Origin: Escherichia phage BF17 | Strand: one strand, 5' to 3' | Sequence record: MW822008.1 | Length of the DNA: 64,000 nucleotides | Shown here: positions 1 to 64,000 of the stretch, piece by piece | Layout of the letters: each line of letters opens with the position of its first letter | Position numbering within the stretch: the first letter of the stretch is position 1 | Position numbers and translations under genes: made by a program | Notes under the pieces: generated by a model | The model's database searches: none | Told to the model about the DNA's origin: nothing | The model's input: the letters and a program-made list of their open reading frames with translations, nothing else

Positions 1-1
1 A

Positions 2-400
2 GAGCTTGATGTTGGTGAAAGGTATCAGGTGTGGAATAATTCATTTTTTAATAAAGAACATTCTTCGACGGCATTTTATATTTTAGCATTTAATCCCACC
101 AATTGTTACCCAGAGAAGCATGAACGTTATCCGAATGACGACATGTGGTTTGAGTACAAAGAAGATTCTTATATGTCGTCAATTGTAGTTCCTGATGATT
201 TTAATGCACAAGATTTAACAGAAGAGTGGTGGTTCCAGCAGAATTTAGTACATGATGATATTGATTTATTTTTCTATATTGCATTTAAAATGCTTTATCA
301 CAACAATATAGTTAAAGAAAGTGTATCGTTTTCATGTCTATATATTGATGATTTGTACAATGAAATTCAAATAAACATGCCCAGAACGCCTGTATCGTAA
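2..400 (+). CDS. hypothetical protein, FQ-motif paralog family (5' partial, continues upstream of window)
   Basis: Open frame from window edge; motif EEWWFQQNLVHDD. Confidence 0.5.
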   Translation, partial: ELDVGERYQVWNNSFFNKEHSSTAFYILAFNPTNCYPEKHERYPNDDMWFEYKEDSYMSSIVVPDDFNAQDLTEEWWFQQNLVHDDIDLFFYIAFKMLYHNNIVKESVSFSCLYIDDLYNEIQINMPRTPVS

Positions 401-416
401 GATATGGGCTTTTTTC
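379..416 (+). terminator. possible intrinsic terminator
   Basis: gccca/tgggc stem with long loop followed by TTTTTT; weak. Confidence 0.25.
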
Positions 417-425
417 GTTTTGGTA

Positions 426-454
426 TTGACATAGAAGACCAAAGCTGTTATCAT
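426..454 (+). promoter_or_regulatory. sigma70-like early promoter
   Basis: TTGACA (426-431), 17 nt spacer, TGtTATCAT extended -10 (449-454). Confidence 0.4.
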
Positions 455-482
455 GTGTAATCATTTTAAAGGAGAACATATA

Positions 483-995
483 GTGAGTTTCATAATCCCA
501 AGTACATACGAAGATGCATCAAGTGCAGTTCATAAGATTCATTATATTTTTAATTTAATTATTAGATCTGCAAAAATTAAAATGTATGCACCTCTTGTGA
601 CAAATAATCGAAATGAAGAAATTTTTATTAGCACAGACAAAATTATTTTTCCATCTTTCCATGAAGATAGATTGTGGTTCATGCATTTAGCTGCATTACA
701 AAAATATAAAATGTCAATTCGTAATAATTTGGATATACCGTTATATCATCCTGATATTGGAGAGGATGAATATTTTCAGTACAGTACAGTACACCGCCAT
801 GAAGATATCTTTGTTGCTATGCTTATTGCTAAATTGAATACCGTTGATTTGGAGCAGCACAAATATAATAATACATCATGTAAGATCATAATCCCTGCAT
901 TCATAGCTCTTTATGATTATGTGGTGCATAACATAAAAGATGATACATATGCTTTCAATGAAGAGTATTTGGATTTTTTTAAGGAGAACATATGA
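483..995 (+). CDS. hypothetical protein, FQ-motif paralog family
   Basis: Track ORF 453..995; GTG at 483 follows AGGAG RBS and lies downstream of the promoter; motif DEYFQYSTVH. Confidence 0.55.
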   Translation: MSFIIPSTYEDASSAVHKIHYIFNLIIRSAKIKMYAPLVTNNRNEEIFISTDKIIFPSFHEDRLWFMHLAALQKYKMSIRNNLDIPLYHPDIGEDEYFQYSTVHRHEDIFVAMLIAKLNTVDLEQHKYNNTSCKIIIPAFIALYDYVVHNIKDDTYAFNEEYLDFFKENI

Positions 996-1522
996 GCAGT
1001 ACAACAGTACAGAAAGCAATGTCATTCAATGAAATTGGTACATTTAAAGATAAGATCATTGATTGCCTTGAATACATGATTTGTAGTAATATCGAAAGTA
1101 TCGAGATATTTAACAAGACAAATCGCTCTTACCATATGATGTACATTGCAAACAATAATGGTATCATTCCATTTATTTCGGATAGTACAATATGGTACGC
1201 ATGTGATACGAAAAAAACCACAATAGGTTTACATTTATTTGAGACACATTATGATCTAATTATTCCTGAACATTGTATGCAAGAAGAAGAATATTTTCAA
1301 ATGCAATGTATACATTCACCATTAGTGTTGTTTAGTTTATATATTATACCTTATATCACCAAATGTGTTCATGAGAATAAAGCTCCGTGGAATCATGAAT
1401 TTGTATCGTTGAAGTTATTGTATAATGTATTAGTAGAATATTATGATTACAGGCACAATGGTACAATCAGTGATGTATGGGATTTTGAATCGCTAAGGGT
1501 GAAAACATACACAGGTGAATGA
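992..1522 (+). CDS. hypothetical protein, FQ-motif paralog family
   Basis: ATGA overlap with upstream gene; motif EEYFQMQCIH. Confidence 0.6.
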   Translation: MSSTTVQKAMSFNEIGTFKDKIIDCLEYMICSNIESIEIFNKTNRSYHMMYIANNNGIIPFISDSTIWYACDTKKTTIGLHLFETHYDLIIPEHCMQEEEYFQMQCIHSPLVLFSLYIIPYITKCVHENKAPWNHEFVSLKLLYNVLVEYYDYRHNGTISDVWDFESLRVKTYTGE

Positions 1523-2138
1523 TATGACCAGAATTAAAATGTATGATTTGATGCAGTACAGTAAAATTGCCATTCCAGTGCTTAATAAAGTGCTGGATGC
1601 ATTCATTGCCAAATACCCTGAGAATTCAGTGTTATGTATTCCATTTAGCGTTCCAGATAAAGATGATATATTCCAAGTGAATGTCAGTACACGTGGTATT
1701 ACATTACAGCAGAAATACATGGATACGGAATATTATGGAATAAAGTTGGATTCAGTACAGGGTTCAAAATCAGCCTATGATTTTTTTGTTCCTAATAATA
1801 TAGAGTCATGGGAAACAAACATTTCAAAGAAAGATGAAAATGATGTTCCTATTAGTGGTGTGTTCAACAATAAAGTTTTTTATTATTACGAAACCGACAA
1901 ATTCCCTGAAGAGTTATATTACAATTCAGAAATGAATGAAGATGTAGATGCATTCATGTTTCAATTATCTTTAGTACATGATATCATTGATGTTCAAGAG
2001 TTAAGAGCAGAAATCAATTTAGCTAAAGAGTTATCGGACATGCTGCCACCGTTTAGTATGCTTTTTTGTGAAGGTGGTTATTTTTCAAAAGAAGTGTTTG
2101 AACATTTCGTAGATGTTGTAAAAGGGTTGGATATATAG
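1515..2138 (+). CDS. hypothetical protein, FQ-motif paralog family
   Basis: Track ORF; motif AFMFQLSLVHD. Confidence 0.6.
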   Translation: MNDMTRIKMYDLMQYSKIAIPVLNKVLDAFIAKYPENSVLCIPFSVPDKDDIFQVNVSTRGITLQQKYMDTEYYGIKLDSVQGSKSAYDFFVPNNIESWETNISKKDENDVPISGVFNNKVFYYYETDKFPEELYYNSEMNEDVDAFMFQLSLVHDIIDVQELRAEINLAKELSDMLPPFSMLFCEGGYFSKEVFEHFVDVVKGLDI

Positions 2139-2139
2139 T

Positions 2140-2334
2140 ATGCTTACAGTTGATGTTAAACAAAAATACCGTAAGTTTGATTGGTTCACCGATAGTTTCC
2201 AGCTTGAATTATTACATATGAATATCAGTGAAACATTATGTGCAGAAACACAAGATGAATTTGATGATAGAGTGATGAACATAGTAATGCTTTCTTGCTT
2301 TAAACATTTTGGTTATTTTTTCGGACAGAATTGA
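2140..2334 (+). CDS. hypothetical small protein
   Basis: 64 aa ORF abutting neighbours. Confidence 0.4.
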   Translation: MLTVDVKQKYRKFDWFTDSFQLELLHMNISETLCAETQDEFDDRVMNIVMLSCFKHFGYFFGQN

Positions 2335-2342
2335 GGTAAAAA

Positions 2343-2858
2343 ATGCATCAACACAAGCATCATTCATATGATTTTGCAATTAACATTATGAAGTTCATTC
2401 GAGCGTTGGAGGATGGGAAGCTTAGTCATAAGTACAGGAAAGAGGGTAACAATTGGTTCAGAAATGATTCCGAGTTCAGTTGTCATAAAATCGTGTATAG
2501 TAATCAGTACAGTGCCAATTACCTACAAGATGTAGTGATGTGTTTTGAATACGTGTTGCAGTTCAGGGGTTCAATCCAAGATGAGTTGATGGAGAACATG
2601 TACATCCGATACCTTCCAATGCTCAAAGATGAAAATGTATTATTAAATTCAATATACCAACGAGTTCGTGAAATTGAGTGCAGGGATATATTAGATACAG
2701 AAGAATCGTATTTCCAGCAATCCCTGATTTATTCACCTGATTTATTACAGGTACATAATTTGTTTAATACATTACGTCAGAACATCAGTACAGACATATT
2801 TTTGTCATTATCGGATTATGATACATTTGTCAAAGATTTAGAGGAAATAGGATTATGA
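2343..2858 (+). CDS. hypothetical protein, FQ-motif paralog family
   Basis: Motif ESYFQQSLIY. Confidence 0.6.
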   Translation: MHQHKHHSYDFAINIMKFIRALEDGKLSHKYRKEGNNWFRNDSEFSCHKIVYSNQYSANYLQDVVMCFEYVLQFRGSIQDELMENMYIRYLPMLKDENVLLNSIYQRVREIECRDILDTEESYFQQSLIYSPDLLQVHNLFNTLRQNISTDIFLSLSDYDTFVKDLEEIGL

Positions 2859-3196
2859 GTAGATTTTCGGTTTGTGTGGTAAACATAAAAAGTGATGGTA
2901 GTTTAATTGAATTAGATGTATATGATGATGATAATGCATATGGTATTAAAGTACAGGACAATGATGTGCAGTTCAGTTCAAGAACAAATTTTGAAAATCC
3001 AGTCCAAGTTCCTAATTTCATAGAAGATGAAGCAGCACGTTTCCAATACGAAACGGCATATGACAATGTACATATGCATATTATTATGCAACAAAGTTTA
3101 GTTCAATTAGTTCCTTTGTTCAGACAAAATATATATGTACATGAATTGTCGATCAATGACGTTCGCAGTTCCGTATTGTTCGATACAAATATGTAA
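2855..3196 (+). CDS. hypothetical protein, FQ-motif paralog family (divergent)
   Basis: ATGA overlap; motif ARFQYETAYD. Confidence 0.5.
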   Translation: MSRFSVCVVNIKSDGSLIELDVYDDDNAYGIKVQDNDVQFSSRTNFENPVQVPNFIEDEAARFQYETAYDNVHMHIIMQQSLVQLVPLFRQNIYVHELSINDVRSSVLFDTNM

Positions 3197-3206
3197 GGAA
3201 AGTACA

Positions 3207-3749
3207 ATGAGTTTATTAGATACATTAGAAAAAGACAGAAGTGCAATTAAGCGTTTAAAAGAGCAAGTACAAAAGATTGTATACAACGTTGATAAGTTTG
3301 AGGTTCCCGGAAGATTTGGTGATATTTCCCATACGGAGATCAAATCCCTTAAGTCAGATTTGTTGATTAAAAATAAAAATGGGTTGATTTTAGTTTTGAG
3401 TTCAGATATGATGGGGGCAACACATAGTTATAATGCAGTATCGGTGCGTTCAGAGTGTGAAGGTATATATCTATCACAGGGTTTCAATAGCGAGACACAG
3501 GTTTGTTTTTGTGATGCAGTACATGACCCTATGAAGTTCACGAGAAGTGAAGCCCAAGCGTTATTAGAGCTATCAGACGAGAGTTTGTTTCAGTACAGTA
3601 CAATGTATGACAATGATAAGCTTCGTTGTATGTACGCTGTAAAGCATTATACACAGGAGTTCTCTGGATTTGCATACCTTTTAGTTAGAACCAATACCAG
3701 ATATATTGATATGTTAGAAGATTACATCGATAAAGTTGTTAATGTATGA
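3207..3749 (+). CDS. hypothetical protein, FQ-motif paralog family
   Basis: Track ORF 3135..3749; in-frame ATG 3207 after AAGGA; motif ESLFQYSTMYD. Confidence 0.55.
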   Translation: MSLLDTLEKDRSAIKRLKEQVQKIVYNVDKFEVPGRFGDISHTEIKSLKSDLLIKNKNGLILVLSSDMMGATHSYNAVSVRSECEGIYLSQGFNSETQVCFCDAVHDPMKFTRSEAQALLELSDESLFQYSTMYDNDKLRCMYAVKHYTQEFSGFAYLLVRTNTRYIDMLEDYIDKVVNV

Positions 3750-3770
3750 TTTTGTGATGGGATGATGCTA

Positions 3771-3941
3771 ATGAAAGAGTTATTTGAAGATCAGTTCAAT
3801 ACATATGTGGATAATATTCTTTATTCCAGTCGTGCCAGTCAACGAGGAAATCGTGCTTACAATATTGATTACCTATTGGTGGTGCTGAGTTCACAGTACA
3901 CCAATGCGGTACAAAGGGTTTATTATGAAAAGTGCAAGTAA
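3771..3941 (+). CDS. hypothetical small protein (56 aa)
   Basis: Untracked small ORF; overlaps next ORF in another frame. Confidence 0.25.
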   Translation: MKELFEDQFNTYVDNILYSSRASQRGNRAYNIDYLLVVLSSQYTNAVQRVYYEKCK

Positions 3942-4134
3942 TAGTGATATTGCAAAGGAGAAGTTTAAGTGCAGTTTAGATTACGGTTTAAATGATTTTC
4001 TTACATGCACAATGTACAGGGATGATGATTATGAACAATCCGTAATTTCGTTGCACAGATATTTAGAAATAATTTACGCAAGATATCTTAGAAGGTTAGA
4101 GGGAATAGGGGATTGGTATAATGATTACGTTTGA
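3925..4134 (+). CDS. hypothetical protein
   Basis: Track ORF 3904..4134; internal ATG 3925. Confidence 0.35.
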   Translation: MKSASNSDIAKEKFKCSLDYGLNDFLTCTMYRDDDYEQSVISLHRYLEIIYARYLRRLEGIGDWYNDYV

Positions 4135-4357
4135 AGAACCAGAAACAATGAGTCCATATACGATGAAAGGTTTTGAATTCATGATGGATTCGATTTTGAA
4201 GAGTTCGTGTTTAGTACACAATCCTGAGCGTGCAACAGTGAGGGAATATCAGGACAATGCATTACAGCGTGTAATGAATATGTACAGGAATACGAGTCGC
4301 AAGCTTTGTGCGTTGAAAAGGATTGAAGAAATCAAGGTTTCTAGGCTGAATAAATAG
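4121..4357 (+). CDS. hypothetical protein
   Basis: 78 aa track ORF. Confidence 0.45.
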   Translation: MITFEEPETMSPYTMKGFEFMMDSILKSSCLVHNPERATVREYQDNALQRVMNMYRNTSRKLCALKRIEEIKVSRLNK

Positions 4358-4556
4358 AGACGTTTCATTTTGACAGGCCGCTGGAGGGGGTCAAAAAAAT
4401 TTCCGCTGAAAAACATGCTAAGGTATATGTTTAATATAAAGTTTTATATTGTGTTTTTTCAGAGTACAGTTCATGTTTCTTGAAACAAAAAATACCCCGC
4501 CGCCGAACGTTCTCCTTATATTGGAGTTTACCTTATTAATTATAGTAGAGATTAAG

Positions 4557-4934
4557 ATGGAAATAAAATATAATGAATTTTGTGCAAGGACATGGATGTA
4601 CACTGGTGAGTTAGTTACGCACTCTAACTTATACAAGGGTGATTTAAACTACGCTAGGGACAAGATTTTAAAGTACTGGAATGCTGACTTTTATTTGATG
4701 GATTTTAGTACTGGGTTTAGGGGTAAAGCAACCGAGATGTTGGACTATACAGTACTTGATGATTCTGCACTGTTTCAGGCGGCATTAGTATTTGATAAGA
4801 AGTACATCTGTACATTAGAAGAGATGATTGAATTACAGCGTAGAATTAAATGTATTCACAGGGAATGTATAGATATCTGGTGCAGTACTGGTGAAGATGA
4901 TTTTTGTAATCATTTCAATCTAGGGGAAGTGTGA
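4557..4934 (+). CDS. hypothetical protein, FQ-motif paralog family
   Basis: Track ORF 4449..4934; in-frame ATG 4557 after GC-rich leader; motif ALFQAALVFDKKY. Confidence 0.5.
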   Translation: MEIKYNEFCARTWMYTGELVTHSNLYKGDLNYARDKILKYWNADFYLMDFSTGFRGKATEMLDYTVLDDSALFQAALVFDKKYICTLEEMIELQRRIKCIHRECIDIWCSTGEDDFCNHFNLGEV

Positions 4935-5095
4935 TGGAATTTGATTTTTTAATATCAGTACATTCTTTTAAGCACAGTTATCAGTACTTTTGTAATTTAA
5001 ACAAAGGTGATTTGATTATGGATACAGATACAGAGGCTGTATACAGTTCTAATATTCTGTACAAATTCAGTACTAATCTGAAGGAGATTTTATGA
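4934..5095 (+). CDS. truncated paralog (N-terminal duplicate of the 5463 gene), 53 aa
   Basis: Untracked ORF; first ~27 aa near-identical to start of 5463..5819; stop overlaps next ATG. Confidence 0.4.
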   Translation: MEFDFLISVHSFKHSYQYFCNLNKGDLIMDTDTEAVYSSNILYKFSTNLKEIL

Positions 5096-5463
5096 AAAAA
5101 GAAATTAGAATTCAATTCGGTATGAGGAAAAGAGAGGTCATCTGTACACTGAATCATGCGGTCGTGGAAAGCCTTGGTGGTGCATTACAAAAATTCTCCC
5201 ATTTTGTTCTTGTACTATATGAAAATGGGTCTTTTAAAATCTTCACATATGATGATTCAAAAAATTACCGTAATGATTTTGTAAATCTGACAGTACTGTC
5301 AGAAGAGGAATTCTTTCAGGAAAGTACTGTCTGGAATTTACCAGGAGCACCAATTGAATACGTCCGTGCTACACAGGCAGAAATGATCAAAGTAATGCAG
5401 AACTATCCAGAAGATTATATGACTAAGTTTCCTGAATCTATTTATGTAGAGGTTGAGTACTGA
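5092..5463 (+). CDS. hypothetical protein, FQ-motif paralog family
   Basis: Motif EEFFQESTVWN. Confidence 0.6.
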   Translation: MKKEIRIQFGMRKREVICTLNHAVVESLGGALQKFSHFVLVLYENGSFKIFTYDDSKNYRNDFVNLTVLSEEEFFQESTVWNLPGAPIEYVRATQAEMIKVMQNYPEDYMTKFPESIYVEVEY

Positions 5464-5819
5464 TGGAATTTGATTTTTTAATATCAGTACATACTTTCAA
5501 GCACAGTTATCAGTACTTTTGTAATTTAAACAAAGGTGATTTAATGCACAGTGCAAATGAGTATATTCATTACACTCAGGGTAAATTTACATTCATTGAT
5601 TACAGTTCATTACAGTATCCACACCAAGATATGCCGGACTATACATTAATGGATACCGCAGAACTATTCCAAGAATCATTAGTATTTGATAAGAAGTACT
5701 TGTGTACATTTGAAGAAGTTATTGCAATACAAAATGAAATGAAAGAGTATGCTGCTTTGCATAAACCCAATGCAAGTATTAATCAAGAATACAAATTCAA
5801 TTTAGGAATTCAAGAATGA
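5463..5819 (+). CDS. hypothetical protein, FQ-motif paralog family
   Basis: Motif ELFQESLVFDKKY. Confidence 0.65.
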   Translation: MEFDFLISVHTFKHSYQYFCNLNKGDLMHSANEYIHYTQGKFTFIDYSSLQYPHQDMPDYTLMDTAELFQESLVFDKKYLCTFEEVIAIQNEMKEYAALHKPNASINQEYKFNLGIQE

Positions 5820-6175
5820 CATATGATTATTCTATGTACTATTATAAGTTACCTAAAGGATGGGACTTGTGCTGTAATCTTATTAAGGGCGACTCGGAAC
5901 ATGAGTTGAGTTTATATATGCATTACAAAGATTCTTGTTTTAAATTTATTCATGTATCACATGACGACTATGACTATGAATCTGAGAGTCTTATAGATTA
6001 TACAGTACTGGACGATGGTGAACTATTTCAGGCTGCATTAGTGTTTGATAAGAATAAGTACTCCTGTACATTTGAAGAAATGGTTTCTTTGCAAAATGAA
6101 ATGAAGAGATTTGAAAAAGAAAACGTATTTAATCCATCCCCATCAAGAACGAATAATTATTATTTCAATATATGA
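5816..6175 (+). CDS. hypothetical protein, FQ-motif paralog family
   Basis: Motif ELFQAALVFDKNKY. Confidence 0.65.
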   Translation: MTYDYSMYYYKLPKGWDLCCNLIKGDSEHELSLYMHYKDSCFKFIHVSHDDYDYESESLIDYTVLDDGELFQAALVFDKNKYSCTFEEMVSLQNEMKRFEKENVFNPSPSRTNNYYFNI

Positions 6176-6184
6176 GATTATAAA

Positions 6185-6676
6185 ATGACATTACAGAGTT
6201 CATTGGAAAAAGCAAAGAAGATTCATGAGTACATGAATATGGCAAAAGAAGGTTCAGTTTACGGTGTTTTCAAAGACACAAGTACTCAATATTATGTACC
6301 GGATAACCTCCTTTATAATGACTGCTCAGATACAGAAACGTGCGTACTGGATACAGAAACGTGCATACTAGATACCGACCCTAATGATTATGAATGCTTC
6401 ATTAATATGCATAATGAGTACATGGTCTATATTAATGATACAGATACCATCAACAGTACTGACAGCGATTCCAATGACATTATAATTCCGAGTGAAGTAC
6501 TGGAAGGTCCGTGGGATAGTGAAGAGTATTACTTCCAACAAAGTACTGTATATGATAATGAAGTACTTGATGTTATTATAATTATGTGGTACTTTAAAAG
6601 TATTGGTTCTGGGAACTTCTATTTCGATTACAAATACGTAAAGAAAACTGTAGATAACGGTATTAACAGGGGTTGA
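6185..6676 (+). CDS. hypothetical protein, FQ-motif paralog family
   Basis: Motif EEYYFQQSTVYDNEVLDVIIIMWYF. Confidence 0.7.
   Translation: MTLQSSLEKAKKIHEYMNMAKEGSVYGVFKDTSTQYYVPDNLLYNDCSDTETCVLDTETCILDTDPNDYECFINMHNEYMVYINDTDTINSTDSDSNDIIIPSEVLEGPWDSEEYYFQQSTVYDNEVLDVIIIMWYFKSIGSGNFYFDYKYVKKTVDNGINRG
6329..6379 (+). repeat. 21-bp tandem repeat inside CDS
   Basis: gatacagaaacgtgcgtactg x2.4, encodes DTETCVLDTETCILDTD. Confidence 0.6.
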
Positions 6677-6677
6677 A

Positions 6678-7148
6678 ATGAGTTTAGAAAGAGCATTAGA
6701 GATTGCGAAGTTAATTGATTTATGCAGCAAAGAAATTGTAGCAAATTGTCTTAATGGATATCTATTCAAGGAAGGTAAATCATATTGTCGAATGAGATAC
6801 GATGACAGTAGTGAGTACATTCACATGTATGAAGAAAACTTAGATTCTTCTGAAACAACACTCAATGGGTGTGATGTTAATTTGGAAGATAATTACATGT
6901 ACTTCTGTCGTGATGCTGATATTTTAATACAAGATTCTGACATTATATCTGGTGCAGCAGAGAAACATCTTCCGTATTCAGTACTGGATAATGACTGGGG
7001 AAGTGAAGAGTACTACTTCCAGCAGAATACTATCTACGAGGAAGATGTACTTGACAAGCTTGTCATTCTGTGGTACTTTAATAATACAGATTGTCCTAGC
7101 TTCTATTTGGACTTGGATCTACTACGAGTTATTAAAGAGGATATATGA
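6678..7148 (+). CDS. hypothetical protein, FQ-motif paralog family
   Basis: Motif EEYYFQQNTIYEEDVL. Confidence 0.7.
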   Translation: MSLERALEIAKLIDLCSKEIVANCLNGYLFKEGKSYCRMRYDDSSEYIHMYEENLDSSETTLNGCDVNLEDNYMYFCRDADILIQDSDIISGAAEKHLPYSVLDNDWGSEEYYFQQNTIYEEDVLDKLVILWYFNNTDCPSFYLDLDLLRVIKEDI

Positions 7149-7588
7149 GTTTAGCAAGTGCACTTGAACTAGCACACAGAATACATCACTTCCACGATAA
7201 CATAAAAAGTGGGTTCTATGGTGATAAAGTAAGTGCATTTGGTGATGAGTATTATCTATCAGGTATAAAGACATACTCTGATGATATTTTACTTATGGGA
7301 CAGGATAAAGACAATACTATACAGTACTCTTCATGTAGTCAATATACTAATTTTTTTGTATATATTCCAGGTACTAAGATTACTTTTGACACAACAAATA
7401 CACCTGTTGACTTCGGGGTACTTGATGGCCAGTGGGGTACTGAAGAGTATTACTTCCAACAGAGTCTCATTTTTAACCAAGAAATTCTTGATTCCTTGGT
7501 TGTGTTGTGGTACTTTAAGGAATTGAATTTTGAACCATTCTTTCTTGACTGGGGAGCATGTGAATATTTAAGTACAGGGGATTTGTAA
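7145..7588 (+). CDS. hypothetical protein, FQ-motif paralog family
   Basis: Motif EEYYFQQSLIFNQEIL. Confidence 0.7.
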   Translation: MSLASALELAHRIHHFHDNIKSGFYGDKVSAFGDEYYLSGIKTYSDDILLMGQDKDNTIQYSSCSQYTNFFVYIPGTKITFDTTNTPVDFGVLDGQWGTEEYYFQQSLIFNQEILDSLVVLWYFKELNFEPFFLDWGACEYLSTGDL

Positions 7589-8076
7589 TGTCATTACAAA
7601 GTGCATTGAAAGAAGCAAAGAAGATTCATGAGTACATGATTATGGTACAGGAAGGTTCAGTACCAGGTGTATATAAAACATCTGATACTGAATTTTTTGT
7701 AAAAGACCGTGACGATTATGACGAGTCCGAGATATGTGCAGAAACATTAGTACTGCACACTGATACTGGTGACAGTGATAACTGTGAATATCATATGTAC
7801 AATCAGTACATTAGTTATTGTCGTAATGAAGATATTACCATCTACAACACAGATAGTGATGCTGATGACACTATCATTCCTTATTCAGTACTGGAAGGAC
7901 CGTGGGATAGTGAAGAATATTACTTCCAGAATAGTACGTTGTACAATGAAGAAGAATTAGATGTTATTGTAATTATGTGGTATTTCAAAAGTATTGACTC
8001 CAGTAGTTTCTATTTTGATTATGAATATGTAGAGAATACTGTAGGAGAAGGTAATGTCATTACAAAGTGCTCTTGA
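7588..8076 (+). CDS. hypothetical protein, FQ-motif paralog family
   Basis: Motif EEYYFQNSTLYNEEEL. Confidence 0.7.
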   Translation: MSLQSALKEAKKIHEYMIMVQEGSVPGVYKTSDTEFFVKDRDDYDESEICAETLVLHTDTGDSDNCEYHMYNQYISYCRNEDITIYNTDSDADDTIIPYSVLEGPWDSEEYYFQNSTLYNEEELDVIVIMWYFKSIDSSSFYFDYEYVENTVGEGNVITKCS

Positions 8077-8506
8077 AAAAGCAAAAGAACTACATGGATA
8101 CTTTGACGATATAAAGGCAGGAAAGTTCAAAGAAGTGTACAAAGCCGAGAACGGCAACTACTACAAGGATGAAATGTATAATAACTCCGTTGGTGTAAGG
8201 GTTATTCTTGGGTTGAATTCCAATAGTCCTATATCGTTTTCTGAATACAATAGAGATGCAGAATTTATTAGTTATGTTGAAAATGGTAGCATTCGTTTTA
8301 TTAATCGCAAAAAACCATTAATTTTGAATTATGAAGTACTGGAAGGTCCGTGGGATAGTGAAGAGTATTACTTCCAAAACAGTACTGTTTACGATGATGA
8401 AGTACTTGAAGCATTAGTTATTATGTGGTACTTAAAGAGTGTTAACTGTCCTCGATTTTATTTGGATTTCGAAGAACTTCGTAAAGATCCAGAAGGTATA
8501 GAATGA
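8054..8506 (+). CDS. hypothetical protein, FQ-motif paralog family
   Basis: GGAG RBS; motif EEYYFQNSTVYDDEVL. Confidence 0.7.
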   Translation: MSLQSALEKAKELHGYFDDIKAGKFKEVYKAENGNYYKDEMYNNSVGVRVILGLNSNSPISFSEYNRDAEFISYVENGSIRFINRKKPLILNYEVLEGPWDSEEYYFQNSTVYDDEVLEALVIMWYLKSVNCPRFYLDFEELRKDPEGIE

Positions 8507-8817
8507 AAAACTTATTCAGTGTTCAGTACGTCCCTGGTGAAATTAGTTTATTGTATCTGTTTGATCATGATAATTCATTATTACTAGTAGTAAAGAAATG
8601 CCAAGCTAGTTCATTTGTTGAATACATTCACGATAGTGAATATATACCTGATTTTTTAGAGTGTGATTATTACGATGAACATGAATCATTTATTTTCCAG
8701 GAATCGCTCGTGTGGGATAAATCGATCAACTTCTTTACGTTAATTGAATTACAAAAGCAGGTGAAGTATCATTGGAATTACTTAATCACACAGGATTACA
8801 TTGAGATAGAAATATAA
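8503..8817 (+). CDS. hypothetical protein, FQ-motif paralog family
   Basis: Motif ESFIFQESLVWDKS. Confidence 0.6.
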   Translation: MKNLFSVQYVPGEISLLYLFDHDNSLLLVVKKCQASSFVEYIHDSEYIPDFLECDYYDEHESFIFQESLVWDKSINFFTLIELQKQVKYHWNYLITQDYIEIEI

Positions 8818-9125
8818 TGACTAAAAATGAATTTGATTCACTTTGTACGGTTTATAATTCATTAACAGAAATACCTGACTTTATTAATTACATTTCAGCT
8901 TTAAATCAAATTATGCATAGTTTTGAACAATCGTTTGAAGAGAAATATGCTGGTAGAAAAGTTCTATGTCATATGTCAATGTACTTAGGAGATGGTGAGC
9001 CTTACACTACAAGTACTACATGTGAAATAAAAAAATATAATATATTATTGGGGACAATAGAATTCACAGTATCCAATGGTGGTAGTTATATGTACTTTAG
9101 AGATGGAGTGGTTGAATTATTATGA
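8817..9125 (+). CDS. hypothetical protein
   Basis: 102 aa track ORF, no family motif. Confidence 0.5.
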   Translation: MTKNEFDSLCTVYNSLTEIPDFINYISALNQIMHSFEQSFEEKYAGRKVLCHMSMYLGDGEPYTTSTTCEIKKYNILLGTIEFTVSNGGSYMYFRDGVVELL

Positions 9126-9571
9126 GTTACGAAAGTGCAATCAAGAAAGCAAATGATATTCTACGCGTCGTTAAATTCTTCAAAGAAAATCCTGAATACT
9201 TAGCTGATGAAAACCATGATCACGATGAGAGATTGAGACGAAAAATTGTCGCTTTATTTGACACTAATGCGGATAATTATAGTCTAATTGAGTTAGCATA
9301 CGATTATATTTCATTGAACCGAAACGGCAATATAGTTAATATAGAAAGACATGCAACTGAAGAATCTTTTAAAATTTCAGATATTTTATCCCTGAGTACT
9401 GAAGAAGGGTACTTCCAGGGTAGTACTGTTTATGAACAAGGGACACTTGACAATCTATGCACATTCAGTGTAATATATCAGAAATCTGTACTAGATGTAT
9501 TTTATCTTGACACTGCTGAACTGGATACACTAACCAATTTTGTTACTACTGAAGAGGCTACATTCGAGTGA
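9122..9571 (+). CDS. hypothetical protein, FQ-motif paralog family
   Basis: Motif EEGYFQGSTVYEQGTL. Confidence 0.65.
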   Translation: MSYESAIKKANDILRVVKFFKENPEYLADENHDHDERLRRKIVALFDTNADNYSLIELAYDYISLNRNGNIVNIERHATEESFKISDILSLSTEEGYFQGSTVYEQGTLDNLCTFSVIYQKSVLDVFYLDTAELDTLTNFVTTEEATFE

Positions 9572-10104
9572 TGAAAGTTAACATCAATGACTTTGATGCA
9601 TTACAAGATTTATCAAAAAAGATTCGCACCATTGTACCAGTACTCAAAAAATGCAGTACTGGTTTAATCGATCCTAGTACTGTTGTTAATGAGAAGTACA
9701 ATTTTCATTATGTATTACAGGGTACTGGGGCATTCCAGAAGTGTGAGGTGCGTGAGACACACGTAATTGATACATCATTGTTTTCTATTGGTGCACCTGT
9801 GTCGAATAATACTATTTTCCTAGACAACGCTGGAAATATTCAACAATTAACATTTAAGAAAAGGAAAAAGAACAATAACATTGGTGTGTATGCGATGAAG
9901 TGGGGGCAACCTGATTTGAAGCGTGAAATTCACATCCCTAAGTACAATTACAATGCATTTGACGAACAGTGTTTTCAACTATCGTGTACTGACCCTGACT
10001 ATGCTATCATTCAGTTCTATATGGAATTGCAGATTGCATTTAACAGTAATTTGTATATTAACTTATTGGCGATGAACATCGATGAAGTATTCAAAAACAT
10101 TTAA
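9568..10104 (+). CDS. hypothetical protein, FQ-motif paralog family (divergent)
   Basis: Motif EQCFQLSCTDPDY. Confidence 0.5.
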   Translation: MMKVNINDFDALQDLSKKIRTIVPVLKKCSTGLIDPSTVVNEKYNFHYVLQGTGAFQKCEVRETHVIDTSLFSIGAPVSNNTIFLDNAGNIQQLTFKKRKKNNNIGVYAMKWGQPDLKREIHIPKYNYNAFDEQCFQLSCTDPDYAIIQFYMELQIAFNSNLYINLLAMNIDEVFKNI

Positions 10105-10300
10105 TCGAATTGAATACATGAGAACTGTGAGTGCAGTGTGGGACATATGGTTCACTACTAAACCAAAAATGGATTACCATGACTTTAAGCTCTTGTTCTT
10201 CGTTGGCTCTAACAAACAGGATGTTGCAATGAAGGGTTATATTCAGCACTTACAGGAACTAATCCAGAAGAGAATATATGAAAATAATAGACCAAAATGA
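10082..10300 (+). CDS. hypothetical protein
   Basis: 72 aa track ORF. Confidence 0.4.
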   Translation: MKYSKTFNRIEYMRTVSAVWDIWFTTKPKMDYHDFKLLFFVGSNKQDVAMKGYIQHLQELIQKRIYENNRPK

Positions 10301-10469
10301 CATTGCTAAACTATTCAATATATATTCTACTAGAATGATGCAAACAGACTCATATAGTACTGAATTCAAAGAGTTGAAAGTACTGATGTACTTAGGAACC
10401 CAATACCAAGAACAAGTTATTTTAGAATATATTAATTCGTTGAAGAAGGATATCCGTTATGTACGATGA
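10278..10469 (+). CDS. hypothetical protein
   Basis: 63 aa track ORF. Confidence 0.4.
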   Translation: MKIIDQNDIAKLFNIYSTRMMQTDSYSTEFKELKVLMYLGTQYQEQVILEYINSLKKDIRYVR

Positions 10470-11019
10470 TTTAGATCTTGCGTTTGAACGTATGGTAATT
10501 TTAATGCAATGTGCAGAAATGCATGAAACAATCCGTCGCACCAAAGGGATTGAATATACAAGTAAACTATTCTCATACGAAAGTCGTCGAGGGATGGATC
10601 ATTTTTACTGCACTGATTGTTCAAAGTTTTCAGTACTGAAATATTATCATCCTACTGTTTCCAATAATAGTTTAATATCCACATATGACGGTGTTCTGTT
10701 TAGTGTAATGTATGACACATTACATCCATCAATTTCAATCTATAAAGATTGCGATAGTAGTTTATCGTATATAATTGAAGATTACTTATCTCCTAATACT
10801 GAAGAGAATATTTTTCAGAACAGTGTGTTGCATGATGAATTAAGCATAAAATGCATCTATATGTTCAATAAGTTAAAAGAGTACGCCGATAATAATTACT
10901 TAATTGATAAGTTAGCAGTATTGTCTGTTTCCGTTTTTAATACAAATGACATTGATATGAAATACTATAATGAGATTTGTAAAGTACATCATATGTATAA
11001 GGAACTATTATGTCAATAA
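10459..11019 (+). CDS. hypothetical protein, FQ-motif paralog family
   Basis: Motif EENIFQNSVLHDE. Confidence 0.6.
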   Translation: MYDDLDLAFERMVILMQCAEMHETIRRTKGIEYTSKLFSYESRRGMDHFYCTDCSKFSVLKYYHPTVSNNSLISTYDGVLFSVMYDTLHPSISIYKDCDSSLSYIIEDYLSPNTEENIFQNSVLHDELSIKCIYMFNKLKEYADNNYLIDKLAVLSVSVFNTNDIDMKYYNEICKVHHMYKELLCQ

Positions 11020-11612
11020 ATGCAAATAAATGTTGTAGTGCAGATGTGCATTTGTTTTTTAAGAAATTAGCAAATGATATTATATATATGCAGGAAATGA
11101 TTTATCACAAACGAGCGGATTTAGAAAAAGCATTAGTACAGTTCTCATTTATGCTTGATGGTGATATATTTCTAGAGAGTGATGCATTGCGAATAGTATT
11201 AGACAAAAATGCTAAAAGATTTTTATTTCATATAGATAATAAATTATGTTCCTCCGTATGTCGTACTTTTTATAATCGTGATTCGGACTTATATCAATTC
11301 CTTTATTCTAAAGGTGCAGTAGAAGCATCATATGGTGATGGTTATGCCCTAGGAAAGAGTATTCCATTTATGAAATCATTTAAAATAGAACACATCAGTA
11401 CTGATGAAGATGCAATGTTCACAAATGATATAACTATGGGACGTGAAGATGCAATGCGATATATTACAAATTCTATGCATACATTCTTTCAACGAACAGA
11501 ATTTGATAATGTATATATATCAAATGTAAATATTTTCAATGACCTGTGTCAGTACTTGAGAAGTGTTTGTGATTTTGATGAAAGCTATTGTAAGCTTTAT
11601 ACTGAGGTATAA
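11010..11612 (+). CDS. hypothetical protein
   Basis: 200 aa track ORF; family motif not clear. Confidence 0.5.
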   Translation: MSINANKCCSADVHLFFKKLANDIIYMQEMIYHKRADLEKALVQFSFMLDGDIFLESDALRIVLDKNAKRFLFHIDNKLCSSVCRTFYNRDSDLYQFLYSKGAVEASYGDGYALGKSIPFMKSFKIEHISTDEDAMFTNDITMGREDAMRYITNSMHTFFQRTEFDNVYISNVNIFNDLCQYLRSVCDFDESYCKLYTEV

Positions 11613-11617
11613 AACAA

Positions 11618-11980
11618 ATGAACACATTAAGTATTACATACTATACAACTAAAAAATTAGTTACTTGTTTAATATCATTGAAGACAAATCATGATGATAT
11701 GTTTGATATGGCTGCATATGAATTAGAATTATCAGAAGATGGCTTCAAGAGCTATGAAGTATATAGCTATGTTCGTGAAGATGTAATTGACACTACACTA
11801 ATGCAAGAGGATGAGTTATTCCAAGAAAGTTTAGTATGGGATAATAAGTACGATTGTAACTTTGATTTCTTATGTTTAATCCAGAAAGAAATGAAAAGAA
11901 TCTTTGATAATTATCCAGTGAAGAGATTGAGTACTGGACCGGAGCAGTACAGGAGAATTTTATTCCGTTATGAAGACTGA
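11618..11980 (+). CDS. hypothetical protein, FQ-motif paralog family
   Basis: Motif DELFQESLVWDNKY. Confidence 0.6.
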   Translation: MNTLSITYYTTKKLVTCLISLKTNHDDMFDMAAYELELSEDGFKSYEVYSYVREDVIDTTLMQEDELFQESLVWDNKYDCNFDFLCLIQKEMKRIFDNYPVKRLSTGPEQYRRILFRYED

Positions 11981-12305
11981 ATTAGTGAAAGTAATGTACG
12001 CTACTCATATTAAACTACTACTTGTGAAATTTGATTATAATAAAAAACATAATGATTTCTATACTTTAATTCGTGATGAAAATACATTCTCCTTGCGATG
12101 CAACAATATACCGTTGAAGATAAATGATTTTACTTCACTTGACGAGGGTGAATTATTTCAAGAATCATTAGTTTTTAATAGTAATATAAAAATTGATATA
12201 GAAGTTATTAAAAAATACCAGATTTTATTGAACAAAATTATGAATTGTTATCCATGTGAAATAGGTGGTCATATGCAGTTCAAATCAAAAATGTATGAAT
12301 TATGA
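11970..12305 (+). CDS. hypothetical protein, FQ-motif paralog family
   Basis: Motif GELFQESLVFNSN. Confidence 0.6.
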   Translation: MKTELVKVMYATHIKLLLVKFDYNKKHNDFYTLIRDENTFSLRCNNIPLKINDFTSLDEGELFQESLVFNSNIKIDIEVIKKYQILLNKIMNCYPCEIGGHMQFKSKMYEL

Positions 12306-12312
12306 GGTTTAT

Positions 12313-12849
12313 ATGTTAGATGAAAAAATGAACAATGGAACACAATATAATCATCTTAAGTTAGATACATTCGAATCAGCTATCAGTACTGCACAAGATA
12401 TAATTGATATTATCAAGTTCATTAAAGAAAATAAGTTCAAATGTTTGAAAATACTAAATCGTTCAATGTACCGTGATAACAATATTCATGTATCAGTACG
12501 TAGACCGAAAGATAAAGAAAGTGGGAGAGATTTCTATAACAACAGTGAGCAGTTCGAATGTGAATATGATCCAGAATTCAGAGGCGGTTTCATGTGTTAC
12601 TGTATAAAGGATACCTCACACATTGAGATACGTTCATCGAAAGGTGGCATACGTACATTAGAGTTCATTGATATAGTTTTAAATCAGGAATACTACTTTC
12701 AACTATCATTGTTGTTTCCTGCATACGATTTAGGAGTTCTATTCATGTATAAGTACTTTTATGAGCACTGGAATGAAGACTTCTATCTGGACTTAGAAGA
12801 TTACCAATTAGTTTGGAAAGAAATGGTAGAACTTCGCAACCCATCTTGA
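12313..12849 (+). CDS. hypothetical protein, FQ-motif paralog family
   Basis: Track ORF 12265..12849; in-frame ATG 12313 after GAGG; motif QEYYFQLSLLFPAYD. Confidence 0.55.
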   Translation: MLDEKMNNGTQYNHLKLDTFESAISTAQDIIDIIKFIKENKFKCLKILNRSMYRDNNIHVSVRRPKDKESGRDFYNNSEQFECEYDPEFRGGFMCYCIKDTSHIEIRSSKGGIRTLEFIDIVLNQEYYFQLSLLFPAYDLGVLFMYKYFYEHWNEDFYLDLEDYQLVWKEMVELRNPS

Positions 12850-12875
12850 CACCCTCCGATTCTTTGTGATATAAT
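12846..12875 (+). promoter_or_regulatory. sigma70-like early promoter
   Basis: TTGACA (12846-12851), 18 nt spacer, TGaTATAAT (-10 at 12870-12875). Confidence 0.55.
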
Positions 12876-12908
12876 CTCTTTATATTAATTGTAAAGGGTT
12901 ATATCACA

Positions 12909-13385
12909 ATGTCCAAAGACCTATCATTTAGCAATGCACAAAAAATAGCAAAAGACATTATCAGGGTTTATAAATTCCTTGCGAATGTTACTGAAGATTT
13001 TTTCGTGGGGGAACATAAAGTTATTAAACGAAATGGATACCTTTCCTTTATGGATGGGTTACTCTATAGTTCAGATGAATCAACTTGTAGCATTAGAGTA
13101 CTTGATGAAGTACCAAGTGGTGATTTTATTTCATACCATTTTCCAAGTTCAGATAATTTCAAATACTACAATCATCTTCTTATAAATGAAGCATTTGATA
13201 CGATTGTAATTAACACTGAAGAAGAGTTCTTCCAGTACAGTACTGTGTATCCAGAGAGGATTGTTTTCAGTTCAGTGATTTACACTGCCCTTAAAAATGA
13301 ACTAAATTCCGATAGTGATCATTACTACTTGGACCTGAACAATGTCGATTGTATTATTGAGTACATGGAGAAAAATGGTTTATGA
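12909..13385 (+). CDS. hypothetical protein, FQ-motif paralog family
   Basis: Motif EEEFFQYSTVYPERI. Confidence 0.65.
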   Translation: MSKDLSFSNAQKIAKDIIRVYKFLANVTEDFFVGEHKVIKRNGYLSFMDGLLYSSDESTCSIRVLDEVPSGDFISYHFPSSDNFKYYNHLLINEAFDTIVINTEEEFFQYSTVYPERIVFSSVIYTALKNELNSDSDHYYLDLNNVDCIIEYMEKNGL

Positions 13386-13876
13386 TTACTACAGAATATG
13401 ATTACTATGGTGTTTTAGAATTTACAGAAAATATCTATCGCATTGCAAAGGAGTTCAGAAGTCCTAAGCCTTTTGGTGGTATGTTTCAATACGATGAGTT
13501 CAGTTCATCTAAAGGAAGACTAGCATTTACTAATGTTAGAGGTAATCAAATCTACGCGGAGTACTTTGATGATAATGACTTTCATTACAAAGCCGAATAC
13601 ATTTCATATTGCCCTGGGTCTGATTTGAAGATTAATATTGATACCTTTAGAGATTCAGTGCTTGTCCCTTATAGTGAGTTAGTTTTCATGACAGAAGAAA
13701 TGTACTTTCAAGAGTCTTGTATTCATGATGTAAAAGTACTTAATGCTATGTTATTTTATGGTGCACTACTTCATCATTACAAATACAAACAACGATTCTT
13801 TTTAGATTTAGTAGTATACTATAAATGCGTGGATTATTTGAATGCAAAATACGACAACAATTCAGTACATGACTGA
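13382..13876 (+). CDS. hypothetical protein, FQ-motif paralog family
   Basis: Motif EEMYFQESCIHDVKVL. Confidence 0.65.
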   Translation: MITTEYDYYGVLEFTENIYRIAKEFRSPKPFGGMFQYDEFSSSKGRLAFTNVRGNQIYAEYFDDNDFHYKAEYISYCPGSDLKINIDTFRDSVLVPYSELVFMTEEMYFQESCIHDVKVLNAMLFYGALLHHYKYKQRFFLDLVVYYKCVDYLNAKYDNNSVHD

Positions 13877-14204
13877 TGGTACTGAATACTTTGTTTCAAG
13901 ATATGTAATCAACCACAACCATTATGTAACCTATATTCCAGAGTACAATCAATTTTATATCCAGATTTATCAAAATAATGGAAAGATAAATGATATATAT
14001 TCAGAAATAAAAATCCCTGATTATAGTACTTTATCAGAAGAGGAATTATTTCAGGAGAGCACTATCAGTACTGAAGATGTGTACGAAATAATGGAATACC
14101 AGAAGGTACTTAAACATTTTCATGAAGCAAATGATATACAAATCGATATTGTTAAACCGTGGTGTTACAATACATATGAGGTAAATTATGTTAGAAATGA
14201 TTAA
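13842..14204 (+). CDS. hypothetical protein, FQ-motif paralog family
   Basis: Motif EELFQESTISTEDV; alternative ATG at 13869. Confidence 0.55.
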   Translation: MQNTTTIQYMTDGTEYFVSRYVINHNHYVTYIPEYNQFYIQIYQNNGKINDIYSEIKIPDYSTLSEEELFQESTISTEDVYEIMEYQKVLKHFHEANDIQIDIVKPWCYNTYEVNYVRND

Positions 14205-14601
14205 AATTATGCAACGCTGTCTTGTTGATCAACACGGGGTATATGGATATCGTTTAAGTGCTCCTATTGACAAAAATAAAACAACCTATGTAAGCTATAA
14301 TGCTGTACAAGGATTTGATATATTCATTAGTACTAATTATCAAATCAAACAAGCGAAAGATGTGTCTATAATGACCCCTGATGAGTTATTTCAGTACAGC
14401 TTAGTCTTTCCTACATGTATCGATTTACAACGTCTAGGAGCGATACAGAAGGTTTTACGCGAACATAAAGTACAACCCAATAAAGTCACACACATTCCAG
14501 AAACAATCTTCAAAACCATAGAAGTAGAAACTCCTGATTATATGTTAAGTGATGATGAGTACTACGAGAAACACTTCCCTGGTAAAGTTTGGAGAGACTA
14601 A
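14188..14601 (+). CDS. hypothetical protein, FQ-motif paralog family
   Basis: Motif DELFQYSLVFPTC. Confidence 0.6.
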   Translation: MLEMIKIMQRCLVDQHGVYGYRLSAPIDKNKTTYVSYNAVQGFDIFISTNYQIKQAKDVSIMTPDELFQYSLVFPTCIDLQRLGAIQKVLREHKVQPNKVTHIPETIFKTIEVETPDYMLSDDEYYEKHFPGKVWRD

Positions 14602-15083
14602 TGAACCGAAAGTACAGAGAAACTATGAAGTTCGCTAAGGAGTGTTTAGAGACAGTTGATTTCATTTTCGATAACAAAGACTCACTGGGTCATCACTTCG
14701 TAATTACAAAGAAAGAAGATAAGAGATACAAGTGTGAAAGATTAGGATACAGTATTGAGTTCTCCTTAATGATTGATGGAATGATAAACTCCTTATATGA
14801 ATGTGGTAAGACTGATTACCTTTCATTTAGATCATGGAGTGAAGGTATCATGTTCTTGAGAACAAATGGAGTTTTATATCCGTTTCTTGATGATTTATCA
14901 GAAGAAAGTTACTTTCAAAATAGTTTAATTTACACAGAAAAAGAACTCAAAATGCTATTCATTATGTCGTACTTTAAAAAGTACTGCAAATTTAATACAT
15001 TATCTTTTGAGATTTCTGCAATGAAAGTATTCATTAAAAATGTAAAAGAATTAAAGAGGGCTTTTAATGTACATAGAAAATGA
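14589..15083 (+). CDS. hypothetical protein, FQ-motif paralog family
   Basis: Motif EESYFQNSLIYTEKEL. Confidence 0.65.
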   Translation: MERLMNRKYRETMKFAKECLETVDFIFDNKDSLGHHFVITKKEDKRYKCERLGYSIEFSLMIDGMINSLYECGKTDYLSFRSWSEGIMFLRTNGVLYPFLDDLSEESYFQNSLIYTEKELKMLFIMSYFKKYCKFNTLSFEISAMKVFIKNVKELKRAFNVHRK

Positions 15084-15609
15084 GAATGTAAAATGCATTA
15101 CTGACATTTGTATAAAATTAATGAAAATTTTCATTAACCCAAAATACAAGACTCGTTCTTTACGTCATAATATTGATGAGCATTGTACCATTAATATACT
15201 AGGTAGTATTCTTGATGTAAAATATGATGGTAAAATGTTATTCGGTATAAGAGAAGAGAAGATAGATGATGCATTCTTTTCTTCTAAAGATAAATTTGAA
15301 CCTTCTGATTATAAAGTGATTATTCGTGATGATAGCATCTATATTAGTAGTGATTATTCAAATTACTTCGATAAAATATACACTGAAAACGTTGACTACC
15401 ATTATGAAATGATAGATTTACCAGTAACAGACATTGATATGGAGAGAATCAAATTTTCATTATCAGATAATGAGTACTTAGGTATACAAACATATTATTC
15501 ACTACAAGGAAAGATTCCACCTGCTATGTATATAAGGATTGAGATTGGTAATGTATTCAATGATAAGGTTATATCAATTGCTGATAAAATATTGGGGGTT
15601 GAATTATGA
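15067..15609 (+). CDS. hypothetical protein
   Basis: 180 aa track ORF within array; motif not clear. Confidence 0.5.
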   Translation: MYIENENVKCITDICIKLMKIFINPKYKTRSLRHNIDEHCTINILGSILDVKYDGKMLFGIREEKIDDAFFSSKDKFEPSDYKVIIRDDSIYISSDYSNYFDKIYTENVDYHYEMIDLPVTDIDMERIKFSLSDNEYLGIQTYYSLQGKIPPAMYIRIEIGNVFNDKVISIADKILGVEL

Positions 15610-16169
15610 ATATCAATGATTACCAATTTCATAGGCTTGAATTTCGTCATTGTGTTGCATTTGCAAAAACATTGATGTGCATCATTGACACTCTTTCATC
15701 CAAACAATTTCGTAAGGATAATGATTTATTTCTGAAAAAAGGTCGTGTAACATCAACCGATATCGGTATTGAACTATTTGTTGATATCAGTGTTGATACC
15801 GGAGACAGTACAAGGGTTGGTTGTATAGGTCATATTGGTACACATTGCTTCACATGGAATCCAAATACAAGTCAAGTACGAATTGATTATAGAAATTCAC
15901 GTTGGGTTGATCTTAGTACTGAATCAGATTTAGAATCAGCTATGTTCCAGCTAAGTTTAATTCACAATCCTAATGAACTTCTTTACATTATTACTTTCAG
16001 TTATCTGTTACAAAACTACAATAAACCATCAGGTTTTTTTATAGAATCAGATATAGATGAAATTATGGAAGAGATTCCCAGTTTAAAGGATATTCTGGAA
16101 GAAAAAGATTTCTATGAAGACTTAAGAGATTTATACGACATGCACTTGGAGTTATTTAAGAATGGATAA
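15606..16169 (+). CDS. hypothetical protein, FQ-motif paralog family
   Basis: Motif ESAMFQLSLIHNPNEL. Confidence 0.6.
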   Translation: MNINDYQFHRLEFRHCVAFAKTLMCIIDTLSSKQFRKDNDLFLKKGRVTSTDIGIELFVDISVDTGDSTRVGCIGHIGTHCFTWNPNTSQVRIDYRNSRWVDLSTESDLESAMFQLSLIHNPNELLYIITFSYLLQNYNKPSGFFIESDIDEIMEEIPSLKDILEEKDFYEDLRDLYDMHLELFKNG

Positions 16170-16680
16170 AGATGATATTCTAATTAGACTAATTAATAGT
16201 TTAATAAAGTTCTCAAATAATGATGTCGATACATACAAAGTAGGGGATATTGAATACAAATCATTTGGTATGTACGGTGAGGATAAAACATATTATGCGT
16301 CAATGAAATTTCAAGATTTTCACGAGATGTTAATATCGTTATCATATGAAGATGTTGATCCAAGATGGAGTTCCAGTATTTCACTATCGAGAATGGTAAT
16401 TCGTAGTAAGCATCGTTATATTTCGTCAAAGAATACTCCTAACTTGATTAATATTGTGTTGAATGAAAATACAAATCCCCTATCTAAACATGATATCGTA
16501 CCGTTAACCGATGAAGTTCTTTTTCAATTGAGTACCATTTGTGATGAAGATGTGATATCATGTATGAAAATTTATGAGAAGGTTGGGAGTGATATTCCTA
16601 TGAACTATTACCTAACTATAGATGGAACGTACCTTCGAGATGATGTTTTAGCGTACATTGACAGTGTTTTACCAAAATAA
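16162..16680 (+). CDS. hypothetical protein, FQ-motif paralog family
   Basis: Motif DEVLFQLSTICDEDV. Confidence 0.6.
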   Translation: MDKDDILIRLINSLIKFSNNDVDTYKVGDIEYKSFGMYGEDKTYYASMKFQDFHEMLISLSYEDVDPRWSSSISLSRMVIRSKHRYISSKNTPNLINIVLNENTNPLSKHDIVPLTDEVLFQLSTICDEDVISCMKIYEKVGSDIPMNYYLTIDGTYLRDDVLAYIDSVLPK

Positions 16681-16702
16681 AGACCCGTATGGGTCTTTTT
16701 GT
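16681..16702 (+). terminator. intrinsic terminator
   Basis: agaccc-gtat-gggtct hairpin followed by TTTTT. Confidence 0.6.
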
Positions 16703-16711
16703 GTTTATGGC

Positions 16712-16740
16712 TTTACAAGAGCATTCAGGTGTGTTATACT
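16712..16740 (+). promoter_or_regulatory. sigma70-like early promoter
   Basis: TTTACA (16712-16717), 17 nt spacer, TATACT (16735-16740). Confidence 0.5.
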
Positions 16741-16767
16741 TGATTTTAACTAGAGTTGGAGGAATCT

Positions 16768-17334
16768 ATGAGTACTGAATTAATTAAAGAAGTCACATTA
16801 CTTCTGAAGCATTGTTTTAAGTTCATTCCTGATACTGGCTCACGCCAGTACATTAAAGTTAATGAGAAATATAACATCAATATCCTTGTATCTGAAACTG
16901 CGAGCAGTTATGCAAACATTGAGTTGGATTCTGAAGAAAAATATACAGTATTACAAATCATAGCAGATGTACAACGTAAACAAGATTATCGTTCTTCATT
17001 TTACAACGATCATCTGTGTGTTTGCTCAAACTTCAGTGAGAATAAAATTGTGTATAAGAATTTATACACACATGAAGTGATTGATACATATAATTATAAA
17101 ATTTCATCTGATGAATACAATGTTCTAATGTTCAACGCAAACCTTTTGTATGATGCCAGTACTGTACGCTGTTTAGAGTTAGCATATAAAATTCCAAAGA
17201 TCATGGAAAGAAAAGATTTGATTCACTTTAAAACTATTTTAAAATACAGTACAAAAGAATTAGAGGATTTAGTACAGGCTCTTAAGAATTTCATTAATGA
17301 ACATGTACCTGTTAAATTCGAGGATGCACAATGA
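16768..17334 (+). CDS. hypothetical protein, FQ-motif paralog family (degenerate motif)
   Basis: Track ORF 16756..17334; ATG 16768 after GGAGG. Confidence 0.5.
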   Translation: MSTELIKEVTLLLKHCFKFIPDTGSRQYIKVNEKYNINILVSETASSYANIELDSEEKYTVLQIIADVQRKQDYRSSFYNDHLCVCSNFSENKIVYKNLYTHEVIDTYNYKISSDEYNVLMFNANLLYDASTVRCLELAYKIPKIMERKDLIHFKTILKYSTKELEDLVQALKNFINEHVPVKFEDAQ

Positions 17335-17915
17335 ACCATATCAGAACTAAAATTTTGAGACTCATGCATGACATTGCAGAACTTTCAGAGATTCATGACA
17401 TTACAGAAATTGTTGAATTTGATAATTATCGACTGAAAATTGAAAACAAATCCAAACATCGTTTTGGTTCAGTTCAGTTGGATGTATATAAAACTTATGA
17501 ATTTTCTAAAAAAATTAAAAGTTCATGGGATACGATTACTATGTACATTCGCACATCCAGAAATCGTGAACGTATTGGTTCTATTTCTTCTAATATGGTA
17601 TTTGCGAATGCATTACATGAAAAAATGAATAAAATTGTAGAATCTGATTTCAGTGAAGATGATGGTTTTATTGGGTTGGATGTTCCACCAGAATTAGACC
17701 AAAGTGAAGATATTCGAGATGCATTCATTTTCCAGAAATCATTGTTGGACAATTACAAAGAATTCGAGTACTTAATGCTTTGTTACGATACTGCAAAAGT
17801 TCTTGATTGTGGTGAACTAGTTATGTACAATGATTTTATCAATTACAAGACTGATGTTCTGAATACACTACTTCAAAATATAGAATCGGTTAAGGAAAAA
17901 TATGAACGCTTATAG
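17331..17915 (+). CDS. hypothetical protein, FQ-motif paralog family
   Basis: Motif DAFIFQKSLLDNY. Confidence 0.6.
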   Translation: MNHIRTKILRLMHDIAELSEIHDITEIVEFDNYRLKIENKSKHRFGSVQLDVYKTYEFSKKIKSSWDTITMYIRTSRNRERIGSISSNMVFANALHEKMNKIVESDFSEDDGFIGLDVPPELDQSEDIRDAFIFQKSLLDNYKEFEYLMLCYDTAKVLDCGELVMYNDFINYKTDVLNTLLQNIESVKEKYERL

Positions 17916-18483
17916 TTATATGACAGAACGCCATCAGTTATTATATGATATCAGTAAAAAAATGCTATCAATTGTTGGTAGTGCGAAAGAAATTGAAAAA
18001 CAATATCTCATCCGTGATGTATCAATTTCATCCAAATGTTGGTCAAATGAATATTACGACCACGGTATTCTTACTATTTCTGGGGCCAGAAATATTTGTA
18101 TTGTAAAAAATAAAAGTAAAAGTAATGAAGAGTGTGAGATTAGAACCGATATACAAATTAAGGATGATGGAAGTTTTTCACATCACCCATTCCATATTAG
18201 TACTATTGGTGTTTTATATAATATTAAAGTACTATTCGGTGATGAAGAGTATGTGTTAAAAGCTATCAATCCAGATTCAAGTACAGTTGAAGAAGAACTG
18301 TTCCAGATGAGCACTGTTATACCTGAAGAGGTTCTTAGTACTGTTGTTTTTTGTAGTTTAATTTATCATACATACAAAAAGAACCAATTCGATTTCCACA
18401 TTTTAGGAACGTACATCTTCAATACTTTGAATGTTGATCGTTTAAAAGCATTAAATGCAGCAATGGATAAGGTGCTACAATGA
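17902..18483 (+). CDS. hypothetical protein, FQ-motif paralog family
   Basis: Motif EEELFQMSTVIPEEVL. Confidence 0.6.
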   Translation: MNAYSYMTERHQLLYDISKKMLSIVGSAKEIEKQYLIRDVSISSKCWSNEYYDHGILTISGARNICIVKNKSKSNEECEIRTDIQIKDDGSFSHHPFHISTIGVLYNIKVLFGDEEYVLKAINPDSSTVEEELFQMSTVIPEEVLSTVVFCSLIYHTYKKNQFDFHILGTYIFNTLNVDRLKALNAAMDKVLQ

Positions 18484-18908
18484 CAAGAGATGATTGTTTG
18501 TACATATGGGATATAATTGAAACTACACTTTCAAATCCAGAAAATTATAAAACAAAAAAAAGACAACGACACAAAATATGGATAGATTTGTTCGTTGAGG
18601 GCATACACGCAGTGACTATTTGGGATTCACCGAGGGCATCAGCATCTACTCTATTGGACAATGAATGCATTGATTGCATTAATTCCACTTTTCATCTCTA
18701 CGGTACTACATTTTTCGGTACATTTCTGGATATTGAAAGTAAAGATGATATTGATTCACTTGCGTTACAATACCAAGTACTGTATAATACTAAATTAATT
18801 TACGATTTAGTACTAGCTTCTTATGTGTATAAATTAATGATGAAATATAATCATATTTCTGTTTCAGTTTATACTAAGGATATTCTTTCATTAAGAGACA
18901 AAACATGA
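18480..18908 (+). CDS. hypothetical protein, FQ-motif paralog family (degenerate)
   Basis: Track ORF; weak motif LQYQVLYNTK. Confidence 0.45.
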   Translation: MTRDDCLYIWDIIETTLSNPENYKTKKRQRHKIWIDLFVEGIHAVTIWDSPRASASTLLDNECIDCINSTFHLYGTTFFGTFLDIESKDDIDSLALQYQVLYNTKLIYDLVLASYVYKLMMKYNHISVSVYTKDILSLRDKT

Positions 18909-19414
18909 GTTTATTAAATGCACGCGAATTAGTTGAGATGTATGAGATTTTGTCTTCATATAAAAATTCTCATGGAGATGTGATTCTCGACAAAAAGTTC
19001 CATGTCAGTGTTGAACATATATCAAATATAGATATGATTTCTTTGGTGGAAAGTGATAAGTCAGGTCTTGAACGCGATATCATGCGTTTGATTTATATTC
19101 CCAAACCATCATATACTAATGATAGTTCAATTAGTAATGAGACATTCATGTATAGTCCTGGTACGGATTCTACTATAGTATCGCTGTCCAATAAATCAAT
19201 GGGTACTTTCCAATTCATCTATACCAGTACTGATAACATTGAAGAAATTGAATTTCAAAACAATACATTAAGTCCATGTAGTAGTGTTATAACCTTTATG
19301 TCATATCTATGGTCAACTAAAACAAGTGCTGTTGTATATAGTTCAAATTATACACAAGATAGTATTGTTGAATCATATAAAGTTCTAAAGGAATACTATG
19401 AAAATAACAAATGA
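18905..19414 (+). CDS. hypothetical protein, FQ-motif paralog family
   Basis: Motif EEIEFQNNTLS. Confidence 0.55.
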   Translation: MSLLNARELVEMYEILSSYKNSHGDVILDKKFHVSVEHISNIDMISLVESDKSGLERDIMRLIYIPKPSYTNDSSISNETFMYSPGTDSTIVSLSNKSMGTFQFIYTSTDNIEEIEFQNNTLSPCSSVITFMSYLWSTKTSAVVYSSNYTQDSIVESYKVLKEYYENNK

Positions 19415-19979
19415 TTTTATTAAAAGTGTAGTACACCCTATGCTTAGTATTATGAAAAAAATACAGAATCTACCGGAAGATAACGATTACAAGTTTAATC
19501 GTTTTGATTCAGATGTGTTTTGTATTGAAATTGAAATTAATAACAATCGCAATTTACATTTAAAATTCAAAGAATCGTCAAGTCCGTACTACAACTTTGA
19601 TATGAATTTTAAAATAGATACTGACATTGAAGAAAACGTAATATCAAATCATACTAGCAAAAATGGTTTTATGCATAGAACTACTATGTACAATAATAAA
19701 AATAGTATTATATCTAAATGGAATCATCAATTCACTAAAATTTGTGAAATTGAATATAGTGATTTTGGTGAAGAGAATTACTTTCAGTTAAGTACAATTC
19801 ATGAACTTCCACCGTATGATTATGTTAAAACATGGTTTGATATTCATAATATAATTGATGATGCAATCAAACTTCCATTTGGTGTGTCAATATCATATAC
19901 TGCTCCTAAAACATTTGTTTTTACTGAAGATATGATTATGAAAAAGATATGGGCAATTATCCCACTTATGATGGATTAA
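19398..19979 (+). CDS. hypothetical protein, FQ-motif paralog family
   Basis: Motif EENYFQLSTIHEL. Confidence 0.6.
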   Translation: MKITNDFIKSVVHPMLSIMKKIQNLPEDNDYKFNRFDSDVFCIEIEINNNRNLHLKFKESSSPYYNFDMNFKIDTDIEENVISNHTSKNGFMHRTTMYNNKNSIISKWNHQFTKICEIEYSDFGEENYFQLSTIHELPPYDYVKTWFDIHNIIDDAIKLPFGVSISYTAPKTFVFTEDMIMKKIWAIIPLMMD

Positions 19980-19993
19980 ATTCGTACCAGGGG

Positions 19994-20022
19994 TTGACTC
20001 TGGTATTTTTGTATGATACATT
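19994..20022 (+). promoter_or_regulatory. sigma70-like early promoter
   Basis: TTGACT (19994-19999), 17 nt spacer, TGaTACATT; AAAGGAG RBS follows. Confidence 0.45.
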
Positions 20023-20040
20023 GTCCTAAAGGAGAATTTT

Positions 20041-20592
20041 ATGAACTACAATCATGATCTTTTTACATTATGTGCATCCAAATGTGTTGATGGATGGACA
20101 GATAAAATCAATACCATAATTCATCGATATCTGGTCTTTAGTTCTCGTGCACGAAGTGAGGGGGCTATGGATTTCAAATATACACTATCTATTGATGGTG
20201 TAACTATCCATGCAGACGAAGAACGTCTGAGCATTAATTTGTATGATTCCTGTGTATTTGCTATTCACCAAAAGATGGGGAAAGGATGGGGTTGTAATAA
20301 CATTAACTCAAAAGCTATCTTTTGGGTTGGTCACCACCAGACAGTACTTGATCCTTCAATCAAATCTAATCTTTTATCCGATAATATGGTTTATGATTTA
20401 TTGTACTCCGAAGAACAACATTTTCAGTTAAGTACATTACATGATCTGGCACAGTACGAGGATTGTTACAAAACATTAGAACTATGCCATTCCCTTGAAC
20501 TTAAAGATAAATTGATACAAGTTTACCCTTCATTCTTTCATGAAGAAGTACAAAGTACACTAGATCATATTTTATATGGATACGATAAATGA
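20041..20592 (+). CDS. hypothetical protein, FQ-motif paralog family
   Basis: Motif EEQHFQLSTLHDL. Confidence 0.6.
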   Translation: MNYNHDLFTLCASKCVDGWTDKINTIIHRYLVFSSRARSEGAMDFKYTLSIDGVTIHADEERLSINLYDSCVFAIHQKMGKGWGCNNINSKAIFWVGHHQTVLDPSIKSNLLSDNMVYDLLYSEEQHFQLSTLHDLAQYEDCYKTLELCHSLELKDKLIQVYPSFFHEEVQSTLDHILYGYDK

Positions 20593-21191
20593 GAAAAAGT
20601 TATCAAGAAGCTATTGACTTAATTCGTGAAGTTATCAAGGTGGCTCCTGCTGCTATTGAGTTCAAGAAGTCCATATACAAGAAGTATGGTTCAATGTCGA
20701 GTATGTGCTTTCAAAAGAAACGTAGAGCATTCACTACCCAGTACTGGAATGATTCTATCATCCTGAGCAATGAGACTCAGCGTATTTTAACACTAGAATC
20801 TGAACCTAATGAGTACGGGGAAGGGAACATTTGTGTACCTGATTATGATGAAATTAACTTCAACTGCGGTGATTTTGAAACAACATTATTACTTCATGAG
20901 GGTTATCCAGAAGGTGATGTATTAGCTGAGTACAATCCAAAAACTAAAATTCTCAAAAGAGGAATCCAGTTCACTATTAATAACAAAGATGATGTTCAAG
21001 CAGCACTGATGCAACTGAGTACAAGTGAACCTATCACTATTAGTGTAGAAGAGTTATGGGGAATTATTTCAGTACTCAATGAGTGCTACAAAGTAAAATC
21101 ATTGCGTAAACACAGCATTATATTACATACCAATATGGCAAATATAAAATGTAAGCACATTCAAGAAATGGTGGTTCCAGATGGACTTTAA
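20589..21191 (+). CDS. hypothetical protein, FQ-motif paralog family (degenerate)
   Basis: Motif QAALMQLSTSEP. Confidence 0.5.
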   Translation: MRKSYQEAIDLIREVIKVAPAAIEFKKSIYKKYGSMSSMCFQKKRRAFTTQYWNDSIILSNETQRILTLESEPNEYGEGNICVPDYDEINFNCGDFETTLLLHEGYPEGDVLAEYNPKTKILKRGIQFTINNKDDVQAALMQLSTSEPITISVEELWGIISVLNECYKVKSLRKHSIILHTNMANIKCKHIQEMVVPDGL

Positions 21192-21765
21192 AGAAATTGA
21201 AAGTAAATTAAAGTACTTCAAAGATATCAAACTTCTTTGGAAAAAGTATAAAGTTGATTACAATTTCAGTGATGATGAGACAATAAAATACATTGAGATT
21301 AATATCAAAATCAAGTTCAAGAATAATAATTATGGTGAAGTAACCTTAAATCATACTGGTATATCACTCAAGGACTATGATGGTACAACACTCGCATATT
21401 TTGACTTCACACCAGAACCAGGTGAAACACTACTTAGTGAGATAAATTCCTATGACATGGAAGTGTTCGGCGGGAATCCGTTACTGTTCCGACTTTCTGA
21501 AGAGTGGAGTGAAGAGTACTACACTTACAAAGATGGTGTAGTACTTGATATTCATGGAGAAGTTGTGAATGACTTGGAAGAACGTTTGTTCCAAGAATTG
21601 TGTGTTTCAAATACTTCATATGCATACAATCATATCCTTGACATGTTTGATTTATATAGTAAAATAGATGCTGAAATGAAGGCACATGGTATTCATTACC
21701 TTACAATTAACGACTATGCTCAACTCGAAACCGCTGTGAAAGCATTGACTAAAGTACTGAAATAG
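21181..21765 (+). CDS. hypothetical protein, FQ-motif paralog family
   Basis: Motif EERLFQELCVSN. Confidence 0.55.
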   Translation: MDFKEIESKLKYFKDIKLLWKKYKVDYNFSDDETIKYIEINIKIKFKNNNYGEVTLNHTGISLKDYDGTTLAYFDFTPEPGETLLSEINSYDMEVFGGNPLLFRLSEEWSEEYYTYKDGVVLDIHGEVVNDLEERLFQELCVSNTSYAYNHILDMFDLYSKIDAEMKAHGIHYLTINDYAQLETAVKALTKVLK

Positions 21766-21774
21766 GAATGAAAT

Positions 21775-22188
21775 ATGAAACTGTATCATGCGAGTACTGT
21801 AAAAATTGATAACTTTTATATCCCGTATGGTGGTCTTCATATGGGAGGTAAACACAGTGCTTTGGAAGCTGCATTACGCAAGCTGAGAAGCCCACTGAAC
21901 GTAGTAGACGCATGTACAGTATACTTGCATACCTTAGAAGTTGATGTTGATAACGTGCTTCTGTGTGAAGATTTAGGCAGTGATGATGAGTGGCGTTCAC
22001 TTATTGAGAATTGCACTGCTCAAGGTTATGATGCTGTTCAGTACAAAAATGATTACGAGCCAGACAATGTTCCTAGCTTTATGATTTGGGATGCATCTAA
22101 AGTTCGCATCATTGAAGTTGATGCTATGCATATGGATGAAGCTGAAATGATTATCGAAGATTTTCTTGATGAATATGAAGGTGTATAA
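21775..22188 (+). CDS. hypothetical protein (non-family, GC-richer insert in array)
   Basis: 137 aa ORF, locally higher GC than neighbours, no FQ motif. Confidence 0.5.
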   Translation: MKLYHASTVKIDNFYIPYGGLHMGGKHSALEAALRKLRSPLNVVDACTVYLHTLEVDVDNVLLCEDLGSDDEWRSLIENCTAQGYDAVQYKNDYEPDNVPSFMIWDASKVRIIEVDAMHMDEAEMIIEDFLDEYEGV

Positions 22189-22724
22189 TGTCTGAACCGA
22201 TGGTAGCACTGGCACGTACAAAATTACTATTAAAGATTGGTGAGATTTTTACGGTTCTTCTGTCCAATAATATTGATATCACTGAGCTAGATATTAAGCA
22301 ACCGTGGGAAGTGACTATGTTCTCGGCGTTCCACCGATTGTCATATAAAGGTGAAAGTGTTCTTGATTTTAACCCTAAAGCAAAATTCATAGATTATGCT
22401 GCGTTGTACAGAGAGTTGCACAGAAATATTTATTCCGGTTGTATAACCAATAACTTCAAAGAAATTAAAGTTCAAACTGCATCACATGAGTTCAATGATT
22501 TACTTTATCCAGAATTTAATCTAACGGAAGAATTACTCTTTCAGTACTCGTTAATTCTCACAAATCTCGAAACACTAGAGTTCTACAAAGAGTTAGTAGA
22601 TATTTTTATGAATACACGACTTTCAAAAGATATTGTGATATTCTGGTATACAGAGCATGTTACGGAGGAATTGCTTACTGAATTTCTTCTAAATATGACA
22701 GCTATAAAGGAGAAGTTATGTTAG
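22188..22724 (+). CDS. hypothetical protein, FQ-motif paralog family
   Basis: Motif EELLFQYSLILTN. Confidence 0.6.
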   Translation: MSEPMVALARTKLLLKIGEIFTVLLSNNIDITELDIKQPWEVTMFSAFHRLSYKGESVLDFNPKAKFIDYAALYRELHRNIYSGCITNNFKEIKVQTASHEFNDLLYPEFNLTEELLFQYSLILTNLETLEFYKELVDIFMNTRLSKDIVIFWYTEHVTEELLTEFLLNMTAIKEKLC

Positions 22725-23191
22725 ATATTTTAGGAAACATCGATACTGCAAATTATTTTATCCAGGACGCACTGTTCAATACAGTTCAACAAGGATTAGA
22801 AGTTCGTCATAACGTTTACCAAGGTGATGGTTATTTCGTTGATATTGTTGAGGCACGAAAGAATACGTTTAATGTTAACATTACAACACTGGGTAGACAG
22901 AACATTGCACGAATTTTAGTAAGTAAAGATGAAATTGTATTGAGATACAGTGCTAAGTTTATGTTGACTTATAAGAAAAAAACTGATATGTTCAGTACTA
23001 ATTTATTTGATGAGCCATTTGACCTTGAAGATATTGAAGCTACTTTCTTTACTCAAAGTACTATGGTAAAATACACTGATGTTCAATTTTCTGCTGATGT
23101 AATGTCAGAAACATTACAAATGATCAAGGTATTATTTTATGCATTTGAGCAATTTAGAGAAGAAAGAAACAAGGTTAACAACCACAGATGA
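22718..23191 (+). CDS. hypothetical protein, FQ-motif paralog family (divergent)
   Basis: Motif EATFFTQSTMVKY. Confidence 0.55.
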   Translation: MLDILGNIDTANYFIQDALFNTVQQGLEVRHNVYQGDGYFVDIVEARKNTFNVNITTLGRQNIARILVSKDEIVLRYSAKFMLTYKKKTDMFSTNLFDEPFDLEDIEATFFTQSTMVKYTDVQFSADVMSETLQMIKVLFYAFEQFREERNKVNNHR

Positions 23192-23204
23192 ACTAATAGA
23201 GGCG

Positions 23205-23552
23205 ATGACTAAGGAGTCAAAATACCACAAAGGGATTCGTCTATATTTTATAGATATTGGTTCAATGGAAGGCATATACATTTATGGTTCACAATCTTTA
23301 TCTTATGATGTAATGCCAAAAAAACATGTAAAAATCTTTTTAGGTTCAAATAAAAAAACTTTCTTGACAATTAATGATAAAAACGTTATTATGAATTCGT
23401 TGGGTCATGATAAGGTGGAAATTGATCTAAACACACTGGAGGATATTGATTTTTTTCAATACGAGTGTTTAGGTGTTGACTTACATGGCATTAGTAGCGA
23501 TATGATAAAATCATTAATCAAATATTTCGAAGGTGTTCATAAATGTATCTAA
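23205..23552 (+). CDS. hypothetical protein, FQ-motif paralog family (divergent)
   Basis: Track ORF 23139..23552; in-frame ATG 23205 after previous stop; motif IDFFQYECLGVD. Confidence 0.5.
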   Translation: MTKESKYHKGIRLYFIDIGSMEGIYIYGSQSLSYDVMPKKHVKIFLGSNKKTFLTINDKNVIMNSLGHDKVEIDLNTLEDIDFFQYECLGVDLHGISSDMIKSLIKYFEGVHKCI

Positions 23553-24040
23553 CTAAATCAATGAAAAATTCATTTGATAAAATCAAGAGTTGTCTTGATG
23601 GGGAAAATATTACAAGTGTTACACAAACTGCTGACCAAATTCAAAGCAGTTCAAGTGATTGTACTGTTATTTTAGGTTTACATAGTCTACGTTTATCAAT
23701 AGTAAATAATATTGACAACACTGCTATTGTAATCACACCATGCCATATTCAAAATGAGAATGGTGTATATCTTCATCACATGGGAACAGTATTTCATATT
23801 TTCAATACAAACGAAAACATTGTTAAGGAATACAATACTCTTAATATTGATTCAGGTGAATTATTTCAAATGAGTACTTTGTACTCATGTAATTTTACAG
23901 ATACTTCATGTATTTTGCCATTTTTCTTGGAAATTATTAAGAAAATGGAAAATTTAAAACGTGAATACAATAAAGAAATGGTTCCTGAAGCTATATTAAA
24001 TATTACTAATGCTATAGAGAAGTATAATGCAGTGACTTAA
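23543..24040 (+). CDS. hypothetical protein, FQ-motif paralog family
   Basis: Motif GELFQMSTLYSCNF. Confidence 0.6.
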   Translation: MYLTKSMKNSFDKIKSCLDGENITSVTQTADQIQSSSSDCTVILGLHSLRLSIVNNIDNTAIVITPCHIQNENGVYLHHMGTVFHIFNTNENIVKEYNTLNIDSGELFQMSTLYSCNFTDTSCILPFFLEIIKKMENLKREYNKEMVPEAILNITNAIEKYNAVT

Positions 24041-24082
24041 TAAAAACGCACATGGAGTGCATTAGAAGATCAAGGATAGATC

Positions 24083-24556
24083 ATGGAGATTAAAACTGTT
24101 GAAAATGGGAAAATTGATGACATTTTAGAGTTGGACGCATTCAAAGTTCATGATATAATGTTTAATGTGAAGGACATTATTCAATGTCTATTTTTGTGTA
24201 GCAAGACAATGCATGATTTTTTTCACAACCCAAATACTAACGTTTTTATACTAACAATCAGTACTGAAAACTCGTTTATCATGGGTATGCCTATGAGTAC
24301 AAATGAACAATATATTGATTGTGTTATTCGTAATAACGATAGTATTACGCCACAATCTGAAGTACGTAAAAAGAAAAACACCTACACAATCAAAGATGAT
24401 AAAATTATGATGTGCTGTAGTAAAGGGTTTATATTAGATAATTTTATCGTAAAAGACAGTTATCACGACTTTAAAGTATCTGAAAATCAATCCAATGTAG
24501 TTCTTTATGCGAGTGACATAGAAAGTCTAACAGTTAAAGATCCTAGTTTGGAGTAA
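24083..24556 (+). CDS. hypothetical protein
   Basis: 157 aa track ORF. Confidence 0.5.
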   Translation: MEIKTVENGKIDDILELDAFKVHDIMFNVKDIIQCLFLCSKTMHDFFHNPNTNVFILTISTENSFIMGMPMSTNEQYIDCVIRNNDSITPQSEVRKKKNTYTIKDDKIMMCCSKGFILDNFIVKDSYHDFKVSENQSNVVLYASDIESLTVKDPSLE

Positions 24557-24558
24557 TT

Positions 24559-24690
24559 ATGTCGAAGAAAGTTAACAATTTCGTACAGAAACACATGAAT
24601 GAGTTTAATAAACCTCAGACACATGTGGATCGTAAAAAAGAAATGAAAAATGGTAAAGTAAAACACAAGTCGAGATTTATTCTCGACTAA
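24559..24690 (+). CDS. small basic protein (43 aa)
   Basis: Untracked ORF; GGAG RBS 6 nt upstream; Lys-rich; terminator overlaps its end. Confidence 0.4.
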   Translation: MSKKVNNFVQKHMNEFNKPQTHVDRKKEMKNGKVKHKSRFILD

Positions 24691-24697
24691 TTTTTTG
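24669..24697 (+). terminator. intrinsic terminator
   Basis: gtcgag-atttatt-ctcgac hairpin followed by TTTTTT. Confidence 0.55.
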
Positions 24698-24713
24698 TCT
24701 AAATTTATGAGGA

Positions 24714-25568
24714 TTGTATATGTTAGACATTTCAGATTTTCTTAATTTTAAAAAGTATTCAGTACTTGAACATATCAACGAATTTCTGAATTCTACTACA
24801 CCATTTGGTATCAGTACATCAGATGCATACGATGGATATACAATCTTCCCATACAATGACTTTCAAATTTCCGTCAAAAAAGGTATTACAAAAGAAGTTG
24901 CAATTCGTGATGTAGTAATGTATAGCGATTCTTCTATTTCTTACTGTCATGATGTGAACAAGTTTGAATCTCTTGCAACACCTAATTGTTCATACTACAA
25001 ATCCCATGACACGATGATGTATAAAGAACAACATATCAATGGTGTTTCGTTCTATAAAACTAGCAGTGATAAATCATATACATCTAGAGATGATTTTGGA
25101 AAATACACATGTACTATGCACACGGATAATGAAAAAACAAATTACACTCATTCATTCGAGTCCAAATTCCAAGAGAGTGAAGTTTCAAATATCACTATAC
25201 AAGAACAGGTTTCAGAAGGCATTGTATATCGTAGCACTGCATTCTTTCGCATGAAAGATATTGCCACAGGCAGACCAATGATGTACAATATTGATATATA
25301 CATGAAAGGTGATATATCCGAAGTAGTGATTAGTACTGGTTATCGTGAAAAATATACAGTTACAATGGAATCACCAGATGCATCATTAGTTCACCTCTTT
25401 AACAATTTATATACATTCCAATTCGAACTTAGTTTCGATCCAAATGAATATCAAATATTTGATATATTAAAAAGTAATATTATTAATAAGTTAGAATATT
25501 ACTACAAGTTAGGTGGTAAGATGTGCATAGTTAATACTATGTTACATAACATAAAAGAAACATTATAA
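24714..25568 (+). CDS. hypothetical protein
   Basis: 284 aa track ORF. Confidence 0.55.
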   Translation: MYMLDISDFLNFKKYSVLEHINEFLNSTTPFGISTSDAYDGYTIFPYNDFQISVKKGITKEVAIRDVVMYSDSSISYCHDVNKFESLATPNCSYYKSHDTMMYKEQHINGVSFYKTSSDKSYTSRDDFGKYTCTMHTDNEKTNYTHSFESKFQESEVSNITIQEQVSEGIVYRSTAFFRMKDIATGRPMMYNIDIYMKGDISEVVISTGYREKYTVTMESPDASLVHLFNNLYTFQFELSFDPNEYQIFDILKSNIINKLEYYYKLGGKMCIVNTMLHNIKETL

Positions 25569-25584
25569 ATCTGGAGGATTTGGT

Positions 25585-25878
25585 ATGGATACTAAATTCA
25601 AAATTATTTTTAAAACTAAGCCGTATATTCCACATACAGCAGAACGTTTTATACCACATGGTGCTGAGGAAATTATTCACCAAGATGGTACTAAGTTATA
25701 CCTTGTTCCTTGTTCTTATGAACGTGCAGTAGAAATGTTACTAATGAATGCTAGACTATGCAAAAACAAGTACATTAGTTACCTATACAATGAACATATT
25801 TTAGATTTCAATGATGAAAATATGTTCATTCTAGCAATCGAGGATTTTGATAACTGGTACAATATTATTAAAATCTAA
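25585..25878 (+). CDS. hypothetical protein
   Basis: 97 aa track ORF with GGAGG RBS. Confidence 0.5.
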   Translation: MDTKFKIIFKTKPYIPHTAERFIPHGAEEIIHQDGTKLYLVPCSYERAVEMLLMNARLCKNKYISYLYNEHILDFNDENMFILAIEDFDNWYNIIKI

Positions 25879-25886
25879 TGAAAATA

Positions 25887-25925
25887 ATGTGAACATATTA
25901 GATTCTTGTGATATAATGTTCACAT
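25887..25925 (+). promoter_or_regulatory. early promoter -10 embedded in 10-bp inverted repeat
   Basis: atgtgaacat (25887-25896) and atgttcacat (25916-25925) flank TGaTATAAT (-10 at 25912-25917). Confidence 0.45.
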
Positions 25926-25949
25926 CTTTTTTTGATAACGGAGATATAG

Positions 25950-26336
25950 ATGAATACAAGTTCAATCCTAAAAGCAATTGGTGGTGTTTTACTCATTGAA
26001 GTAAAAGGTGAGCCAAAGCTATGCTGTTTAGAAGATATGAAGAATACAAAACACTTCAGTACTGGTCAGATTTTCAATGCCATTCGTATTCTAAATGACA
26101 AATCCATTGCTGATTATGGAAAAGTTTGGCCTGTATATCAAAATGCTGATGGTGATATCAGTACTGATTGGAAAACAATTGAGGCGGTACGACAAAGTTG
26201 TGAGAGTGATTGGGACTTCATTGTTGAAGTTTGTGATCAACTACAAGAAGATGTTCCAGAAATTGTCGAACGAAAAGAAGTCCTAGCACGACTTGAAAAA
26301 TTCCGTCACGGAACACTACAGTATAACACAATCTAA
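25950..26336 (+). CDS. hypothetical protein
   Basis: 128 aa track ORF; GGAG RBS. Confidence 0.5.
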   Translation: MNTSSILKAIGGVLLIEVKGEPKLCCLEDMKNTKHFSTGQIFNAIRILNDKSIADYGKVWPVYQNADGDISTDWKTIEAVRQSCESDWDFIVEVCDQLQEDVPEIVERKEVLARLEKFRHGTLQYNTI

Positions 26337-26385
26337 TCTGCTTATTAAAAATATCTAATTAACATTATATAAAAGGAATTTAAAA

Positions 26386-26691
26386 ATGGAAGACAATGGA
26401 ATGAAATTTGATATGTTTGAAGGTGTACCAGAGTTCGATTTCAACAAACTTGAAGAAGGTGAGGAATCAGAACTAGTCAGTGTTACACTTAAAGCAGATT
26501 CTAAGAAGAAATATTCATCAGCAGTACGTTCACGTTCACAAGAAGAATACGAAACATTTATTGAAAGTATTCATTATGAAACATTCCATCATGCAGATGG
26601 AACTCCATATGAAGTACGTGTAACAGTACTGAAGCCTGAAGTAAATCCAATGGAAAATCTACGTCCTGTTTACTGCTGGGCAAGTCACTAA
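26386..26691 (+). CDS. hypothetical protein
   Basis: 101 aa track ORF; AAGGA RBS. Confidence 0.5.
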   Translation: MEDNGMKFDMFEGVPEFDFNKLEEGEESELVSVTLKADSKKKYSSAVRSRSQEEYETFIESIHYETFHHADGTPYEVRVTVLKPEVNPMENLRPVYCWASH

Positions 26692-26698
26692 TAAACCA

Positions 26699-26731
26699 AA
26701 GGACGGGATTTGTTATCTCGTCCTTTTTTTG
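26699..26731 (+). terminator. intrinsic terminator
   Basis: aggacg...cgtcct hairpin followed by TTTTTTT. Confidence 0.55.
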
Positions 26732-26742
26732 TCTGGAGATGT

Positions 26743-27597
26743 ATGAAACTTTATCTAATCGTTGACTACAATAAGGATTATGCTGGTAACTTCACCGAAG
26801 ATTCGGATGGATATTGCACATCGACTAATGTCAATGTACGTAGCAGTAGTGCTCATGAACATGAATCTTGTAAAAATCTAAAAGATTTTATCGCATACCG
26901 AGCATTTGAAAAGAACTTCTGCCGCAGTAGATATTCGAAGTTTGAGTACCCGTTAATTGATGTTCCTGATGATTTAATGTTCCAGTTAATGCTAACTGGA
27001 GTTCAAGATTATGATTACATAGCATATAATCATATTACTAAGAAAATTTATATTGGTACATCATCACATGACACTTCTATGTATGCATCATGCCCAGATG
27101 ATCGAATGAATGATAGAAAATCATACTATAGTGGATCAGTTGGTTTAAATGATTCATTAAATGAAAATTTATTCTTTGAGTATGTTTATGATTACCATCA
27201 TGAGAAAAAAGAACGTGAAGATTACTGTATAGCAATTGATAGTACTAATGGGTATGAAGACGTGAAAGAAGCACTTATGCCGTACATTATTGAAAAGTAC
27301 TACAAAGATTTTCAGTACTGTAGTAATTTTCTAATCAGAAATTCTATTATAATCGGTCGCCAATCTAGTGCATACTCTCAGTACTATAATGATTCACCAG
27401 TAGCATCGGCAAATGAAATGTGTGATATTTTACAAATTCCACGTGAAGATATGGCATTCATTTTTACATCTTTTATTGAAGATGATGAGTTGTATATTAA
27501 AAATAAACACCGTTTCATGCCAAGCAAGATTGAGGTTATTCGAAGTTTTAGTGTTGATATACTAACAAATTTCACAGAAAAAACCGAATATAACTGA
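26743..27597 (+). CDS. hypothetical protein, FQ-motif paralog family
   Basis: Track ORF 26710..27597; ATG 26743 after GGAG and downstream of terminator; motif DDLMFQLMLTGV. Confidence 0.55.
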   Translation: MKLYLIVDYNKDYAGNFTEDSDGYCTSTNVNVRSSSAHEHESCKNLKDFIAYRAFEKNFCRSRYSKFEYPLIDVPDDLMFQLMLTGVQDYDYIAYNHITKKIYIGTSSHDTSMYASCPDDRMNDRKSYYSGSVGLNDSLNENLFFEYVYDYHHEKKEREDYCIAIDSTNGYEDVKEALMPYIIEKYYKDFQYCSNFLIRNSIIIGRQSSAYSQYYNDSPVASANEMCDILQIPREDMAFIFTSFIEDDELYIKNKHRFMPSKIEVIRSFSVDILTNFTEKTEYN

Positions 27598-27625
27598 GAC
27601 AAATGATAAGTTAATGATATAATAT

Positions 27626-27660
27626 AAGGTGACAACATAATATGTTAGTCACCTTTTTTT
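27626..27660 (+). terminator. intrinsic terminator
   Basis: ggtgacaacat / atgttagtcacc stem (one bulge) followed by TTTTTTT; TGATATAAT sits just upstream. Confidence 0.6.
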
Positions 27661-28200
27661 AATCCTGAAAGGTTCCCATAAGGAAATGATTAAAAGCCTA
27701 ATCCACTCGAAAATGTAGAGGGTAGATGAGTAGTCCTTTCAGTACGAACAGCAGATGAAACCCGTTAGATGATGGCATAGTTTGAACCACTCACGGCAAT
27801 GCGGCTGTATAAAGAACTCCAATAGGATAAAGAGAGTTCCTCGATAGACATATAAGGATCGCACCTTACCAATTATCTAAGGGAGATTTCATAAGAAATA
27901 TGCGGTCGGAATTATACAATATAGTTGCGTCCAAATTTTGTGAAATCAAATACAAGTACTGGTCATATGGTATTTGTATTATGTGTCGGGATGTTTAAGA
28001 CCGACGACCGTTGCTACAAGAACCGCGATAGAGAGAAACAGAGCAACCCGCTTTCGTCTCGTAAGAGAATTCGTGATATGAACTATGTGAAGGCCACCAG
28101 CGTCAAACTTTTTTGTTCTTTCCCCTGCGGGGGGGATGAAATATGCTCAAGCAAACCCCGTCAATATTAATTAAAAGAAAATAGTACTTGTAGAATTAGA
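27661..28200. other. ORF-poor, GC-richer region; candidate structured non-coding RNA or decayed insert
   Basis: No ORF of 60 aa or more except one implausible Cys/Arg-rich TTG-start frame; local GC well above flanks; several short stems; no tRNA T-loop or group I P7 found. Confidence 0.25.
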
Positions 28201-28201
28201 C

Positions 28202-28822
28202 ATGCGTAGCATGGTAATTCTACTGATGTTGATGAAATCAACGTCACGTATATTCATTGATGTTTCCATAGGAATAATGATGGCATTTATTAGAAAAGAA
28301 AAAACTGTTACTTATAAAACTTTGAATTTTGATGATTGCATTAATCAATCACAAGACGAAGATATCTTTACTGGATATGTGGTTATTAAAGAAAAAGGAT
28401 GCATTTCTTATATAAAGGAATTGCAAAATGGAATTGAAGTGACTTCAGTTAAATTACTTCCTACTCAAAAACCAACAATATCAAAAGCCCAGTATGGTAA
28501 TTATTTTGAAGAAAGATATAGTAATAATTCAATAAGTGTTAAGGCTCATATTATTAAAGGAGAACTAGAAGGAGAATATAGAAAATACAACCCACAAGGA
28601 AAATGTGTTTGGGTTAAATACTTCAATTCAGGATATGATGTAACATCTGAAATTATAGAGTTCTTAGGTTTAAAATGTACCCCTGAGACTATTCACGATT
28701 ATAAGTTCAATACTGAAGAAGAGTTTAATCTGATGATGCGTTACGGTTCACATTTTAAATTTTTATATGAATATAACATTGACAGTAGTACTTTTGATAA
28801 GATAGTACACAACTGTCTCTAA
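28202..28822 (+). CDS. hypothetical protein with MORN/YwqK-like repeat
   Basis: Track ORF; segment GEYRKYNPQGKCVWVKYFNSG resembles MORN-type repeat; no clear RBS, start uncertain. Confidence 0.45.
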   Translation: MRSMVILLMLMKSTSRIFIDVSIGIMMAFIRKEKTVTYKTLNFDDCINQSQDEDIFTGYVVIKEKGCISYIKELQNGIEVTSVKLLPTQKPTISKAQYGNYFEERYSNNSISVKAHIIKGELEGEYRKYNPQGKCVWVKYFNSGYDVTSEIIEFLGLKCTPETIHDYKFNTEEEFNLMMRYGSHFKFLYEYNIDSSTFDKIVHNCL

Positions 28823-28838
28823 CAAAAGGAATTATATA

Positions 28839-29360
28839 ATGTCGAAGAAGGATGCTTCGAAAAAACATTCAGTACATTTTAGTACTGGAAAAGATAACTG
28901 GACAACTCCAAAGGATTTCTTTGAAGATTTGGATGAACTCTGGGAATTTACACTAGATGCAGCATGTGTCAAAGAAACTGCATTGTGTGATAATTTTTTC
29001 ACTCCAGAAGATGATTCACTGTCACAGGATTGGGGAAATAATATAGTTTGGTTGAATCCACCATATAGTGACTTGAAAACTTGGTTATCTAAAGCAGTAG
29101 ATGCATATAATAACGGGGCAACTGTAGTTATTCTTGTACCCTCAAGAACCGATACAATTGCTTTTCAGGATTATGCTGCTAAAATATGTGATTGTATTTG
29201 TTTTATTAAGGGAAGATTGAGATTTGGTATACCAGAAGAACCCGATAAGAAAACAGATTCAGCACCATTTCCTTCGTGTCTGATAGTACTGGATAAGTAC
29301 TTAACCACTGCTAAAATCAATTATCTTAAATCTCTTGGGTTGGTGATGAAGAATTTATGA
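28839..29360 (+). CDS. DNA N6-adenine methyltransferase (phage Dam family)
   Basis: NPPY catalytic motif (WLNPPYSD); size and layout typical of phage N6A MTases. Confidence 0.8.
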   Translation: MSKKDASKKHSVHFSTGKDNWTTPKDFFEDLDELWEFTLDAACVKETALCDNFFTPEDDSLSQDWGNNIVWLNPPYSDLKTWLSKAVDAYNNGATVVILVPSRTDTIAFQDYAAKICDCICFIKGRLRFGIPEEPDKKTDSAPFPSCLIVLDKYLTTAKINYLKSLGLVMKNL

Positions 29361-29890
29361 AAGAAACATGCGTATTAACTTTTGGACGTGTTAATCCCGT
29401 ACATCGTGGACATGGTTTAGTTTTTGAAAAGGCCAAAACATTACAAGAACAGTACAATGCTGATTTAAAAATATATCTAAGCACCAGTACTGACAATATA
29501 AAAAACCCACTCCCACCTGAACTAAAAATGTATTATACAGAGGGATTCTATCCTTCAGTGCAAGAGAACATCTACACAGAAGACAATCTATTTGATATAA
29601 TGAGAGAACTGGATGGAAAGTACTTAGATGTTCTTTTCATATGTGGTTCTGACCGTATTGATTCTTTTCAAAAAACTCTTGACATGTACAATGGTAAGTT
29701 GTATAATTTTTGTAGTATAAAAGCAATTCAAGCAGGTATTGACCGTAATGTAAGTCAATATAGCTCAACACAAATGCGTAACTTCGCAAAAAATGAAGAT
29801 TTTGATAGTTTTCGTGAGTTTTTACCTGGAAATGACGAGGACTTAAAAATACAATTATTTGAAGACGTTATAAAATACATGAGGAAATAA
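29357..29890 (+). CDS. nucleotidyltransferase, NMN/NaMN adenylyltransferase-like
   Basis: GxFxPxHxGH motif (FGRVNPVHRGHG) and SSTxxR motif; ATGA-coupled to the MTase gene. Confidence 0.65.
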   Translation: MKETCVLTFGRVNPVHRGHGLVFEKAKTLQEQYNADLKIYLSTSTDNIKNPLPPELKMYYTEGFYPSVQENIYTEDNLFDIMRELDGKYLDVLFICGSDRIDSFQKTLDMYNGKLYNFCSIKAIQAGIDRNVSQYSSTQMRNFAKNEDFDSFREFLPGNDEDLKIQLFEDVIKYMRK

Positions 29891-29892
29891 TT

Positions 29893-30186
29893 ATGTCAGT
29901 ACTGTTCAAAACCAATCCAGTACTTTGGGATCAAAATGAGCAATCAGGATTTCGTTCCATCCATGTTGAATACAAAGGTAATACTGTAGTTGCAATTATT
30001 GCTAACAAAACTCTAGGAAACTGGACTGCACAGGTTGTTCCTATGGGATATTCTTACACATCTGATGAGGTTCAATTCCTGGCTGAACTATATCGTCAAG
30101 TGCCGTTTATCATTAATGTACTAGAAGGTAATGATACATTATCACATGCAGATGTGATTAATTTTCTTGGAAACTTGCATGTGTGA
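29893..30186 (+). CDS. hypothetical protein
   Basis: 97 aa track ORF. Confidence 0.5.
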   Translation: MSVLFKTNPVLWDQNEQSGFRSIHVEYKGNTVVAIIANKTLGNWTAQVVPMGYSYTSDEVQFLAELYRQVPFIINVLEGNDTLSHADVINFLGNLHV

Positions 30187-30466
30187 TGAAATAAATCTTA
30201 CAGGATATTTTTTACAAGAATCAATGATTAAATTTAGTGATAAATTTTCAGTACTGGATGGTATCGAAATGTGGCATGTCAAACCACTGTTCCACACTTT
30301 CAGTAAAGAGCACAAAATGTTATTGACTGAAGCCAGTAAATCAAATAACATATGTGAAATCAAAATTGGTGTAAATGTCTATAAAGGGATGGTTATCTTT
30401 TTTGACAATAACAGCAACTACTTTTATATTGTTAAGGAGCATTACGTTGACAAATACAAATACTAA
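30179..30466 (+). CDS. hypothetical protein
   Basis: Track ORF 30167..30466; ATG 30179. Confidence 0.45.
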   Translation: MCDEINLTGYFLQESMIKFSDKFSVLDGIEMWHVKPLFHTFSKEHKMLLTEASKSNNICEIKIGVNVYKGMVIFFDNNSNYFYIVKEHYVDKYKY

Positions 30467-31067
30467 TACATATTTCCGTTATCTTCGATTAGGTCTTTCC
30501 CTACGTCCGATCCGTGGAAAGTGCGATTCACTCGCTGACCTTGACTATGCATATGCATTACATCATGAAGGTGTACAGTATGTATTGGGTGATTATGGTG
30601 AATTTGAAGAAACAAATGACAGTACTGGAATTAATGCTGGTGTAGAAAATCTTAACAACATTGCTAACAGTTCTCGCCATGACATTGTGTTACAGATTCA
30701 AAACTTTATTGAGCAACACACAGGCAAACGTGTTTGGTGCTATGTCGGTACTGATGCACAAATGTCAATTTCATTCGGTAACGATGAAGGATATGTTGCA
30801 CAGCTTATTATGGATTTTGAATCTGAAGAGAAGTTTTTAGAATTCAAAGAAAAGATTATTCAGTCACTTGTTGATATGGGTATCCCCGAAGATAAAATGC
30901 CAGAAGTTCAAAACATTGATGAATTTGTTTTGATTCCATCTGATGAGAAATATGATGCAATGTTTACTGCTCTTAATATTCCAGGAGTTATTGTGGAGTA
31001 CTTTGATGATGGTGATGATAGTATCTATATCGATCTAGATGACGATGACGATGACGACGATGAATAA
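30447..31067 (+). CDS. acidic protein with poly-Asp C-terminal tail
   Basis: Track ORF 30375..31067; TTG 30447 seven nt after AAGGAG; ends DLDDDDDDDDE. Confidence 0.5.
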   Translation: MTNTNTNTYFRYLRLGLSLRPIRGKCDSLADLDYAYALHHEGVQYVLGDYGEFEETNDSTGINAGVENLNNIANSSRHDIVLQIQNFIEQHTGKRVWCYVGTDAQMSISFGNDEGYVAQLIMDFESEEKFLEFKEKIIQSLVDMGIPEDKMPEVQNIDEFVLIPSDEKYDAMFTALNIPGVIVEYFDDGDDSIYIDLDDDDDDDDE

Positions 31068-31074
31068 TGTACAT

Positions 31075-31102
31075 AGCCCGACATAAGTTCGGGCTATTTT
31101 TG
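31075..31102 (+). terminator. intrinsic terminator
   Basis: agcccg-acataagt-tcgggct hairpin followed by ATTTTTG. Confidence 0.6.
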
Positions 31103-31113
31103 TAAGGGGATAT

Positions 31114-31389
31114 ATGAATTATAAAGTTCTACAATATACATACAGTGTTTTGTTTGATTTACATCACAATGGAAGATATCTCAATACAATACGAGAAAAC
31201 ACATTCACTCATACTATCTGGATTAATCACTTAATAATGATACGTGAATATTTTGTTAATAGTGAGATAATCATTCGTGGTAAAAAACAGAAGATAGAAC
31301 AAGTTAATAGTTTTGGTGGTAAATTAGTACTATCATTTATAGATAGTAATACTAATGAAAGATATAGTATAGATTTGGTGGACATATGA
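31114..31389 (+). CDS. hypothetical small protein, family B
   Basis: 91 aa; N-terminal YxYxxLFDL pattern shared with following ORFs. Confidence 0.55.
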   Translation: MNYKVLQYTYSVLFDLHHNGRYLNTIRENTFTHTIWINHLIMIREYFVNSEIIIRGKKQKIEQVNSFGGKLVLSFIDSNTNERYSIDLVDI

Positions 31390-31652
31390 ATTATAAAGAT
31401 TTCCTACTAACATACAAGATTATTCGAGATTTAGCACACGACAATGATAGCCCTAGTCTAGAAGACACATGCACTGAAATGATTCATACGATTCGTGGTA
31501 AGATTAAAAAAAAATTCAGTACTGTTATTATTGGTGATGACCATGCAGAATTTTCTGATATAATCATTAGACGTGATGGTAAAGTTGAGGTTCAGTACTA
31601 CACTGATTTTGGATTTACCAGTATTCCGTTGGAGATATTCCCTTGGGATTAA
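31386..31652 (+). CDS. hypothetical small protein, family B
   Basis: ATGA overlap; paralog of neighbours. Confidence 0.55.
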   Translation: MNYKDFLLTYKIIRDLAHDNDSPSLEDTCTEMIHTIRGKIKKKFSTVIIGDDHAEFSDIIIRRDGKVEVQYYTDFGFTSIPLEIFPWD

Positions 31653-31954
31653 ATTTAAATGATATACAATTCACTTATAAGATCCTATATGATTTGTATG
31701 ATGTATACCTTGTTAGTAACAACATAGGTTCACATAACCGATCCAAAGAACAACCATTTATTGATTTATATATTGAGTACTTAGATTCAGTAGGTGAATA
31801 TATAAAAAAGAATTACAGTACTTTTATCGATGGAAATGATAAATTCGATTTCTATGGTGTACAATCATATAATGGTATAATCCATGTTCAATTTCAGGAA
31901 ATAACCGATAGGGGATTTATCGAGATTAAAGTTGTGAAGTTGGTGAATTTATAA
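31643..31954 (+). CDS. hypothetical small protein, family B
   Basis: No in-frame ATG; TTG start 8 nt after GGAG; LNDIQFTYKILYDLY. Confidence 0.5.
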   Translation: MGLNLNDIQFTYKILYDLYDVYLVSNNIGSHNRSKEQPFIDLYIEYLDSVGEYIKKNYSTFIDGNDKFDFYGVQSYNGIIHVQFQEITDRGFIEIKVVKLVNL

Positions 31955-31964
31955 GAGGTTACAT

Positions 31965-32276
31965 ATGTTATTAAATGATATACAATTCACATACAAATTT
32001 TTGTATATCCAATACGCTACGGTTGATGCTGGAGAATATCTCTACAGTGAAATCTATCGTTCGGTATGGATAAAGTTTTTGGATGAATTACATGAATATT
32101 ACCATGATTTGTGCATAGTTCGTGATAATAAAATATACAAATTCCGCGATATTGTTAGTCATAGCGGTAAGCTACGATTGGAATTAAGTACTGATAGTGA
32201 TGTTGATTGGATTGGTGTAAATTTACTGGAGTTGGAGAATGAAAAACAACTTAAAGGAAATACAAGTATTTTATAA
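31965..32276 (+). CDS. hypothetical small protein, family B
   Basis: LLNDIQFTYKFLY near-identical N-terminus to previous. Confidence 0.55.
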   Translation: MLLNDIQFTYKFLYIQYATVDAGEYLYSEIYRSVWIKFLDELHEYYHDLCIVRDNKIYKFRDIVSHSGKLRLELSTDSDVDWIGVNLLELENEKQLKGNTSIL

Positions 32277-32523
32277 ATTCTTATACTTGTCATATGTAAA
32301 AGATGAGTACTATGAAAGTGTGTATTATTTTTTATGGCAACATTACCGTACTATAGTAAGAGATTTATATATAGGAAAATCTATCATATCCAATGGTGAA
32401 AAATGTATATGTACGGATGTAGTTAGTTTTAATGGTTCTTTAACACTGTGTTTCAGATGCGATAATAATAGTGGGTCATTTTCATTAAACGTATATCAGT
32501 TAGAAGGAATAAATTTTGAATAA
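32239..32523 (+). CDS. hypothetical small protein, family B
   Basis: KEIQVFYKFLYLSY; GGAG RBS. Confidence 0.55.
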   Translation: MKNNLKEIQVFYKFLYLSYVKDEYYESVYYFLWQHYRTIVRDLYIGKSIISNGEKCICTDVVSFNGSLTLCFRCDNNSGSFSLNVYQLEGINFE

Positions 32524-32716
32524 ATGTCCATATTGTAACAGTACTCAATTAGCTCGTTTCCGTTTAGATTCAGACTGGGCGACTGGTGCTGGTGATTTCT
32601 TCCCTATTAATGATGATGCGGAATACACCGAAGAACAGCACAAAGATTTTGATAAATCATGGCGACCTGACATTGAGTGCATTTATTGCCTTAATTGTGA
32701 GCGTGTTCATGACTAA
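32516..32716 (+). CDS. zinc-ribbon small protein
   Basis: CPYC ... CIYCLNC four-Cys arrangement. Confidence 0.5.
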   Translation: MNKCPYCNSTQLARFRLDSDWATGAGDFFPINDDAEYTEEQHKDFDKSWRPDIECIYCLNCERVHD

Positions 32717-32972
32717 AGCTGAACTAATAGTTCATACATATAAAATGATATCAAGTACTGAGTTATCATATAGTGCAGATAATCCAGTACTGGATTATTT
32801 TGTTGAATTATTGAAAGAGCATTATATTGGTAAATCACTGATTCTTAATAATATTAATTTCACGGTAAAGGATGTAGCACCTGGAAAAAACGTACTAATA
32901 GTATGTGTTACTTCATCTGATAACCCAGTATACCCAATATCAATAATTTTTGAGATATTAGGAGATTTATGA
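32709..32972 (+). CDS. hypothetical small protein, family B
   Basis: Track ORF 32586..32972; ATG 32709 overlaps previous stop. Confidence 0.5.
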   Translation: MTKAELIVHTYKMISSTELSYSADNPVLDYFVELLKEHYIGKSLILNNINFTVKDVAPGKNVLIVCVTSSDNPVYPISIIFEILGDL

Positions 32973-33259
32973 ATATCATTTTAATGCAGAAAACATATGC
33001 TATATTGGTGAAAGATTATTCCATTACTTTCGATTCACAAGAAAGTGCTCTACATAACCTATACAAAAACGTAACACAAGAATACAGAAATATGTTTTCT
33101 GACTTAGTAGTAGGAAGGTATTTCAGTACTAGAAAATACCCAAAACTTCAAATAGTTGATGTTTCTTTTTATTTCAATGGTCATATTACTATTCATAGTT
33201 TAGACCAAGATTCAACAACGTACTTAAACTTTTCATTTGATGAGGTAACATTTTTATGA
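32969..33259 (+). CDS. hypothetical small protein, family B
   Basis: 96 aa; ATGA overlap. Confidence 0.5.
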   Translation: MNIILMQKTYAILVKDYSITFDSQESALHNLYKNVTQEYRNMFSDLVVGRYFSTRKYPKLQIVDVSFYFNGHITIHSLDQDSTTYLNFSFDEVTFL

Positions 33260-33432
33260 GAACAGTATTTTTTATCTGGAGTCTTTTTTCATTGGCAGTA
33301 CTGACAGTATGTGGGATTTGTTTCCTTTCATCAATTAATACTTGGTATATCAATTTACTATTTCCATTTGTCGGTGTTGGTTTAGGGTTTACTTTGCATA
33401 GTGTATGTAAGGATTACAATGAGAACAAATGA
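33256..33432 (+). CDS. small hydrophobic membrane protein (58 aa)
   Basis: Untracked ORF; ATGA overlap with upstream stop; two hydrophobic segments. Confidence 0.4.
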   Translation: MRTVFFIWSLFSLAVLTVCGICFLSSINTWYINLLFPFVGVGLGFTLHSVCKDYNENK

Positions 33433-33697
33433 AGTACTTATTGCTGAAACAATGAAGATGATTTACAATATCACGTCAGCACAGAATATGCCCTATCCAA
33501 CTAAGTCTTTATTGAGGACTGTGTATCTGGGGATAGTACAGGAGTACTACAAATCCAAGCACCGAAGCATTATTAGTGTTTATCGTGATTATGAAAGGAT
33601 TCGTATTTTATTCTGGAACAAGAATCGAGTACGTTCTGAATGTGACCTAGTGGACTTTAAATTAGAGAATCTTTATTGCTATAAACAGGGACAATAG
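33419..33697 (+). CDS. hypothetical protein
   Basis: Track ORF 33401..33697; ATG 33419 after AAGGA. Confidence 0.45.
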   Translation: MRTNEVLIAETMKMIYNITSAQNMPYPTKSLLRTVYLGIVQEYYKSKHRSIISVYRDYERIRILFWNKNRVRSECDLVDFKLENLYCYKQGQ

Positions 33698-33715
33698 TTT
33701 AATTCATGATATAAT
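33688..33715 (+). promoter_or_regulatory. sigma70-like early promoter
   Basis: GGGACA -35-like, 16 nt spacer, TGaTATAAT (-10 at 33710-33715). Confidence 0.4.
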
Positions 33716-33755
33716 AATGGGTAAGGAACAATAATTAACACAAGGAGTGTGTGAA

Positions 33756-34484
33756 ATGCTTGACCGTATCCGTTTCGCTACAGAGATGGCGAATGAATTA
33801 AACATGGCAAATTTCCAAATGTTAACATCAGTAATGGCTGAACATGCATGTGCTTATTCTGTAAGTGGTGTGCAGTGTGGTCAGGAGAATATGTTAGCAG
33901 ATGTTTATAGTGAAGTGCAAAGTAAGCAATATAGTGTGAAGACATATAAGGATAAGTTTGTTAGTCTTTATATGAACGAAGATATTGCCGAAGACCGCAA
34001 ATTCACTGATTTTATTATTGAACGCCGAGTATCAGGTGTATCTAATCCTAATGCATCAAGCGAGGAAGTTTTTGCAGAAGTACTGAAAGATATATACGAA
34101 AATGAATTAAAAAGTAAGAATCATTACAATGTACGTGAAACTAACACAGTGCTCTTGGGATATGATGAAGACGAAGAATACTATTATTTTCGTATGACTG
34201 AAGTTCCTTTTGAATACAAATCTCCATATACAACTACAGTGAAAGAATTTACTGAAAAAAGTAAAAACTTCATGAAGCATGAAGGAAATCGTTGTAGTAT
34301 AAATGGTTATGACGAAAATGGCATTCACATTTATGAGTGGGTTCACCCAAATTGTCAGACATACACTCGTTGCTTGAAAAAACGTTATAATTTAGAAGAG
34401 CATGAATCATTCTATTTTAAAGTTAAGAAGCAAGGTTATACTCGCCCCGCTGATTCTGAATTGTTGGGTATGATATATTTCTAA
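33756..34484 (+). CDS. hypothetical protein
   Basis: Track ORF 33747..34484; ATG 33756 seven nt after AAGGAG. Confidence 0.55.
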   Translation: MLDRIRFATEMANELNMANFQMLTSVMAEHACAYSVSGVQCGQENMLADVYSEVQSKQYSVKTYKDKFVSLYMNEDIAEDRKFTDFIIERRVSGVSNPNASSEEVFAEVLKDIYENELKSKNHYNVRETNTVLLGYDEDEEYYYFRMTEVPFEYKSPYTTTVKEFTEKSKNFMKHEGNRCSINGYDENGIHIYEWVHPNCQTYTRCLKKRYNLEEHESFYFKVKKQGYTRPADSELLGMIYF

Positions 34485-34494
34485 GGAAACGGCT

Positions 34495-34776
34495 ATGGAT
34501 TTTTATCTACACACATGGACATACGAACAATATATTACATTATATCTTGAAATTATTAACACAGAACCTAGGTGTGGTTGTTGGTTCGCAGATATCATAA
34601 AAGAGTATGCTGACGAGTTCGAGTTTGTGTATCTTGGGTCTGATATATTTGTAAAAAGTGTAGGTAAAACCGGACGAATCACTGATATAGATTACGACAC
34701 TGTTAGTGTTAATTTCTATGTTGATTTTCCTGATACTGGCGTTGATGGTGTATATTGTCTTTATGAAATAATTTAA
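34495..34776 (+). CDS. hypothetical protein
   Basis: 93 aa track ORF. Confidence 0.5.
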   Translation: MDFYLHTWTYEQYITLYLEIINTEPRCGCWFADIIKEYADEFEFVYLGSDIFVKSVGKTGRITDIDYDTVSVNFYVDFPDTGVDGVYCLYEII

Positions 34777-34783
34777 ATTCTTA

Positions 34784-34808
34784 GGCCAGCGTTTGCTGGT
34801 CTTTTTTC
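34784..34808 (+). terminator. intrinsic terminator
   Basis: gccagc-gttt-gctggt hairpin followed by CTTTTTT. Confidence 0.55.
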
Positions 34809-34820
34809 GCAGGTACAAAG

Positions 34821-35123
34821 ATGTTCAGTATAGATTTAATTAACAGTACTATCAAAATGTTGGCTGATTTGGTGAGACAATCCAATGGAACTTTATATCC
34901 ATCAATGTATAAAATGTTTGACCGATACATCAAGGATTGTAACATATCATTATATGGACTTACTGTTGATATAGACGATTACTATGGAATTAATACTTCA
35001 TATAAAACAGGAATTTTAATTGGTATTAATATAAAGATGGGGTATTTCCCTTATTACTGTATAGGATTACCAGATAATACTTTGGTAGAATATCCAGCCA
35101 GTACTATTAAATTAAGAGGATAA
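34821..35123 (+). CDS. hypothetical protein
   Basis: 100 aa track ORF. Confidence 0.5.
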   Translation: MFSIDLINSTIKMLADLVRQSNGTLYPSMYKMFDRYIKDCNISLYGLTVDIDDYYGINTSYKTGILIGINIKMGYFPYYCIGLPDNTLVEYPASTIKLRG

Positions 35124-35130
35124 AACTAAA

Positions 35131-35709
35131 ATGAATGTATTAGAATTAAGTACTAAGCTGATTAGTATGCGTAATGAGTGGTACGATTGGTTTTATAATG
35201 GTACTGATATGAATTTTTCAAAATATCCATTTATGGAATCAGGATGTGATTCAAGATACCGCTGGTTGAGCAAAAGTGATTCTGGTTTACATATTAGAAT
35301 CGATGATAGTGGTCGAGGAATTATACACGATTTACTTCAAGTTGATCAATTCGTCCATGACAATTGGTGTGATAACGATCCATACCTTGGAAATATGATT
35401 TATATAAGTGAAGATGATTGCGTATTCGTTATCCAGCGACATGGTAATTCTATGTTTTATGTAGCAGACAGCAGTACACCAGAAGGTGCAGCAGCCGATG
35501 GACTTATGCCTAAGATTGATATATTGGAATTTGGATTACCTGAGCACTTCCAGATTAGTACTTTATACGATATTCCACCACTTGAGTTCTTTGAAGAATT
35601 TAAATTGTACTTCAATGATCTTCAAAAATTGAGTACTGATAGACGCATTGAAATAACTGTTAAGTACATGGACGGAACGAAATTAACCGATACGGGGATA
35701 GAATTTTGA
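35131..35709 (+). CDS. hypothetical protein, FQ-motif paralog family
   Basis: Motif PEHFQISTLYDIPPLEF. Confidence 0.6.
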   Translation: MNVLELSTKLISMRNEWYDWFYNGTDMNFSKYPFMESGCDSRYRWLSKSDSGLHIRIDDSGRGIIHDLLQVDQFVHDNWCDNDPYLGNMIYISEDDCVFVIQRHGNSMFYVADSSTPEGAAADGLMPKIDILEFGLPEHFQISTLYDIPPLEFFEEFKLYFNDLQKLSTDRRIEITVKYMDGTKLTDTGIEF

Positions 35710-36395
35710 TTAAAGATTTAGATAGAATTTTATATGTACTAAGGGGTGTAATTACATTACATCCACAAATCAATCGAATTGAAAGTACATTTCAGTTGGA
35801 GTCAAGAGAAACTCCATATTCACATATATCAAATGTAGTTGGTTCACTCAGTACTGAAGACTCGTCTTACGATATTTGTGTATGTGAAGTACAACCAAGT
35901 TCGGATCTTGGATTTGCTATTTTTGATAAAAATCAAAATCTCATTAGTATGTTTCAGTGCAATAATCCTTTTTGGAAAACATGCCTGTATCCAGAGTGGG
36001 CTATGCTTGATCCAACCAAGAGTACCATTAAAGTTTATGACTCTAAAAATGATGAAGTCGTTATTGATTTAGATGAGTCAATGTCAGAGGAAGAACACTT
36101 TCAGCTAATGATGATGCGTGCTATGCCTGAATACAATGCAATGATTAACACAGTGCAATACATTAAGGATACCATGCCAGCGTTGCGTACACATGAGTTT
36201 TGTCATCCGGTATTGTATGAACATCTAGATTTAGACTTCAGTACTATTAAATTTAAAGATAGTGTTAAAAAATATATTCAAGAGAATGTTAAATTTGATT
36301 TTATTAGTACTATGAACAATAATCCAAAAACTAATTTTAGGCATCAGTACAATGAATCTTTGTCTAATGGACGTGATACCAGTTGGTGGAAATAA
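35706..36395 (+). CDS. hypothetical protein, FQ-motif paralog family (divergent)
   Basis: Motif EEEHFQLMMMRAMPEY. Confidence 0.55.
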   Translation: MIKDLDRILYVLRGVITLHPQINRIESTFQLESRETPYSHISNVVGSLSTEDSSYDICVCEVQPSSDLGFAIFDKNQNLISMFQCNNPFWKTCLYPEWAMLDPTKSTIKVYDSKNDEVVIDLDESMSEEEHFQLMMMRAMPEYNAMINTVQYIKDTMPALRTHEFCHPVLYEHLDLDFSTIKFKDSVKKYIQENVKFDFISTMNNNPKTNFRHQYNESLSNGRDTSWWK

Positions 36396-36396
36396 T

Positions 36397-36660
36397 ATGA
36401 ATATTCAAGATAGATTACAATTACTGTACACACTTGAACAGGCTGCTTATGATCTTGTTCGAAAAATCTCAGATGAACTACCTAAAGGAACTAAAGTTCG
36501 TGTACGTGAGATGAATTATTTTTCTGGAGTAATTGAAGAACAAGTACTAACAGTGAATAAAGTAACATACTATGAATCTGAGTTGTCTATTCAGTGTGAA
36601 TCTGATGATGGATTAATATCATATTATGGAACTGATGTAGATATAGAGGTAATAAAATGA
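36397..36660 (+). CDS. hypothetical small protein, family C
   Basis: Track ORF 36352..36660; ATG 36397; LPKGTKVRVREM core. Confidence 0.5.
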   Translation: MNIQDRLQLLYTLEQAAYDLVRKISDELPKGTKVRVREMNYFSGVIEEQVLTVNKVTYYESELSIQCESDDGLISYYGTDVDIEVIK

Positions 36661-37799
36661 CCCTTTTGCAAATATATGAAGATTTAATGCACTTATGTAA
36701 TACAAACGATGCATTCTTTTATGTGGATCATAAAAGTCCTGCTGGTGGCACGTATCGTGTATTCAGTTATCGTCTAGCATCATACACTGATTTCATGCAA
36801 CCAAATGCGTTGGAAACCCGTGGCTCTATGTGGGAAATTGATGAAGAAGGTGACATGATACGTTGTGCAGCACGTACAATGAAAAAGTTCTTCAATGCTT
36901 ACGAGAATCCTGCTACAATGTTCCCTGCTAACACCACATGCGATGACATTGCGGTAGTGATGCCTAAGTTGGATGGCTCGATCATCAGTACTTATCGTGA
37001 TAATGATGGTGAGATTCGTTGTAAATCACATACTGCATTGTATTCTGACCATGCGATTAACAGCACTCGACTTATTAACGAGAACCAGAATTTGTATCAG
37101 TACATCGACGAAGCGGAACGTTTAGGTTACACAGTTAATATGGAGTATACAAGCCCAGAGTACCGAATTGTATTACCATATCAGGTAGAACAACTGTTTG
37201 TACTGAACGTTCGTCATCGTGTGAGTGGTGAGTTGCTTTGTGGTAAAGCACTACGTGATAAGTTTCCATGTCTTGCACAGTACAGTACTAATATGACTGG
37301 AAAAGATATTCATCACACTTTTCCGGTACGAAATACCTTCCGTGAAAGCGTGGAGGAAGTTCATAAAATGCTTGATATTGAGGGTTTTGTGTGCATCCTA
37401 AATAATGGGACAATGTGTAAAATAAAGACTGACTGGTACAGTTCATTACATCTTACAAAAGATAGTATTATTATTGATTCTCATTTATATGAAGCAGTAT
37501 TAAATGGTTCAAGTGATGATTTAAAACAATTGTTCAGTACTGATGAATATGCTATGCAAAAGATATTAAGAATGGAACAATTGGTATTTTCGTGCTATAA
37601 TGCATTACAAGATGAAGTAGAAAGCTTCGTCAAGGAACACAAGCACTTGGAGCGAAAGGAATTCGCAATGAAGGTTCAGGAGTGTTTAACTAATGAACTG
37701 AATCGTCAGGGCTTGGCCTTTGCAATGTATAACAATAAGAAAGTTGATTACAAAGAGACTCTTATAAAATACATGAAAATTGTACTAAAGGATTTTTAG
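36657..37799 (+). CDS. rnlA: RNA ligase 1
   Basis: N-terminus aligns with T4 RnlA (FFYVDHKSPAGGTYRVFSYRLASYTDF vs [27 protein letters not shown]); KxDG adenylation motif VMPKLDGS. Confidence 0.92.
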   Translation: MTLLQIYEDLMHLCNTNDAFFYVDHKSPAGGTYRVFSYRLASYTDFMQPNALETRGSMWEIDEEGDMIRCAARTMKKFFNAYENPATMFPANTTCDDIAVVMPKLDGSIISTYRDNDGEIRCKSHTALYSDHAINSTRLINENQNLYQYIDEAERLGYTVNMEYTSPEYRIVLPYQVEQLFVLNVRHRVSGELLCGKALRDKFPCLAQYSTNMTGKDIHHTFPVRNTFRESVEEVHKMLDIEGFVCILNNGTMCKIKTDWYSSLHLTKDSIIIDSHLYEAVLNGSSDDLKQLFSTDEYAMQKILRMEQLVFSCYNALQDEVESFVKEHKHLERKEFAMKVQECLTNELNRQGLAFAMYNNKKVDYKETLIKYMKIVLKDF

Positions 37800-37829
37800 T
37801 ACTATCTAGCCTAAGCACAAGGAGAAGTG

Positions 37830-38084
37830 ATGGCTAAACCTAAGTATAAAAATGACGGTTCCCTTTCTCCGACTGAGTTCAGGAAAATACAAGAAGAAAT
37901 CGATGAATTACAGCACAAACGCTCAATGAAAGGTGTGAAGATAAGTAAGAAACGAATCGAGAATACCTTCGGATGTAGTAGTACTGAATACAAGAAGAAA
38001 AGGAAACCAAAAGGTGTTAAGCCGAGAATACATGATGTAACTCGCTATACATCGAAACGTGAAAATAAATTTGATCCACTATAA
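37830..38084 (+). CDS. small basic protein
   Basis: Track ORF 37827..38084; ATG 37830 five nt after AAGGAG; Lys/Arg-rich. Confidence 0.5.
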   Translation: MAKPKYKNDGSLSPTEFRKIQEEIDELQHKRSMKGVKISKKRIENTFGCSSTEYKKKRKPKGVKPRIHDVTRYTSKRENKFDPL

Positions 38085-38093
38085 GGAGTTCAT

Positions 38094-38330
38094 ATGAAAG
38101 TTGAAGTTCAGCATAGTATTGTTCAGGATATGTCAGTAGTTAAATTTCTTTCTCTGAAAGATTACTTCAGATGTATCAAGTTCCTAGAAGAATCTCAATT
38201 ACAGTGGACCCCATTAAAGTACAGTTCATCCAATGATACTGCTAGTATTCGTTGTGATGAATCTGTACTTGTGAAAATCTCCAAGCGATTTGGAGTTGGG
38301 AAATATAATGATAAACAATGCACAAAGTAA
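38094..38330 (+). CDS. hypothetical protein
   Basis: 78 aa track ORF. Confidence 0.45.
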   Translation: MKVEVQHSIVQDMSVVKFLSLKDYFRCIKFLEESQLQWTPLKYSSSNDTASIRCDESVLVKISKRFGVGKYNDKQCTK

Positions 38331-38619
38331 TTTACTATATATAAAGTCAGTAGAAGCTGAAATTAAAAATTCAGTACAAACTATCGTCGATGAAATGATT
38401 GACAAATACAAGAGCAATCTTATTGGGAAGAAAGTCAGATGTTGGGATTACACATTCAAACACTGGTACGATTCCGAGATTGTGAAAGTTGATGTGAATA
38501 CTGATAGTAATGGTCTAATTAATGGTATTGCGTATATTGGTGTTTTAATACGCAAGGGAACACCACAGGAATGGCTAACTTATCATAATATAGAGCATGT
38601 TAAATTTTTAGAGGATTAA
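38308..38619 (+). CDS. hypothetical small protein, family C
   Basis: Track ORF 38290..38619; ATG 38308; KYKSNLIGKKVRCWDY core. Confidence 0.5.
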   Translation: MINNAQSNLLYIKSVEAEIKNSVQTIVDEMIDKYKSNLIGKKVRCWDYTFKHWYDSEIVKVDVNTDSNGLINGIAYIGVLIRKGTPQEWLTYHNIEHVKFLED

Positions 38620-38622
38620 AGG

Positions 38623-39555
38623 ATGCCAACTATCACACTAACAGTTGGATTGCCTGGGTGTGGTAAAACTACATGGGCAGTGCAAGAGATTAAAAACGCC
38701 AAATCCAAGACTATCAACATCAACCGTGATGATATTCGTGAATCTATGGCTGGGTCACATGATGCTTACAAATTCAACGATGCTAATGAGCAGTACGTAA
38801 CTAATTTACAGTTCAGTGCAGCAAATTCAGCAGCAGAGAATGGTTGGAACATCATCATATCCGATACAAACCTTAAACAACATTTCCGTAATCTCTGGAA
38901 AGTATGGGCTAAAGATAATGGTTATGATTACAAAGAAAAGAACTTCTATGATGATTTTGTACCTAATGAAGACCGTGGTGCAGATGTTCATGAATTCTTT
39001 AAGATTAAAGAGTTCGTAAAACTTTGTAAGAAATATAACCTCCAGCGTGAGCGTTCAGTACAAGATGATATCATTGACACAATGGCAGATACGTACTATT
39101 ATAGTAAGGCATTACACATTGGTTACTATGGTAATTCACGCGAAGCTGCTATCATCGTTGATATCGATGGAACTCTTGCTCATAAATGGGGTCGTAATCC
39201 TTACGATGAAAGTACTGTTCTTCAGGATACACCTGATGAAGAAGTTATTTTGTCTATTATCGCTGAAGCAGTTTTTCATAAACGCAAGATTATCGTCATG
39301 AGTGGGCGTACTGAAGGGTGTCGTGCTGATACCGAACAGTGGCTTAAGAATTGGGGTGTTCCTTACGATGCATTGTTTATGCGAGATATCGATGATAAAC
39401 GTCCTGATGATGTTGTAAAATTCGACCTGTACATGAAAAATGTGGTTGATCATTACGATGTTAAAAAGGTATATGATGACCGCGATCAAGTTGTATTCAT
39501 GTGGCGTAAGCTACTTGGGTTGAAAGTTTTCCAAGTGGCTGAAGGAAATTTCTAA
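38623..39555 (+). CDS. pseT: polynucleotide 5'-kinase / 3'-phosphatase
   Basis: Walker A GLPGCGKTT; NINRDD; phosphatase DxDGT (IVDIDGTLA); aligns along its length with T4 Pnk. Confidence 0.93.
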   Translation: MPTITLTVGLPGCGKTTWAVQEIKNAKSKTININRDDIRESMAGSHDAYKFNDANEQYVTNLQFSAANSAAENGWNIIISDTNLKQHFRNLWKVWAKDNGYDYKEKNFYDDFVPNEDRGADVHEFFKIKEFVKLCKKYNLQRERSVQDDIIDTMADTYYYSKALHIGYYGNSREAAIIVDIDGTLAHKWGRNPYDESTVLQDTPDEEVILSIIAEAVFHKRKIIVMSGRTEGCRADTEQWLKNWGVPYDALFMRDIDDKRPDDVVKFDLYMKNVVDHYDVKKVYDDRDQVVFMWRKLLGLKVFQVAEGNF

Positions 39556-39560
39556 TACAA

Positions 39561-39591
39561 AAGGGATCATATATTGGTCCCTTTTTCTTTT
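39561..39591 (+). terminator. intrinsic terminator
   Basis: aagggatca...tggtccctt hairpin followed by TTTTTCTTTT. Confidence 0.6.
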
Positions 39592-39622
39592 AAGGTACAT
39601 TATAGTGAATGTAACAACACAG

Positions 39623-39781
39623 ATGTTATTACAAAAAGACTACTTAGAAAATATAGAACGATACTATAGATTGTCTTTGTATGAAAATAAGCATAAAAAT
39701 TATAGTTTTGATAAACTACTAAATTCCAGTACTGATGATTATCTATTTTCATCAATGTTTTATGTGAGAGGTTTATTATAA
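39623..39781 (+). CDS. hypothetical small protein (52 aa)
   Basis: Untracked ORF; stop overlaps next ATG; no clear RBS. Confidence 0.25.
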   Translation: MLLQKDYLENIERYYRLSLYENKHKNYSFDKLLNSSTDDYLFSSMFYVRGLL

Positions 39782-40041
39782 TGGATAAATTTCACACAGA
39801 TATAACACAGATAGGTAATCTTATCAATAGTCTAATTACTGATTTAGAAGAAAAGTACTTAGGTCGAAATGTATACGTAGAAATGTATGAAACATATGGT
39901 GTTATTGATATGATTTATTACAGTGCATTGAAGTGTGAAATACGTTTAACAGTATGTTTGTTTGAAAAAAATACATTCAACAGAAGTACTGCAATTCGCC
40001 AAGTTGGAGTTGATGATATAGAATTATACGAGGAACAATGA
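39781..40041 (+). CDS. hypothetical small protein, family C
   Basis: DLEEKYLGRNVYVEMY core. Confidence 0.5.
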   Translation: MDKFHTDITQIGNLINSLITDLEEKYLGRNVYVEMYETYGVIDMIYYSALKCEIRLTVCLFEKNTFNRSTAIRQVGVDDIELYEEQ

Positions 40042-40292
40042 TGTTTGAGCAGGACTTAGAGATATTCAAAAGTCATATTGATTACTTGACTATATTAGAA
40101 AATGATTTAACTACAAAGTACAAAGGCATTCGTGTTCTGTGCTGGTATGATGATTGGGATTATAAACGTGAACTCACGATTGATCGAATTTATTTCAGTG
40201 ACGGTGTACTAAATGTACATGGTGTAAATGATTTTGGTCATTCATATACATATTCTAATAATGCTAAATTTAAAAGGATCTACAATGAATGA
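40038..40292 (+). CDS. hypothetical small protein, family C
   Basis: DLTTKYKGIRVLCWYDDW core; ATGA overlap. Confidence 0.5.
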   Translation: MMFEQDLEIFKSHIDYLTILENDLTTKYKGIRVLCWYDDWDYKRELTIDRIYFSDGVLNVHGVNDFGHSYTYSNNAKFKRIYNE

Positions 40293-40587
40293 ATATTATC
40301 ATAATTTATTCGATTACATAAAACTAATAGATGATCTTTCTTTTGAATTTCTCAGTACTGAAAAAGTTCTTGAACCTCTCTATTATGATTGTATTAGTTC
40401 ACTATGTTTAGATGAAAAAGAGATATTAGCAAACAACTTACCATCCACGGTCTGTACAATCAATGGTTCCAAGGCATTAGTGTGCGAGGTTAATTTTCAT
40501 AAATCACTTAATACAATTGTTTACAAGTTCGATAACACTTGGGTAAATCATGTAACCAGTAATATTAAATCTGTGAGATTTTTATGA
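40285..40587 (+). CDS. hypothetical protein
   Basis: Track ORF 40228..40587; ATG 40285 six nt after AAGGA. Confidence 0.5.
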   Translation: MNEYYHNLFDYIKLIDDLSFEFLSTEKVLEPLYYDCISSLCLDEKEILANNLPSTVCTINGSKALVCEVNFHKSLNTIVYKFDNTWVNHVTSNIKSVRFL

Positions 40588-40880
40588 ATATAAAAAAATT
40601 ATTTGAACAAGTAAATTTATTGTACTGGTGTTCAGACGGTTCAGATAAGGAATATAGTGAAGTTTATTTAGAACTGTTTAGAACTGAAATTCATCAAATT
40701 CGAAGATACCTAATTGATAACAAAACTAAAGTACAAGTAAGATACCATAACGGTACTTTAAAGAATGGTGTAATTATTGGATTGATAGTTACACGAATGT
40801 CTAATAATATTAAAGTTGCAGTTAGATTAATGACTGATGATGGTGTCTACACAATAGAAGCTAGTGAGATTATATATTAA
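40584..40880 (+). CDS. hypothetical small protein, family C
   Basis: 98 aa; ATGA overlap. Confidence 0.5.
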   Translation: MNIKKLFEQVNLLYWCSDGSDKEYSEVYLELFRTEIHQIRRYLIDNKTKVQVRYHNGTLKNGVIIGLIVTRMSNNIKVAVRLMTDDGVYTIEASEIIY

Positions 40881-41186
40881 ATGGATATACAAACATTCAA
40901 TAAACTTAAGTACTATGATGATGGTTTTGCATTAATAATTAACGAACTTGATGGAATACCATACGAATATCATAATCAAGTAATGAAGATAATAAAATGT
41001 ATATGTGAAGAATTAAAAAGTATATTTAAAAATGAATATGTTTATGATTTAGGTAATAATAGCAAAAAACTATACATAAAGAAATTCTGGGGAACGCATT
41101 GCGGTTTGATGGTCGATTTAGGTTTAAGTTTAGACGATAATTCTGAATCATGTTCATTATATATAGATGAAATGCGAATATCATGA
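40881..41186 (+). CDS. hypothetical protein
   Basis: 101 aa track ORF. Confidence 0.5.
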   Translation: MDIQTFNKLKYYDDGFALIINELDGIPYEYHNQVMKIIKCICEELKSIFKNEYVYDLGNNSKKLYIKKFWGTHCGLMVDLGLSLDDNSESCSLYIDEMRIS

Positions 41187-41226
41187 GACGTATCAGAATT
41201 CGGTGATATAATTTGATTACATCACC
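41184..41226 (+). promoter_or_regulatory. early promoter -10 embedded in inverted repeat
   Basis: TGaTATAAT (-10 at 41207-41212) between ggtgat (41202-41207) and atcacc (41221-41226). Confidence 0.4.
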
Positions 41227-41243
41227 AATAGGGAGAAGTTGAA

Positions 41244-41570
41244 GTGAATGGTTCGTTTTTAACAATATTAGAAAAGACAACCGAGATGCTTTCTAGCTCG
41301 TTAATGCAGATTTTCAGTACTAATAATTTATACAATACCCAGGTGTTAGATTCAATTAATAATAACTATGTGGTAAGTATATCTGATGAAATATGTCCAT
41401 TTAATGCGTATTCAATTTATAGTGTAGAAGAGTTTCATATATCCGAGATTCGATGTGGTTTTGGTGCTTGGTTAGTTCTAAATGAACGTTCAGGGTTGTC
41501 TTTATACATCGAAGAAGTTAGTAAATTTATATACAAAGGAGTAGAATATGTTAACCCCAATTATTCTTAG
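41244..41570 (+). CDS. hypothetical protein
   Basis: GTG start 8 nt after GGGAG. Confidence 0.45.
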   Translation: MNGSFLTILEKTTEMLSSSLMQIFSTNNLYNTQVLDSINNNYVVSISDEICPFNAYSIYSVEEFHISEIRCGFGAWLVLNERSGLSLYIEEVSKFIYKGVEYVNPNYS

Positions 41571-42201
41571 CAGTGCATATGTAATCGGTATTATTATTTC
41601 TGGTATGCTTGCATATAACTATAACCGAAGTGTTCTAGGTTATGTAGTACTTGGTACAGTACTAAGTCCAGTGATTGCCATTGGTCTTCTTGTTATGCTA
41701 GGTGAGAAAAATACAAGCTTCTTTATTACTAAAGAACTTGATAAAATCACTCCAGCACCAGAAACAGTTATTCCAGAAGTTAAAGAAGAAGTTAAAGAAG
41801 AAGTTAAAGAAGAAGTTAAAGAAGTTGAAGTTCAAATGCAAGTTAAAGTGTATAATACACTTGAAGAAACTGATCCTAAAGTTGTAGTGAATGTAGTTCC
41901 AGTCGTTGAAGATGTGAAACCAAAAGCTCCTAAAGTACAGAAAAATACTAAAACTGCAAAGAAAGCTCGTTACACTAAAGGTAAGAACAAAGGTAAATCT
42001 AAGGATGAACCACAACTAGGTGTTCATGACCATACTGCACAAATTGCAACGGCAGCGACCGCAGCAGCAATCGTAACATCACCAATCTACAACAATGATG
42101 ATTACAGTGATTATAGCCGTCACAGCAGTTCTTCCTCTGATTCTTGTTCCTATGATAGCTCTAGTTCTGATTCAAGTTCATCGTCTGGAAGTTGTGATTA
42201 A
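41548..42201 (+). CDS. membrane protein with (EVKE)x4 repeat and Ser-rich C-terminus
   Basis: Two N-terminal hydrophobic helices; EVKE repeats; C-terminal SSSSSDSCSYDSSSSDSSSSSGSCD. Confidence 0.55.
   Translation: MLTPIILSSAYVIGIIISGMLAYNYNRSVLGYVVLGTVLSPVIAIGLLVMLGEKNTSFFITKELDKITPAPETVIPEVKEEVKEEVKEEVKEVEVQMQVKVYNTLEETDPKVVVNVVPVVEDVKPKAPKVQKNTKTAKKARYTKGKNKGKSKDEPQLGVHDHTAQIATAATAAAIVTSPIYNNDDYSDYSRHSSSSSDSCSYDSSSSDSSSSSGSCD
41776..41823 (+). repeat. 12-bp tandem repeat x4 inside CDS
   Basis: gaagttaaagaa x4 in frame, encodes (EVKE)4. Confidence 0.8.
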
Positions 42202-42530
42202 TGTCAATGAAACCACTAATTCAACATAATATTTTTTATAGGTCATTATTCAAAATTCAAGATGATTTTTATCAGACGTTGAGTAATGATCTTATAGGTA
42301 AAACTGTACGATATTCGGAACAATACATCAAACGTATGACAAGTGAGTATATTGACCCTGAATACGAATACGACATTGAACACATTAATCCCAATACTAG
42401 AATGAAAATCATTGAGATATTTAAGAATGGGAGAACTATAGGTGCTGAAATTGAGTACTTGAATTGTGATTGTTACATAGATACCGAGTTAAGTTTGGAT
42501 TATCTTGTTTTAGTGGATGATGAGGAATAA
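42201..42530 (+). CDS. hypothetical small protein, family C
   Basis: LSNDLIGKTVRYSEQY core. Confidence 0.5.
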   Translation: MSMKPLIQHNIFYRSLFKIQDDFYQTLSNDLIGKTVRYSEQYIKRMTSEYIDPEYEYDIEHINPNTRMKIIEIFKNGRTIGAEIEYLNCDCYIDTELSLDYLVLVDDEE

Positions 42531-42532
42531 TT

Positions 42533-42748
42533 ATGATAACATTTTTTGCAATATATGGTTTTGTAGCATTTGTTACATTTATAACCAACTTTCTAGTACT
42601 TAATTGGGGTTGTTTTAAAGATGAAATCATGATTATCATGAATCTCCAAACAGCAGCACTGATGGCTATTATTTGGCCTGTAACATTAGTATATATTTTT
42701 ATTTCACTTACCCAAGATATTATTAACAAATATAAGAGAAAGAAATAA
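42533..42748 (+). CDS. small membrane protein
   Basis: 71 aa, two hydrophobic helices, KRKK tail. Confidence 0.5.
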   Translation: MITFFAIYGFVAFVTFITNFLVLNWGCFKDEIMIIMNLQTAALMAIIWPVTLVYIFISLTQDIINKYKRKK

Positions 42749-42999
42749 TGTTCAACACTGACTTATCACATTTGCGATATCTTATGTCTTTGGCTGATGA
42801 TTTTATAAATGATCTGAAGCCAAAATATATTGGTCAAGAAGTACGATTAATAAACTCCAGAGGGTATGGAAAGTATATTATTACTGATATGTATATTAGT
42901 GGTGGTGAATGGCGTTTTAAAATTAATACTTATCTTAAAGATGGTTCTTTTGCTGGAACACAAGTTACTAAACACACTAATATTATATGGTTGGAGTAA
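42748..42999 (+). CDS. hypothetical small protein, family C
   Basis: DLKPKYIGQEVRLINS core. Confidence 0.5.
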   Translation: MFNTDLSHLRYLMSLADDFINDLKPKYIGQEVRLINSRGYGKYIITDMYISGGEWRFKINTYLKDGSFAGTQVTKHTNIIWLE

Positions 43000-43001
43000 T
43001 A

Positions 43002-43745
43002 ATGAAACACTTCTTAGAAGTAACTGTACCTGATGATAAAGATTTATACATTGTAGGTGATTTGCATGGTAATGGTAAACTATGGGATGCTACAGTGAAA
43101 GAATTTGGTATTACACACAATGATTATGTTTTCAGTGTAGGTGATATTATCGACCGTGGAGAACAAAATTCAAAGCTCCTTTTTGAATTTTTGTTCGGAG
43201 AAAATCGTTACATGATTGCGGGTAATCATGAGATGATGTGCGTTGATTCGGAAACACTTCGAGATTGGTATCATTGTTGGATAAGTAATGGTGGTGATAA
43301 ATTCCTTGATGAAGTTGGAGGAACAGGCATTCAATTCTTTCGTCAGTACTTAAAGGATCTCCCTATGATTATCCAAATCAATCACCGAGGATTGAAGATT
43401 GGGTTAGTTCATGCTGGAGTTCCGTTGGAATATACAACATGGGAACGATTTGTTAATGGGACAAAATCACTTAGTGCTGATATAATTGATAAGTGCTTGT
43501 GGGATAGAAAAACATTCGATTATTGTAGAACTAATAATACATATTATGCACCTAAGTTAGATGGAGTGCATTGTGTCTTTAGTGGACATACAGCAGTTAC
43601 AGACCCACTCATTTACGGTAATCGCATTTGGATTGATAGTCAGTTCTTGACGGGTGACTTAACTCTCGCTACTCCACAAAGTGGTGGGATGAGATACTTA
43701 CGTAAAGAAAAAGATGAGTACTCATTCAATCGTTTCAAAAGGTAA
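43002..43745 (+). CDS. Ser/Thr protein phosphatase (PPP-family metallophosphatase)
   Basis: Track ORF 42987..43745; ATG 43002 after GGAG; motifs GDLHG, GDIIDRG, GNHE. Confidence 0.85.
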   Translation: MKHFLEVTVPDDKDLYIVGDLHGNGKLWDATVKEFGITHNDYVFSVGDIIDRGEQNSKLLFEFLFGENRYMIAGNHEMMCVDSETLRDWYHCWISNGGDKFLDEVGGTGIQFFRQYLKDLPMIIQINHRGLKIGLVHAGVPLEYTTWERFVNGTKSLSADIIDKCLWDRKTFDYCRTNNTYYAPKLDGVHCVFSGHTAVTDPLIYGNRIWIDSQFLTGDLTLATPQSGGMRYLRKEKDEYSFNRFKR

Positions 43746-43750
43746 TAATT

Positions 43751-44020
43751 ATGCATGATGTAGTTAAAAAATATTTGAATGATAGATATATTATGAAAAA
43801 ATCTATTAATTCTATCCTAAAAGACCATGCAAATCAAATACGTGAGATTCTATCAAATAAACTTATTGGTTGTTCAGTTGAGTTCAACTACAAAAAGAAT
43901 GTCGTGAAGGTTGGAGTTATTAAACGTGTAGTTGCTGTTTATGACCAAGATGTATATGTTGAAATAGAATATGATGGTAAATTATCACAATTAAGTACTG
44001 AAGATTTAACATTTTTATAA
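43751..44020 (+). CDS. hypothetical small protein, family C
   Basis: LSNKLIGCSVEFNY core. Confidence 0.5.
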   Translation: MHDVVKKYLNDRYIMKKSINSILKDHANQIREILSNKLIGCSVEFNYKKNVVKVGVIKRVVAVYDQDVYVEIEYDGKLSQLSTEDLTFL

Positions 44021-44030
44021 GGAAATAGAA

Positions 44031-44258
44031 ATGAAAGTAATTCAAGTTATGGTAGAAAAATACCAAACTGAAGATGGTCGTATTTTTGATTCAGCTAAAC
44101 AAGCTGAACACCATGAACGTATTATTTCTGGTGCACGTAAAGTATGTCCTACATGTAATGGAACACAACAAGTACCGTCAGAAGATTACCGCAGCTTTTA
44201 TGCTTGTCCACACTGTGATGGGAAAGGCTACGTAGAAAAACAAGAGGTATGGAAATGA
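44031..44258 (+). CDS. zinc-ribbon small protein
   Basis: CPTCNG ... CPHCDG. Confidence 0.5.
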   Translation: MKVIQVMVEKYQTEDGRIFDSAKQAEHHERIISGARKVCPTCNGTQQVPSEDYRSFYACPHCDGKGYVEKQEVWK

Positions 44259-44668
44259 AATTGTATTGCTTAACTAATATGTACTGCCAAGGTGTCCAAG
44301 CTGGTATTCAAGCATTCCATGCTGGTGTTAAACTAATTAAAGAATATGAAGGTACTGCTTTCAGTACTATTATTGATGAATGGTACTATGAACACGAAAC
44401 TATTGTAGTACTAAATGCTGGTGGACATGATAAGTTAAATTCTTATTATAACAACCTTAGCAAACAGGGAAAAGTTCCGTTTGCCAAATTCAATGAAGCT
44501 GGATTGAATGATGCTATTACCTGTGTAGCAGTACTGTGTACGTCTGAAATGATTGAAGACATGGCTGTTATGCGTATGAATCTTCCTGCTGGTGATCAAC
44601 TAATGCAAGTAAAATATGGTGCATTGTTTGACACATTAAAAGCAATCAGCACAATGAGGACAATTTGA
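44249..44668 (+). CDS. hypothetical protein
   Basis: 139 aa track ORF. Confidence 0.5.
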   Translation: MEMKLYCLTNMYCQGVQAGIQAFHAGVKLIKEYEGTAFSTIIDEWYYEHETIVVLNAGGHDKLNSYYNNLSKQGKVPFAKFNEAGLNDAITCVAVLCTSEMIEDMAVMRMNLPAGDQLMQVKYGALFDTLKAISTMRTI

Positions 44669-45867
44669 TGGATTTTCCAGAGAAGTTATTTGTTGCACGT
44701 TCCTATGTAAACCACAACCAAGTTGATGGTTTTATTATCGATGCAACAAAATCACATACAAAAGCGTTTGAAACAAAGAAAGAGAGAGCAGAGTACTGGG
44801 CAAAGAAGAACAATCTTCCATCGTTATATATTGACAACGTTCCAACTACGGGATTTTGTGTAGTTGATAAATTAACAACTCATGCACGAGAAACATATTT
44901 CACGATCCGTCACCCAGAAGGATTTGAATTTATGATTAGTGCAAAAAACATGAATGATTTAATTATCAATAACGATATAATCAAAGGTGTTTTTGTAGAC
45001 CCAATGTTTTTCAACAATAACTTAGAATTAATTAATGGTAAAACAAAAACGTTTGCTAAGTTAGTTGAAAAAGAAAATAAAAAAGAACAACAAAAAGAAA
45101 CTGTAGCAGGTCTTAAAGTTGGTGATGGTTTCACTTATCTTAAAGAAGATTACTATTACTGCGGTAAAGTACATGCAATTTGTATAAAGAAAACTAAAGA
45201 ATTTGCATATCCCGACAAAAGTTCAGTTTATCATTTACTTTTTAACAGTACTCGTGGAACTTATGCATTGAATCAACGTTTGGATAATTACAATCTTGAA
45301 CCTCGTGCACTCTTGAATAAGAAGACTACGGCAGATGAAGAAATTAAACTTGCTAATGAATTTTGGCAAAGCTATAGAACAAACAGACATAACCCATTAG
45401 GTGAATCTAACATTCCAGTACTGGTACACAATAAATCATTTAAAGCAAAAGACCTTAAAATTAAATACGAAGAAATAAATGTTGATGATCTTATGAATAA
45501 TGGACGTTTCAACGAGAACGTACCATTTATGACTAAAGATAATGAACAAACATATCGCGTATTTTTTGGTGTAAGTAATAATACAACGCGTAGTTATTAT
45601 GGGCGTAGTGGAGATTATAATATCCATTATAATGATAAATTTGAACGCTTTAGTGCATATCCAGTTCAAATTGATGATAATGGGATTATGGTAATGGATG
45701 TTGATATTAATGAACACTCATCATTTAGTACATGGAATGGCTATCGTTCCCCATTCTTCCCACCAAATGAACGCAAAACATCAAGCACTCGTTACTACCA
45801 AGACAAACCATGTCACGTTCAACTATCAATTAGTAATCCACTTTATATTGGAAAGTATTATCTATAA
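44665..45867 (+). CDS. hypothetical protein (400 aa)
   Basis: Long ORF directly upstream of DNA ligase; no motif recognised. Confidence 0.6.
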   Translation: MMDFPEKLFVARSYVNHNQVDGFIIDATKSHTKAFETKKERAEYWAKKNNLPSLYIDNVPTTGFCVVDKLTTHARETYFTIRHPEGFEFMISAKNMNDLIINNDIIKGVFVDPMFFNNNLELINGKTKTFAKLVEKENKKEQQKETVAGLKVGDGFTYLKEDYYYCGKVHAICIKKTKEFAYPDKSSVYHLLFNSTRGTYALNQRLDNYNLEPRALLNKKTTADEEIKLANEFWQSYRTNRHNPLGESNIPVLVHNKSFKAKDLKIKYEEINVDDLMNNGRFNENVPFMTKDNEQTYRVFFGVSNNTTRSYYGRSGDYNIHYNDKFERFSAYPVQIDDNGIMVMDVDINEHSSFSTWNGYRSPFFPPNERKTSSTRYYQDKPCHVQLSISNPLYIGKYYL

Positions 45868-45878
45868 AGGAATATACA

Positions 45879-47297
45879 ATGAGCATTTTAGCAATTCTTG
45901 AAAGCATTAAAAATACTAGCAGTACTCTGGGCAAAAAGGCTATTCTTGAACAAAATAAAGATAATGTAACTTTACAAAAAGTACTGAAATATACTCTAGA
46001 CCCTTCTATCGTTAGTGGCTATAAGAAGCTCCCTGCCGCTGATGACGTATATCAACATATGACGTTAGATGAAGCAATTGATAAGCTAGAATGCATTTAC
46101 AAGCGTGATGTGACAGGAAATGCGGGGCGTGATTTCATTGCTTCAGTACTGGGTTCTGTATCTGAAGATGATCAGGAAGTTCTACGTAGAATGCTCACTA
46201 AGAACCTTGATTGTGGTATTCAGGAGAAGAACTGCAATGATGTGTTTGGTAAAGGATTCATCAAAGACGAACCATATATGCGTTGTTCTTTGATTGACAA
46301 AAAGACTGCAAAGAACATCAACTTCAAAGATTATGGTTACGCTATATCAGAAGTGAAAATGGATGGTCAGTACTTAAACCACGTTGTCATTAATGGTTCA
46401 TTAACTTCTACATCCCGTAATGGTAAACTATACGACTTCCTGGGTTGTCGTGATGGTGAGATGGCAGGTCTTGCTCACATCATCCAAAGTAAAGATGAAC
46501 GTTTTAGTAGTGGTGTAGTCTTTATGGGGGAAGGTGTAGTACTGGACAATGATGGAGAAACCATTCTCCCACGCACTACTGGCAACGGTATAATTCAGAA
46601 AGCTGGTAAAGATAGCATCAGTCAGAATGAAGCAATGCGTACTGTATTCGTTCTATGGGATGTTGTTCCATATGATGCATTTTGTGAAGGTGTATGGGAT
46701 GTAAAACGTAAAGAACGTCGCGAGATCTTAGTAGATGCAATTAACGAACTCAATAGTGATTTTGTTCGTATGGTTGGATTCCGTAAAGTTCTAAACATCA
46801 AAGAAGCATTTGAGTACAATAGTGAACTAATGAACGAAGGTGAAGAGGGTTCAGTACTGAAATGTGAAGATGGTATCTGGAAATCTCATACTTCACCTAA
46901 GCAGTTGAAAATGAAATTGAAAATGCAACTGGACTTACGTATTGTTGGTTTCAATGAAGGTGAAGGTAAACGTAAAGGAAGCCTAGGTTCTTTACAACTG
47001 GAAAGTGCTTGTGGTTCATTGAAAGTTAATGTGGGTACTGGTATCAAAGAGAAAGATGCTGAATGGACATTTAAAACCATTTGGGAAAGAATGCAAGAAC
47101 TTATTGGTAAAGTGGTTACAGTTGAGTGTAATGACATTGTATTCGACAAGCGTACTGGTGAGCCATCACTGTTCTTACCAGTGTTTATTGAATTTAGATT
47201 TGACAAAAACACTTGTGATGATTATACTCGTATCTTAGAAATTCGTGAGAGTGCTGTTGAAGTGTTCTCAAACAGTATTATTGACGCATTAGGTTAA
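45879..47297 (+). CDS. ATP-dependent DNA ligase (T4 gp30-like)
   Basis: Aligns with T4 DNA ligase: KKAILEQNKDN N-terminus, adenylation Lys in KMDG, C-terminal LFLPVFIEFRFDK. Confidence 0.95.
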   Translation: MSILAILESIKNTSSTLGKKAILEQNKDNVTLQKVLKYTLDPSIVSGYKKLPAADDVYQHMTLDEAIDKLECIYKRDVTGNAGRDFIASVLGSVSEDDQEVLRRMLTKNLDCGIQEKNCNDVFGKGFIKDEPYMRCSLIDKKTAKNINFKDYGYAISEVKMDGQYLNHVVINGSLTSTSRNGKLYDFLGCRDGEMAGLAHIIQSKDERFSSGVVFMGEGVVLDNDGETILPRTTGNGIIQKAGKDSISQNEAMRTVFVLWDVVPYDAFCEGVWDVKRKERREILVDAINELNSDFVRMVGFRKVLNIKEAFEYNSELMNEGEEGSVLKCEDGIWKSHTSPKQLKMKLKMQLDLRIVGFNEGEGKRKGSLGSLQLESACGSLKVNVGTGIKEKDAEWTFKTIWERMQELIGKVVTVECNDIVFDKRTGEPSLFLPVFIEFRFDKNTCDDYTRILEIRESAVEVFSNSIIDALG

Positions 47298-47316
47298 CCA
47301 TTTATTGGAGGTGATT

Positions 47317-48108
47317 ATGAAATTTGTTGTAACATCTGATGTACACGGTGGGACTGATTACCTCCATAGTGGTGATTACAGTGATACAGTACTGATTATT
47401 GCTGGGGACTTCGATGAAGTTAAACGCAGTCGTTACCGTACTGGTATAGAATCACTATGTAAGCAGTTTAAGAATGTAGTACTGGTTCCAGGCAATCATG
47501 AATATTATGGTTCCAATATCCACAAAACGCATAAAGTACTGTCCGATATGCAAGATGAGATTCCAAATTTCATCTTTTTGCAAAACAAATTTGTATGGCT
47601 GGACGGAGTACTGCTTGTTGGTAGTACTCTGTGGACAGACTTCGATAAAGGTAATTCTTTGACGAAGTTTGATGCTCGTCTGAAGATGAACGATTACAAA
47701 CATATCCGTCATGGAACAACATCAGAGCCTTGGCGTAAGAAACTGACACCAGATGATACTGAGTTTATGCATCACAAAGATAAACAATTTATCAAAAATT
47801 CTATTGACACAGTTCGCTTTATGCATGATAATGATTTCAAGGTCATCGTGGTTACCCATCACGCACCAAGTTATCAAAGTGTTTCACCAAAATATAAAAA
47901 TGATTCACTGAATGGTTGTTACTGTTCCGATATGGATCAGTACATTGAAGATTTGGGTGCTGATGTTTGGATTCATGGTCATGTTCATAGTAGTTTTGAC
48001 TACCACATTGGTAAGACACGTATCATTTGTAATCCACGAGGCTATGAATCATACAGTGGAGCTTGTGAGAATTTTGATTACAATCCTAAATTTGTATTTG
48101 AAATTTAA
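47317..48108 (+). CDS. calcineurin-like metallophosphoesterase
   Basis: Track ORF 47305..48108; ATG 47317 after GGAGG; motifs DVHGG, GDFDE, GNHEY, GHVH. Confidence 0.8.
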   Translation: MKFVVTSDVHGGTDYLHSGDYSDTVLIIAGDFDEVKRSRYRTGIESLCKQFKNVVLVPGNHEYYGSNIHKTHKVLSDMQDEIPNFIFLQNKFVWLDGVLLVGSTLWTDFDKGNSLTKFDARLKMNDYKHIRHGTTSEPWRKKLTPDDTEFMHHKDKQFIKNSIDTVRFMHDNDFKVIVVTHHAPSYQSVSPKYKNDSLNGCYCSDMDQYIEDLGADVWIHGHVHSSFDYHIGKTRIICNPRGYESYSGACENFDYNPKFVFEI

Positions 48109-48120
48109 TGAGAGGATATT

Positions 48121-48504
48121 GTGTCATTAATTTATTTTGAACTGCCAGAATATACCAATTATCCAAGCCGAGTTATTTGCTCAGTTTATAGTAATGCATA
48201 TCATCACTTGTTAGTGAATAGTAATAAAGCTGTGCATTATTATCGAAATAAAGAACCACGTACATTAAAGAATCGTTATGGGTTTGACCCAACTAACACT
48301 GAAGTTGAACTCTGTGATCTGTTCGGGGAAGTAATGGTGGTATTGAAACGAGATATTCATCTTTTCCATACATACAAACTTAATCAGTACTTTATGGAAA
48401 CACTGTCTATACGTTCCCATGCTCCGATGATTAAAGTTGATTTGAATTATGTTGATGATAAATTGAAATATGATTTCATTAATTCACTTGTTTATTTGGA
48501 GTAA
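48121..48504 (+). CDS. hypothetical protein
   Basis: GTG start after GAGAGGA. Confidence 0.5.
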   Translation: MSLIYFELPEYTNYPSRVICSVYSNAYHHLLVNSNKAVHYYRNKEPRTLKNRYGFDPTNTEVELCDLFGEVMVVLKRDIHLFHTYKLNQYFMETLSIRSHAPMIKVDLNYVDDKLKYDFINSLVYLE

Positions 48505-48505
48505 T

Positions 48506-48910
48506 ATGAATATACGTTCAGTACGAATATTTTCATTTGTTGATATGAATAAAAAACACTCTTATGTGTTTGAAAATGTCAATAAGTTAAATCCTCATAC
48601 GGCAAAAATGATTGAAACCATGAAGAACTTGAGTTTACATATAGAAGTTTACTATCTTCATGACGATTCTGTTTATGTATATGATGATGGATGGTATGAC
48701 GGTGTGTTTTATGATGACATTAGCACTACTGCTGATTACTACTTTCTAGTGAGTAATCCACTATTCAGTACTAAAACTTTGTTTGACATTACCGATACAA
48801 GCGTGTATGATACAAGTCATGTTGAGTTACTTAAGTTTGATCCAGTATTATTCAACAAAGAGACGGCGTATTGGATGACTGATTTCTTTTCAAATATTCC
48901 AGTAAAATAG
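48506..48910 (+). CDS. hypothetical protein
   Basis: Track ORF 48470..48910; ATG 48506 after TGGAG. Confidence 0.5.
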   Translation: MNIRSVRIFSFVDMNKKHSYVFENVNKLNPHTAKMIETMKNLSLHIEVYYLHDDSVYVYDDGWYDGVFYDDISTTADYYFLVSNPLFSTKTLFDITDTSVYDTSHVELLKFDPVLFNKETAYWMTDFFSNIPVK

Positions 48911-48911
48911 T

Positions 48912-48940
48912 TTGGACATTTTAAATCTTAGTGATATAAT
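48912..48940 (+). promoter_or_regulatory. sigma70-like early promoter upstream of clpP
   Basis: TTGGAC (48912-48917), 17 nt spacer, TGaTATAAT (-10 at 48935-48940). Confidence 0.5.
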
Positions 48941-48974
48941 ACTCACAACAACGAAATAATAGAGGAAATTAATA

Positions 48975-49670
48975 ATGGTTGAACAATTCATGTTTGGTGG
49001 TTATGCTAATGGCGAAGTACGTAACATTTCTATTCCTTACGTAGTTGAGAAAGTTAATGGTTCAGAACGTACATATGATCTAGCATCTCGTATGATGCAA
49101 GACCGTATCATTTTCCTTGATACTGATTTCAATGATCAAATGGCACATATCATCAAACAACAATTGGTATGGTTAGACTCACAAGGTGATTCCCCTATTA
49201 CATTCTACATTAGTTCACCGGGTGGTTCAGTACACGCAGGTTTGGGTATTGCAGATGTTGCTAAGTCTTGTATTTCGCCAATTCGCACTGTAGTAATGGG
49301 CTATGCAGCATCAATGGGTTGCTATACACAATCTGTTATTGGGACTAAAGGTTTCCGTTTAGGTGGTAAACGCTCATACTTCATGTGTCACCAAGTAAGT
49401 TCTGGTACACAAGGTCTAATTACAGACCAGAAGATTTCCCTACAACATTCTGATGCACTGAATACATTGTTGACCAAAGAAATTGCAGAAGCTGTAGGTG
49501 TATCACATGAACAATTACTAAAAGATGCTGACCGCGATTTGTGGTTAAATGCAGAAGAAGCACTTGAATATGGTGAACATGGTTTCATTGATGGTATTAT
49601 TCTTGGTCCACGTAACGAAGAAGGCAAGTACTTAGTTAAGCGTCGCGGTGGTGTAGAAGAGTGGGTGTAA
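48975..49670 (+). CDS. clpP: ATP-dependent Clp protease proteolytic subunit homolog
   Basis: Aligns with bacterial ClpP: SPGG, Ser in AASMG, His in CHQ, Asp in DADRD. Confidence 0.9.
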   Translation: MVEQFMFGGYANGEVRNISIPYVVEKVNGSERTYDLASRMMQDRIIFLDTDFNDQMAHIIKQQLVWLDSQGDSPITFYISSPGGSVHAGLGIADVAKSCISPIRTVVMGYAASMGCYTQSVIGTKGFRLGGKRSYFMCHQVSSGTQGLITDQKISLQHSDALNTLLTKEIAEAVGVSHEQLLKDADRDLWLNAEEALEYGEHGFIDGIILGPRNEEGKYLVKRRGGVEEWV

Positions 49671-49718
49671 GATAGATTTTGATGCCTCAATATGGGGCAT
49701 CATCTTTGTGGAGATTAT

Positions 49719-50009
49719 ATGAAAGTACTAGTACGTAATAATACGGAAGTAGCAAATGTATTAGAAGATTCCGATTTTATTAATGTTGCGTTCGATCAAA
49801 TTAGTGCAGTAGCACTTGAATTAAAAAATGTAGATGAATCTGAGCGTGTGCTGAATGGTTTTGCAATTGTACTTGAATTAATGAATGAAGTACTAATTAA
49901 AAAGAACATTAATCCAGTTGATGCGGTTCAACATGCAGAAGCTGTGCGTAAAGAACACGGTACATTCTCTGACAAAAAATACATTCAAACTGATGAGGTA
50001 AAAGAATAA
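49719..50009 (+). CDS. hypothetical protein
   Basis: Track ORF 49692..50009; ATG 49719 five nt after GGAG. Confidence 0.5.
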   Translation: MKVLVRNNTEVANVLEDSDFINVAFDQISAVALELKNVDESERVLNGFAIVLELMNEVLIKKNINPVDAVQHAEAVRKEHGTFSDKKYIQTDEVKE

Positions 50010-50010
50010 T

Positions 50011-50457
50011 ATGTCCAATGCACAATATAAAGATGGTTATGACGCATACAAAGCAAAAGTAGTTCTAAGTGCTGAACAGCTAAAAATGCAGCATCCATTA
50101 TATCGTCAGGGCTATCGTGCAGCACAAGCAGAAGCAATGAAGAAAAATAATGTAACTTTCCCTACTACACTATATGATATTCCAAAACGTCCACACATTT
50201 TTAAAGCTGAATGGACTGATATTATGGCAGCGACAAAGCGTCCACGCTTTGCTAAATTACACACCGATGAAGGTCGCTGGTTGCTAATGGGGATTATGAA
50301 AGCAGTTGAGAATCAATCTCATAAGATTGTTCGTTATAAAGATGTTGTTGCTATGGTTGATAAAGCATTTGACCTTGTACTTCAATATGGTTATGATGAA
50401 GGTGTTCTAACTGTTTCTGATTGTGAAAAATATCAGTACACCCCATATCAAAAATAA
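50011..50457 (+). CDS. hypothetical protein
   Basis: 148 aa track ORF. Confidence 0.55.
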   Translation: MSNAQYKDGYDAYKAKVVLSAEQLKMQHPLYRQGYRAAQAEAMKKNNVTFPTTLYDIPKRPHIFKAEWTDIMAATKRPRFAKLHTDEGRWLLMGIMKAVENQSHKIVRYKDVVAMVDKAFDLVLQYGYDEGVLTVSDCEKYQYTPYQK

Positions 50458-50465
50458 TATTGTGA

Positions 50466-50499
50466 AAAGGAATCCTATCATGGGATTCCTATTTTTATT
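50466..50499 (+). terminator. intrinsic terminator
   Basis: aggaatcc-tatcatg-ggattcct hairpin followed by ATTTTTATT. Confidence 0.6.
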
Positions 50500-50583
50500 G
50501 CTGTATATCAATTTTCCATTGATCATATTTTGATCTATATGAGCTAAATACCCAAGGAATCATTGTTACTAGGGTAGGTGAAT

Positions 50584-51132
50584 ATGCAGCAATATAATTT
50601 AACTGAAGAACAAAGTGATATTTTTTACCATCATATGTTTTTAATTGATGAATTTGCTTTAAAAATTAATTCTGAAGCAATTGATATATTGAAGAAATGG
50701 TATAGTTGTTATAATAAAAACAAAAAGTGGTATTGGTTTAATAGAAATATAAAATCATTTCTAAAAACAATCACATACACTGATAGTATTGAGTTAATAC
50801 ATAGTTCTATTGGATATAGTTACTTAACTAAACACAACAGTACTATGATGTTATCAGGGTTTAAAGTTGAAAGAATTTCCAAGTTAACAGGTTTGTCATT
50901 AGAAACAATTCTATATGATATTGAGAAAATTTGGAAAACTATAGAATTAATGCATAAAAATATGTCATTCATATATAGAAATTATGATATATTCACTGAT
51001 GTACGACAATATCATAATAAACCGTATGTATTGGATGAAAAGTACTATAATCATATGGAAGTTTGTTCTAAACTCGTTGATGATTGGAATCTAGAGGGAC
51101 ATAATGAAATACACACACCTAAGTATAGATGA
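50584..51132 (+). CDS. hypothetical protein
   Basis: Track ORF 50578..51132; ATG 50584. Confidence 0.5.
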   Translation: MQQYNLTEEQSDIFYHHMFLIDEFALKINSEAIDILKKWYSCYNKNKKWYWFNRNIKSFLKTITYTDSIELIHSSIGYSYLTKHNSTMMLSGFKVERISKLTGLSLETILYDIEKIWKTIELMHKNMSFIYRNYDIFTDVRQYHNKPYVLDEKYYNHMEVCSKLVDDWNLEGHNEIHTPKYR

Positions 51133-51628
51133 TACTAATATCTGGTTAGATAACATAATCAAGACATTAGAATTAATTAAACTTACATTACAAAAAACTA
51201 CTGATATTGAAATTAATATTAAACAAGAAATATTAAACTATTATCATAGAAACAAATATAGCACGTTTATCTCTAAATTAATTTATGGATTATATGATAT
51301 TGAAGATATTTGCATCGGTTACAGTACTGGTATTTGCTTCACAGTTAATGGTTTAAAAAATGATTTAAATTTCAGACTTTCCGATGAAGAGCAAGATTTT
51401 CGTAGATTTTGTGATAATATTATGGATACAGATAAAATTACATTTGTTATTGAATTAAATCAAACGTGGTCTACATATGCAGATAAACCATTTGAAATTA
51501 ATGAAACAGATGTGTTAAACTATATTCGAGTTATGAAAATTCATGATTTGTGTAAAAACGCATTGTTAAGTATTGGAGCTTATAATGAAACATACGACTT
51601 GGTTGAAGATAGCAGAAGTAGTTGCTGA
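51104..51628 (+). CDS. hypothetical protein
   Basis: 174 aa track ORF; overlaps cd start by ~44 nt, 3' end uncertain. Confidence 0.45.
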   Translation: MKYTHLSIDDTNIWLDNIIKTLELIKLTLQKTTDIEINIKQEILNYYHRNKYSTFISKLIYGLYDIEDICIGYSTGICFTVNGLKNDLNFRLSDEEQDFRRFCDNIMDTDKITFVIELNQTWSTYADKPFEINETDVLNYIRVMKIHDLCKNALLSIGAYNETYDLVEDSRSSC

Positions 51629-52064
51629 GGAAAGTAAATGTATTTCACAAAAAGTTGGTTGTGTTATTGTTAAAAATAACCGAGTATTGAGTACTGGATA
51701 CAATGGTACTCCATCAAAACAACCAAATTGTTGTGATGTGAATCAACACTTAGTCAATGATGGACGTTTTCAAGACTGGGTTAGTGATGAAGCAAAGCAT
51801 GAACATCATGAGTGGAGTAATATTCATGAAATCCATGCTGAAATGAACGCTTTACTCTATAGTTCTCCTACTGAACGTCAAGGTGCTACTCTTTACACAA
51901 CACTACAACCATGTTATACTTGTTCTAAGTTGATCGCAGGTAGTGGAATTTCACGTGTAATTTATCTCAAAAATTATCCTCGTACACCACCAGAAGCTAT
52001 TAAAGTACTGGAAGATGCTGGAATTATTGTTAATTGCATTTATGATAAGGGTCTTGATAAATGA
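51585..52064 (+). CDS. cd: dCMP deaminase
   Basis: Track ORF 51573..52064; ATG 51585 after GGAG; zinc motifs HAEMNA and PCYTC; N-terminus aligns with T4 Cd. Confidence 0.9.
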   Translation: MKHTTWLKIAEVVAEESKCISQKVGCVIVKNNRVLSTGYNGTPSKQPNCCDVNQHLVNDGRFQDWVSDEAKHEHHEWSNIHEIHAEMNALLYSSPTERQGATLYTTLQPCYTCSKLIAGSGISRVIYLKNYPRTPPEAIKVLEDAGIIVNCIYDKGLDK

Positions 52065-52318
52065 CAGTAATAATTATTATTGCTTTTCTAATAACAGTGT
52101 TTTTCATTTTTATGTTATATATAGTTGCTATGGATGAACCTAATACTTCTTTTCGAAATTATGAAGTTCGTTTTTCTGCACAAAATAATAAGTACTATAT
52201 TGTAAACTGTATACACCGTAGTGAGAAAAGGGTAACAAGTAGATTTGGATTTACCATTTATTATAAAGACCGAGTAGAAGCTGATATGATTTGTCAGAAG
52301 CTTAATACTGTAGAATAA
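52061..52318 (+). CDS. small membrane protein
   Basis: 85 aa, N-terminal hydrophobic helix; ATGA overlap with cd. Confidence 0.5.
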   Translation: MTVIIIIAFLITVFFIFMLYIVAMDEPNTSFRNYEVRFSAQNNKYYIVNCIHRSEKRVTSRFGFTIYYKDRVEADMICQKLNTVE

Positions 52319-52347
52319 AAAAAAGGAGCCGTATGGCTCCTTTTTTT
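52317..52347. terminator. bidirectional intrinsic terminator
   Basis: A-run, ggagcc-gtat-ggctcc hairpin, T-run; lies between convergent genes. Confidence 0.65.
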
Positions 52348-52348
52348 G

Positions 52349-52726
52349 TTAACCAGGGAGGTTACAATAATACAAATCCCAAGGGTGATATTTCATCGCA
52401 CCAGTACTCAATTTAATTTTATGAAACTGGAATGATTCGGCAAATGCACTATCGTCAATCTTAATACAAAAAGTGTTTTTGGCTAGAGTTGGTGCAATTT
52501 CCAATGCTGTTTTAGATGCATCTAATCTAATTTTATCTTTATCATAACTAGTGATAGTTACAAAACGATAAACATTAAAATCAGTATCAATGAGATCGTA
52601 AACACAACTAGAACGTTGATTAAAGATGTTCAAGTTATATTTCAATTCACCGTTTATATTAGCTGCGGTTACACAAAACCCGCCGATATTGAATGGTAGT
52701 TTACCTTGTGCTGCGATAGCTTTCAT
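52349..52726 (-). CDS. hypothetical protein (only convincing minus-strand gene)
   Basis: 125 aa; AAGGA RBS upstream of start on minus strand; intergenic space both sides. Confidence 0.55.
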   Translation of the reverse strand: MKAIAAQGKLPFNIGGFCVTAANINGELKYNLNIFNQRSSCVYDLIDTDFNVYRFVTITSYDKDKIRLDASKTALEIAPTLAKNTFCIKIDDSAFAESFQFHKIKLSTGAMKYHPWDLYYCNLPG

Positions 52727-52795
52727 ATTTTATTTCCTTTTTAAATATAAGTATGAAATATATTTGTTTTTTACATCAGATGCACCATGAACTAG

Positions 52796-52824
52796 TTGAC
52801 AAAACATCAGTGGTATGATATGAT
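52796..52824 (+). promoter_or_regulatory. sigma70-like early promoter
   Basis: TTGACA (52796-52801), 17 nt spacer, TATGAT (52819-52824). Confidence 0.5.
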
Positions 52825-52886
52825 CTGTTATAAACTGTACACCTTAAGTTTTATTTTTAAAAATTTGAGTTAAGTACAGAAAAAGT

Positions 52887-52915
52887 TTGACTTAAGTGTT
52901 TAAGTACTATATTAT
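52887..52915 (+). promoter_or_regulatory. sigma70-like promoter
   Basis: TTGACT (52887-52892), 17 nt spacer, TATTAT (52910-52915). Confidence 0.4.
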
Positions 52916-52950
52916 TTATATCTTCCTAAACAAAATTGAGGACTTGTTAT

Positions 52951-53559
52951 ATGAAAAGACTATGGCTTGAAGTGATACAAGCAGCAATGTTTCTATTGTT
53001 AATAAATTTTCCAGCCAGTGCTGGTATTGAAAGTAAAAATGTGATAAAGTATAATCCTGAAACCCGAAATGTATATTTCATATCAGATATTACAGATGGG
53101 TCACTCAAGAGAATGATAGAGTTGTATGATAAAGAACACTATGATACCATCACAATTACATCTCCTGGTGGTGATTTTGATGCAGGTATTCGAATGGCAA
53201 ACTTTGTTAGAGACAATGGGATAAATTTAATTGTTTCTAGGTATTGCAATTCAGCATGTACTGTGGTATTCTTTAGTGTATCTCCCGAAAAGCGATATAT
53301 GACAAATCGCTCAGTACTGGGTCTTCATAACATTTCGATTAAAAGTAATGTTACTGATGGTGATAATTCATTTGTGTCTGTAAGACAGTTATCAACTTTT
53401 ACCGAAGAAATGGCAACAAAGGTAGGTTTCCTTTTTTCACTATATGCAGCAAATGGAATCCCACCAGAAGTTCTATTTAGAGTTAGTCGTTCTCGTGGTG
53501 AAGATGTTGTAATATTAACAAAACCAGAACTGGTTTTTTACGGTTCAGTCAAACAATAA
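52951..53559 (+). CDS. secreted ClpP-fold serine peptidase-like protein
   Basis: Track ORF 52936..53559; ATG 52951; signal peptide MKRLWLEVIQAAMFLLLINFPASA; SPGGDFDAG motif, candidate Ser (CNSAC) and His (GLHN). Confidence 0.55.
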   Translation: MKRLWLEVIQAAMFLLLINFPASAGIESKNVIKYNPETRNVYFISDITDGSLKRMIELYDKEHYDTITITSPGGDFDAGIRMANFVRDNGINLIVSRYCNSACTVVFFSVSPEKRYMTNRSVLGLHNISIKSNVTDGDNSFVSVRQLSTFTEEMATKVGFLFSLYAANGIPPEVLFRVSRSRGEDVVILTKPELVFYGSVKQ

Positions 53560-53629
53560 AAATAATTAAAATAACAGGATGATTATGATGTACTTCCTTT
53601 GTTATTAATTATATTGAGATTATATAACT

Positions 53630-53890
53630 ATGACAAACATCCAAAACTTGACATCTATTATTTTTTATGCTACTGTAGTAATGTATGCTACAGTTATTTT
53701 TCTAACAGTTTTCATTTACAAAGATTATCGTAATGGCTTTATTGATTCAACTACAATGAAGTTCAATTCAAAATTCGAAGCAATAATTTATTATGTACTA
53801 TCAACTTCATACTTGGTGTGCCTAATGTTGTTAGGAGCACTAATTTATATCTTATACACAACATTATTTGCAATTGGAGCTATTTTATGA
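53630..53890 (+). CDS. small membrane protein
   Basis: 86 aa, two hydrophobic helices. Confidence 0.5.
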   Translation: MTNIQNLTSIIFYATVVMYATVIFLTVFIYKDYRNGFIDSTTMKFNSKFEAIIYYVLSTSYLVCLMLLGALIYILYTTLFAIGAIL

Positions 53891-54480
53891 CCTGTATTAT
53901 TGCACACACTAACGGAGTAAGTTCTTTTATTGCTGGGGATAAGTTAGGAAGCAATGGATTTACAAAAACTGTTCAAACTGAACCAAAGGTATTCGAGAAA
54001 GAATTTATCAAGTTACATGATGATGGACTAACTAGAACTAAAGAAGTAATGGCATTGGGTTATACTACATCATTTCGTATGGGTCAGTTGTTAAATTATA
54101 ACCTTAATTTACCTGAACAAGATGCTAGTCAAACATTTTCACAATATTTGGTTCTTAAAGTTATTCCAATTATTCGTCAAATGTTTAAAGAAGAATGGGG
54201 TGCACGAGATGCATCACAAGATGTAGGTGGTGGACAATTTATCATTCTCCACAATCATACAATCTATGAAGTTCAAGAAGACTTTTCAGTACTACAACCT
54301 AAAACAAGAATTACCGCAGTAGGTAGTGGGACATATCATGCAATTGCAGCAATGCAAGCATATATTGAAGTTGAGAACGAATCTAAAAAACCACTACACG
54401 AACGTATCAAATCAATTTTTAAAATTGTTAGTGATAATGTAACAAGCGTAAGCGAAGAGTTTGATGTTTTAAAATATTAA
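53887..54480 (+). CDS. HslV/proteasome beta-like Ntn-hydrolase peptidase
   Basis: Track ORF 53818..54480; ATG 53887 overlaps upstream stop; Thr2 after Met; IAGD and AVGSGTYHAIAAMQAY align with HslV. Confidence 0.6.
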   Translation: MTCIIAHTNGVSSFIAGDKLGSNGFTKTVQTEPKVFEKEFIKLHDDGLTRTKEVMALGYTTSFRMGQLLNYNLNLPEQDASQTFSQYLVLKVIPIIRQMFKEEWGARDASQDVGGGQFIILHNHTIYEVQEDFSVLQPKTRITAVGSGTYHAIAAMQAYIEVENESKKPLHERIKSIFKIVSDNVTSVSEEFDVLKY

Positions 54481-54507
54481 AAGTACTAATATTATAAGAG
54501 AGAATAG

Positions 54508-54702
54508 ATGATGGCATACACAATTTATGAATGGGTTTTGAGTTTTTTTATAGTTTTTTCTATTGTTGTAATTTATAACAATACTAAATGCTTATATAGG
54601 GACTTGAAATCCAATGGTTATCACAAAGATAATAATTTTATGTATGCCTATCATATTGGAATCATTCTGTTATTATCAATATATTTAATTGGTTTTTTAT
54701 AA
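54508..54702 (+). CDS. small membrane protein
   Basis: 64 aa, two hydrophobic helices. Confidence 0.45.
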   Translation: MMAYTIYEWVLSFFIVFSIVVIYNNTKCLYRDLKSNGYHKDNNFMYAYHIGIILLLSIYLIGFL

Positions 54703-54711
54703 GGATTGAAT

Positions 54712-55464
54712 ATGATATCAGAAAAATTTATAAGCAATGAAGGTAAAAAGCGATTACTGATTATATCAGGTGCAGGACTTTCTGTTGAAAGTGGTATGGA
54801 ACCTTTTCGATTTGATGATGGTTTGTGGGATACATTTAAAATTAATGATGTATGTAACATTGCTAGTTTAACTACAAAATATCATGTTGTTCATTCTTTC
54901 TATAATACATTACGTGTAAAATTGGGACAATGCGAACCGAATGCAATGCATTATTTTATAAAATCGTTAGAAGATCAATATGGTGATTGCTTCCTTCATA
55001 TGACTTCTAACATGGACGATCTTTATACTCGTATTGGTGGTCATGAGCTTAAACTTCATGGAAACTTGTGCGAAGTTATTGAAAATTATAGTATCAATTC
55101 CGATGATTATAATGTTATTAACTGCGGATACGAACCATACATACCAAAACATGATGTTTTTGCTAAACCAAATGTAGTAATGATTGGAGAATATCATCGT
55201 TATGTTGATGGTATTCGCTTACCAATTTACGAAGAACGAAATAATGTGTTGAAATCTCTTAATGAAAATGATACAGTTATTGTAATTGGTAGTAGCGATA
55301 CAGTACTGGTATGGTCGAGATTAGCAGCAGCATTACCATGTTATAGTGTTAATGTTAACATTCGTAAAAATGATAATGATTTTTTGTTTAATGAAAAAGT
55401 TATCAAGCCAGCAACCAAAGCAATACCGCATCTAGAGACTATAATTAAGGAACGTATGAAATGA
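54712..55464 (+). CDS. Sir2/CobB-family sirtuin-like protein
   Basis: Track ORF 54706..55464; ATG 54712 after AAGGA; GAGLSVESGMEPFR, catalytic His LHGN, VIVIGSS; aligns with CobB. Confidence 0.8.
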   Translation: MISEKFISNEGKKRLLIISGAGLSVESGMEPFRFDDGLWDTFKINDVCNIASLTTKYHVVHSFYNTLRVKLGQCEPNAMHYFIKSLEDQYGDCFLHMTSNMDDLYTRIGGHELKLHGNLCEVIENYSINSDDYNVINCGYEPYIPKHDVFAKPNVVMIGEYHRYVDGIRLPIYEERNNVLKSLNENDTVIVIGSSDTVLVWSRLAAALPCYSVNVNIRKNDNDFLFNEKVIKPATKAIPHLETIIKERMK

Positions 55465-56012
55465 GTGTTAAAGAAGTTCCCTTTGGTGAATATGGCACAC
55501 GTGCAAATTTTGTATTTTGTTATTTCTTTGCAAGAAAATGCAACCCTTACAAAAACTATGAGTTGAATGATATACCAGAAGTAAATTTAGTATTACTGCA
55601 ATTACGATGGGATGGTCTTCTTGGTGGATGTGGTGGAACCGTAGAAAGTACTGATATCTCACTAGAAGATGCGTTGCGTCGTGAAGTTCAAGAAGAAATG
55701 GATTACAATATTTTTGTTTCCCATCTTCGACCACTCAAAACTTTTGAAATTTACCCAGGTGCAAACAGTCACAGTTTTAGCTATGAAGTAACCTATGACG
55801 AGTTGAAACACATTAGAGATGGATACACTAATGCTAAACATGCAAGTGCAGAAGTTGCTGGTGTAAATTTATGTCATATTTCTCGTTATTCTAAGGGACA
55901 AAATCGAGAAGCGGGATATAATAATCTTATGACACAGAACTTCATCGGTACAGCAAAACAAGAATTGGAGTATCTGGTTCAAAAAGAAAACTTACTAATT
56001 AGTTATCTATAG
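55461..56012 (+). CDS. Nudix hydrolase
   Basis: ATGA-coupled to the sirtuin gene; Nudix box GGTVESTDISLEDALRREVQEE. Confidence 0.7.
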   Translation: MSVKEVPFGEYGTRANFVFCYFFARKCNPYKNYELNDIPEVNLVLLQLRWDGLLGGCGGTVESTDISLEDALRREVQEEMDYNIFVSHLRPLKTFEIYPGANSHSFSYEVTYDELKHIRDGYTNAKHASAEVAGVNLCHISRYSKGQNREAGYNNLMTQNFIGTAKQELEYLVQKENLLISYL

Positions 56013-56021
56013 GAGTTTAAC

Positions 56022-56342
56022 ATGTCTTACTCAATGTTTTTGGATGATATTCGTGATGCAAATCTATATTATCCAAACCAAGATATGGTGGTATGTCGTG
56101 ACTTTAAAAGTGCATGTGAATATGTTATTGAAAATGGAATTCCAGCATTTGTATCATTCGACCATGACTTGGGTGATGTGAGCGAAGACGAAAAGACTGG
56201 ATATTCTTTTGCTAAGTTTCTTATTGATTATATGTTTGATAATAATATTAAAGAACCGTTTGAGTACTTTGTTCACAGTAGTAATCCTGTTGGTAAAATT
56301 AATATTGAAACATACTTAAACAATGGATTTAACGCATTATGA
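56022..56342 (+). CDS. hypothetical protein
   Basis: 106 aa track ORF. Confidence 0.5.
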   Translation: MSYSMFLDDIRDANLYYPNQDMVVCRDFKSACEYVIENGIPAFVSFDHDLGDVSEDEKTGYSFAKFLIDYMFDNNIKEPFEYFVHSSNPVGKINIETYLNNGFNAL

Positions 56343-56641
56343 TTCAAACACACATCAAAAGTCTTATTTGTACTGTTCTGTTAGGTGCAGGAGTTCTTTG
56401 GTTCGGACAGTATCACGAGAACACTAAGCGTACCAACATTCACTACAATACCGCAGAAGTTGTTAGTTTAGGACAATGTAGCGAGTCCAAATGTTCATTT
56501 ATGTATAAAACCCAAAGTGGTGAAGTACGTAATGGACTATCAAGAGAACCAGTTTCAATTGGTCAACTTGTTTACCAGGAGTGCTGGGAAGAAAAGGTTC
56601 GAGGTTCACGTTGCTATGTTGAATACGAACCAAATATGTAA
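56339..56641 (+). CDS. membrane-anchored Cys-containing protein
   Basis: N-terminal hydrophobic segment; four Cys. Confidence 0.5.
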   Translation: MIQTHIKSLICTVLLGAGVLWFGQYHENTKRTNIHYNTAEVVSLGQCSESKCSFMYKTQSGEVRNGLSREPVSIGQLVYQECWEEKVRGSRCYVEYEPNM

Positions 56642-56701
56642 TAATCCGAGTCAATAACATTAGTCGAGTACAAGGATGTACTCATAACTCAAGGATGTTT
56701 T

Positions 56702-58141
56702 ATGAAAAAATATACAATTGACACAAACGTACTACTATCTGACCCGAATGCATCTATTGCTTTTGATGGTGCTGCAATCATTCTACCATTTACAGTACTG
56801 GAAGAATTGGATTCAATTAAGAGTCGTAATGTAGATGTTTCACGCGATGCTCGTGTTGCTATTCGTAACATTGAAGCAATTATTGCAGATGCATCACATG
56901 ATGAGATTAGTAGTACTGGTGTTAATATTGCTGATGTTCATACCAATATGAATCCTGATAGCAAATTGTTTGTTATTACAAACGAAGAAGCTGAAGCACT
57001 AATTCGTACTAAAGGTTCAGAAGAGAAAGTTCAAACCCTTCTCAAAAGCACAGTACCTGATGATAAAATCATTCTGGTAGCTTTAGCAACAGAATCAGTA
57101 CTGGTAACTCGTGATATCAACATGCGTATCAAAGCACTAAGTTATGGTGTCGAGGTACAAGATTATCGCCATGATATTGTTATTGGTGATAGTGATTTGA
57201 TTCACATTGGTCAACACCATTTGGAAATTAATTTTTGGGAAGTATATAGCAACTTATCCAATACTAATATTCAATCCGAACAAGTTGGTCGTCGTTTGTA
57301 TCATTACATTTCTAAAAGCTTGATTGAACATTTGCTTCCACAAAATCTATGCATCGGTGATTATCTATATGATGATGCAGACGTATTATTTGTGTACGAA
57401 GGTCAATCAGCAATTGAGGAAGATGATGGAACACTAACACCAGAAGATATTTTGGTATTCCAAGATATTGGACAATCAGTAGCTTTACGTGCTAAAGTAT
57501 GGGATATTAAAGCAAAGAATATCCAACAAGCACTCGCCATCAACAGTATTCTCGATCCTGATGTACATCTAACAGTACTGCTAGGTTCTGCTGGTACTGG
57601 TAAAACACTAATTACGATTGCTACTGCATTAGAATTAGTACTGGAAAAACGTAAATACGACCGAATCATCTTCTCTAAAACTCAAGACTCACAGTTTGAA
57701 GATATTGGTTTCTTGCCAGGTTCAGAAGCAGAAAAAGTGATTCCATTCTGTGGAGCCGCAATTGACGCGTTAGAGTTTCTTCATAAAGATGATGCTAACC
57801 CACAAGGTAGTATTGAAGAGATTATGAAACGTAATGTTATTCAATTTAAAGCACTAAACTTTGTACGTGGACGTTCATTCACCAACACTATTCTAGTAGT
57901 TGATGAATTCCAAAACATTACACCTGCACAAGCCAAAACAATCTTGACACGAGCAGGATTAAACTGTAAAGTAGTAATTATGGGTAACTTGAGTCAGATT
58001 GACAGTAAGTTTATTAGTCCTGTTAACAGTGGTTTGACATATGTAACTGAGAAGTTTAAAGATTGGGCAGGTTGTCGTGTCATCGAACTTGAAGGTGTTG
58101 TTCGCTCACCACTAGCTGAATTTGCTGAAGAAAATATGTAA
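56702..58141 (+). CDS. phoH: PIN-domain PhoH-like ATPase (PhoH2 type)
   Basis: N-terminal PIN-like region (DTNVLL, LEELD); Walker A GSAGTGKT; Walker B VVDEFQN. Confidence 0.88.
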   Translation: MKKYTIDTNVLLSDPNASIAFDGAAIILPFTVLEELDSIKSRNVDVSRDARVAIRNIEAIIADASHDEISSTGVNIADVHTNMNPDSKLFVITNEEAEALIRTKGSEEKVQTLLKSTVPDDKIILVALATESVLVTRDINMRIKALSYGVEVQDYRHDIVIGDSDLIHIGQHHLEINFWEVYSNLSNTNIQSEQVGRRLYHYISKSLIEHLLPQNLCIGDYLYDDADVLFVYEGQSAIEEDDGTLTPEDILVFQDIGQSVALRAKVWDIKAKNIQQALAINSILDPDVHLTVLLGSAGTGKTLITIATALELVLEKRKYDRIIFSKTQDSQFEDIGFLPGSEAEKVIPFCGAAIDALEFLHKDDANPQGSIEEIMKRNVIQFKALNFVRGRSFTNTILVVDEFQNITPAQAKTILTRAGLNCKVVIMGNLSQIDSKFISPVNSGLTYVTEKFKDWAGCRVIELEGVVRSPLAEFAEENM

Positions 58142-58144
58142 TAT

Positions 58145-58178
58145 TGTATGGGACATTATGTCCCATACATGATATAAT
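58145..58178 (+). promoter_or_regulatory. 25-bp perfect palindrome abutting TGaTATAAT -10
   Basis: 11-bp stem tgtatgggaca / tgtcccataca with 3-nt loop (58145-58169), then TGATATAAT (-10 at 58173-58178). Confidence 0.45.
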
Positions 58179-58209
58179 GTTGTTATCATACTACAGAAGG
58201 AGATATAAA

Positions 58210-58398
58210 ATGGCTAAACAACCTAAGAAAAAAGAACCAGTAGCAAAAGTTAAGAAAGAGAAAGTTATTCAATCTAAAGAACAACGTATGTACGAACAAC
58301 GTAAGAGTGAAACCCTATCCGGTCTACAAGCTCTACGCAAACAAGGTGTACTAACTCGTGCACAGTACCGTGAACTAGTAGCTCAGAAAGGTTTTTGA
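58210..58398 (+). CDS. small basic protein
   Basis: Track ORF 58144..58398; ATG 58210 seven nt after AAGGAG; Lys-rich N-terminus. Confidence 0.5.
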   Translation: MAKQPKKKEPVAKVKKEKVIQSKEQRMYEQRKSETLSGLQALRKQGVLTRAQYRELVAQKGF

Positions 58399-58502
58399 TT
58401 CATTTGAAGACATATTGTGGAGTTCTTAATAAATACTTTTATAAGAATAATAATACTTTTTATTAAATTAAAAAGAACTCCATGTGTTATTTCAGTTTTT
58501 CG

Positions 58503-58529
58503 TCCCTGTCTTTTGGCAGGGATTTTTTA
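58503..58529 (+). terminator. intrinsic terminator
   Basis: ccctg...caggg hairpin followed by ATTTTTT. Confidence 0.5.
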
Positions 58530-58624
58530 TATCTATATCTTGACAAAAGGAACAAATCATGAGAACATGTATTAAAGGAAGAATGACTTTCCATTAGGTT
58601 ATTTTAACTTAAAGGAGATTTCAT

Positions 58625-59182
58625 ATGTTTTTTGACCAAACATTTACGTTGTATCACGATTCTGGTAAAGTTGAGATTATTGATAATCTGTTAGAGTACA
58701 TTGCGGAACATGACGGTATAGACCGTTTCCACAGTAAGATGAAATTCGATTTAGCTGAATTCAACAAAAAGAATCGTGAAACATTTTGGAAGAACCGTTT
58801 CTATTACGAAATGTATCCAGAAAAGTTCGTAGGTTATTATCTTTGTACTGAAAAAGGATTACTTGTATCTCCTGATTTACTTATGGGTGAATACATGATA
58901 CTCTATAATGAGTACTGGGAACATAAACGTAAAGCTCGTGATAAGGAATGGCGACATAAGCGTTCGTATATGTACAAACATAACCACTCCCGATACAAGC
59001 GTCCTAAGACTCAGCAAGAGCGTCGTATGGCTTGTGCAGTACTGAAGGATGAGGGGGAACCTGAAATACGTGGAAGACGTAAGATGCGTTCATTACCATC
59101 GTATTGGGACGATATCAGAACAAGACACAGTACTGGCTGGAAATACAGTACTAAACGTAAACATCAATACAAAGGGAGCTAA
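58625..59182 (+). CDS. basic protein, Lys/Arg-rich C-terminal half
   Basis: AAAGGAG RBS; 185 aa. Confidence 0.55.
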   Translation: MFFDQTFTLYHDSGKVEIIDNLLEYIAEHDGIDRFHSKMKFDLAEFNKKNRETFWKNRFYYEMYPEKFVGYYLCTEKGLLVSPDLLMGEYMILYNEYWEHKRKARDKEWRHKRSYMYKHNHSRYKRPKTQQERRMACAVLKDEGEPEIRGRRKMRSLPSYWDDIRTRHSTGWKYSTKRKHQYKGS

Positions 59183-59209
59183 TGCTCCCTAATTTTATAG
59201 GTGAACTTT

Positions 59210-59539
59210 ATGAACAAAATTGACGTTACTGTAGTGATTGGTTATATTGAAATTGAACCGTGTGGCATTGATACCTTTATTGACACTCTTAATAAGTATC
59301 GTGCTGAATATAACGGTCCCATTAGTCTTTCACCCGACGGTGGTTACGGCGGTTTTCATGGATACAATGTAATTTGGACCAGAGAAGAAACTGACGAAGA
59401 ATATAATACACGAATTGAAGCTGAATCTAAAAAATGTGAAGAAATTGAACGTCAAGAAATGAAACACTTAATGAACAAGAAATCATTAAGTACCGAAGAG
59501 AAATCTAAACTGCTAAAATATATCAAGGATTACATGTAA
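59210..59539 (+). CDS. hypothetical protein
   Basis: Track ORF 59201..59539; ATG 59210. Confidence 0.5.
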   Translation: MNKIDVTVVIGYIEIEPCGIDTFIDTLNKYRAEYNGPISLSPDGGYGGFHGYNVIWTREETDEEYNTRIEAESKKCEEIERQEMKHLMNKKSLSTEEKSKLLKYIKDYM

Positions 59540-60189
59540 TGAAAAATGTAACTCAAGAAAAGATTCTGTACCTTGCAAAGTACAATGGTGGTTTCAATAT
59601 CATTAGCCGTGAGTACAGTGGTAATTTGGCTAAGTTGATTGACAGTTTGTTAGAATTTGATTTCATTAAATGGGAAACTAATGAACTTTGGTACGAATAT
59701 GCTGGTCAGAAATGGGAAAGTGATTATGATAATGCAATACATTCATACACTATCACCAAAGCAGGTGAAGTTCGATTAGCCATTATGCGTTGTGCATATA
59801 CTTACAAAAATCATAAAGGTGAAGAAAAACATATTCGCAGAAATGAAGAGCTATTACTTCTCATGGAAGCAGCAAAAGTTACAATGCATGATTTGTTCCA
59901 CCACCCACGTTGGTATGAAAATCTAACAAAAGCAGAGTACAAAGCTTTACGTTACATTGATGAACAAAACAACACCCCAGTTGAAGTTGATGATGTTAGT
60001 GATGATGAACTAAGCCTCAAAAATGTATTTGAAAGTACCAGTACTGAAAGTATTACAGACATTTCTGTACAGATGGCCCTAAAAGCAATGGAACTTTTCA
60101 AGACACAATATGAAGGACACAGTGCTGAAGAAGTAGAGCGTGAGTTCATCACACGCGTACAGATTGCATTGTTCCAATCGAAAAAGTAG
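59539..60189 (+). CDS. hypothetical protein
   Basis: 216 aa; ATGA overlap. Confidence 0.55.
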   Translation: MKNVTQEKILYLAKYNGGFNIISREYSGNLAKLIDSLLEFDFIKWETNELWYEYAGQKWESDYDNAIHSYTITKAGEVRLAIMRCAYTYKNHKGEEKHIRRNEELLLLMEAAKVTMHDLFHHPRWYENLTKAEYKALRYIDEQNNTPVEVDDVSDDELSLKNVFESTSTESITDISVQMALKAMELFKTQYEGHSAEEVEREFITRVQIALFQSKK

Positions 60190-60287
60190 GATGATATGAA
60201 ATATGAACATCCGTGATGGGTTATCATATAAAGAAGCAGGTAAAGATGGTGTCAAAGGTGAAGCTGTAGATCTTTGCATTTGTGCAC

Positions 60288-60316
60288 TTGACATGTTCGC
60301 TTTGTAATGCGATAAT
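60288..60316 (+). promoter_or_regulatory. sigma70-like promoter
   Basis: TTGACA (60288-60293), 17 nt spacer, GATAAT (60311-60316). Confidence 0.45.
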
Positions 60317-60397
60317 ATGAGTTCAGAAGAGATGGAACGTGAGTTCCTTACTTACATGAATGTTAAACTAGCCAAATGGCGTAAATCAATTCAATAG
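60317..60397 (+). pseudogene. remnant duplicate of the 3' end of the 59539..60189 gene
   Basis: 26-codon frame SSEEMEREFLTYMNVKLAKWRKSIQ parallels upstream C-terminus SAEEVEREFITRVQIALFQSKK; starts at promoter -10 so unlikely translated. Confidence 0.35.
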
Positions 60398-60406
60398 GTA
60401 TTTTAA

Positions 60407-61378
60407 ATGAAAACTAAAATTATTTCTGAACAAAAAATTGGCAATACTACAGTACTGAATCTTGAAGTTCAAGGTCTTAGTAATGTTCGTTCTCTTACGG
60501 TTTGTACTCAGAGAGATGATTTGACTGATTTCTATAGCTCAGAATACATGTCAGAAGAACCTTGGGATATGGGATGGTTGGACGGTAGTAGTTATATCAG
60601 TTCACGTTATAGTTTTGGTTCTCATGAAAATATTGAACAATTAAAAAATGAGTATATTAAACTCAGTGATACTATTGAAATGAAAGAAGAAGATTGTGTA
60701 GAACTTTTCATTTTTGAATTCGATGCCGGAAATGGTAATTCATTACTAGTAAGTAATATTGAAGAACATTTAATGTATCATGAAATTGAAGATGTAGATT
60801 TTGAAAGTATTAAAAATGTTGTTCATATGGTTGGTGGTAGTATTACTGATGATTCAGATATCGGTCATAATATTTCACTGTGCTTAATTTCTCATCCAAA
60901 AACTCGTGGTTTTAAAGTTCCACAAGATGAAACTTACGTGTCTGAAACTGCTGATGAAGGAATTTATCCTTGGAATGATTATGTAGAATACTATGGTCAT
61001 TTCTGTTCTGATACAAAAGAACTGAAAAAAGGCGAACAATATTTTGATATGTTCCGTGCTGCACAGCGTTTAGTACTGAATAATACTGAACTATTTCCTG
61101 ATCGCGGCGAAGAAAATATGATTGATATTATCTTCAAGAACTATGATTATGTACAGAACATTCCTGATAATGTACATTTGGAATATGTTCACAGTTCTTC
61201 AAACAAATTCTATAATATTGAATTGAATGCTCCAGTGTGTGAAGTAATTATTGAGTACGGTGCTATTGGTAAAACCAGTACTACTGATGGTGAAGAATTC
61301 GAAACTATTGAAGAAGCACGTAAGTTCTTCGAGAAGAAAGTAATTTCCAAAATTAAAAGTGGTTATAGCCCAAAATGA
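60407..61378 (+). CDS. hypothetical protein (323 aa)
   Basis: Track ORF. Confidence 0.6.
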   Translation: MKTKIISEQKIGNTTVLNLEVQGLSNVRSLTVCTQRDDLTDFYSSEYMSEEPWDMGWLDGSSYISSRYSFGSHENIEQLKNEYIKLSDTIEMKEEDCVELFIFEFDAGNGNSLLVSNIEEHLMYHEIEDVDFESIKNVVHMVGGSITDDSDIGHNISLCLISHPKTRGFKVPQDETYVSETADEGIYPWNDYVEYYGHFCSDTKELKKGEQYFDMFRAAQRLVLNNTELFPDRGEENMIDIIFKNYDYVQNIPDNVHLEYVHSSSNKFYNIELNAPVCEVIIEYGAIGKTSTTDGEEFETIEEARKFFEKKVISKIKSGYSPK

Positions 61379-61755
61379 AAATCACACGCTTTGGTAAAAC
61401 CTTTGAACTAAACATTGTTTCTGTTTATAAAAAAGGAAAATCAGGAAAGTTAAGCACTGATAATATTAGATTTGTTATTAGTGATTATTATGATATGTTT
61501 AATCAGGCATTTGAAGAAAATAAATTTGGTTTGATTTTATGTAAACCACAAAAACCGGAATTAGGTATTTTGGATTTAAGAACTGATAAGTCTGATTTTA
61601 TTGGTAATCTTGATATTATTGAATTTAAAGTTGATATATCAAAAGAACATTTTAGAGTTAAAAACTATAATTATTACAAAGTTGATATTAATTCTATCGA
61701 AGTACAAAACGTACTTGATGAACTTATCAGTAATAATTCGTGTTTTACTAAATGA
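61375..61755 (+). CDS. hypothetical protein
   Basis: 126 aa; ATGA overlap. Confidence 0.55.
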   Translation: MKITRFGKTFELNIVSVYKKGKSGKLSTDNIRFVISDYYDMFNQAFEENKFGLILCKPQKPELGILDLRTDKSDFIGNLDIIEFKVDISKEHFRVKNYNYYKVDINSIEVQNVLDELISNNSCFTK

Positions 61756-61767
61756 GAAAAAAATATC

Positions 61768-62001
61768 ATGAAAAATATATTCATTACATTAACAATATTT
61801 GTATCCATTATTCTCTGTGGTTGTGCTCCTAAAGTTGATGAGATGGATGCTGAAATCATCCGTCAAGGTTTAACAAAACTAAATCACCAAGGAACACTAT
61901 ACGCATGTCATACTATGCGTCATGGGCAAGATCTTAATCTCATGTGCAGGAAGATTGTGAATCGCAAACGTCTTAATACTGTTCCGAAGGATGCACAATG
62001 A
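61768..62001 (+). CDS. small putative lipoprotein
   Basis: Signal peptide MKNIFITLTIFVSIILCGC with lipobox-like LCGC. Confidence 0.5.
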   Translation: MKNIFITLTIFVSIILCGCAPKVDEMDAEIIRQGLTKLNHQGTLYACHTMRHGQDLNLMCRKIVNRKRLNTVPKDAQ

Positions 62002-62168
62002 AAGAAGTAATTGACTACAAATGTAAAAATTGTGGCAAAGATAAGGGTAAGCATTCAGTACAAGGGATGGCTTGCCCGAATCCAGGTCGTGGTAATTTCA
62101 GCGGGTTCAGTACTGAAAAGTCTTACGAACCGGATCATACCAAACCTGTAATGGGTTATAAATTATGA
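61998..62168 (+). CDS. small Cys-containing protein (56 aa)
   Basis: Untracked ORF; ATGA overlaps at both ends; CKNCGK motif. Confidence 0.4.
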   Translation: MKEVIDYKCKNCGKDKGKHSVQGMACPNPGRGNFSGFSTEKSYEPDHTKPVMGYKL

Positions 62169-62524
62169 GTGATTATGTAGCATTTCTTCATCGCTTTGGA
62201 GAAGCTAAAGAAAAACATATTATCCGTATGCCATTATATGGTGAAAAAGACTGGTACAAAAGTACTATAAGTGTAGGTGCATTTCGTGACCGTGAAGCTG
62301 GATTCTTTCTGGGTAAGCAACATGAACGAGAGGTACTTTGCTCACTGTGGCGTTTGGATGAATGGGATAGTGAGAACGTAAGAACTGCTGAATCAATGCT
62401 GGCTATTGTTGGTATTGCGAACTATCAGCACCCATATGACCTATTACCTACATTTGAACATGCTTCTTTGTTTGATTTTTACAAAGCAGTAGGGTATGAT
62501 TATAAAAAGAAACGTTACATTTAA
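62165..62524 (+). CDS. hypothetical protein
   Basis: 119 aa track ORF. Confidence 0.5.
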   Translation: MSDYVAFLHRFGEAKEKHIIRMPLYGEKDWYKSTISVGAFRDREAGFFLGKQHEREVLCSLWRLDEWDSENVRTAESMLAIVGIANYQHPYDLLPTFEHASLFDFYKAVGYDYKKKRYI

Positions 62525-62526
62525 TA

Positions 62527-62557
62527 TCAGTACTACCACAGTGGGCAGTACTTTTTA
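62527..62557 (+). terminator. possible intrinsic terminator
   Basis: Two AGTACT hexamers around accacagtgggc, then CTTTTT; weak. Confidence 0.25.
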
Positions 62558-62570
62558 ATTGGAGATTACT

Positions 62571-63185
62571 ATGACTACATCTGAAAAGTACTGGTGGATT
62601 TTGGCTCATCCTAAATTCATAAACAAAGATATGGTTCCAGCTAGGATTGATATAGAACCTCATGATGTGTGTCCAATGACAAATCGAATTGAAGATTTCA
62701 AAGCATTGAATACAAAGACTCAATTTTGGGTAGAATTTCTTTCACCAATGTATATTGAGCAAGACGACGAATGGGTACAAGCACATGATTATCAATTGGA
62801 TTGTGGTGGTGATACGTATGAAGAGGCGATTGATAAATTATACAAAAATGTGCTAAACACATATGGTGATTACACCCAACAAGAAGCAGATAACACATTT
62901 AATAAGATCCATGCATTCAAATCTACTCCATCAATTTTTAATCCTACTAAAACTGTTTGGGAGGAACGACACAGTTGGAGTTCATGTGTAATCGATGAAG
63001 AAACCAAAGAAAAAATCATCGATGATATAAAAAATTTAAAAAATACGATAGAAGCCTTGCGTGAATTCATAATGTCTTGTACAATAGAACAACAGAAAGA
63101 GGCAAAGATACATTTGGAGAGTGAAGAATGTAAACTTTGGGTTCTAGAGAAATCTATTGAAAAGGGTATAGACTTAGACTTATGA
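62571..63185 (+). CDS. hypothetical protein
   Basis: Track ORF 62559..63185; ATG 62571 six nt after GGAG. Confidence 0.55.
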   Translation: MTTSEKYWWILAHPKFINKDMVPARIDIEPHDVCPMTNRIEDFKALNTKTQFWVEFLSPMYIEQDDEWVQAHDYQLDCGGDTYEEAIDKLYKNVLNTYGDYTQQEADNTFNKIHAFKSTPSIFNPTKTVWEERHSWSSCVIDEETKEKIIDDIKNLKNTIEALREFIMSCTIEQQKEAKIHLESEECKLWVLEKSIEKGIDLDL

Positions 63186-63550
63186 ATAGTAAATTGGAGA
63201 AACTAATCGAAGAATTACGCCAGATGCCACCTATTGAACAAGTAGGAAATTACAAACGGTATCGTGTTATTGCTCGTGCACTTGATAAAAAAGGTAGAGT
63301 ACTGGCAACTCGCACAAATTCTTATACACAGACTCACCCAGTACAGAAGGGTTTCGCCATTCGTGCTGGGCGACCGCAAGGTGAGTTTCTTCATGCTGAA
63401 ATTTCATGTTTACTGGCTGCTCGTGCTGATGTTCATACTTTACTGATTGCACGGATAAGTAAAGATGGAATTCCTGTTCCGGCTAAACCATGTGAAATTT
63501 GCTCATTAGCAATAAAAGAATATGGGGTGAAAGAGATTATCCACACATGA
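63182..63550 (+). CDS. cytidine/deoxycytidylate deaminase-fold protein (small)
   Basis: Zinc motifs HAE (FLHAEISCL) and PCxxC (PCEICS); 122 aa. Confidence 0.65.
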   Translation: MNSKLEKLIEELRQMPPIEQVGNYKRYRVIARALDKKGRVLATRTNSYTQTHPVQKGFAIRAGRPQGEFLHAEISCLLAARADVHTLLIARISKDGIPVPAKPCEICSLAIKEYGVKEIIHT

Positions 63551-63768
63551 AAATTGAAAGATATGCTAAGCATACTGTTGGGTGTGTAAATGATATATTC
63601 TATTATTATATTTTTGCACCTGAACTACGTTTTCAAATCACAACATACAATGATGGCAGATTTAAAGATACAAACTTCCTCATAACCGACTTAGCAAAGT
63701 ATGCGAATACAGAACATTTTAATCATTTAGTATTTGTGTACTGTATACCAAACCCAAATAAAAAGTAG
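63547..63768 (+). CDS. hypothetical protein
   Basis: Track ORF 63499..63768; ATG 63547 overlaps upstream stop. Confidence 0.45.
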   Translation: MKIERYAKHTVGCVNDIFYYYIFAPELRFQITTYNDGRFKDTNFLITDLAKYANTEHFNHLVFVYCIPNPNKK

Positions 63769-63778
63769 GAGATTAAAA

Positions 63779-64000
63779 ATGGCTAAAACAATTTCTTTAA
63801 AAAATGAAAATGTAGGACAACGCAAAGATGGTTTCTTTGGTTTTTCTTGGACAACATTATTCTTTGGACCGTTCCCTGCATTGTTTCGTGGTGACTTTAT
63901 TACGTTCATCGGTGCATTCGTAATTTACTTCATCCTCAACGCAGTGTCATTTTGGATTGTGGGTACAATTGCAATGGTTGTATGGGCATTTCTTTATAAT
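63779..64000 (+). CDS. membrane protein (3' partial, runs off window)
   Basis: Untracked open frame to window end; AGGAG RBS 7 nt upstream; hydrophobic FITFIGAFVIYFILNAVSFWIVGTIAMVVWAFL. Confidence 0.5.
   Translation, partial: MAKTISLKNENVGQRKDGFFGFSWTTLFFGPFPALFRGDFITFIGAFVIYFILNAVSFWIVGTIAMVVWAFLYN

Follow-up and report, generated by a model that had tools for sequence, protein, structure and literature searches.

A candidate structured RNA gene of about 500 nt conserved in giant enterobacterial phages and bacterial chromosomal islands

Positions 27663–28172 (+ strand) of the window, a 64,000-nt stretch of Escherichia phage BF17 (MW822008.1) that represents 121Q-like Asteriusvirus jumbo phage DNA, are almost certainly a structured RNA gene, as judged from comparative sequence analysis. 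The segment is a member of a conserved family of 450–590 nt elements. Our overall reading, to which we assign a probability of about 0.55, is that of a stand-alone non-coding RNA gene of about 500 nt whose product would act in trans as a folded particle; the trans-acting particle, considered by itself, is an even bet.

The gene-free gap and its signals

The element lies between a 295-aa array gene, with its stop codon at 27597, and ORF 28202, for which the start annotated in phage G17 maps to about 28277–28280 with an AGGA ribosome-binding site. The initial annotation had described this gap as GC-richer than its surroundings and devoid of a credible protein-coding frame, and both descriptions hold. 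The GC content of the element is 0.412, compared to a window mean of 0.329 (sd 0.032 among segments of equal length, 0.4% of which are as high) and to 0.30 and 0.28 in the two flanks. No reading frame is conserved across 27598–28279: the TTG-initiated 81-aa ORF at 27925–28170 is open in one of 54 homologues, and the indels among homologues fall in all three length classes rather than in multiples of three. A protein-coding gene or pseudogene was rejected on these grounds. Several phage records carry spurious small "hypothetical protein" coding sequences on copies of this RNA gene, and their annotation can now be corrected. The minimum-free-energy z-score of the element is -0.94; its stems are thus not stabler than chance, and the signal resides in conservation and covariation.

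The -10 element TGATATAAT noticed earlier is an extended -10 promoter element and is located directly upstream of a terminator-like hairpin, which had also been recognized correctly. Of 82 distinct family members, 75 have a TGnTAYAMT box in the 160 nt that precede the core, at a median distance of 59 nt, against a background density of 0.033 per 160 nt. The hairpin (GGTGAC/GTCACC stem and T-run) corresponds to an ARNOLD terminator in G17, and was missed by a simple terminator scan because of its long loop. It terminates the upstream array gene and is at the same time part of the RNA leader, where it separates the promoter from the RNA body; expression of the window's copy from this promoter is therefore uncertain. 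The syntenic copies of GAP32, CBB, XbC2 and fHe-Yen9-04 retain the hairpin through compensatory substitutions, whereas the other paralogues lack it.

On the 3' side, 74 of 85 copies have no intrinsic terminator, a lack seldom seen with abundant stable RNAs. Among the 85 copies, 36–48 have a hairpin with a GAACGnnGUGA or GCGAAGC-like loop in the 200 nt that follow (background 0.01–0.08). Behind several copies, the downstream genes have a consensus sigma-70 promoter of their own.

The Infernal/Rfam scan that had been proposed as a check was run with the 4227 covariance models of Rfam 15, including ROOL, GOLLD, HEARO, OLE, raiA, RNase P, 6S, group I/II introns and ribozymes among others. At gathering thresholds, it returned no match to a known family in the whole window, and none in five bacterial loci. 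At E = 10, the region 27400–28400 gave only noise (E = 0.46–9.6) on the terminator hairpin and flanks. ARAGORN reported no tRNA or tmRNA gene in the window. These results agree with the initial annotation, which had seen neither a tRNA nor a group I intron. We could not find this RNA family in Rfam or in the literature searched, which also yielded no RNA-seq of these phages.

Conserved structure

The alignment with related phages, likewise proposed at the outset as a search for covarying base pairs, revealed both conservation and covariation. The structure was evaluated on 55 sequences with at most 96% identity. RNAalifold on the raw 599-column alignment gave a poor structure, and the final model was therefore obtained from a covariation scan of all column pairs with manual curation. 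The resulting 106-pair structure has 88.6% of its cells paired, compared to 71.3% in shuffled alignments (none of 500 shuffles reached the observed value) and 36–45% when the partners were slid. Both sides change in 78 of the 106 pairs; the cells with such changes number 895, versus 270 in shuffles and 117–177 when slid, and the covariation score is 0.432, versus 0.156 and at most 0.108 respectively. In the well-aligned helices, G·U pairs outnumber A·C pairs by about 5:1 (213 versus 41), which indicates that it is the + strand that folds. The predicted fold of this strand comprises about 20 helices. At least three pseudoknots in it are well supported, namely PK-B, Pa across Pb/Pc, and PK-C, and PK-A is a probable fourth. 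The features are collected in Table 1.

Table 1. Features of the RNA gene and its flanks, in window coordinates.
Feature	Position	Strand	Basis
Extended -10 promoter element TGATATAAT	27615–27623	+	Promoter scan; predicted promoter of the RNA gene
Terminator-like hairpin GGTGAC...GTCACC (27628–27653) and T-run (27654–27660)	27628–27660	+	Sequence; ARNOLD terminator in G17
Non-coding RNA body (family match)	27663–28172	+	nhmmer family profile, E = 6e-118
P0, small 5' hairpin UUCC/GGAA	27673–27685	+	Hairpin of differing sequence here in every lineage
P1a and P1b hairpin, conserved loop GAAAAUGUA	27698–27725	+	Helices 1–2
P2 hairpin	27730–27745	+	Helix 3: 100% paired; middle pair UA, AU, CG
P3 enclosing P4 and variable P5 arm; conserved strands AAACCCGUUAG, CACGGCAAUGCGGCU	27748–27808	+	Helices 4–6
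PK-C, 3-bp pseudoknot: AUG 27799–27801 with CAU 27849–27851	27799–27851	+	Helix 7: 98% paired
P6 hairpin (GAACTC/GAGTTC)	27814–27839	+	Helix 8: 6/6 pairs covary, 93% paired
P7 hairpin (27853–57 with 27864–68); loop 27858–63 pairs with 27901–06 (PK-A)	27853–27906	+	By eye, more than eight lineages
Junction UAAGGGA	27878–27884	+	Longest invariant run of the family; columns A209–A214 (first sequence of alignment A1)
Py helix (27885–91 with 27941–47) enclosing P8 (27908–13 with 27934–39), 17-nt conserved loop UACAAUAUAGUUGCGUC	27885–27947	+	Helix 12
P9, long hairpin	27949–27980	+	Helix 15: 11/11 pairs change on both sides, 92% paired
PK-B pseudoknot: P9 loop 27962–68 with 28076–82	27962–28082	+	Helix 16: 98% paired, 7/7 pairs covary
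P10 hairpin, conserved UAAGA-containing loop	27985–28005	+	Helix 17
Pseudoknotted 3' core: Pa (28010–14 with 28043–47), Pb (28024–28 with 28071–75), Pc (28031–35 with 28051–55), Pd (28057–60 with 28065–68)	28010–28075	+	Helices 18–21
First AYCnnCGUCAR box	28096–28106	+	Alignment
Pz hairpin UCCCC...GGGGGA, invariant G-run	28121–28136	+	Helix 22: 91% paired
Second CGUCAR box	28155–28164	+	Alignments; last conserved block of the family
Two downstream hairpins: GTAGAATT...AATTCTAC (28190–28223) and GTTGAT-GAA-ATCAAC (28228–28242)	28190–28242	+	Sequence; membership in the RNA uncertain

The pairing is strictest in P2, P3, Pa and Pc (100%) and in PK-B, PK-C, Py and Pb (98–99%). In the 5' half, P0 was left out of the formal pair count because of its poor alignment. 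All eight pairs of P1a/P1b change on both sides, CUG/CAG alternating with CUA/UAG. Four of five pairs covary in P3, P4 is 96% paired, and the apex pair of P5 occurs as UA, AU, CG and GC. PK-C changes from GC to AU in 12 sequences and from UA to CG or GU in three, and P6 has up to four pair types per position. The P6 stem had been noticed in the initial annotation and is indeed present, at 27814–19/27834–39, about 11 nt from the start first given for it (27803). The formal count is weak for P7/PK-A (helices 9–11) because MAFFT aligns this region poorly; by eye, PK-A occurs, for example, as AUCGCA/UGCGGU, GAUACUAC/GUAGUAUC and GAUGCA/UGCAUC. Py is 98% paired, with covariation in its three outer pairs (3/3), and the P8 hairpin module is duplicated within many family members. 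A pairing between the GCGG strand (27801–04) and CCGU strands was not supported once RaK2 and other lineages were weighed.

In the 3' half, the loop strand of PK-B has 11 distinct versions across the family, each with a complementary partner, and these versions often differ between paralogues of one genome. Stem variants of P10, by eye, include GUCGG/CCGAC, ACAC/GUGU, GUAG/CUAC, GUGG/CCAC and CAAG/CUUG. In the core, Pa crosses both Pb and Pc, and Pd is capped by a GUAA tetraloop; Pa, Pb, Pc and Pd are 100%, 99.3%, 100% and 88% paired, respectively, and compensatory changes affect five pairs of Pb and three pairs each of Pa, Pc and Pd. Pz contains the cccc-tgc-gggg stem reported earlier, which is located at 28122–28135; it shows mostly one-sided C-to-U changes that keep G·U, with rare changes on both sides in two of five pairs. 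The two CGUCAR boxes vary in parallel (CGUCAA, CGUCAG, and CUUCAA in RaK2), and similarity between paralogues stops after the second one. A pairing of these boxes with the 5' leader was unsupported by RaK2 and the other lineages. The helices are joined by highly conserved or invariant unpaired strands, namely GGCAAUGCGGC, GAUAGACAUAUA, UAAGGGA, GACCGUUG and AACCCGC.

Distribution and possible roles

The match in Table 1 is the sole significant one of the family profile in the window; neither blastn nor nhmmer detected further copies there, the other three paralogues being outside it. The Rak2-like giant (350 kb) enterobacterial phages each contain 3–5 dispersed, co-oriented paralogous copies. 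In 121Q, four copies are found at 90.3, 192.8, 247.5 and 326.7 kb, all on the + strand and 55–110 kb apart, and the copies are also co-oriented in every other jumbo contig examined. Blastn identity is about 70% over about 500 nt among Asteriusvirus, Mimasvirus, Eneladusvirus and 7t3/Munch-like phages, and RaK2 has a divergent copy. The window's copy (copy A) is syntenic in five phage genera, in the order array gene, element, hypothetical gene, Dam methylase and cytidylyltransferase. Metagenomes contributed 70 additional loci. Full-length copies are also present in Serratia, Enterobacter, Silvania and E. coli chromosomes, mostly adjoining an integrase gene; E. coli LR-29-1 and Serratia fonticola GTA-SR07 are among the strains with an island copy. 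These chromosomal islands are small and integrated, with one copy each, and several contain anti-phage genes, with KwaB or DarT at three island loci. The copy of phage XaC1 is 75% identical to an Enterobacter island copy. A search of the 72,556 plasmids of PLSDB gave no match. A 2-kb gene-free gap of 121Q at 135–137 kb was rejected as a relative, as it is unrelated repeat DNA. The initial annotation was limited to the letters of the window, which could not reveal four paralogues per genome or bacterial-island relatives.

No protein gene is consistently adjacent to the element in phages. The only recurrent same-strand downstream gene of the islands in the partner search, F1, encodes a 286-aa membrane protein and has no phage homologue. 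Copy D of 121Q and the bacterial copies face convergent genes, and are therefore not leaders of the next gene; the other paralogues precede unrelated genes.

In the proposed mechanism, the host sigma-70 RNA polymerase would transcribe the RNA from its own extended -10 promoter; with a promoter of this host type, its synthesis would probably start in the first minutes of infection. The 3' end of the RNA would presumably arise by processing or factor-dependent termination, since most copies lack an intrinsic terminator. The RNA may then act in trans as a compact folded particle, either as a scaffold or as a sponge that sequesters a factor of the host or the phage, or alternatively as a self-assembling "ornate" RNA in the manner of ROOL/GOLLD. 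The invariant junction strands would form a binding or tertiary core, while the variable helices would need only to pair, and the several paralogues would raise the RNA dose. The dispersed, co-oriented copies, of which at least one (A) is positionally kept across genera, nevertheless fit a cis role at least as well as dosage.

Such a cis role is central to the main rival to the particle reading, which we consider unlikely, in which each copy marks a replication origin and a persistent R-loop at the 3' end of the structured transcript is turned into a leading-strand primer by RNase H or the replisome. ColE1 RNA II and the T4 oriF/oriG transcripts are the model for such R-loop primers. The spacing and constant orientation of the 3–5 copies, each with its own promoter, the preserved position of copy A, the lack of a terminator after most copies, and the invariant G-run near the 3' end with stable GAA-loop hairpins downstream are all consistent with this explanation. 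The replication proteins of the phages are also of the T4 type, with RNase H and a UvsW-like helicase among them, and no obvious replication gene is found in the islands, whose replication would then depend on an infecting jumbo phage, as in satellites. However, known primer RNAs need far less than some 20 covarying helices, three or more pseudoknots and invariant junction strands. Furthermore, the absence from plasmids argues against a general host-driven replicon, and no iterons or conserved AT-rich unwinding element are found beyond the RNA. The GC skew of 121Q has no inflection at the copies, but it tracks gene orientation and is uninformative on origins for that reason (T4-like genomes rarely show an inflection).

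The remaining alternatives are less probable than an origin RNA. An ORF-less self-splicing, self-cleaving or retro-mobile RNA that spread among phages and islands is improbable, even though the family is multi-copy and common to both kinds of element, with the close XaC1 and Enterobacter copies and a hairpin module duplicated in some members. The strand order of the 3' core (Pa5'-Pb5'-Pc5'-Pa3'-Pc3'-Pd-Pb3') resembles the P3/P7/P8 order of group I introns, but just 9 nt separate Pa and Pb where the P4–P6 domain would lie, none of the Rfam models for group I introns, group II introns or ribozymes matches even at E = 10, and no gene is interrupted, as the element is intergenic and the upstream gene ends with a stop codon and terminator. 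A group I intron was thus rejected. The synteny of copy A in five genera argues against recent mobility, and no reverse transcriptase or homing endonuclease is adjacent. The initial annotation had offered a structured RNA or a decayed mobile insert; the former is strongly supported, whereas the latter conflicts with the synteny, the purifying selection for structure, and the absence of a conserved ORF and of signs of decay. A cis-regulatory leader or attenuator of the downstream hypothetical gene, Dam methylase and cytidylyltransferase is very improbable, since downstream genes vary between paralogues or converge (121Q copy D and all bacterial copies) rather than holding a constant, co-oriented position as expected of a leader or riboswitch. 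Behind several copies, the genes that follow have a promoter of their own, and about 500 nt is several times the length of any known riboswitch or leader; these points outweigh the co-oriented operon downstream in the window, the promoter-proximal terminator there, and the missing terminator after most copies. The least probable reading, which we regard as nearly negligible, is a DNA-level repeat or decayed gene without RNA function (a protein-binding array, recombination site or pseudogene). The multiple copies and the integrase genes beside most island copies are compatible with a DNA repeat, but the compensatory changes that preserve pairing in about 20 helices, the conserved dedicated promoter, and the 5:1 tolerance of G·U over A·C, an asymmetry foreign to double-stranded DNA sites, are not, and a decayed gene is at odds with the lack of a conserved frame and with indels that are not in threes.

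The element has several copies in 350-kb phages and one in integrase-bearing islands, and thus links kinds of element that meet in the same hosts. This distribution hints at a role in conflict or cooperation between phages and islands. Islands that encode a CI/S24-type repressor together with Kiwa or DarT have the RNA copy beside their integrase. A further idea, which we consider unlikely, is that the RNA serves as a common handle of giant phages and of chromosomal islands that either combat or exploit these phages; in the phage, it would then be an essential early particle or origin RNA. The island copy could be a decoy that titrates a phage factor binding the RNA, i.e. an RNA-based defence against jumbo phages, or it could let an infecting jumbo phage replicate or mobilise the island; if the latter is true, these islands would be the first satellites of jumbo phages. 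In a second, independent reading, the RNA may self-assemble through PK-B pairing into an RNA-only multimer, and the paralogue-specific PK-B sequences would then keep paralogues from mixing. To our knowledge, the known classes of non-coding RNA longer than 300 nt in bacteria and phages number only about a dozen, and each characterised large class has a fundamental or unexpected job (ribosome, RNase P, tmRNA, IscB guide RNAs, RNA-only cages). The present RNA would be a further large class, unusually dense in pseudoknots, and it is tractable, as its carriers include the culturable E. coli phages 121Q, PBECO4, phAPEC6 and G17 and complete E. coli and Serratia chromosomes.

Comparison with known RNAs

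Four ORF-free + strand regions of 236–619 nt, ncRNA001–004, were defined by RNA-seq in the related giant phage PA5oct, and two of these RNAs are highly expressed throughout infection (PMC7318152). They resemble the present RNA in being ORF-free, + strand regions of similar size in a related jumbo phage. Homology to ncRNA001 and ncRNA002 was rejected, as nhmmer against PA5oct 1–30000, a range that covers both, gave nothing below E = 2.8, and the composition of ncRNA002 is, by eye, unlike that of this RNA. The tmRNA, a 350–400 nt string of H-type pseudoknots, is similar in architecture; the present RNA differs by having no tRNA-like domain, tag reading frame, Rfam match or ARAGORN match. The phi29 packaging RNA is also structured and encoded by a phage, and it works through covarying loop-loop pairing, comparable to PK-B with its 11 mutually exclusive complementary versions; in contrast, pRNA has about 120–174 nt, is single-copy and is confined to phi29-like phages.

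Like ColE1 RNA II and the T4 oriF/oriG transcripts, this RNA would be a non-coding molecule of about 500 nt made from a promoter of its own (the extended -10 element of 75/82 members, located about 0.5 kb before the 3' end), with a G-rich segment close to that end. The T4 origins are further alike in their several copies per genome, and the host phages of this RNA have T4-type replication genes. There is no sequence relation to either system, however, and the present RNA is far more structured and pseudoknotted; unlike ColE1 RNA II, it is absent from the plasmids of PLSDB, and no antisense partner similar to RNA I was identified.

ROOL and GOLLD are usually found near tRNA genes and are single-copy, whereas this RNA occurs without a nearby tRNA and in 3–5 dispersed paralogues, and neither Rfam model matches it. 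Both are large "ornate" RNAs, found in phages and prophages, whose molecules assemble into multimeric cages made of RNA only (PMC12286853). The present RNA resembles them in its length of several hundred nucleotides, its many covarying helices and pseudoknots, its carriage by phages and integrated elements, and the lack of a partner protein gene. As a large, covarying non-coding RNA borne by phages and integrated islands, it would be of the ROOL/GOLLD type in kind rather than by homology.

The locus and its copies in jumbo phages

With 801 bases as query, the locus was found at 99.5–99.9% identity in the Asteriusvirus Escherichia jumbo phages 121Q, G17, phAPEC6 and PBECO4 (~350 kb); the window corresponds to approximately 164.7–228 kb of 121Q. 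In 121Q and G17, the element lies within an unannotated gap of ~610–680 bp, which separates the final gene of a paralogous array (121Q gene 415) from genes for a hypothetical protein, a Dam methylase and a cytidylyltransferase. Nothing is annotated within the gap in these two records except for a predicted terminator where it begins. The array occupies 24714–27597 of the window, its last member ending just before the RNA promoter.

The initial annotation had described a GC-richer region with no credible reading frame, either a structured RNA or a decayed mobile insert. The lack of a frame was borne out by the ORF check: the 81-residue TTG-initiated ORF (27925–28170) is open in just one of 54 homologous sequences, and the length differences among these occupy all three classes modulo 3. 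The element has a GC content of 0.412, whereas the window averages 0.329 (sd 0.032) and the flanks 0.30 and 0.28; only 0.4% of stretches of equal length reach such a value. The proposed -10 element, TGATATAAT at 27615–23, was identified as an extended -10 by the promoter scan, and both the terminator hairpin directly after it (GGTGAC/GTCACC, 27628–53, with a T-run at 27654–60) and the C/G stem (C4/G6–7, 28122–35) are present. The GAACTC/GAGTTC stem also exists, but at 27814–39 rather than from 27803. No tRNA or tmRNA genes were detected, and an Rfam scan, one of the checks that had been proposed, matched 0 families. The predicted folding energy is unexceptional (z = -0.94), so that stability by itself would not flag the region. 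The structured-RNA reading is nevertheless confirmed by conservation in related phages and by covarying pairs, and the decayed insert is rejected; the finding reaches well past the original observation.

A query with the non-coding sequence (27640–28200) matched ~500 nt at ~70% identity in distant Rak2-like jumbo phages, including Salmonella 7t3/Munch, Klebsiella fENko-Kae01, Yersinia fHe-Yen9-04, Serratia BF, Erwinia pEa_SNUABM, Cronobacter GAP32, Pectobacterium CBB, and Xanthomonas XbC2 and XaC1, with four to five matching places per distant genome. The whole genome of 121Q contains four copies (A–D, see table), of which none other than A lies within the 64-kb window. The position of copy A is kept in GAP32, CBB, XbC2 and fHe-Yen9-04, and RaK2 has a divergent copy there. 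Pattern scans of IMG/VR gave matches chiefly on contigs of ~350–380 kb, and in every multi-copy jumbo contig the copies are co-oriented and tens of kb apart. Paralogues at different positions are sometimes closer than orthologues (loci L010 and L028 of CBB; L024 and L031 of UViG 3300042256), which suggests gene conversion between copies inside one genome; copy A of CBB groups with the ~335–340 kb copies of GAP32, CBB and BF.

Small "hypothetical protein" CDSs are annotated over RNA copies in several phage records, as for 121Q gene 516 on the opposite strand (L006:47799-47954 in the fetched locus) and in SHEFM2K, E9.1, JP4, WPEC3 and WPEC5, where up to 4–6 are listed under the family match; all are probably artefacts of annotation. 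Outside the window, 121Q has a 2-kb stretch devoid of genes (135,194–137,161; L004:35194-37161 in the fetched locus), rich in CAGTACTGA-type short repeats and GC-rich hairpins, which was found to be unrelated to the RNA family.

Fold of the RNA

Between paralogues, near-identical blocks alternate with stems whose two sides co-vary. Scanning all column pairs for stacked covarying pairs, followed by curation, gave a 22-helix structure with 106 pairs, which was tested on a MAFFT alignment of 55 sequences (≤96% identity) against shuffled and slid controls, the latter with each 3′ partner displaced by 1–3 columns. Standard pairs make up 88.6% of the cells; shuffling lowers this to 71.3%, with none of 500 shuffles as high as the real alignment, and sliding to 36–45%. 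Pairs that change on both sides number 78 (60 shuffled, 42–47 slid), cells changed on both sides 895 (270 and 117–177), and the covariation score is 0.432 (0.156 and at most 0.108). Helices P2, P3, Py, Pa, Pb and Pc and pseudoknots PK-B and PK-C are 98–100% paired, with several pair types each; P6 and P9 are 93% and 92% paired, with both-sided change in every pair. Where helices align well, 213 G·U pairs were counted and 41 A·C, which fits a folded plus strand rather than a duplex-DNA site. The plus strand folds as RNA.

Conservation peaks in the unpaired strands at junctions, among them the invariant AAGGGA. A hairpin module with loop UACAAUAUAGAUCCGUC is single in the window's copy, and in many relatives a second such module takes the place of the GNRA tetraloop of Pd, which points to a modular tertiary-contact element. 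Two AYCnnCGUCAR boxes (28096–28106 and 28155–28164) vary in parallel across lineages (Asteriusvirus has CGUCAA, most others CGUCAG, and RaK2 has CUUCAA in both boxes). A search for their pairing partner found none, and they may represent a repeated protein-binding or tertiary-contact site.

Copies of the RNA in 121Q (genome positions), pseudoknots of the fold (window positions) and commonest island layout (in order, RNA on plus)
Feature	Position	Strand	Remarks
121Q copy A	192,787–193,346	+	window's copy
121Q copy B	90,332–90,783	+	after sigma-factor gene 167
121Q copy C	247,513–248,041	+	beneath small minus-strand CDS, probably spurious
121Q copy D	326,676–327,149	+	between two minus-strand genes
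PK-B	27962–68 (P9 7-nt loop) with 28076–82	+	loop strand in 11 versions, each with complementary partner
Pa	28010–14 with 28043–47	+	crosses Pb and Pc
PK-C	27799–801 with 27849–51	+	crosses P3
PK-A	P7 loop with 27901–06	+	clear by eye in >8 lineages; region aligns poorly
Island item 1			large serine recombinase or tyrosine integrase
Island item 2		+	the RNA
Island item 3		opposite to RNA	CI-like HTH/S24 repressor gene
Island item 4			winged-helix (HTH_35) protein
Island item 5			286-aa membrane protein
Island item 6			LprI-like protein
Island item 7			small serine recombinase
Island item 8			variable cargo; KwaB (Kiwa) or DarT in three loci

Copies in bacterial genomes and islands

Beyond phages, a single degenerate pattern drawn from the 3′ core detected 72 metagenome loci and nine bacterial-assembly loci, of which nhmmer upheld 70 and eight. 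Full-length copies are present in the complete chromosome of Serratia fonticola GTA-SR07, in contigs of Enterobacter chinensis, Silvania hatchlandensis, Serratia sp. 2723 and an Enterobacteriaceae isolate, and in MAG contigs labelled Buttiauxella, Enterobacteriaceae and Clostridium (the last 2.8 kb). Two of 5,426 complete E. coli genomes contain a copy; that of LR-29-1 is on an ~11-kb island adjoining ffs, within a 1.4-kb stretch left unannotated by PGAP, the copy included. The distinct full-length sequences collected number 76 (44 clusters at 90% identity).

The island winged-helix protein is taken to be Ner-like, and no phage homologue of the membrane protein was found. KwaB accompanies the RNA in metagenome loci L060 and L120, and DarT in L077, together with a 465-residue ORF that is helicase-like by eye. 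Based on this cargo, the islands act as small mobile defence islands whose conserved core comprises the RNA, the CI-like repressor, the winged-helix, membrane and LprI-like proteins, and the resolvase. In S. fonticola, the RNA is at the extreme edge of the element, with chromosomal rof and tilS on one side and two ParB/RepB-like genes and a serine recombinase on the other. A near-perfect 13-bp inverted repeat, CCCTATAAATATC-GG-TAGATATTTATAGGG, precedes the RNA core by ~120–150 nt in bacterial island loci L133, L125 and L128, with the integrase gene on one side and the RNA promoter on the other; it could be an operator, an int terminator or part of an attachment site. One copy in phage XaC1 shares 75% identity with that of the Enterobacter island, which suggests exchange between phages and islands.

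Expression, function and known systems

Of 82 distinct copies, 75 carry a TGnTAYAMT box in the 160 nt that precede the core (median distance 59 nt; background 0.033 per 160 nt), and this applies to phage and bacterial copies alike. Extended -10 promoters need no phage factor; from these promoter sequences we infer that phage copies are transcribed early by host RNA polymerase and that island copies are constitutively expressed. A terminator-like hairpin follows within 300 nt in only 11 of 85 copies, and the RNA 3′ end therefore probably results from processing or Rho, or falls at no fixed site. The A-position copy alone has an intrinsic-terminator hairpin and U-run (27628–27660) between the conserved -10 box and the RNA body. 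This hairpin, kept with compensatory changes across four genera (syntenic copies of GAP32, CBB, XbC2 and fHe-Yen9-04), may be an attenuator; alternatively, transcription may start within it. Hairpins with GAACGnnGUGA or GCGAAGC-like loops occur within 200 nt downstream of 36–48 of 85 copies (background 0.01–0.08 per 200 nt). Those of the window (28190–28242), GTAGAATT...AATTCTAC and GTTGAT-GAA-ATCAAC, overlap the 28202 start of the ORF, an argument for a true start of the next gene at ~28277–28280, as annotated in G17.

The RNA may act in trans as a folded particle (a scaffold, sponge or self-assembling RNA), which would be made early and at high dose through several paralogues; we assign this reading a probability of about 0.5. 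The main rival is an RNA that primes an origin, in the style of ColE1 RNA II or the T4 oriF/oriG transcripts. A primer would be consistent with the dispersed, co-oriented copies (copy A keeping its position across genera), the missing terminators, the stable downstream hairpins with GAA loops, the invariant G-run close to the 3′ end and the T4-type replication genes of these phages; however, the RNA is under extreme structural constraint, none of 72,556 plasmids carries the family and there is no skew signal, and we consider this role unlikely. A leader of the next gene is disfavoured by the convergent genes 3′ of 121Q copy D and of bacterial copies, and by the separate consensus promoter that follows some copies. 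Specific tests also disfavour a ribozyme or mobile element, and a pseudogene or DNA site, the last being at odds with the G·U excess.

None of 4227 families in Rfam, which is not exhaustive, matches phage or bacterial copies. The RNA is not mentioned in the CBB and fEgEco12 genome papers, and the literature on large or structured RNAs in jumbo phages, as far as covered, yielded nothing relevant. For abundant transcripts lacking ORFs in this phage group, the closest experimental precedent is the set of ncRNAs defined by RNA-seq in the related phage PA5oct (PMC7318152), of which ncRNA001 and ncRNA002 have no sequence similarity to the family by nhmmer. A trans-acting particle is favoured by the resemblance to ROOL and GOLLD, "ornate" RNAs that assemble into RNA-only particles (PMC12286853); the points of similarity are the complex fold, the invariant junctions, the absence of a partner gene, and carriage by phages and integrated elements. 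A large ornate RNA of mobile elements has precedents as a kind of object; as a family and architecture, the present RNA has no detectable relative in the databases and literature covered, and we rate it as a new class of ~500-nt pseudoknotted RNA, with an unusual distribution, that is directly testable in E. coli phages already in culture.

What the first reader, a model, noticed from the sequence alone, without database searches (positions are those of the whole stretch)
30447..31067. Acidic protein with a run of nine Asp/Glu at the C-terminus, TTG-initiated
The ORF ends ...IDLDDDDDDDDE and is acidic throughout. The only RBS-supported start is TTG at 30447, 7 nt after AAGGAG; there is no in-frame ATG after the upstream gene ends. 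Poly-acidic tails occur in DNA-mimic and nucleic-acid-binding-protein antagonists, but that is speculation here. An intrinsic terminator follows.
Basis: partly seen in the sequence, partly recalled or inferred. Interest (0 to 1): 0.4.

Follow-up and report, generated by a model that had tools for sequence, protein, structure and literature searches.

The report
Acidic-tailed conserved jumbo-phage protein, function unknown
This is a real, TTG-started, strongly conserved gene of RaK2/121Q-type giant coliphages. It encodes a folded domain of unknown function followed by a floppy poly-aspartate tail; public records already list it as a hypothetical protein, and nothing here shows that it mimics DNA.

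Summary
ORF 30447..31067 (206 aa, pI 4.05, net charge -32) ends in DDDDDDDDE, has AAGGAG 7 nt before a TTG start, and is followed by an intrinsic terminator. The window is an Asteriusvirus jumbo coliphage, and the ORF is the orthologue of 121Q gp421 / RaK2 ORF451 (PHROG 15575, unknown function).

Comparison settles the TTG start. All six Asteriusvirus genomes read keep TTG plus the ribosome-binding site. Other genera have ATG or GTG at the aligned codon. The in-frame ATG at 30375 is not conserved.

The gene is single-copy in 69 RaK2-like genomes, is syntenic, and is under strong purifying selection (dN/dS about 0.05-0.1). It was not found in the phAPEC6 virion proteome.

AlphaFold gives a confident alpha/beta domain (pLDDT 82) with no match in PDB, and a disordered tail. 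The tail sits on a (GATGAC)n repeat and varies from 5 to 9 D/E among close relatives. It is absent in phage CBB and in all distant, near-neutral homologues.

Those distant homologues lie in huge-phage contigs, several of them next to NAD/ADP-ribose, HD-domain or tRNA-related genes. This is a lead, not proof. The function stays unknown and the DNA-mimic idea is untested. Interest is modest.

The parts
30434..30439 (+). Shine-Dalgarno sequence AAGGAG, 7 nt before the start codon
   Evidence: Sequence. An SD-like purine run sits at the same distance in all 11 relatives read.
30447..30449 (+). TTG start codon
   Evidence: TTG is conserved in window, 121Q, UE-S1, Turkey3, Turkey5 and A4. Turkey5 has only 4 open codons upstream and no other start. 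The aligned codon is ATG in RaK2, Hallingskeid, BF, CBB and fHe-Yen9-04, and GTG in Munch. The same start is annotated in 121Q, G17, Sharanji, UE-S1, Turkey3/5 and A4.
30447..31067 (+). Coding sequence (206 aa plus TAA stop at 31065-31067); orthologue of 121Q gp421 / G17_00504 / RaK2 ORF451; PHROG 15575
   Evidence: dN/dS is 0.048 against UE-S1 (dS 0.31) and 0.05-0.10 against Turkey3/5 and A4.
30375..30446 (+). In-frame upstream extension starting at ATG 30375; rejected as coding for this protein
   Evidence: It lies inside the upstream gene. The ATG is absent in Turkey3, Turkey5 and A4, and a stop codon lies 0-6 codons upstream of the start in other genera. Some records and gene callers nevertheless use it (E9.1; P0001).
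30450..30470 (+). (ACAAAT)x3.5 hexanucleotide repeat encoding the N-terminal TNTNTNT
   Evidence: TRF. Relatives read TNTNSNT or NTNSNT.
30471..30521 (+). Conserved basic N-terminal segment YFRYLRLGLSLRPIRGK (residues 9-25, net +5)
   Evidence: Nearly invariant in 20 relatives. Net charge is +4/+5 across the RaK2-like clade and about 0 in distant homologues.
30459..31010 (+). Globular alpha/beta domain (residues about 5-188) with no detectable known fold
31011..31064 (+). Disordered acidic tail (residues 189-206: GDDSIYIDLDDDDDDDDE); the terminal D8E run is 31038-31064
   Evidence: pLDDT is below 50 for residues 189-206. Residues 186-206 carry net -14. Length and sequence vary among relatives.
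31038..31057 (+). (GATGAC)x3.3 perfect tandem repeat underlying the poly-Asp run; source of length polymorphism
   Evidence: TRF. The window has 6 nt more than 121Q and G17. D/E run lengths: 9 (window), 8 (A4), 7 (121Q), 6 (Turkey3), 5 (UE-S1).
31073..31103 (+). Intrinsic terminator: hairpin 31073-31097 plus T-run
   Evidence: Annotated as a terminator in G17.
30167..30466 (+). Upstream 99-aa gene (PHROG 38105) in another frame, overlapping the start of this gene by 20 nt; same operon as the Dam methylase (28839-29360) and the HIGH-motif nucleotidyltransferase (29357-29890)

Best explanation
Shown:
- The ORF is a genuine protein-coding gene translated from TTG 30447.
- It is the orthologue of 121Q gp421 and a single-copy, syntenic gene of the RaK2-like jumbo phages.
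- It was not detected in the one virion proteome of the genus that I could check.
- It lies in a long unidirectional block with early-type, nucleic-acid-metabolism genes.
- It encodes a folded alpha/beta domain of about 185 aa from an uncharacterised huge-phage family (PHROG 15575), followed by an intrinsically disordered poly-Asp tail.

Inferred:
- The conserved domain carries the family's function. This is most likely binding of a ligand or partner rather than catalysis, because only Y45, H78, F110, G111 and F173 are nearly invariant across the whole family.
- That function probably belongs to the nucleotide / NAD-ADP-ribose / tRNA-maintenance gene neighbourhoods in which family members recur.
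- The extreme acidity and the tail are add-ons specific to the RaK2-like lineage. The tail most likely works as a flexible polyanionic arm that engages a basic surface. That surface could be the protein's own conserved basic N-terminal segment (autoinhibition or solubility) or a basic, nucleic-acid-binding partner.
- Exact tail length matters little, so it drifts by slippage in the (GATGAC)n repeat.
For: Gene and start.

Purifying selection: dN/dS 0.05-0.10.

Core gene: 69 records from 9 host genera, one copy each. Synteny Dam - nucleotidyltransferase - small gene(s) - this gene in seven genomes read; in Hallingskeid two extra genes intervene after the cytidyltransferase.

Non-virion: phAPEC6 gp390c is absent from the 62-protein virion MS list. 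The RaK2 paper does not mention gp451.

Early-type block containing Dam, RNA ligase, polynucleotide kinase, phosphatase and DNA ligase.

Fold and disorder.

The tail is a lineage-specific add-on:
- Distant homologues have pI 5-9 and no tail.
- All 37 aligned members hit PHROG 15575.
- CBB lacks the tail and the Hallingskeid clade has a short one.

Slippage.

The basic N-terminus and the acidic tail appear together in the RaK2-like clade (rho = -0.64).

Neighbourhood theme in distant members:
- Prs-like + NAPRTase and NADAR.
- NADAR again.
- NAD kinase, and HD + CCA-adding enzyme.
- HAD_SAK_2 + CinA.
- HD protein next to the gene in BF, CBB, fHe-Yen9-04, Munch and Hallingskeid.
- Class I aminoacyl-tRNA synthetase, GatB_Yqey and metallophosphoesterase.
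Against: - No biochemical or genetic data exist for any member.
- The neighbourhood theme may reflect only shared residence in the 'auxiliary islands' of huge phages. Seven of the distant lineages examined had no recognisable neighbour, and in the window itself no NAD gene is adjacent.
- The N-terminus/tail charge correlation is confounded by phylogeny. CBB, the Hallingskeid clade, P0028 and P0029 break it.
- AF2 places the tail nowhere (pLDDT < 50), so neither an intramolecular nor an intermolecular contact is shown.
- A nearly invariant His could still be catalytic.
Confidence: 0.45

Rival explanations
1. DNA or nucleic-acid mimic. The acidified surface and the poly-Asp tail imitate the phosphate backbone and sequester a host DNA-binding protein early in infection. 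Candidates would be a restriction or BREX-type enzyme, a nucleoid protein, or RNA polymerase. The model is Ocr, ArdA or Arn.
For: - pI 4.05 and net charge -32; 24 D/E positions are conserved among relatives of at least 45% identity.
- Not detected in the virion, and sits in an early-type block two genes after a Dam methylase, itself an anti-restriction device.
- The acidification is a derived trait of the enterobacterial RaK2-like clade, as expected for a new host-directed role.
Against: - No Pfam hit at all; from my own knowledge, not checked here, Pfam-A carries Ocr and ArdA models. No PDB sequence or fold match either.
- About 40% of the net charge sits in a disordered tail, not on a rigid DNA-shaped surface.
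- It behaves as a single-copy core gene with dN/dS 0.05-0.1 and fixed synteny, unlike typical patchy, fast-evolving anti-defence genes.
- The tail is absent in CBB.
- The conserved basic N-terminus is not expected in a mimic.
Confidence: 0.17
2. An enzyme or small-molecule binder (sponge) acting on NAD+/ADP-ribose-derived or other nucleotide metabolites, as an accessory to phage NAD+ reconstitution or nucleotide/tRNA repair. The acidic tail would be incidental to this role.
For: - Family members lie inside or beside NAD-related gene sets in four independent lineages: Prs-like + NAPRTase + NADAR, NADAR, NAD kinase, and CinA + HAD_SAK_2.
- They also lie beside HD, CCA-adding and metallophosphoesterase genes.
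- Nearly invariant Y45, H78, F110 and F173 could line a ligand pocket.
- Published work shows that NARP1 operons often carry extra accessory genes (bioRxiv 10.64898/2026.01.28.702374).
Against: - Each NAD association rests on one or a few contigs, and no proper enrichment test was possible.
- In the window and other Asteriusvirus genomes the only nearby candidate is an unassigned HIGH-motif nucleotidyltransferase. In CBB, a phage of the wider RaK2-like group, the known NAD salvage genes lie about 40 genes away.
- No catalytic motif or known nucleotide-binding fold was detected.
Confidence: 0.2
3. The tail has no function of its own. It is a tolerated low-complexity expansion produced by replication slippage in a GAT/GAC repeat at the 3' end of an otherwise ordinary gene.
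For: - A perfect (GATGAC)n repeat.
- Run length differs between genomes about 99% identical in DNA across this locus: 9 in the window against 7 in 121Q. UE-S1, at about 97% protein identity, has 5.
- The tail is lost in CBB and short in the Hallingskeid clade without loss of the gene.
Against: - Acidic C-termini persist, always in frame, across genera that share only 27-60% identity and use different codons and sequences. This covers Asteriusvirus, Alcyoneusvirus, the Munch group and Eneladusvirus.
- These tails have 10-14 D/E and usually no K/R in the last 20 residues. That points to selection for composition rather than drift.
Confidence: 0.15
4. A morphogenetic or scaffold-type acidic protein that is removed before the virion matures.
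For: Scaffold and prohead-core proteins are often very acidic and absent from mature virions (general knowledge). This protein was not detected in the phAPEC6 virion.
Against: - It lies far from the structural modules, in an operon with Dam and a nucleotidyltransferase.
- It has a compact alpha/beta domain rather than the extended helical architecture of scaffolds.
- Distant homologues are neutral.
Confidence: 0.03

Closest known systems
Escherichia phage 121Q gp421 (YP_009102008.1), G17_00504, Sharanji gp538, RaK2 ORF451 (YP_007007606.1), Serratia phage BF gp066; PHROG 15575 ('unknown function')
   Same: Orthologues. The core is 100% identical to 121Q over residues 9-186. The TTG start, operon position and terminator are the same. 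The match to PHROG 15575 is full length, E = 3.4e-93.
   Different: The window allele has two extra Asp, from one more GATGAC unit, compared with 121Q and G17. No member has a known function.
Acidic DNA-mimic anti-restriction proteins (T7 Ocr, ArdA, T4 Arn)
   Same: Very low pI and large net negative charge. Phage-encoded and not detected in the virion. Sits in an early-type region near a DNA methylase.
   Different: No sequence or structural similarity. Much of the charge is in a disordered tail. It has a conserved basic N-terminus. It is a core gene under strong purifying selection. The homologous domain elsewhere is neutral.
Acidic C-terminal tails of single-stranded-DNA-binding proteins (E. 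coli SSB, T7 gp2.5, T4 gp32)
   Same: A disordered, Asp-rich C-terminal tail on a folded domain, with a few hydrophobic residues embedded (IYIDL, EWLDL, LFIEI). In those proteins the tail contacts basic partner surfaces or the protein's own binding site (established knowledge).
   Different: No hit to any family in Pfam-A (from my knowledge it includes SSB/OB-fold models) and no PDB match. The predicted fold is a mixed alpha/beta sandwich. The tail ends in D/E, not in the hydrophobic or aromatic tip that defines SSB-type tails.
Accessory genes of phage NAD+ reconstitution operons (NARP1 with the Adpp macro-domain phosphatase; RyDEP)
   Same: Distant family members lie between or next to Prs-like/NAPRTase, NADAR, NAD kinase and CinA genes. 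NARP1 operons are reported to carry extra genes.
   Different: No hit in Pfam-A (from my knowledge it includes Macro and RyR models). The association is seen only in distant homologues. It is not seen in the window, where NAD genes are not adjacent.

Membership tests
PHROG 15575 / 121Q gp421 orthologue group | Significant full-length profile match | tested here: met
   E = 3.4e-93, residues 1-200 against profile positions 1-193 of 193. All 37 aligned relatives match the same PHROG.
PHROG 15575 / 121Q gp421 orthologue group | Conserved genomic position (Dam - nucleotidyltransferase - small ORF(s) - this gene) | tested here: met
   Same order in G17, 121Q, RaK2, Munch, BF, CBB and fHe-Yen9-04. 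In Hallingskeid two extra genes intervene after the cytidyltransferase and the Dam gene lay outside the stretch read.
DNA-mimic proteins (Ocr / ArdA / Arn type) | Strong net negative charge, pI about 4 | tested here: met
   pI 4.05, net charge -32.
DNA-mimic proteins (Ocr / ArdA / Arn type) | Sequence or fold relationship to a known mimic | tested here: not met
DNA-mimic proteins (Ocr / ArdA / Arn type) | Rigid surface whose carboxylates reproduce the spacing of DNA phosphates | not testable with these tools
Residues 186-206 carry 14 of the 32 net negative charges, and residues 189-206 are disordered.
DNA-mimic proteins (Ocr / ArdA / Arn type) | Binds and inhibits a DNA-binding protein | not testable with these tools
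   Needs pull-down or inhibition assays. No literature on any member.
SSB-type proteins with acidic C-terminal tails | OB-fold DNA-binding domain | tested here: not met
SSB-type proteins with acidic C-terminal tails | Acidic tail ending in a conserved hydrophobic or aromatic tip | tested here: not met
   Nearly all acidic tails of the family end in D or E; isolated exceptions end in Y, I or Q (P0007, P0010, fHe-Yen9-04). Hydrophobic residues lie 9-12 positions before the end and are not conserved in BF or the Hallingskeid clade.
Virion structural protein | Detected in purified particles by mass spectrometry | tested here: not met
   The phAPEC6 orthologue gp390c is not among the 62 virion proteins. 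gp451 is not mentioned in the RaK2 paper. This is literature evidence and negative only.
Rho-independent terminator (downstream element) | GC-rich hairpin immediately followed by a T-run | tested here: met
   9-bp stem with 5 GC pairs at 31073-31097, then TTTTTGT. MFE -13.8 kcal/mol, z = -2.4.
NARP1-type NAD+ reconstitution operon accessory gene | Encoded inside or adjacent to an Adps (Prs-like) + Namat (NAPRTase-like) pair | tested here: not met
   tblastn with the Prs-like, NAPRTase, NADAR, CinA and HAD_SAK_2 proteins finds nothing in the 64-kb window. The arrangement is seen for only one distant homologue, in a Novimethylophilus contig.

The most novel reading that the evidence does not exclude
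The PHROG 15575 domain may be a new fold used by huge phages as an accessory to NAD+/ADP-ribose or nucleotide-signal counter-defence, for example as a ligand sponge or as a regulator of neighbouring enzymes. In the RaK2-like lineage it would then have been converted, by surface acidification plus a poly-Asp tail, into a polyanionic decoy that also blocks a host nucleic-acid-binding defence protein. That would make it a new family of anti-defence protein with a nucleic-acid-mimicking tail.
Probability: 0.12. Interest if true: 0.65.

Novelty: already known. Interest (0 to 1): 0.27.

Why it matters
As it stands, the result mainly cleans up annotation.
- It fixes the start codon of a gene that public records annotate in three different ways: TTG start (204 aa), ATG-extended (228 aa) and truncated (158 aa).
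- It shows that the poly-Asp tail is a slippage-prone, lineage-specific appendage.

If the context lead holds, the family would be a widespread, structurally unassigned huge-phage protein tied to NAD/ADP-ribose or tRNA maintenance, an area of active work on phage counter-defence. If the decoy idea holds, it would add a new fold to the DNA-mimic repertoire. Neither is established here.

Tried and rejected
Led nowhere:
- Pfam, NCBIfam and PADLOC scans of the protein and of distant homologues gave nothing significant.
- PDB sequence-profile searches with two alignments gave nothing.
- Model coordinates could not be read, so no electrostatic surface analysis was possible.
- Literature searches on Asteriusvirus, RaK2, fHe-Yen9-04 and on acidic-tail mimics found no functional, transcriptomic or toxicity data for this gene.

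Considered and rejected:
- ATG 30375 as the start, because it is not conserved.
- Fusion with the upstream ORF, because it is in a different frame.
- The sigma-70-like site at 30402-30430 as a dedicated promoter. It would start transcription inside the SD. It is conserved only in close relatives, where it is coding sequence of the upstream gene. Such sites are no more frequent than in shuffles, 66 found against 56.7 +/- 6.8 expected.
- A fusion link between this family and the operon's first gene through the shared 'YAGNF' N-terminal motif in P0060. The similarity is too weak (E = 0.023 over 30 residues).
- Intramolecular N-terminus/tail pairing as a demonstrated feature. The correlation is confounded by phylogeny and has exceptions.

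Full report
**What the window is.** A 1.6-kb stretch around the finding matches Asteriusvirus jumbo coliphages at 99.0-99.4% (SP27, E9.1, PBECO4, 121Q, G17, phAPEC6 and others). The ORF at 30447..31067 corresponds to 121Q gp421 and G17_00504. Both are annotated as 'hypothetical protein' with exactly the same TTG start, and G17 also annotates the downstream terminator.

**Check of the observation.**
- The sequence shows AAGGAG at 30434-30439, a 7-nt spacer, TTG at 30447 and TAA at 31065. The C-terminus reads ...SIYIDLDDDDDDDDE.
- The product has 206 aa, pI 4.05 and net charge -32. Residues 1-25 are basic (+5), and residues 186-206 carry -14.
- A D/E run of nine or more arises in only 14 of 200,000 shuffles of the same protein, and at the C-terminus in 1.
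- The terminator hairpin at 31073-31097 plus T-run is found by the scan and folds at -13.8 kcal/mol, z = -2.4.

**The start codon.**
- All six Asteriusvirus genomes read (window, 121Q, UE-S1, Turkey3, Turkey5, A4) have TTG preceded by an SD at the same distance.
- In Turkey5 only four codons are open upstream and none is a start, so TTG is the only option there.
- The ATG at 30375 is missing in Turkey3, Turkey5 and A4.
- In other genera the aligned codon is ATG (RaK2, Hallingskeid, BF, CBB, fHe-Yen9-04) or GTG (Munch). A stop lies 0-6 codons upstream, and the protein N-terminus is conserved (xNTNSNTYFRYLRLG...).
- Public annotation is inconsistent. phAPEC6 gp390c is truncated to 158 aa. E9.1 and some metagenomic calls use the upstream ATG.

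**It is a real, constrained gene.**
- dN/dS is 0.048 against UE-S1 (dS 0.31) and 0.05-0.10 against Turkey3, Turkey5 and A4.
- tblastn finds exactly one copy in each of 69 phage records. All are RaK2-like jumbo phages, of Escherichia, Klebsiella, Salmonella, Erwinia, Yersinia, Serratia, Cronobacter and Pectobacterium, plus one Xanthomonas phage.
- The order Dam methylase - HIGH-motif nucleotidyltransferase ('cytidyltransferase') - small ORF(s) - this gene is kept in seven genomes read from across these genera. In Hallingskeid two extra genes intervene after the cytidyltransferase.
- The surrounding 30 kb is a unidirectional block of small genes. It also holds an RNA ligase, a polynucleotide kinase, a phosphatase and a DNA ligase.
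- The phAPEC6 orthologue is not among the 62 virion proteins detected by MS.

**Structure.**
- With a 20-sequence alignment, AlphaFold2 gives mean pLDDT 81.9 and pTM 0.77. The model is a mixed alpha/beta domain over residues about 5-188. Residues 189-206 have pLDDT below 50, so the tail is disordered.
- Foldseek against PDB gives nothing better than E = 0.86.
- BFVD returns only the family's own members, from RaK2 and CBB.
- Pfam, NCBIfam, PADLOC and PDB profile searches are empty.
- The fold is therefore unassigned. AFDB could not be searched.

**The tail.**
- The terminal Asp run is encoded by a perfect (GATGAC)x3.3 repeat at 31038-31057.
- The terminal D/E run is 9 in the window, 8 in A4, 7 in 121Q and G17, 6 in Turkey3 and 5 in UE-S1. 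Turkey5 has DDDGDDDE. This is in-frame slippage polymorphism between near-identical genomes.
- Across genera the tail keeps its composition but not its sequence or length: 10-14 D/E and almost no K/R in the last 20 residues.
- The tail is short in the Hallingskeid clade and absent in CBB, which ends ...NIGDSK.
- The tail is therefore selected for charge in most lineages. It is not essential to the family's core function.

**The wider family.**
- An exhaustive profile search finds 43 clusters.
- The distant ones share the core motifs DGVQY, RHH..IK.VY and GDIWV..GGG.QLQ.FFGN..GY.AILYLD. Nearly invariant positions, in window numbering, are Y45, H78, F110, G111 and F173.
- All of them match PHROG 15575.
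- They have pI 5-9, no acidic tail, and a much less basic N-terminal segment.
- The extreme acidity of both core and tail, and the basic N-terminal motif, are therefore derived features of the RaK2-like clade. The charge correlation (rho = -0.64) is confounded by phylogeny and has exceptions.

**Genomic context of distant members.**
- They occur on contigs of GC 19-68%. Several contigs are 100 kb to 1.9 Mb long.
- Recognisable neighbours:

| Locus or group | Neighbouring genes |
|---|---|
| Novimethylophilus WGS contig | Prs-like + NAPRTase (NARP1-like pair), a 146-aa gene, the family gene, then NADAR |
| L049 | NADAR 2.3 kb upstream; an AlkB-like oxygenase alongside |
| L040 | NAD kinase just downstream |
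| An AT-rich clade | Trypsin_2-like protein, sometimes a tandem paralogue, the family gene, HAD_SAK_2, CinA |
| L053 | HD_4 and a CCA-adding enzyme directly upstream |
| L009, L052, L053 | Homologues of the BF gp067 HD protein nearby |
| BF, CBB, fHe-Yen9-04, Munch, Hallingskeid | The same HD protein directly downstream or one small gene away |
| L036, L022, L046/L047 | A class I aminoacyl-tRNA synthetase, a GatB_Yqey protein, metallophosphoesterases |
| Seven lineages | No recognisable neighbour |

- The theme is NAD/ADP-ribose and nucleotide/tRNA processing.
- Recent work shows that NARP1 operons often carry accessory genes (bioRxiv 10.64898/2026.01.28.702374).
- None of the NAD genes has a homologue in the 64-kb window. 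In CBB the NAD salvage genes lie about 40 genes away.
- I treat this as a lead. By my own rough estimate, four of roughly 16-19 lineages with an explicit NAD gene within about 3 kb is more than a 5-10% background would give. The background is assumed, not measured. Shared residence in huge-phage 'auxiliary islands' could explain the pattern.

**Interpretation.**
- Shown: a real TTG-initiated gene; a conserved, syntenic gene of RaK2-like phages, not detected in the phAPEC6 virion; a folded domain of unassigned fold; a disordered, slippage-prone poly-Asp tail that is lineage-specific.
- Inferred, confidence about 0.45: the domain is a binding or regulatory module working with nucleotide/NAD/tRNA-maintenance functions. 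The tail is a polyanionic arm that contacts a basic surface, either the protein's own N-terminus or a partner.
- The DNA-mimic idea stays possible (about 0.17). It is weakened by the core-gene behaviour, the strong purifying selection, the dispensable tail, the neutral homologues and the lack of similarity to any known mimic.
- An enzymatic or sponge role in NAD/ADPR metabolism (about 0.2) and a functionless tail (about 0.15) are the other live options.

**Verdict.** The gene is already catalogued as a hypothetical protein (PHROG 15575). Its function is unknown and the DNA-mimic speculation is untested. Interest is modest.

Noticed in passing
window 31114-32523 (probably continuing to about 35123): Directly after the terminator lies a tandem array of at least five paralogous genes of about 90-100 aa. 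Pairwise BLASTP E-values are 1e-3 to 7e-8, and they share N-terminal motifs such as L.DIQFTYK.LYDL. These are PHROG 32291/21004-type proteins of unknown function.
   Followed up: partly
window 29679-29707 (+): A perfect sigma-70 consensus promoter (TTGACA, 17 nt, TATAAT; 12 of 12) lies inside the nucleotidyltransferase gene. It could drive the downstream small genes and the acidic protein.
   Followed up: no
window 30402-30430 (+): A sigma-70-like site (TTGACA, 17 nt, TATATT; 11 of 12) ends 3 nt before the SD, so it would start transcription inside the SD. It is conserved only in close Asteriusvirus relatives and lies within the coding sequence of the upstream gene.
   Followed up: partly
window 30450-30470: The N-terminus (TNTNTNT) is also encoded by a hexanucleotide repeat, (ACAAAT)x3.5. 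Both ends of the gene therefore sit on short tandem repeats.
   Followed up: partly
public records: MK817115.1 (phAPEC6 gp390c), PP886230.1 (E9.1 CDS0177), AB897757.1 (K64-1), OR699183.1, MH494197.1: The orthologue is annotated with three different starts: TTG (204 aa), an upstream ATG (228 aa) and a truncated 158-aa form. It is unannotated in the K64-1 GenBank record. It appears split into pieces in SD-1_S14 and CMSTMSU, either by frameshift or by assembly error.
   Followed up: partly
L023 (Novimethylophilus kurashikiensis La2-4, NZ_BDOQ01000010.1) 1833-6364: A bacterial WGS contig carries a NARP1-like pair (Prs-like 280 aa and NAPRTase-family 592 aa). These are followed by a 146-aa gene, a distant homologue of the acidic protein (158 aa, no tail), and a NADAR-domain gene.
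   Followed up: partly
L008, L010-L012, L025, L026, L027, L032: In an AT-rich huge-phage clade the family gene is always preceded by a small Trypsin_2/Peptidase_S29-like gene (177-195 aa). In L026 and L027 the two genes overlap. In four of these loci (L008, L010-L012; L032 looks the same by tblastn) there is also a tandem paralogue of the family.
   Followed up: partly
window 26743-27594 and protein P0060: The first gene of the operon (284 aa, PHROG 15199) begins KLYLIVDYNKDYAGNF. This resembles the N-terminal extension of P0060, a 422-aa distant family member (KHYAVVIDTTQYAGNF). The pairwise E-value is 0.023, too weak to call a fusion link.
   Followed up: partly
L004, L005, L006, L018, L019 (Munch, BF, Hallingskeid, CBB, fHe-Yen9-04): In these genera an HD-domain gene (PHROG 15275) lies just downstream: it overlaps or abuts the acidic-protein gene in BF, Munch and Hallingskeid, follows after a short gap in fHe-Yen9-04, and sits one small gene away in CBB. 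In Asteriusvirus and RaK2 it is not there, and no homologue exists anywhere in the 64-kb window.
   Followed up: partly
window 26698-26726 and 34783-34802 (+): Two further strong terminator-like hairpins, with 12 and 8 pairs plus T-runs. The first lies just before the operon that ends with the acidic protein, so the transcription unit probably runs from about 26.7 to 31.1 kb.
   Followed up: no

Follow-up and report, generated by a model that had tools for sequence, protein, structure and literature searches.

Tudor domains of the royal family (PHF19, MTF2, ERCC6L2, SMN, TDRD3 and 53BP1) sit in large eukaryotic proteins, while the bacterial barrels that bind RNA polymerase, the C-terminal Tudor domain of PcrA/UvrD and the KOW domain of NusG/Spt5, occur in proteins that carry a helicase or an NGN domain. 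A free-standing Tudor mini-protein, PSHCP (Prochlorococcus/Synechococcus hyper-conserved protein), is also known; it is extremely conserved, basic and a reported nucleic-acid binder. Paralogue expansions have been described in jumbo phages: about 10% of the RaK2 proteins are paralogous to one another (PMC3622015) and Bacillus phage G has about 35 zinc ribbon copies (PMC7824862). The main text of these two papers contains no mention that we could find of the family and fold described here.

This family, which is peculiar to a group of jumbo phages of E. coli and Klebsiella, the Asteriusvirus phages, differs from each of these systems. Unlike the eukaryotic Tudor domains its members are free-standing, with a long N-terminal helix, and have neither a conserved aromatic cage nor a Pfam Tudor match. 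They give no significant KOW or CarD_TRCF match and carry the N-terminal helix in place of a helicase or NGN domain. Compared with PSHCP they are hypervariable, mostly acidic and have an extra helix. They resemble the jumbo-phage expansions, in which a small domain of obscure role has likewise been copied many times in tandem, the copies diverging fast. Whereas PHROGs places the eight proteins considered at the outset in eight unrelated families, seven are joined here into one, to which a predicted fold is assigned.

The window, a stretch of 64,000 nucleotides from Escherichia phage BF17 (MW822008.1), derives from an Asteriusvirus jumbo coliphage (~350 kb) of the PBECO4/121Q group and not from a T-even phage, the kind with which an earlier note had compared it. 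All eight small ORFs which that note had flagged as one family are present at the starts it gave, on the + strand (83–109 aa; Table 1), and are annotated in relatives as hypothetical proteins. They are interleaved with rnlA, pseT and a phosphatase gene, as the note had described; Pfam confirms the three enzymes and packing is tight, although close junctions are general to every gene of the array and extend beyond the mini-gene/enzyme pairs. A scan of the region for sigma-70-like promoters returned 88 sites against 90.9 expected from shuffles, and a literature search for Asteriusvirus transcriptomes gave nothing relevant. The 'early' expression and 'host-takeover' roles proposed in the note might hold by analogy.

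Table 1. Features of the window, by position
Feature	Coordinates	Strand	Remarks
Added member, outside the flagged interval	8817..9125	+	102 aa; leave-one-out 31.9 (84%)
Neighbouring small-protein family (31114, 31965, 32239, 32610)	31114..32972	+	hhalign 99.8–99.9% among themselves
Added member, outside the flagged interval	34495..34776	+	93 aa; leave-one-out 30.9 (83%)
Family member	36397..36660	+	87 aa; overlaps rnlA start by 4 nt
RNA ligase 1 (rnlA)	36657..37799	+	Pfam T4_Rnl1_C + RNA_lig_T4_1
Family member	38308..38619	+	103 aa; ends 3 nt upstream of pseT
Polynucleotide kinase/3'-phosphatase (pseT)	38623..39555	+	Pfam HAD_PNKP + AAA_33
Family member	39781..40041	+	86 aa; leave-one-out 34.5 (88%)
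Family member	40038..40292	+	84 aa; leave-one-out 31.6 (78%)
Claimed member, membership unproven	40584..40880	+	98 aa; leave-one-out 12.9, noise level
Family member, longer barrel insert	42201..42530	+	109 aa; leave-one-out 40.6 (93%)
Family member, similarity-network hub	42748..42999	+	83 aa; leave-one-out 42.2 (95%); overlaps phosphatase start by 13 nt
Calcineurin-like Ser/Thr phosphatase	42987..43745	+	Pfam Metallophos
Family member, structural reference of the family	43751..44020	+	89 aa; starts 5 nt after the phosphatase gene

Seven of the flagged ORFs and two more form one paralogous family. In all-versus-all hhalign comparisons of the 64 small proteins of the window, using orthologue-group profiles, the median score was 16.6 for the 28 pairs among the eight flagged ORFs and 10.6 for candidate–other pairs (Mann-Whitney p = 4e-9), and scores of at least 25 were reached by eight of these 28 pairs and by none of the 448 others. 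A leave-one-out family profile set apart nine groups among the 64 (score 29.9–52.1, probability 75–97%), the lowest at 29.9 and the best non-member at 21.7: 36397, 38308, 39781, 40038, 42201, 42748 and 43751, together with 8817–9125 and 34495–34776. The common core claimed for all eight ORFs, which HMM comparison was to check, stands for seven and is unproven for 40584, and the interval 36397–44020 holds seven members while two lie outside it. The highest leave-one-out score, 52.1 (96.6%), belongs to 38308 and spans helix and barrel; this protein links pairwise to 43751 (58%), 42748 (57%) and 42201 (47%). 36397 scores 31.4 (83.8%) over almost its full length and joined in HMM round two with 18.1 bits. 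40038 links to 42748 (57%), 39781 (40%) and 38308 (31%), and 39781 to 42748 (84%); the 39781 ORF is intact in phAPEC6, where it is unannotated. Iterated HMM searches also recruited 8817 (21.6 bits, round 0) and 34495.

Databases assign these proteins no function, as the earlier note had stated. None of the eight flagged ORFs rises above noise in Pfam (Tudor, SMN, Agenet, PWWP and chromo included), the 27-residue KOW signature with its invariant glycine (PF00467) is not found, and NCBIfam and PADLOC gave zero matches for the family. The eight, which were the ORFs compared with PHROGs, are full-length members (E = 1e-56 to 1e-75) of PHROGs 28139, 31355, 29519, 33398, 36496, 29135, 37322 and 38615, all without known function. 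An exhaustive profile search of 1.84 billion representative proteins and word-indexed searches of 5.8 billion proteins with the family alignments returned Asteriusvirus-type near-orthologues only, adding neither annotation nor diversity. A tblastn search with 43751 of 50,697 phage records likewise found Asteriusvirus only and did not reproduce the 'KVP40' note on phAPEC6 gp361c. In the fEgEco12 record the orthologues of 38308 and 40584 carry the labels 'transcriptional regulator' and 'SAM-dependent 2'-O-MTase domain'; no family search supports these labels, the text of the paper on fEgEco12 does not discuss them, and we did not adopt them.

ORF 40584 never exceeded 10 bits in the iterated HMM. 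It is connected to the family through 43751 alone, with which it aligns in register over 30 columns of helix, junction and strand 1 (8.7% probability); its junction reads D-N-K-T-K-V, and the conserved Gly is missing. A strand-like hydrophobic pattern is discernible in it by eye only. The neighbouring 31114–32972 family has the same layout of helices, a Y-I-G-K-x-I junction and short strands. Its links to the Tudor-like family (32239–42748, 32%; 32610–42748, 24%) and its leave-one-out scores of 18–22 form a second tier, so that these proteins are possible distant relatives. The third family proposed in the note may not be separate from this neighbouring one.

The motif recognised earlier, a K-Y-x-G-x-x-V junction followed by a beta-rich C-terminus, is correct, and a helical N-terminus precedes it. 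Conserved columns comprise a hydrophobic stripe in the helix, [Y/L]-x-G-K-x-V-x-hydrophobic and then hydrophobics in a beta pattern; in the weighted 25-sequence alignment the junction between helix and strand 1 is [Y/L]-x-G-[K/R]-x-[V/I], with Gly at 89% and Val at 88%. 43751, the only member with a confident model, is confidently predicted to consist of a long helix and a small Tudor/SH3-like barrel. The modelled barrel has the architecture of the royal family: five strongly bent antiparallel strands (strands 1–4, a 3-10 turn, strand 5) in about 50–60 residues. An AF2 model of 42748 built from the paralogue alignment is of low confidence (pLDDT 60) and places a helix at 6–27 before five strands; its best Foldseek matches in the PDB are chromo and Tudor domains, which are not significant (E >= 0.15). 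The family profile reaches the PHF19 Tudor domain among PDB sequences at E = 0.13. An aromatic cage of three to four conserved Tyr/Trp/Phe was sought in the weighted family alignment, and no conserved aromatic column was found in the strand 1–2 or 3–4 loops: conserved columns are core hydrophobics with Gly40 and Val43, and Tyr64 and Tyr74 vary even among 43751 orthologues. A methyl-Lys/Arg reader function is unlikely and was rejected because this cage is missing. Amphipathicity of the helix is modestly above shuffles (z 0.5–3.5), and dimerisation is therefore put forward here as a suggestion.

Outside the genus, weak similarities lie above decoys. An Asteriusvirus-only HMM scored proteins of RaK2 and Erwinia phage Hallingskeid at 15.9–30.7 bits, against a best of 14.0 in 6080 shuffled decoys, which suggests that they are relatives. 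The strongest match, RaK2 ORF463 (30.7 bits), immediately precedes rnlA, overlaps it by 4 nt and is the positional equivalent of 36397; Hallingskeid 29163–29468, which shares 4 nt with the end of the phosphatase gene, is that of 43751. Turkey5 and A4 have the same mini-gene/enzyme layout, and Hallingskeid, Serratia BF and 7t3 carry a different, larger gene upstream of rnlA. Adjacency to an enzyme gene is not peculiar to one genus: a member precedes rnlA in Asteriusvirus and in RaK2, and a member follows the phosphatase gene in Asteriusvirus and in Hallingskeid. Such adjacency could indicate enzyme-specific partners rather than host-directed binders.

The mini-genes are under purifying selection. 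Against fEgEco12, dN/dS is 0.00–0.32 for the eight measurable claimed or confirmed members (dS is undefined for 42201), and they are therefore genuine genes. They also diverge much faster than the adjoining enzymes: compared with Turkey5 and A4 the mini-proteins are 29–57% identical or have no detectable orthologue, whereas identity is 74–89% for Rnl1, PNKP, the phosphatase and DNA ligase. Thus 38308 is 31–38% identical where PNKP is 78–89%, and 43751 is 34–43% identical where the phosphatase is 74–76%. 42201 is only 44% identical to its fEgEco12 counterpart amid neighbours at >90%, which points to allelic replacement.

We lean towards a lineage-restricted paralogous family of non-structural helix-plus-barrel binding modules with diversified surfaces. 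The ORFs are read as genuine genes of expressed type that belong to Asteriusvirus jumbo phages and whose relatives can still be recognised in RaK2 and Hallingskeid. Each product would have an N-terminal amphipathic alpha-helix of about 25–38 residues and a five-stranded SH3/Tudor-type barrel of about 50, the [Y/L]-x-G-K-x-V turn serving as joint. Only the scaffold (hydrophobic core and glycine turn) is conserved, exposed surfaces varying among paralogues and phage strains, which is why binding modules seem the likeliest reading. As small cytoplasmic modules, they might use the variable barrel surface to dock a different partner per copy, most probably a host or phage protein, and the long helix as a dimerisation interface or second contact. 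Genes duplicated locally and then diverging, together with allelic replacement, may account for the growth and turnover of the family in the dense non-structural arrays that surround the RNA-repair genes. We infer that the proteins bind other proteins, dimerise and interact with the host; the predicted barrel, fast divergence under purifying selection and the lack of these proteins in a virion table are compatible with host interaction and do not prove it. Several observations run counter to binding modules: the fold alone sets no ligand, no homologue links any member to a partner, the 42748 model is poor and a single member has a confident one, and three of the eight flagged ORFs (40584, 42748 and 43751) are mildly basic (pI 7.8–8.6).

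The mini-proteins might instead be accessory subunits or adaptors that are co-translated with the neighbouring enzyme (Rnl1, PNKP or the phosphatase) and target or regulate it; they could, for instance, tether RNA repair to tRNA or to the ribosome. Their tight junctions with all three enzyme genes (Table 1), the layout kept in Turkey5 and A4 and the positions of the RaK2 and Hallingskeid matches speak for such partners. We nevertheless consider this unlikely, given that divergence is far faster in the mini-proteins than in the enzymes they would serve, that 39781, 40038, 8817 and 34495 have no enzyme neighbour, that a larger, different gene precedes rnlA in three phages and that tight junctions are common to all genes of the array. 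Small beta-barrels often bind RNA or DNA, and the members could be nucleic-acid binders (RNA chaperone/Sm-, KOW- or Sso7d-like) acting on phage or host molecules. Seven of ten proteins (nine confirmed members and 40584) are acidic, however, with pI 4.1–5.9 and a net charge of -2 to -12, which fits protein binding better; the family alignment has no conserved basic or aromatic surface positions, no nucleic-acid-binding Pfam family matched, and the label in the fEgEco12 record is left unexplained by its paper, all of which makes this reading improbable.

A bolder form of the binding proposal, which we regard as quite doubtful, is that the family constitutes a repertoire of hypervariable Tudor-like binders, each neutralising or redirecting a different host factor (candidates would be defence sensors, anticodon nucleases or toxins, and RNA polymerase or the ribosome), and that those copies which adjoin rnlA, pseT and the phosphatase gene act together with the RNA-repair enzymes as a counter-defence island.

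It is very unlikely that there is no real family, and that AT-rich composition and the generic amphipathic helix and hydrophobic–hydrophilic alternation of small phage ORFs produced the similarity. The only links from pairwise phmmer searches within the window are those of 39781 to 42748 (E = 6e-4) and to 8817 (E = 7e-4), PHROGs separates all eight ORFs, and many family alignments span the helix and first strand alone. Iterated HMMs recruited members at 11–14 bits from the window alone, where shuffled decoys reach 11–12.6, and at 11–23 bits overall against 11–16 for the best decoys. We judged phmmer unfit as a family test because it is too insensitive, and replaced the window-only HMM by orthologue-group profiles and leave-one-out tests. 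Their high scores are confined to the seven ORFs and two others, within-set pairs exceed set-versus-other pairs, out-of-genus scores were never attained by composition- and length-matched shuffles, and the junction Gly and Val are conserved; chance similarity is thus largely refuted for the seven and still valid for 40584 alone. That the products are minor virion, decoration or assembly proteins is barely credible, since the surrounding block encodes nucleic-acid enzymes and is not a morphogenesis module, and since the phAPEC6 virion MS table of 62 proteins (PMC7247149) contains none of gp359–gp378 (the orthologues being gp361c–gp377c) and no gene product between gp347 and gp549, although small proteins are easily missed in virion mass spectrometry.

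The present result is a structural and evolutionary annotation and no functional discovery. In these jumbo phages more than 80% of genes bear the label 'hypothetical', and uniting seven PHROGs with 8817 and 34495 under a defined, predicted fold reduces this dark matter. It also provides a handle for experiments: a putative scaffold of helix plus Tudor barrel whose surfaces vary, which occurs in about 10 to 15 copies per genome and is replaced from strain to strain. Should the proteins be enzyme partners, the view of phage RNA repair would change. If their partners are host or defence proteins, the genes arrayed about the RNA-repair enzymes would amount to a natural library of small protein inhibitors and would bear on the host range of phages in development for E. 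coli and Klebsiella therapy. Were the repertoire to prove real, its small barrels would form a new class of anti-defence or host-takeover proteins, evolving by accordion-like duplication and allelic replacement.

The interval at positions 36397-44020 shares 99% identity with the Escherichia phages PBECO4, 121Q, phAPEC6, G17 and Sharanji and with their relatives. All belong to the genus Asteriusvirus, jumbo myoviruses of about 350 kb, and the window is therefore not from a T-even phage, the group to which an earlier note on this DNA had turned for comparison. Asteriusvirus phages do carry T4-like enzymes and the landmark genes which that note had named, rnlA (Rnl1), pseT (PNKP) and a Ser/Thr phosphatase gene, were all confirmed by Pfam. 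The eight small ORFs it had listed, designated here by their start positions (36397, 38308, 39781, 40038, 40584, 42201, 42748 and 43751), are likewise all present, on the + strand, and encode proteins of 83-109 aa.

Enzyme and zinc-finger genes in and beside the small-ORF array
Feature	Coordinates	Strand	Evidence
Rnl1	36657-37799	+	Pfam
PNKP	38623-39555	+	Pfam
Calcineurin-like phosphatase	42987-43745	+	Pfam
DnaJ-type zinc-finger protein, 75 aa	44031-44258		Pfam, matches below gathering scores
PTH2-like peptidyl-tRNA hydrolase	44249-44668		Pfam, E = 2e-5
DNA ligase	45879-47297		Pfam

The small-ORF array is gap-free, its junctions being overlaps of 1, 4, 8 or 13 nt or spacings of 0-10 nt: 36397 overlaps rnlA and 39781 overlaps 40038 by 4 nt each, and 42748 overlaps the phosphatase gene by 13 nt. 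Transcription units may be bounded by terminator-like hairpins found on the + strand at 31073-31097, 34783-34802 and 39559-39585, and matches in a sigma-70 promoter scan of the region were at shuffle expectation. At 41548-42201 a 217-aa protein is encoded that starts with a transmembrane-like segment and has a (K/E)EV repeat EVKEEVKEEVKEEVKE as well as a tail rich in Ser and Asp; it is fast-evolving (39-59% identity between Asteriusvirus strains) and a mirror low-complexity ORF lies opposite it on the reverse strand. The hydrolase gene is separated from that of DNA ligase by the gene of a conserved 399-aa protein without a Pfam match (44668-45867), which occupies the same place in all six relatives considered below.

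Searches with the eight ORFs gave nothing above noise in Pfam and no match in NCBIfam or PADLOC. In PHROGs they match, over their full length, eight different groups, all of unknown function, and existing resources therefore treat them as eight unrelated orphans. In phAPEC6 (MK817115.1), 39781-40041 has an intact orthologue of 86 aa (3782-4042 of the locus) that the record leaves unannotated, and one database variant (P0047) has a frameshifted C-terminus. In fEgEco12 (PP777464.1), the orthologues of 38308 (g185) and 40584 (g191) are labelled "transcriptional regulator" and "SAM-dependent 2'-O-MTase domain-containing protein" and that of 41548 "ribosome biogenesis protein Nop10". These labels look like over-annotations since family searches give them no support and the text of the paper is silent.

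For these ORFs, the only pairwise phmmer links within the window run from 39781 to 42748 (E = 6e-4) and to a ninth ORF, 8817-9125. Syntenic regions were taken from six relatives (Turkey5, A4, RaK2, Hallingskeid, Serratia BF and Salmonella 7t3) and used to build orthologue-group profiles for all 64 window proteins of at most 135 aa, which were compared all-against-all with hhalign. The median score was 16.6 for the 28 pairs within the candidates versus 10.6 for the 448 pairs joining a candidate to another protein (Mann-Whitney p = 4e-9), and scores of 25 or more were obtained for 8 of the former and none of the latter. Six candidates (38308, 39781, 40038, 42201, 42748 and 43751) are joined into one network by links of 31-84% probability. 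All 64 groups were then scored in turn against a family profile from which the group itself had been left out, and nine groups formed a top tier at 29.9-52.1 (75-97%): 38308, 42748, 42201, 39781, 8817, 40038, 36397, 34495 and 43751. A second tier scored 18-22 (32610, 31965, 34821, 32239 and 31114) and the remainder 15 or less, including 40584 at 12.9. Given this separation, the common core proposed for the eight ORFs holds for seven, 40584 staying at noise level, and the reading that there is no family at all is less likely. Nor is the family confined to the interval, since at least two members, 8817 and 34495, lie outside. 40584 aligns in register with 43751 over the helix, junction and strand 1 (33% identity over 30 columns; probability 8.7%) and lacks the conserved Gly of the junction.

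A weighted alignment of 25 sequences (numbered as in 43751) reveals an N-terminal segment with a conserved i/i+3/i+4 hydrophobic stripe, a junction of the form [Y/L]38-x-G40 (89%)-K41 (51%)-x-V43 (88%)-x-hydrophobic45, and a third group made up of Ile60 (71%) and of alternating hydrophobics in the C-terminal direction. The core pattern originally noticed, DL..KY.G..V, matches these conserved columns, and no conserved polar or aromatic surface position was found in the alignment. The AF2 model of 43751, from 28 sequences, is confident (pLDDT 93.2, pTM 0.70), with a helix at 2-38, strands at 42-46, 52-63, 68-74, 77-82 and 86-88 and a short turn at 83-85; that of 42748, from a paralogue alignment, reached a pLDDT of only 60 and shows five strands in addition to a helix at 6-27. 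The G-K-x-V motif occupies the turn leading from the helix to strand 1 and the conserved residues are therefore part of the scaffold and not of a catalytic or ligand-binding site. Amphipathicity of the N-terminal helices is modest (z 0.5-3.5 versus shuffles).

Independently of the models, comparison of the family profile with PDB sequences gave a single full-barrel match, the PHF19 Tudor domain (E = 0.13, positions 39-87), and chromo and Tudor domains rank first for the low-confidence 42748 model (E 0.15). In BFVD, the top match of the 43751 model is L7TK39, an uncharacterised 103-aa PBECO4 protein (E = 1.2e-3, 95 columns), a paralogue encoded within this phage lineage and probably the 38308 orthologue, since the other 103-aa candidate of the window, 31965, corresponds to L7TPI0; further matches are uncharacterised small phage barrels. 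The predicted scaffold, a helix plus a Tudor-like barrel, draws on a confident model for one member and a sequence family for nine. An adjacent small-protein family at 31114-32972 on the + strand (31114, 31965, 32239 and 32610; mutual hhalign 99.8-99.9%) has a Y-I-G-K-x-I junction resembling that of the Tudor-like family. Since its hhalign links to 42748 reach only 18-32%, it may be distantly related to the Tudor-like family, as a divergent branch of one superfamily.

Word-indexed searches of 5.8 billion proteins returned orthologues from Asteriusvirus-type genomes only, 1.84 billion representatives scanned exhaustively with HMMER gave 14 matches at E <= 1e-3, all Asteriusvirus-type, and tblastn with 43751 against 50,697 phage records agrees (Asteriusvirus only). 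An HMM built from Asteriusvirus sequences alone was also run against a small database of the syntenic loci. It matched RaK2 ORF463 (30.7 bits), 25495-25755 (21.8) and 23944-24237 (16.2), and Hallingskeid 29163-29468 (16.1) and 24403-24648 (15.9), whereas none of 6080 shuffled decoys exceeded 14.0 bits; no member was detected in the Serratia BF and Salmonella 7t3 loci. ORF463 immediately precedes rnlA and overlaps it by 4 nt, exactly the arrangement of 36397, and Hallingskeid 29163 overlaps the end of the phosphatase gene by 4 nt, just as 43751 follows the phosphatase. The place directly upstream of rnlA is taken in Hallingskeid and 7t3 by a homologue of 35706-36395 instead of a Tudor-like mini-gene. 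Among the larger proteins, 19398-19979 is a paralogue of 35131-35709 (within-window phmmer, E < 1e-3) and, through the ATG-start sub-ORF 35949-36395, of 35706-36395 (clustering across loci, E < 1e-5). A much larger set of paralogues, at least 23 genes in tandem, extends over 2343-18483 on the + strand; the encoded proteins have about 50-200 aa, most of them 100-200 aa. This family is joined by phmmer at E < 1e-3 (for example 4473-4934, 5463-5819, 11618-11980 and 17902-18483), occupies the left part of all six relatives' loci and here has Tudor-like 8817-9125 embedded in it.

Compared with Turkey5/A4, the window phage shows 74-89% identity in Rnl1, PNKP, the phosphatase and DNA ligase, and 92-97% in the two small genes 37830 and 38094. 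Family members show only 29-57% identity, with the exception of 36397 versus A4 (78%), and 39781 and 40584 have no detectable counterpart in this comparison. Unlike the adjoining Tudor-like gene, that of the zinc-finger protein, with two CxxC pairs and sub-gathering matches to Anti-TRAP (E = 3e-7) and the DnaJ central zinc finger (E = 9e-5), shows 76-84% identity there. Relative to the closer phage fEgEco12, dN/dS is 0.00-0.32 for the eight measurable members (34495, 36397, 38308, 39781, 40038, 40584, 42748 and 43751) versus 0.05-0.10 for Rnl1, PNKP, the phosphatase and ligase; the small ORFs are therefore real genes, and purifying selection acts on them with less force than on the enzymes. 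In the same comparison, dS varies along the locus from 0.04 to above 1, and within 31000-47300 adjacent genes range from about 0.04 (31965, 32239 and 38308) to more than 1 (31114, 32969, 42987 and 44668), which indicates that recombination among Asteriusvirus strains has produced a mosaic on a fine scale. Together with 42201, just 44% identical in fEgEco12, these swings suggest that alleles have been replaced through mosaic recombination.

We infer that the mini-proteins are small binding modules in which variable barrel surfaces would recognise different partners while the long helix would dimerise or make a second contact. In the main rival reading, the copies next to rnlA, pseT and the phosphatase gene would be dedicated partners of those enzymes: in its favour, their position is kept across genera; against it, the mini-proteins and the enzymes evolve at greatly different rates and some members have no enzyme neighbour. 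For binding modules with variable surfaces, protein partners are favoured and nucleic acid is less likely, because most members are acidic (pI 4.1-5.9 for seven of ten, that is the nine confirmed members and 40584; 40584, 42748 and 43751 are mildly basic) and share no conserved basic patch. A virion role is also less likely: the phAPEC6 orthologues (gp377c, gp373c, gp370c, gp368c, gp365c, gp363c and gp361c) are absent from its 62 virion proteins detected by mass spectrometry, a table which skips from gp347 to gp549 (PMC7247149).

In structure the predicted barrel belongs with the small SH3-like barrels, of which Tudor domains are the type example. Functional Tudor "readers", however, have an aromatic cage and match a curated sequence model, and since the phage proteins do neither we class them as Tudor-like in fold and not as Tudor-family. 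Paralogue expansion in jumbo phages is already known: paralogues make up about 10% of the RaK2 proteins (PMC3622015) and phage G of Bacillus has a zinc-ribbon expansion (PMC7824862). The Tudor-like family represents the same phenomenon, and term searches in the main texts of the RaK2, phage G, phAPEC6, CBB and fEgEco12 papers gave no mention of it or of its fold. The original observation was largely correct, and the family is new and lineage-restricted with a known fold: its members conserve only the scaffold, diverge fast under purifying selection and form local arrays. It would not surprise a specialist, but it is useful for annotation and as an experimental starting point.
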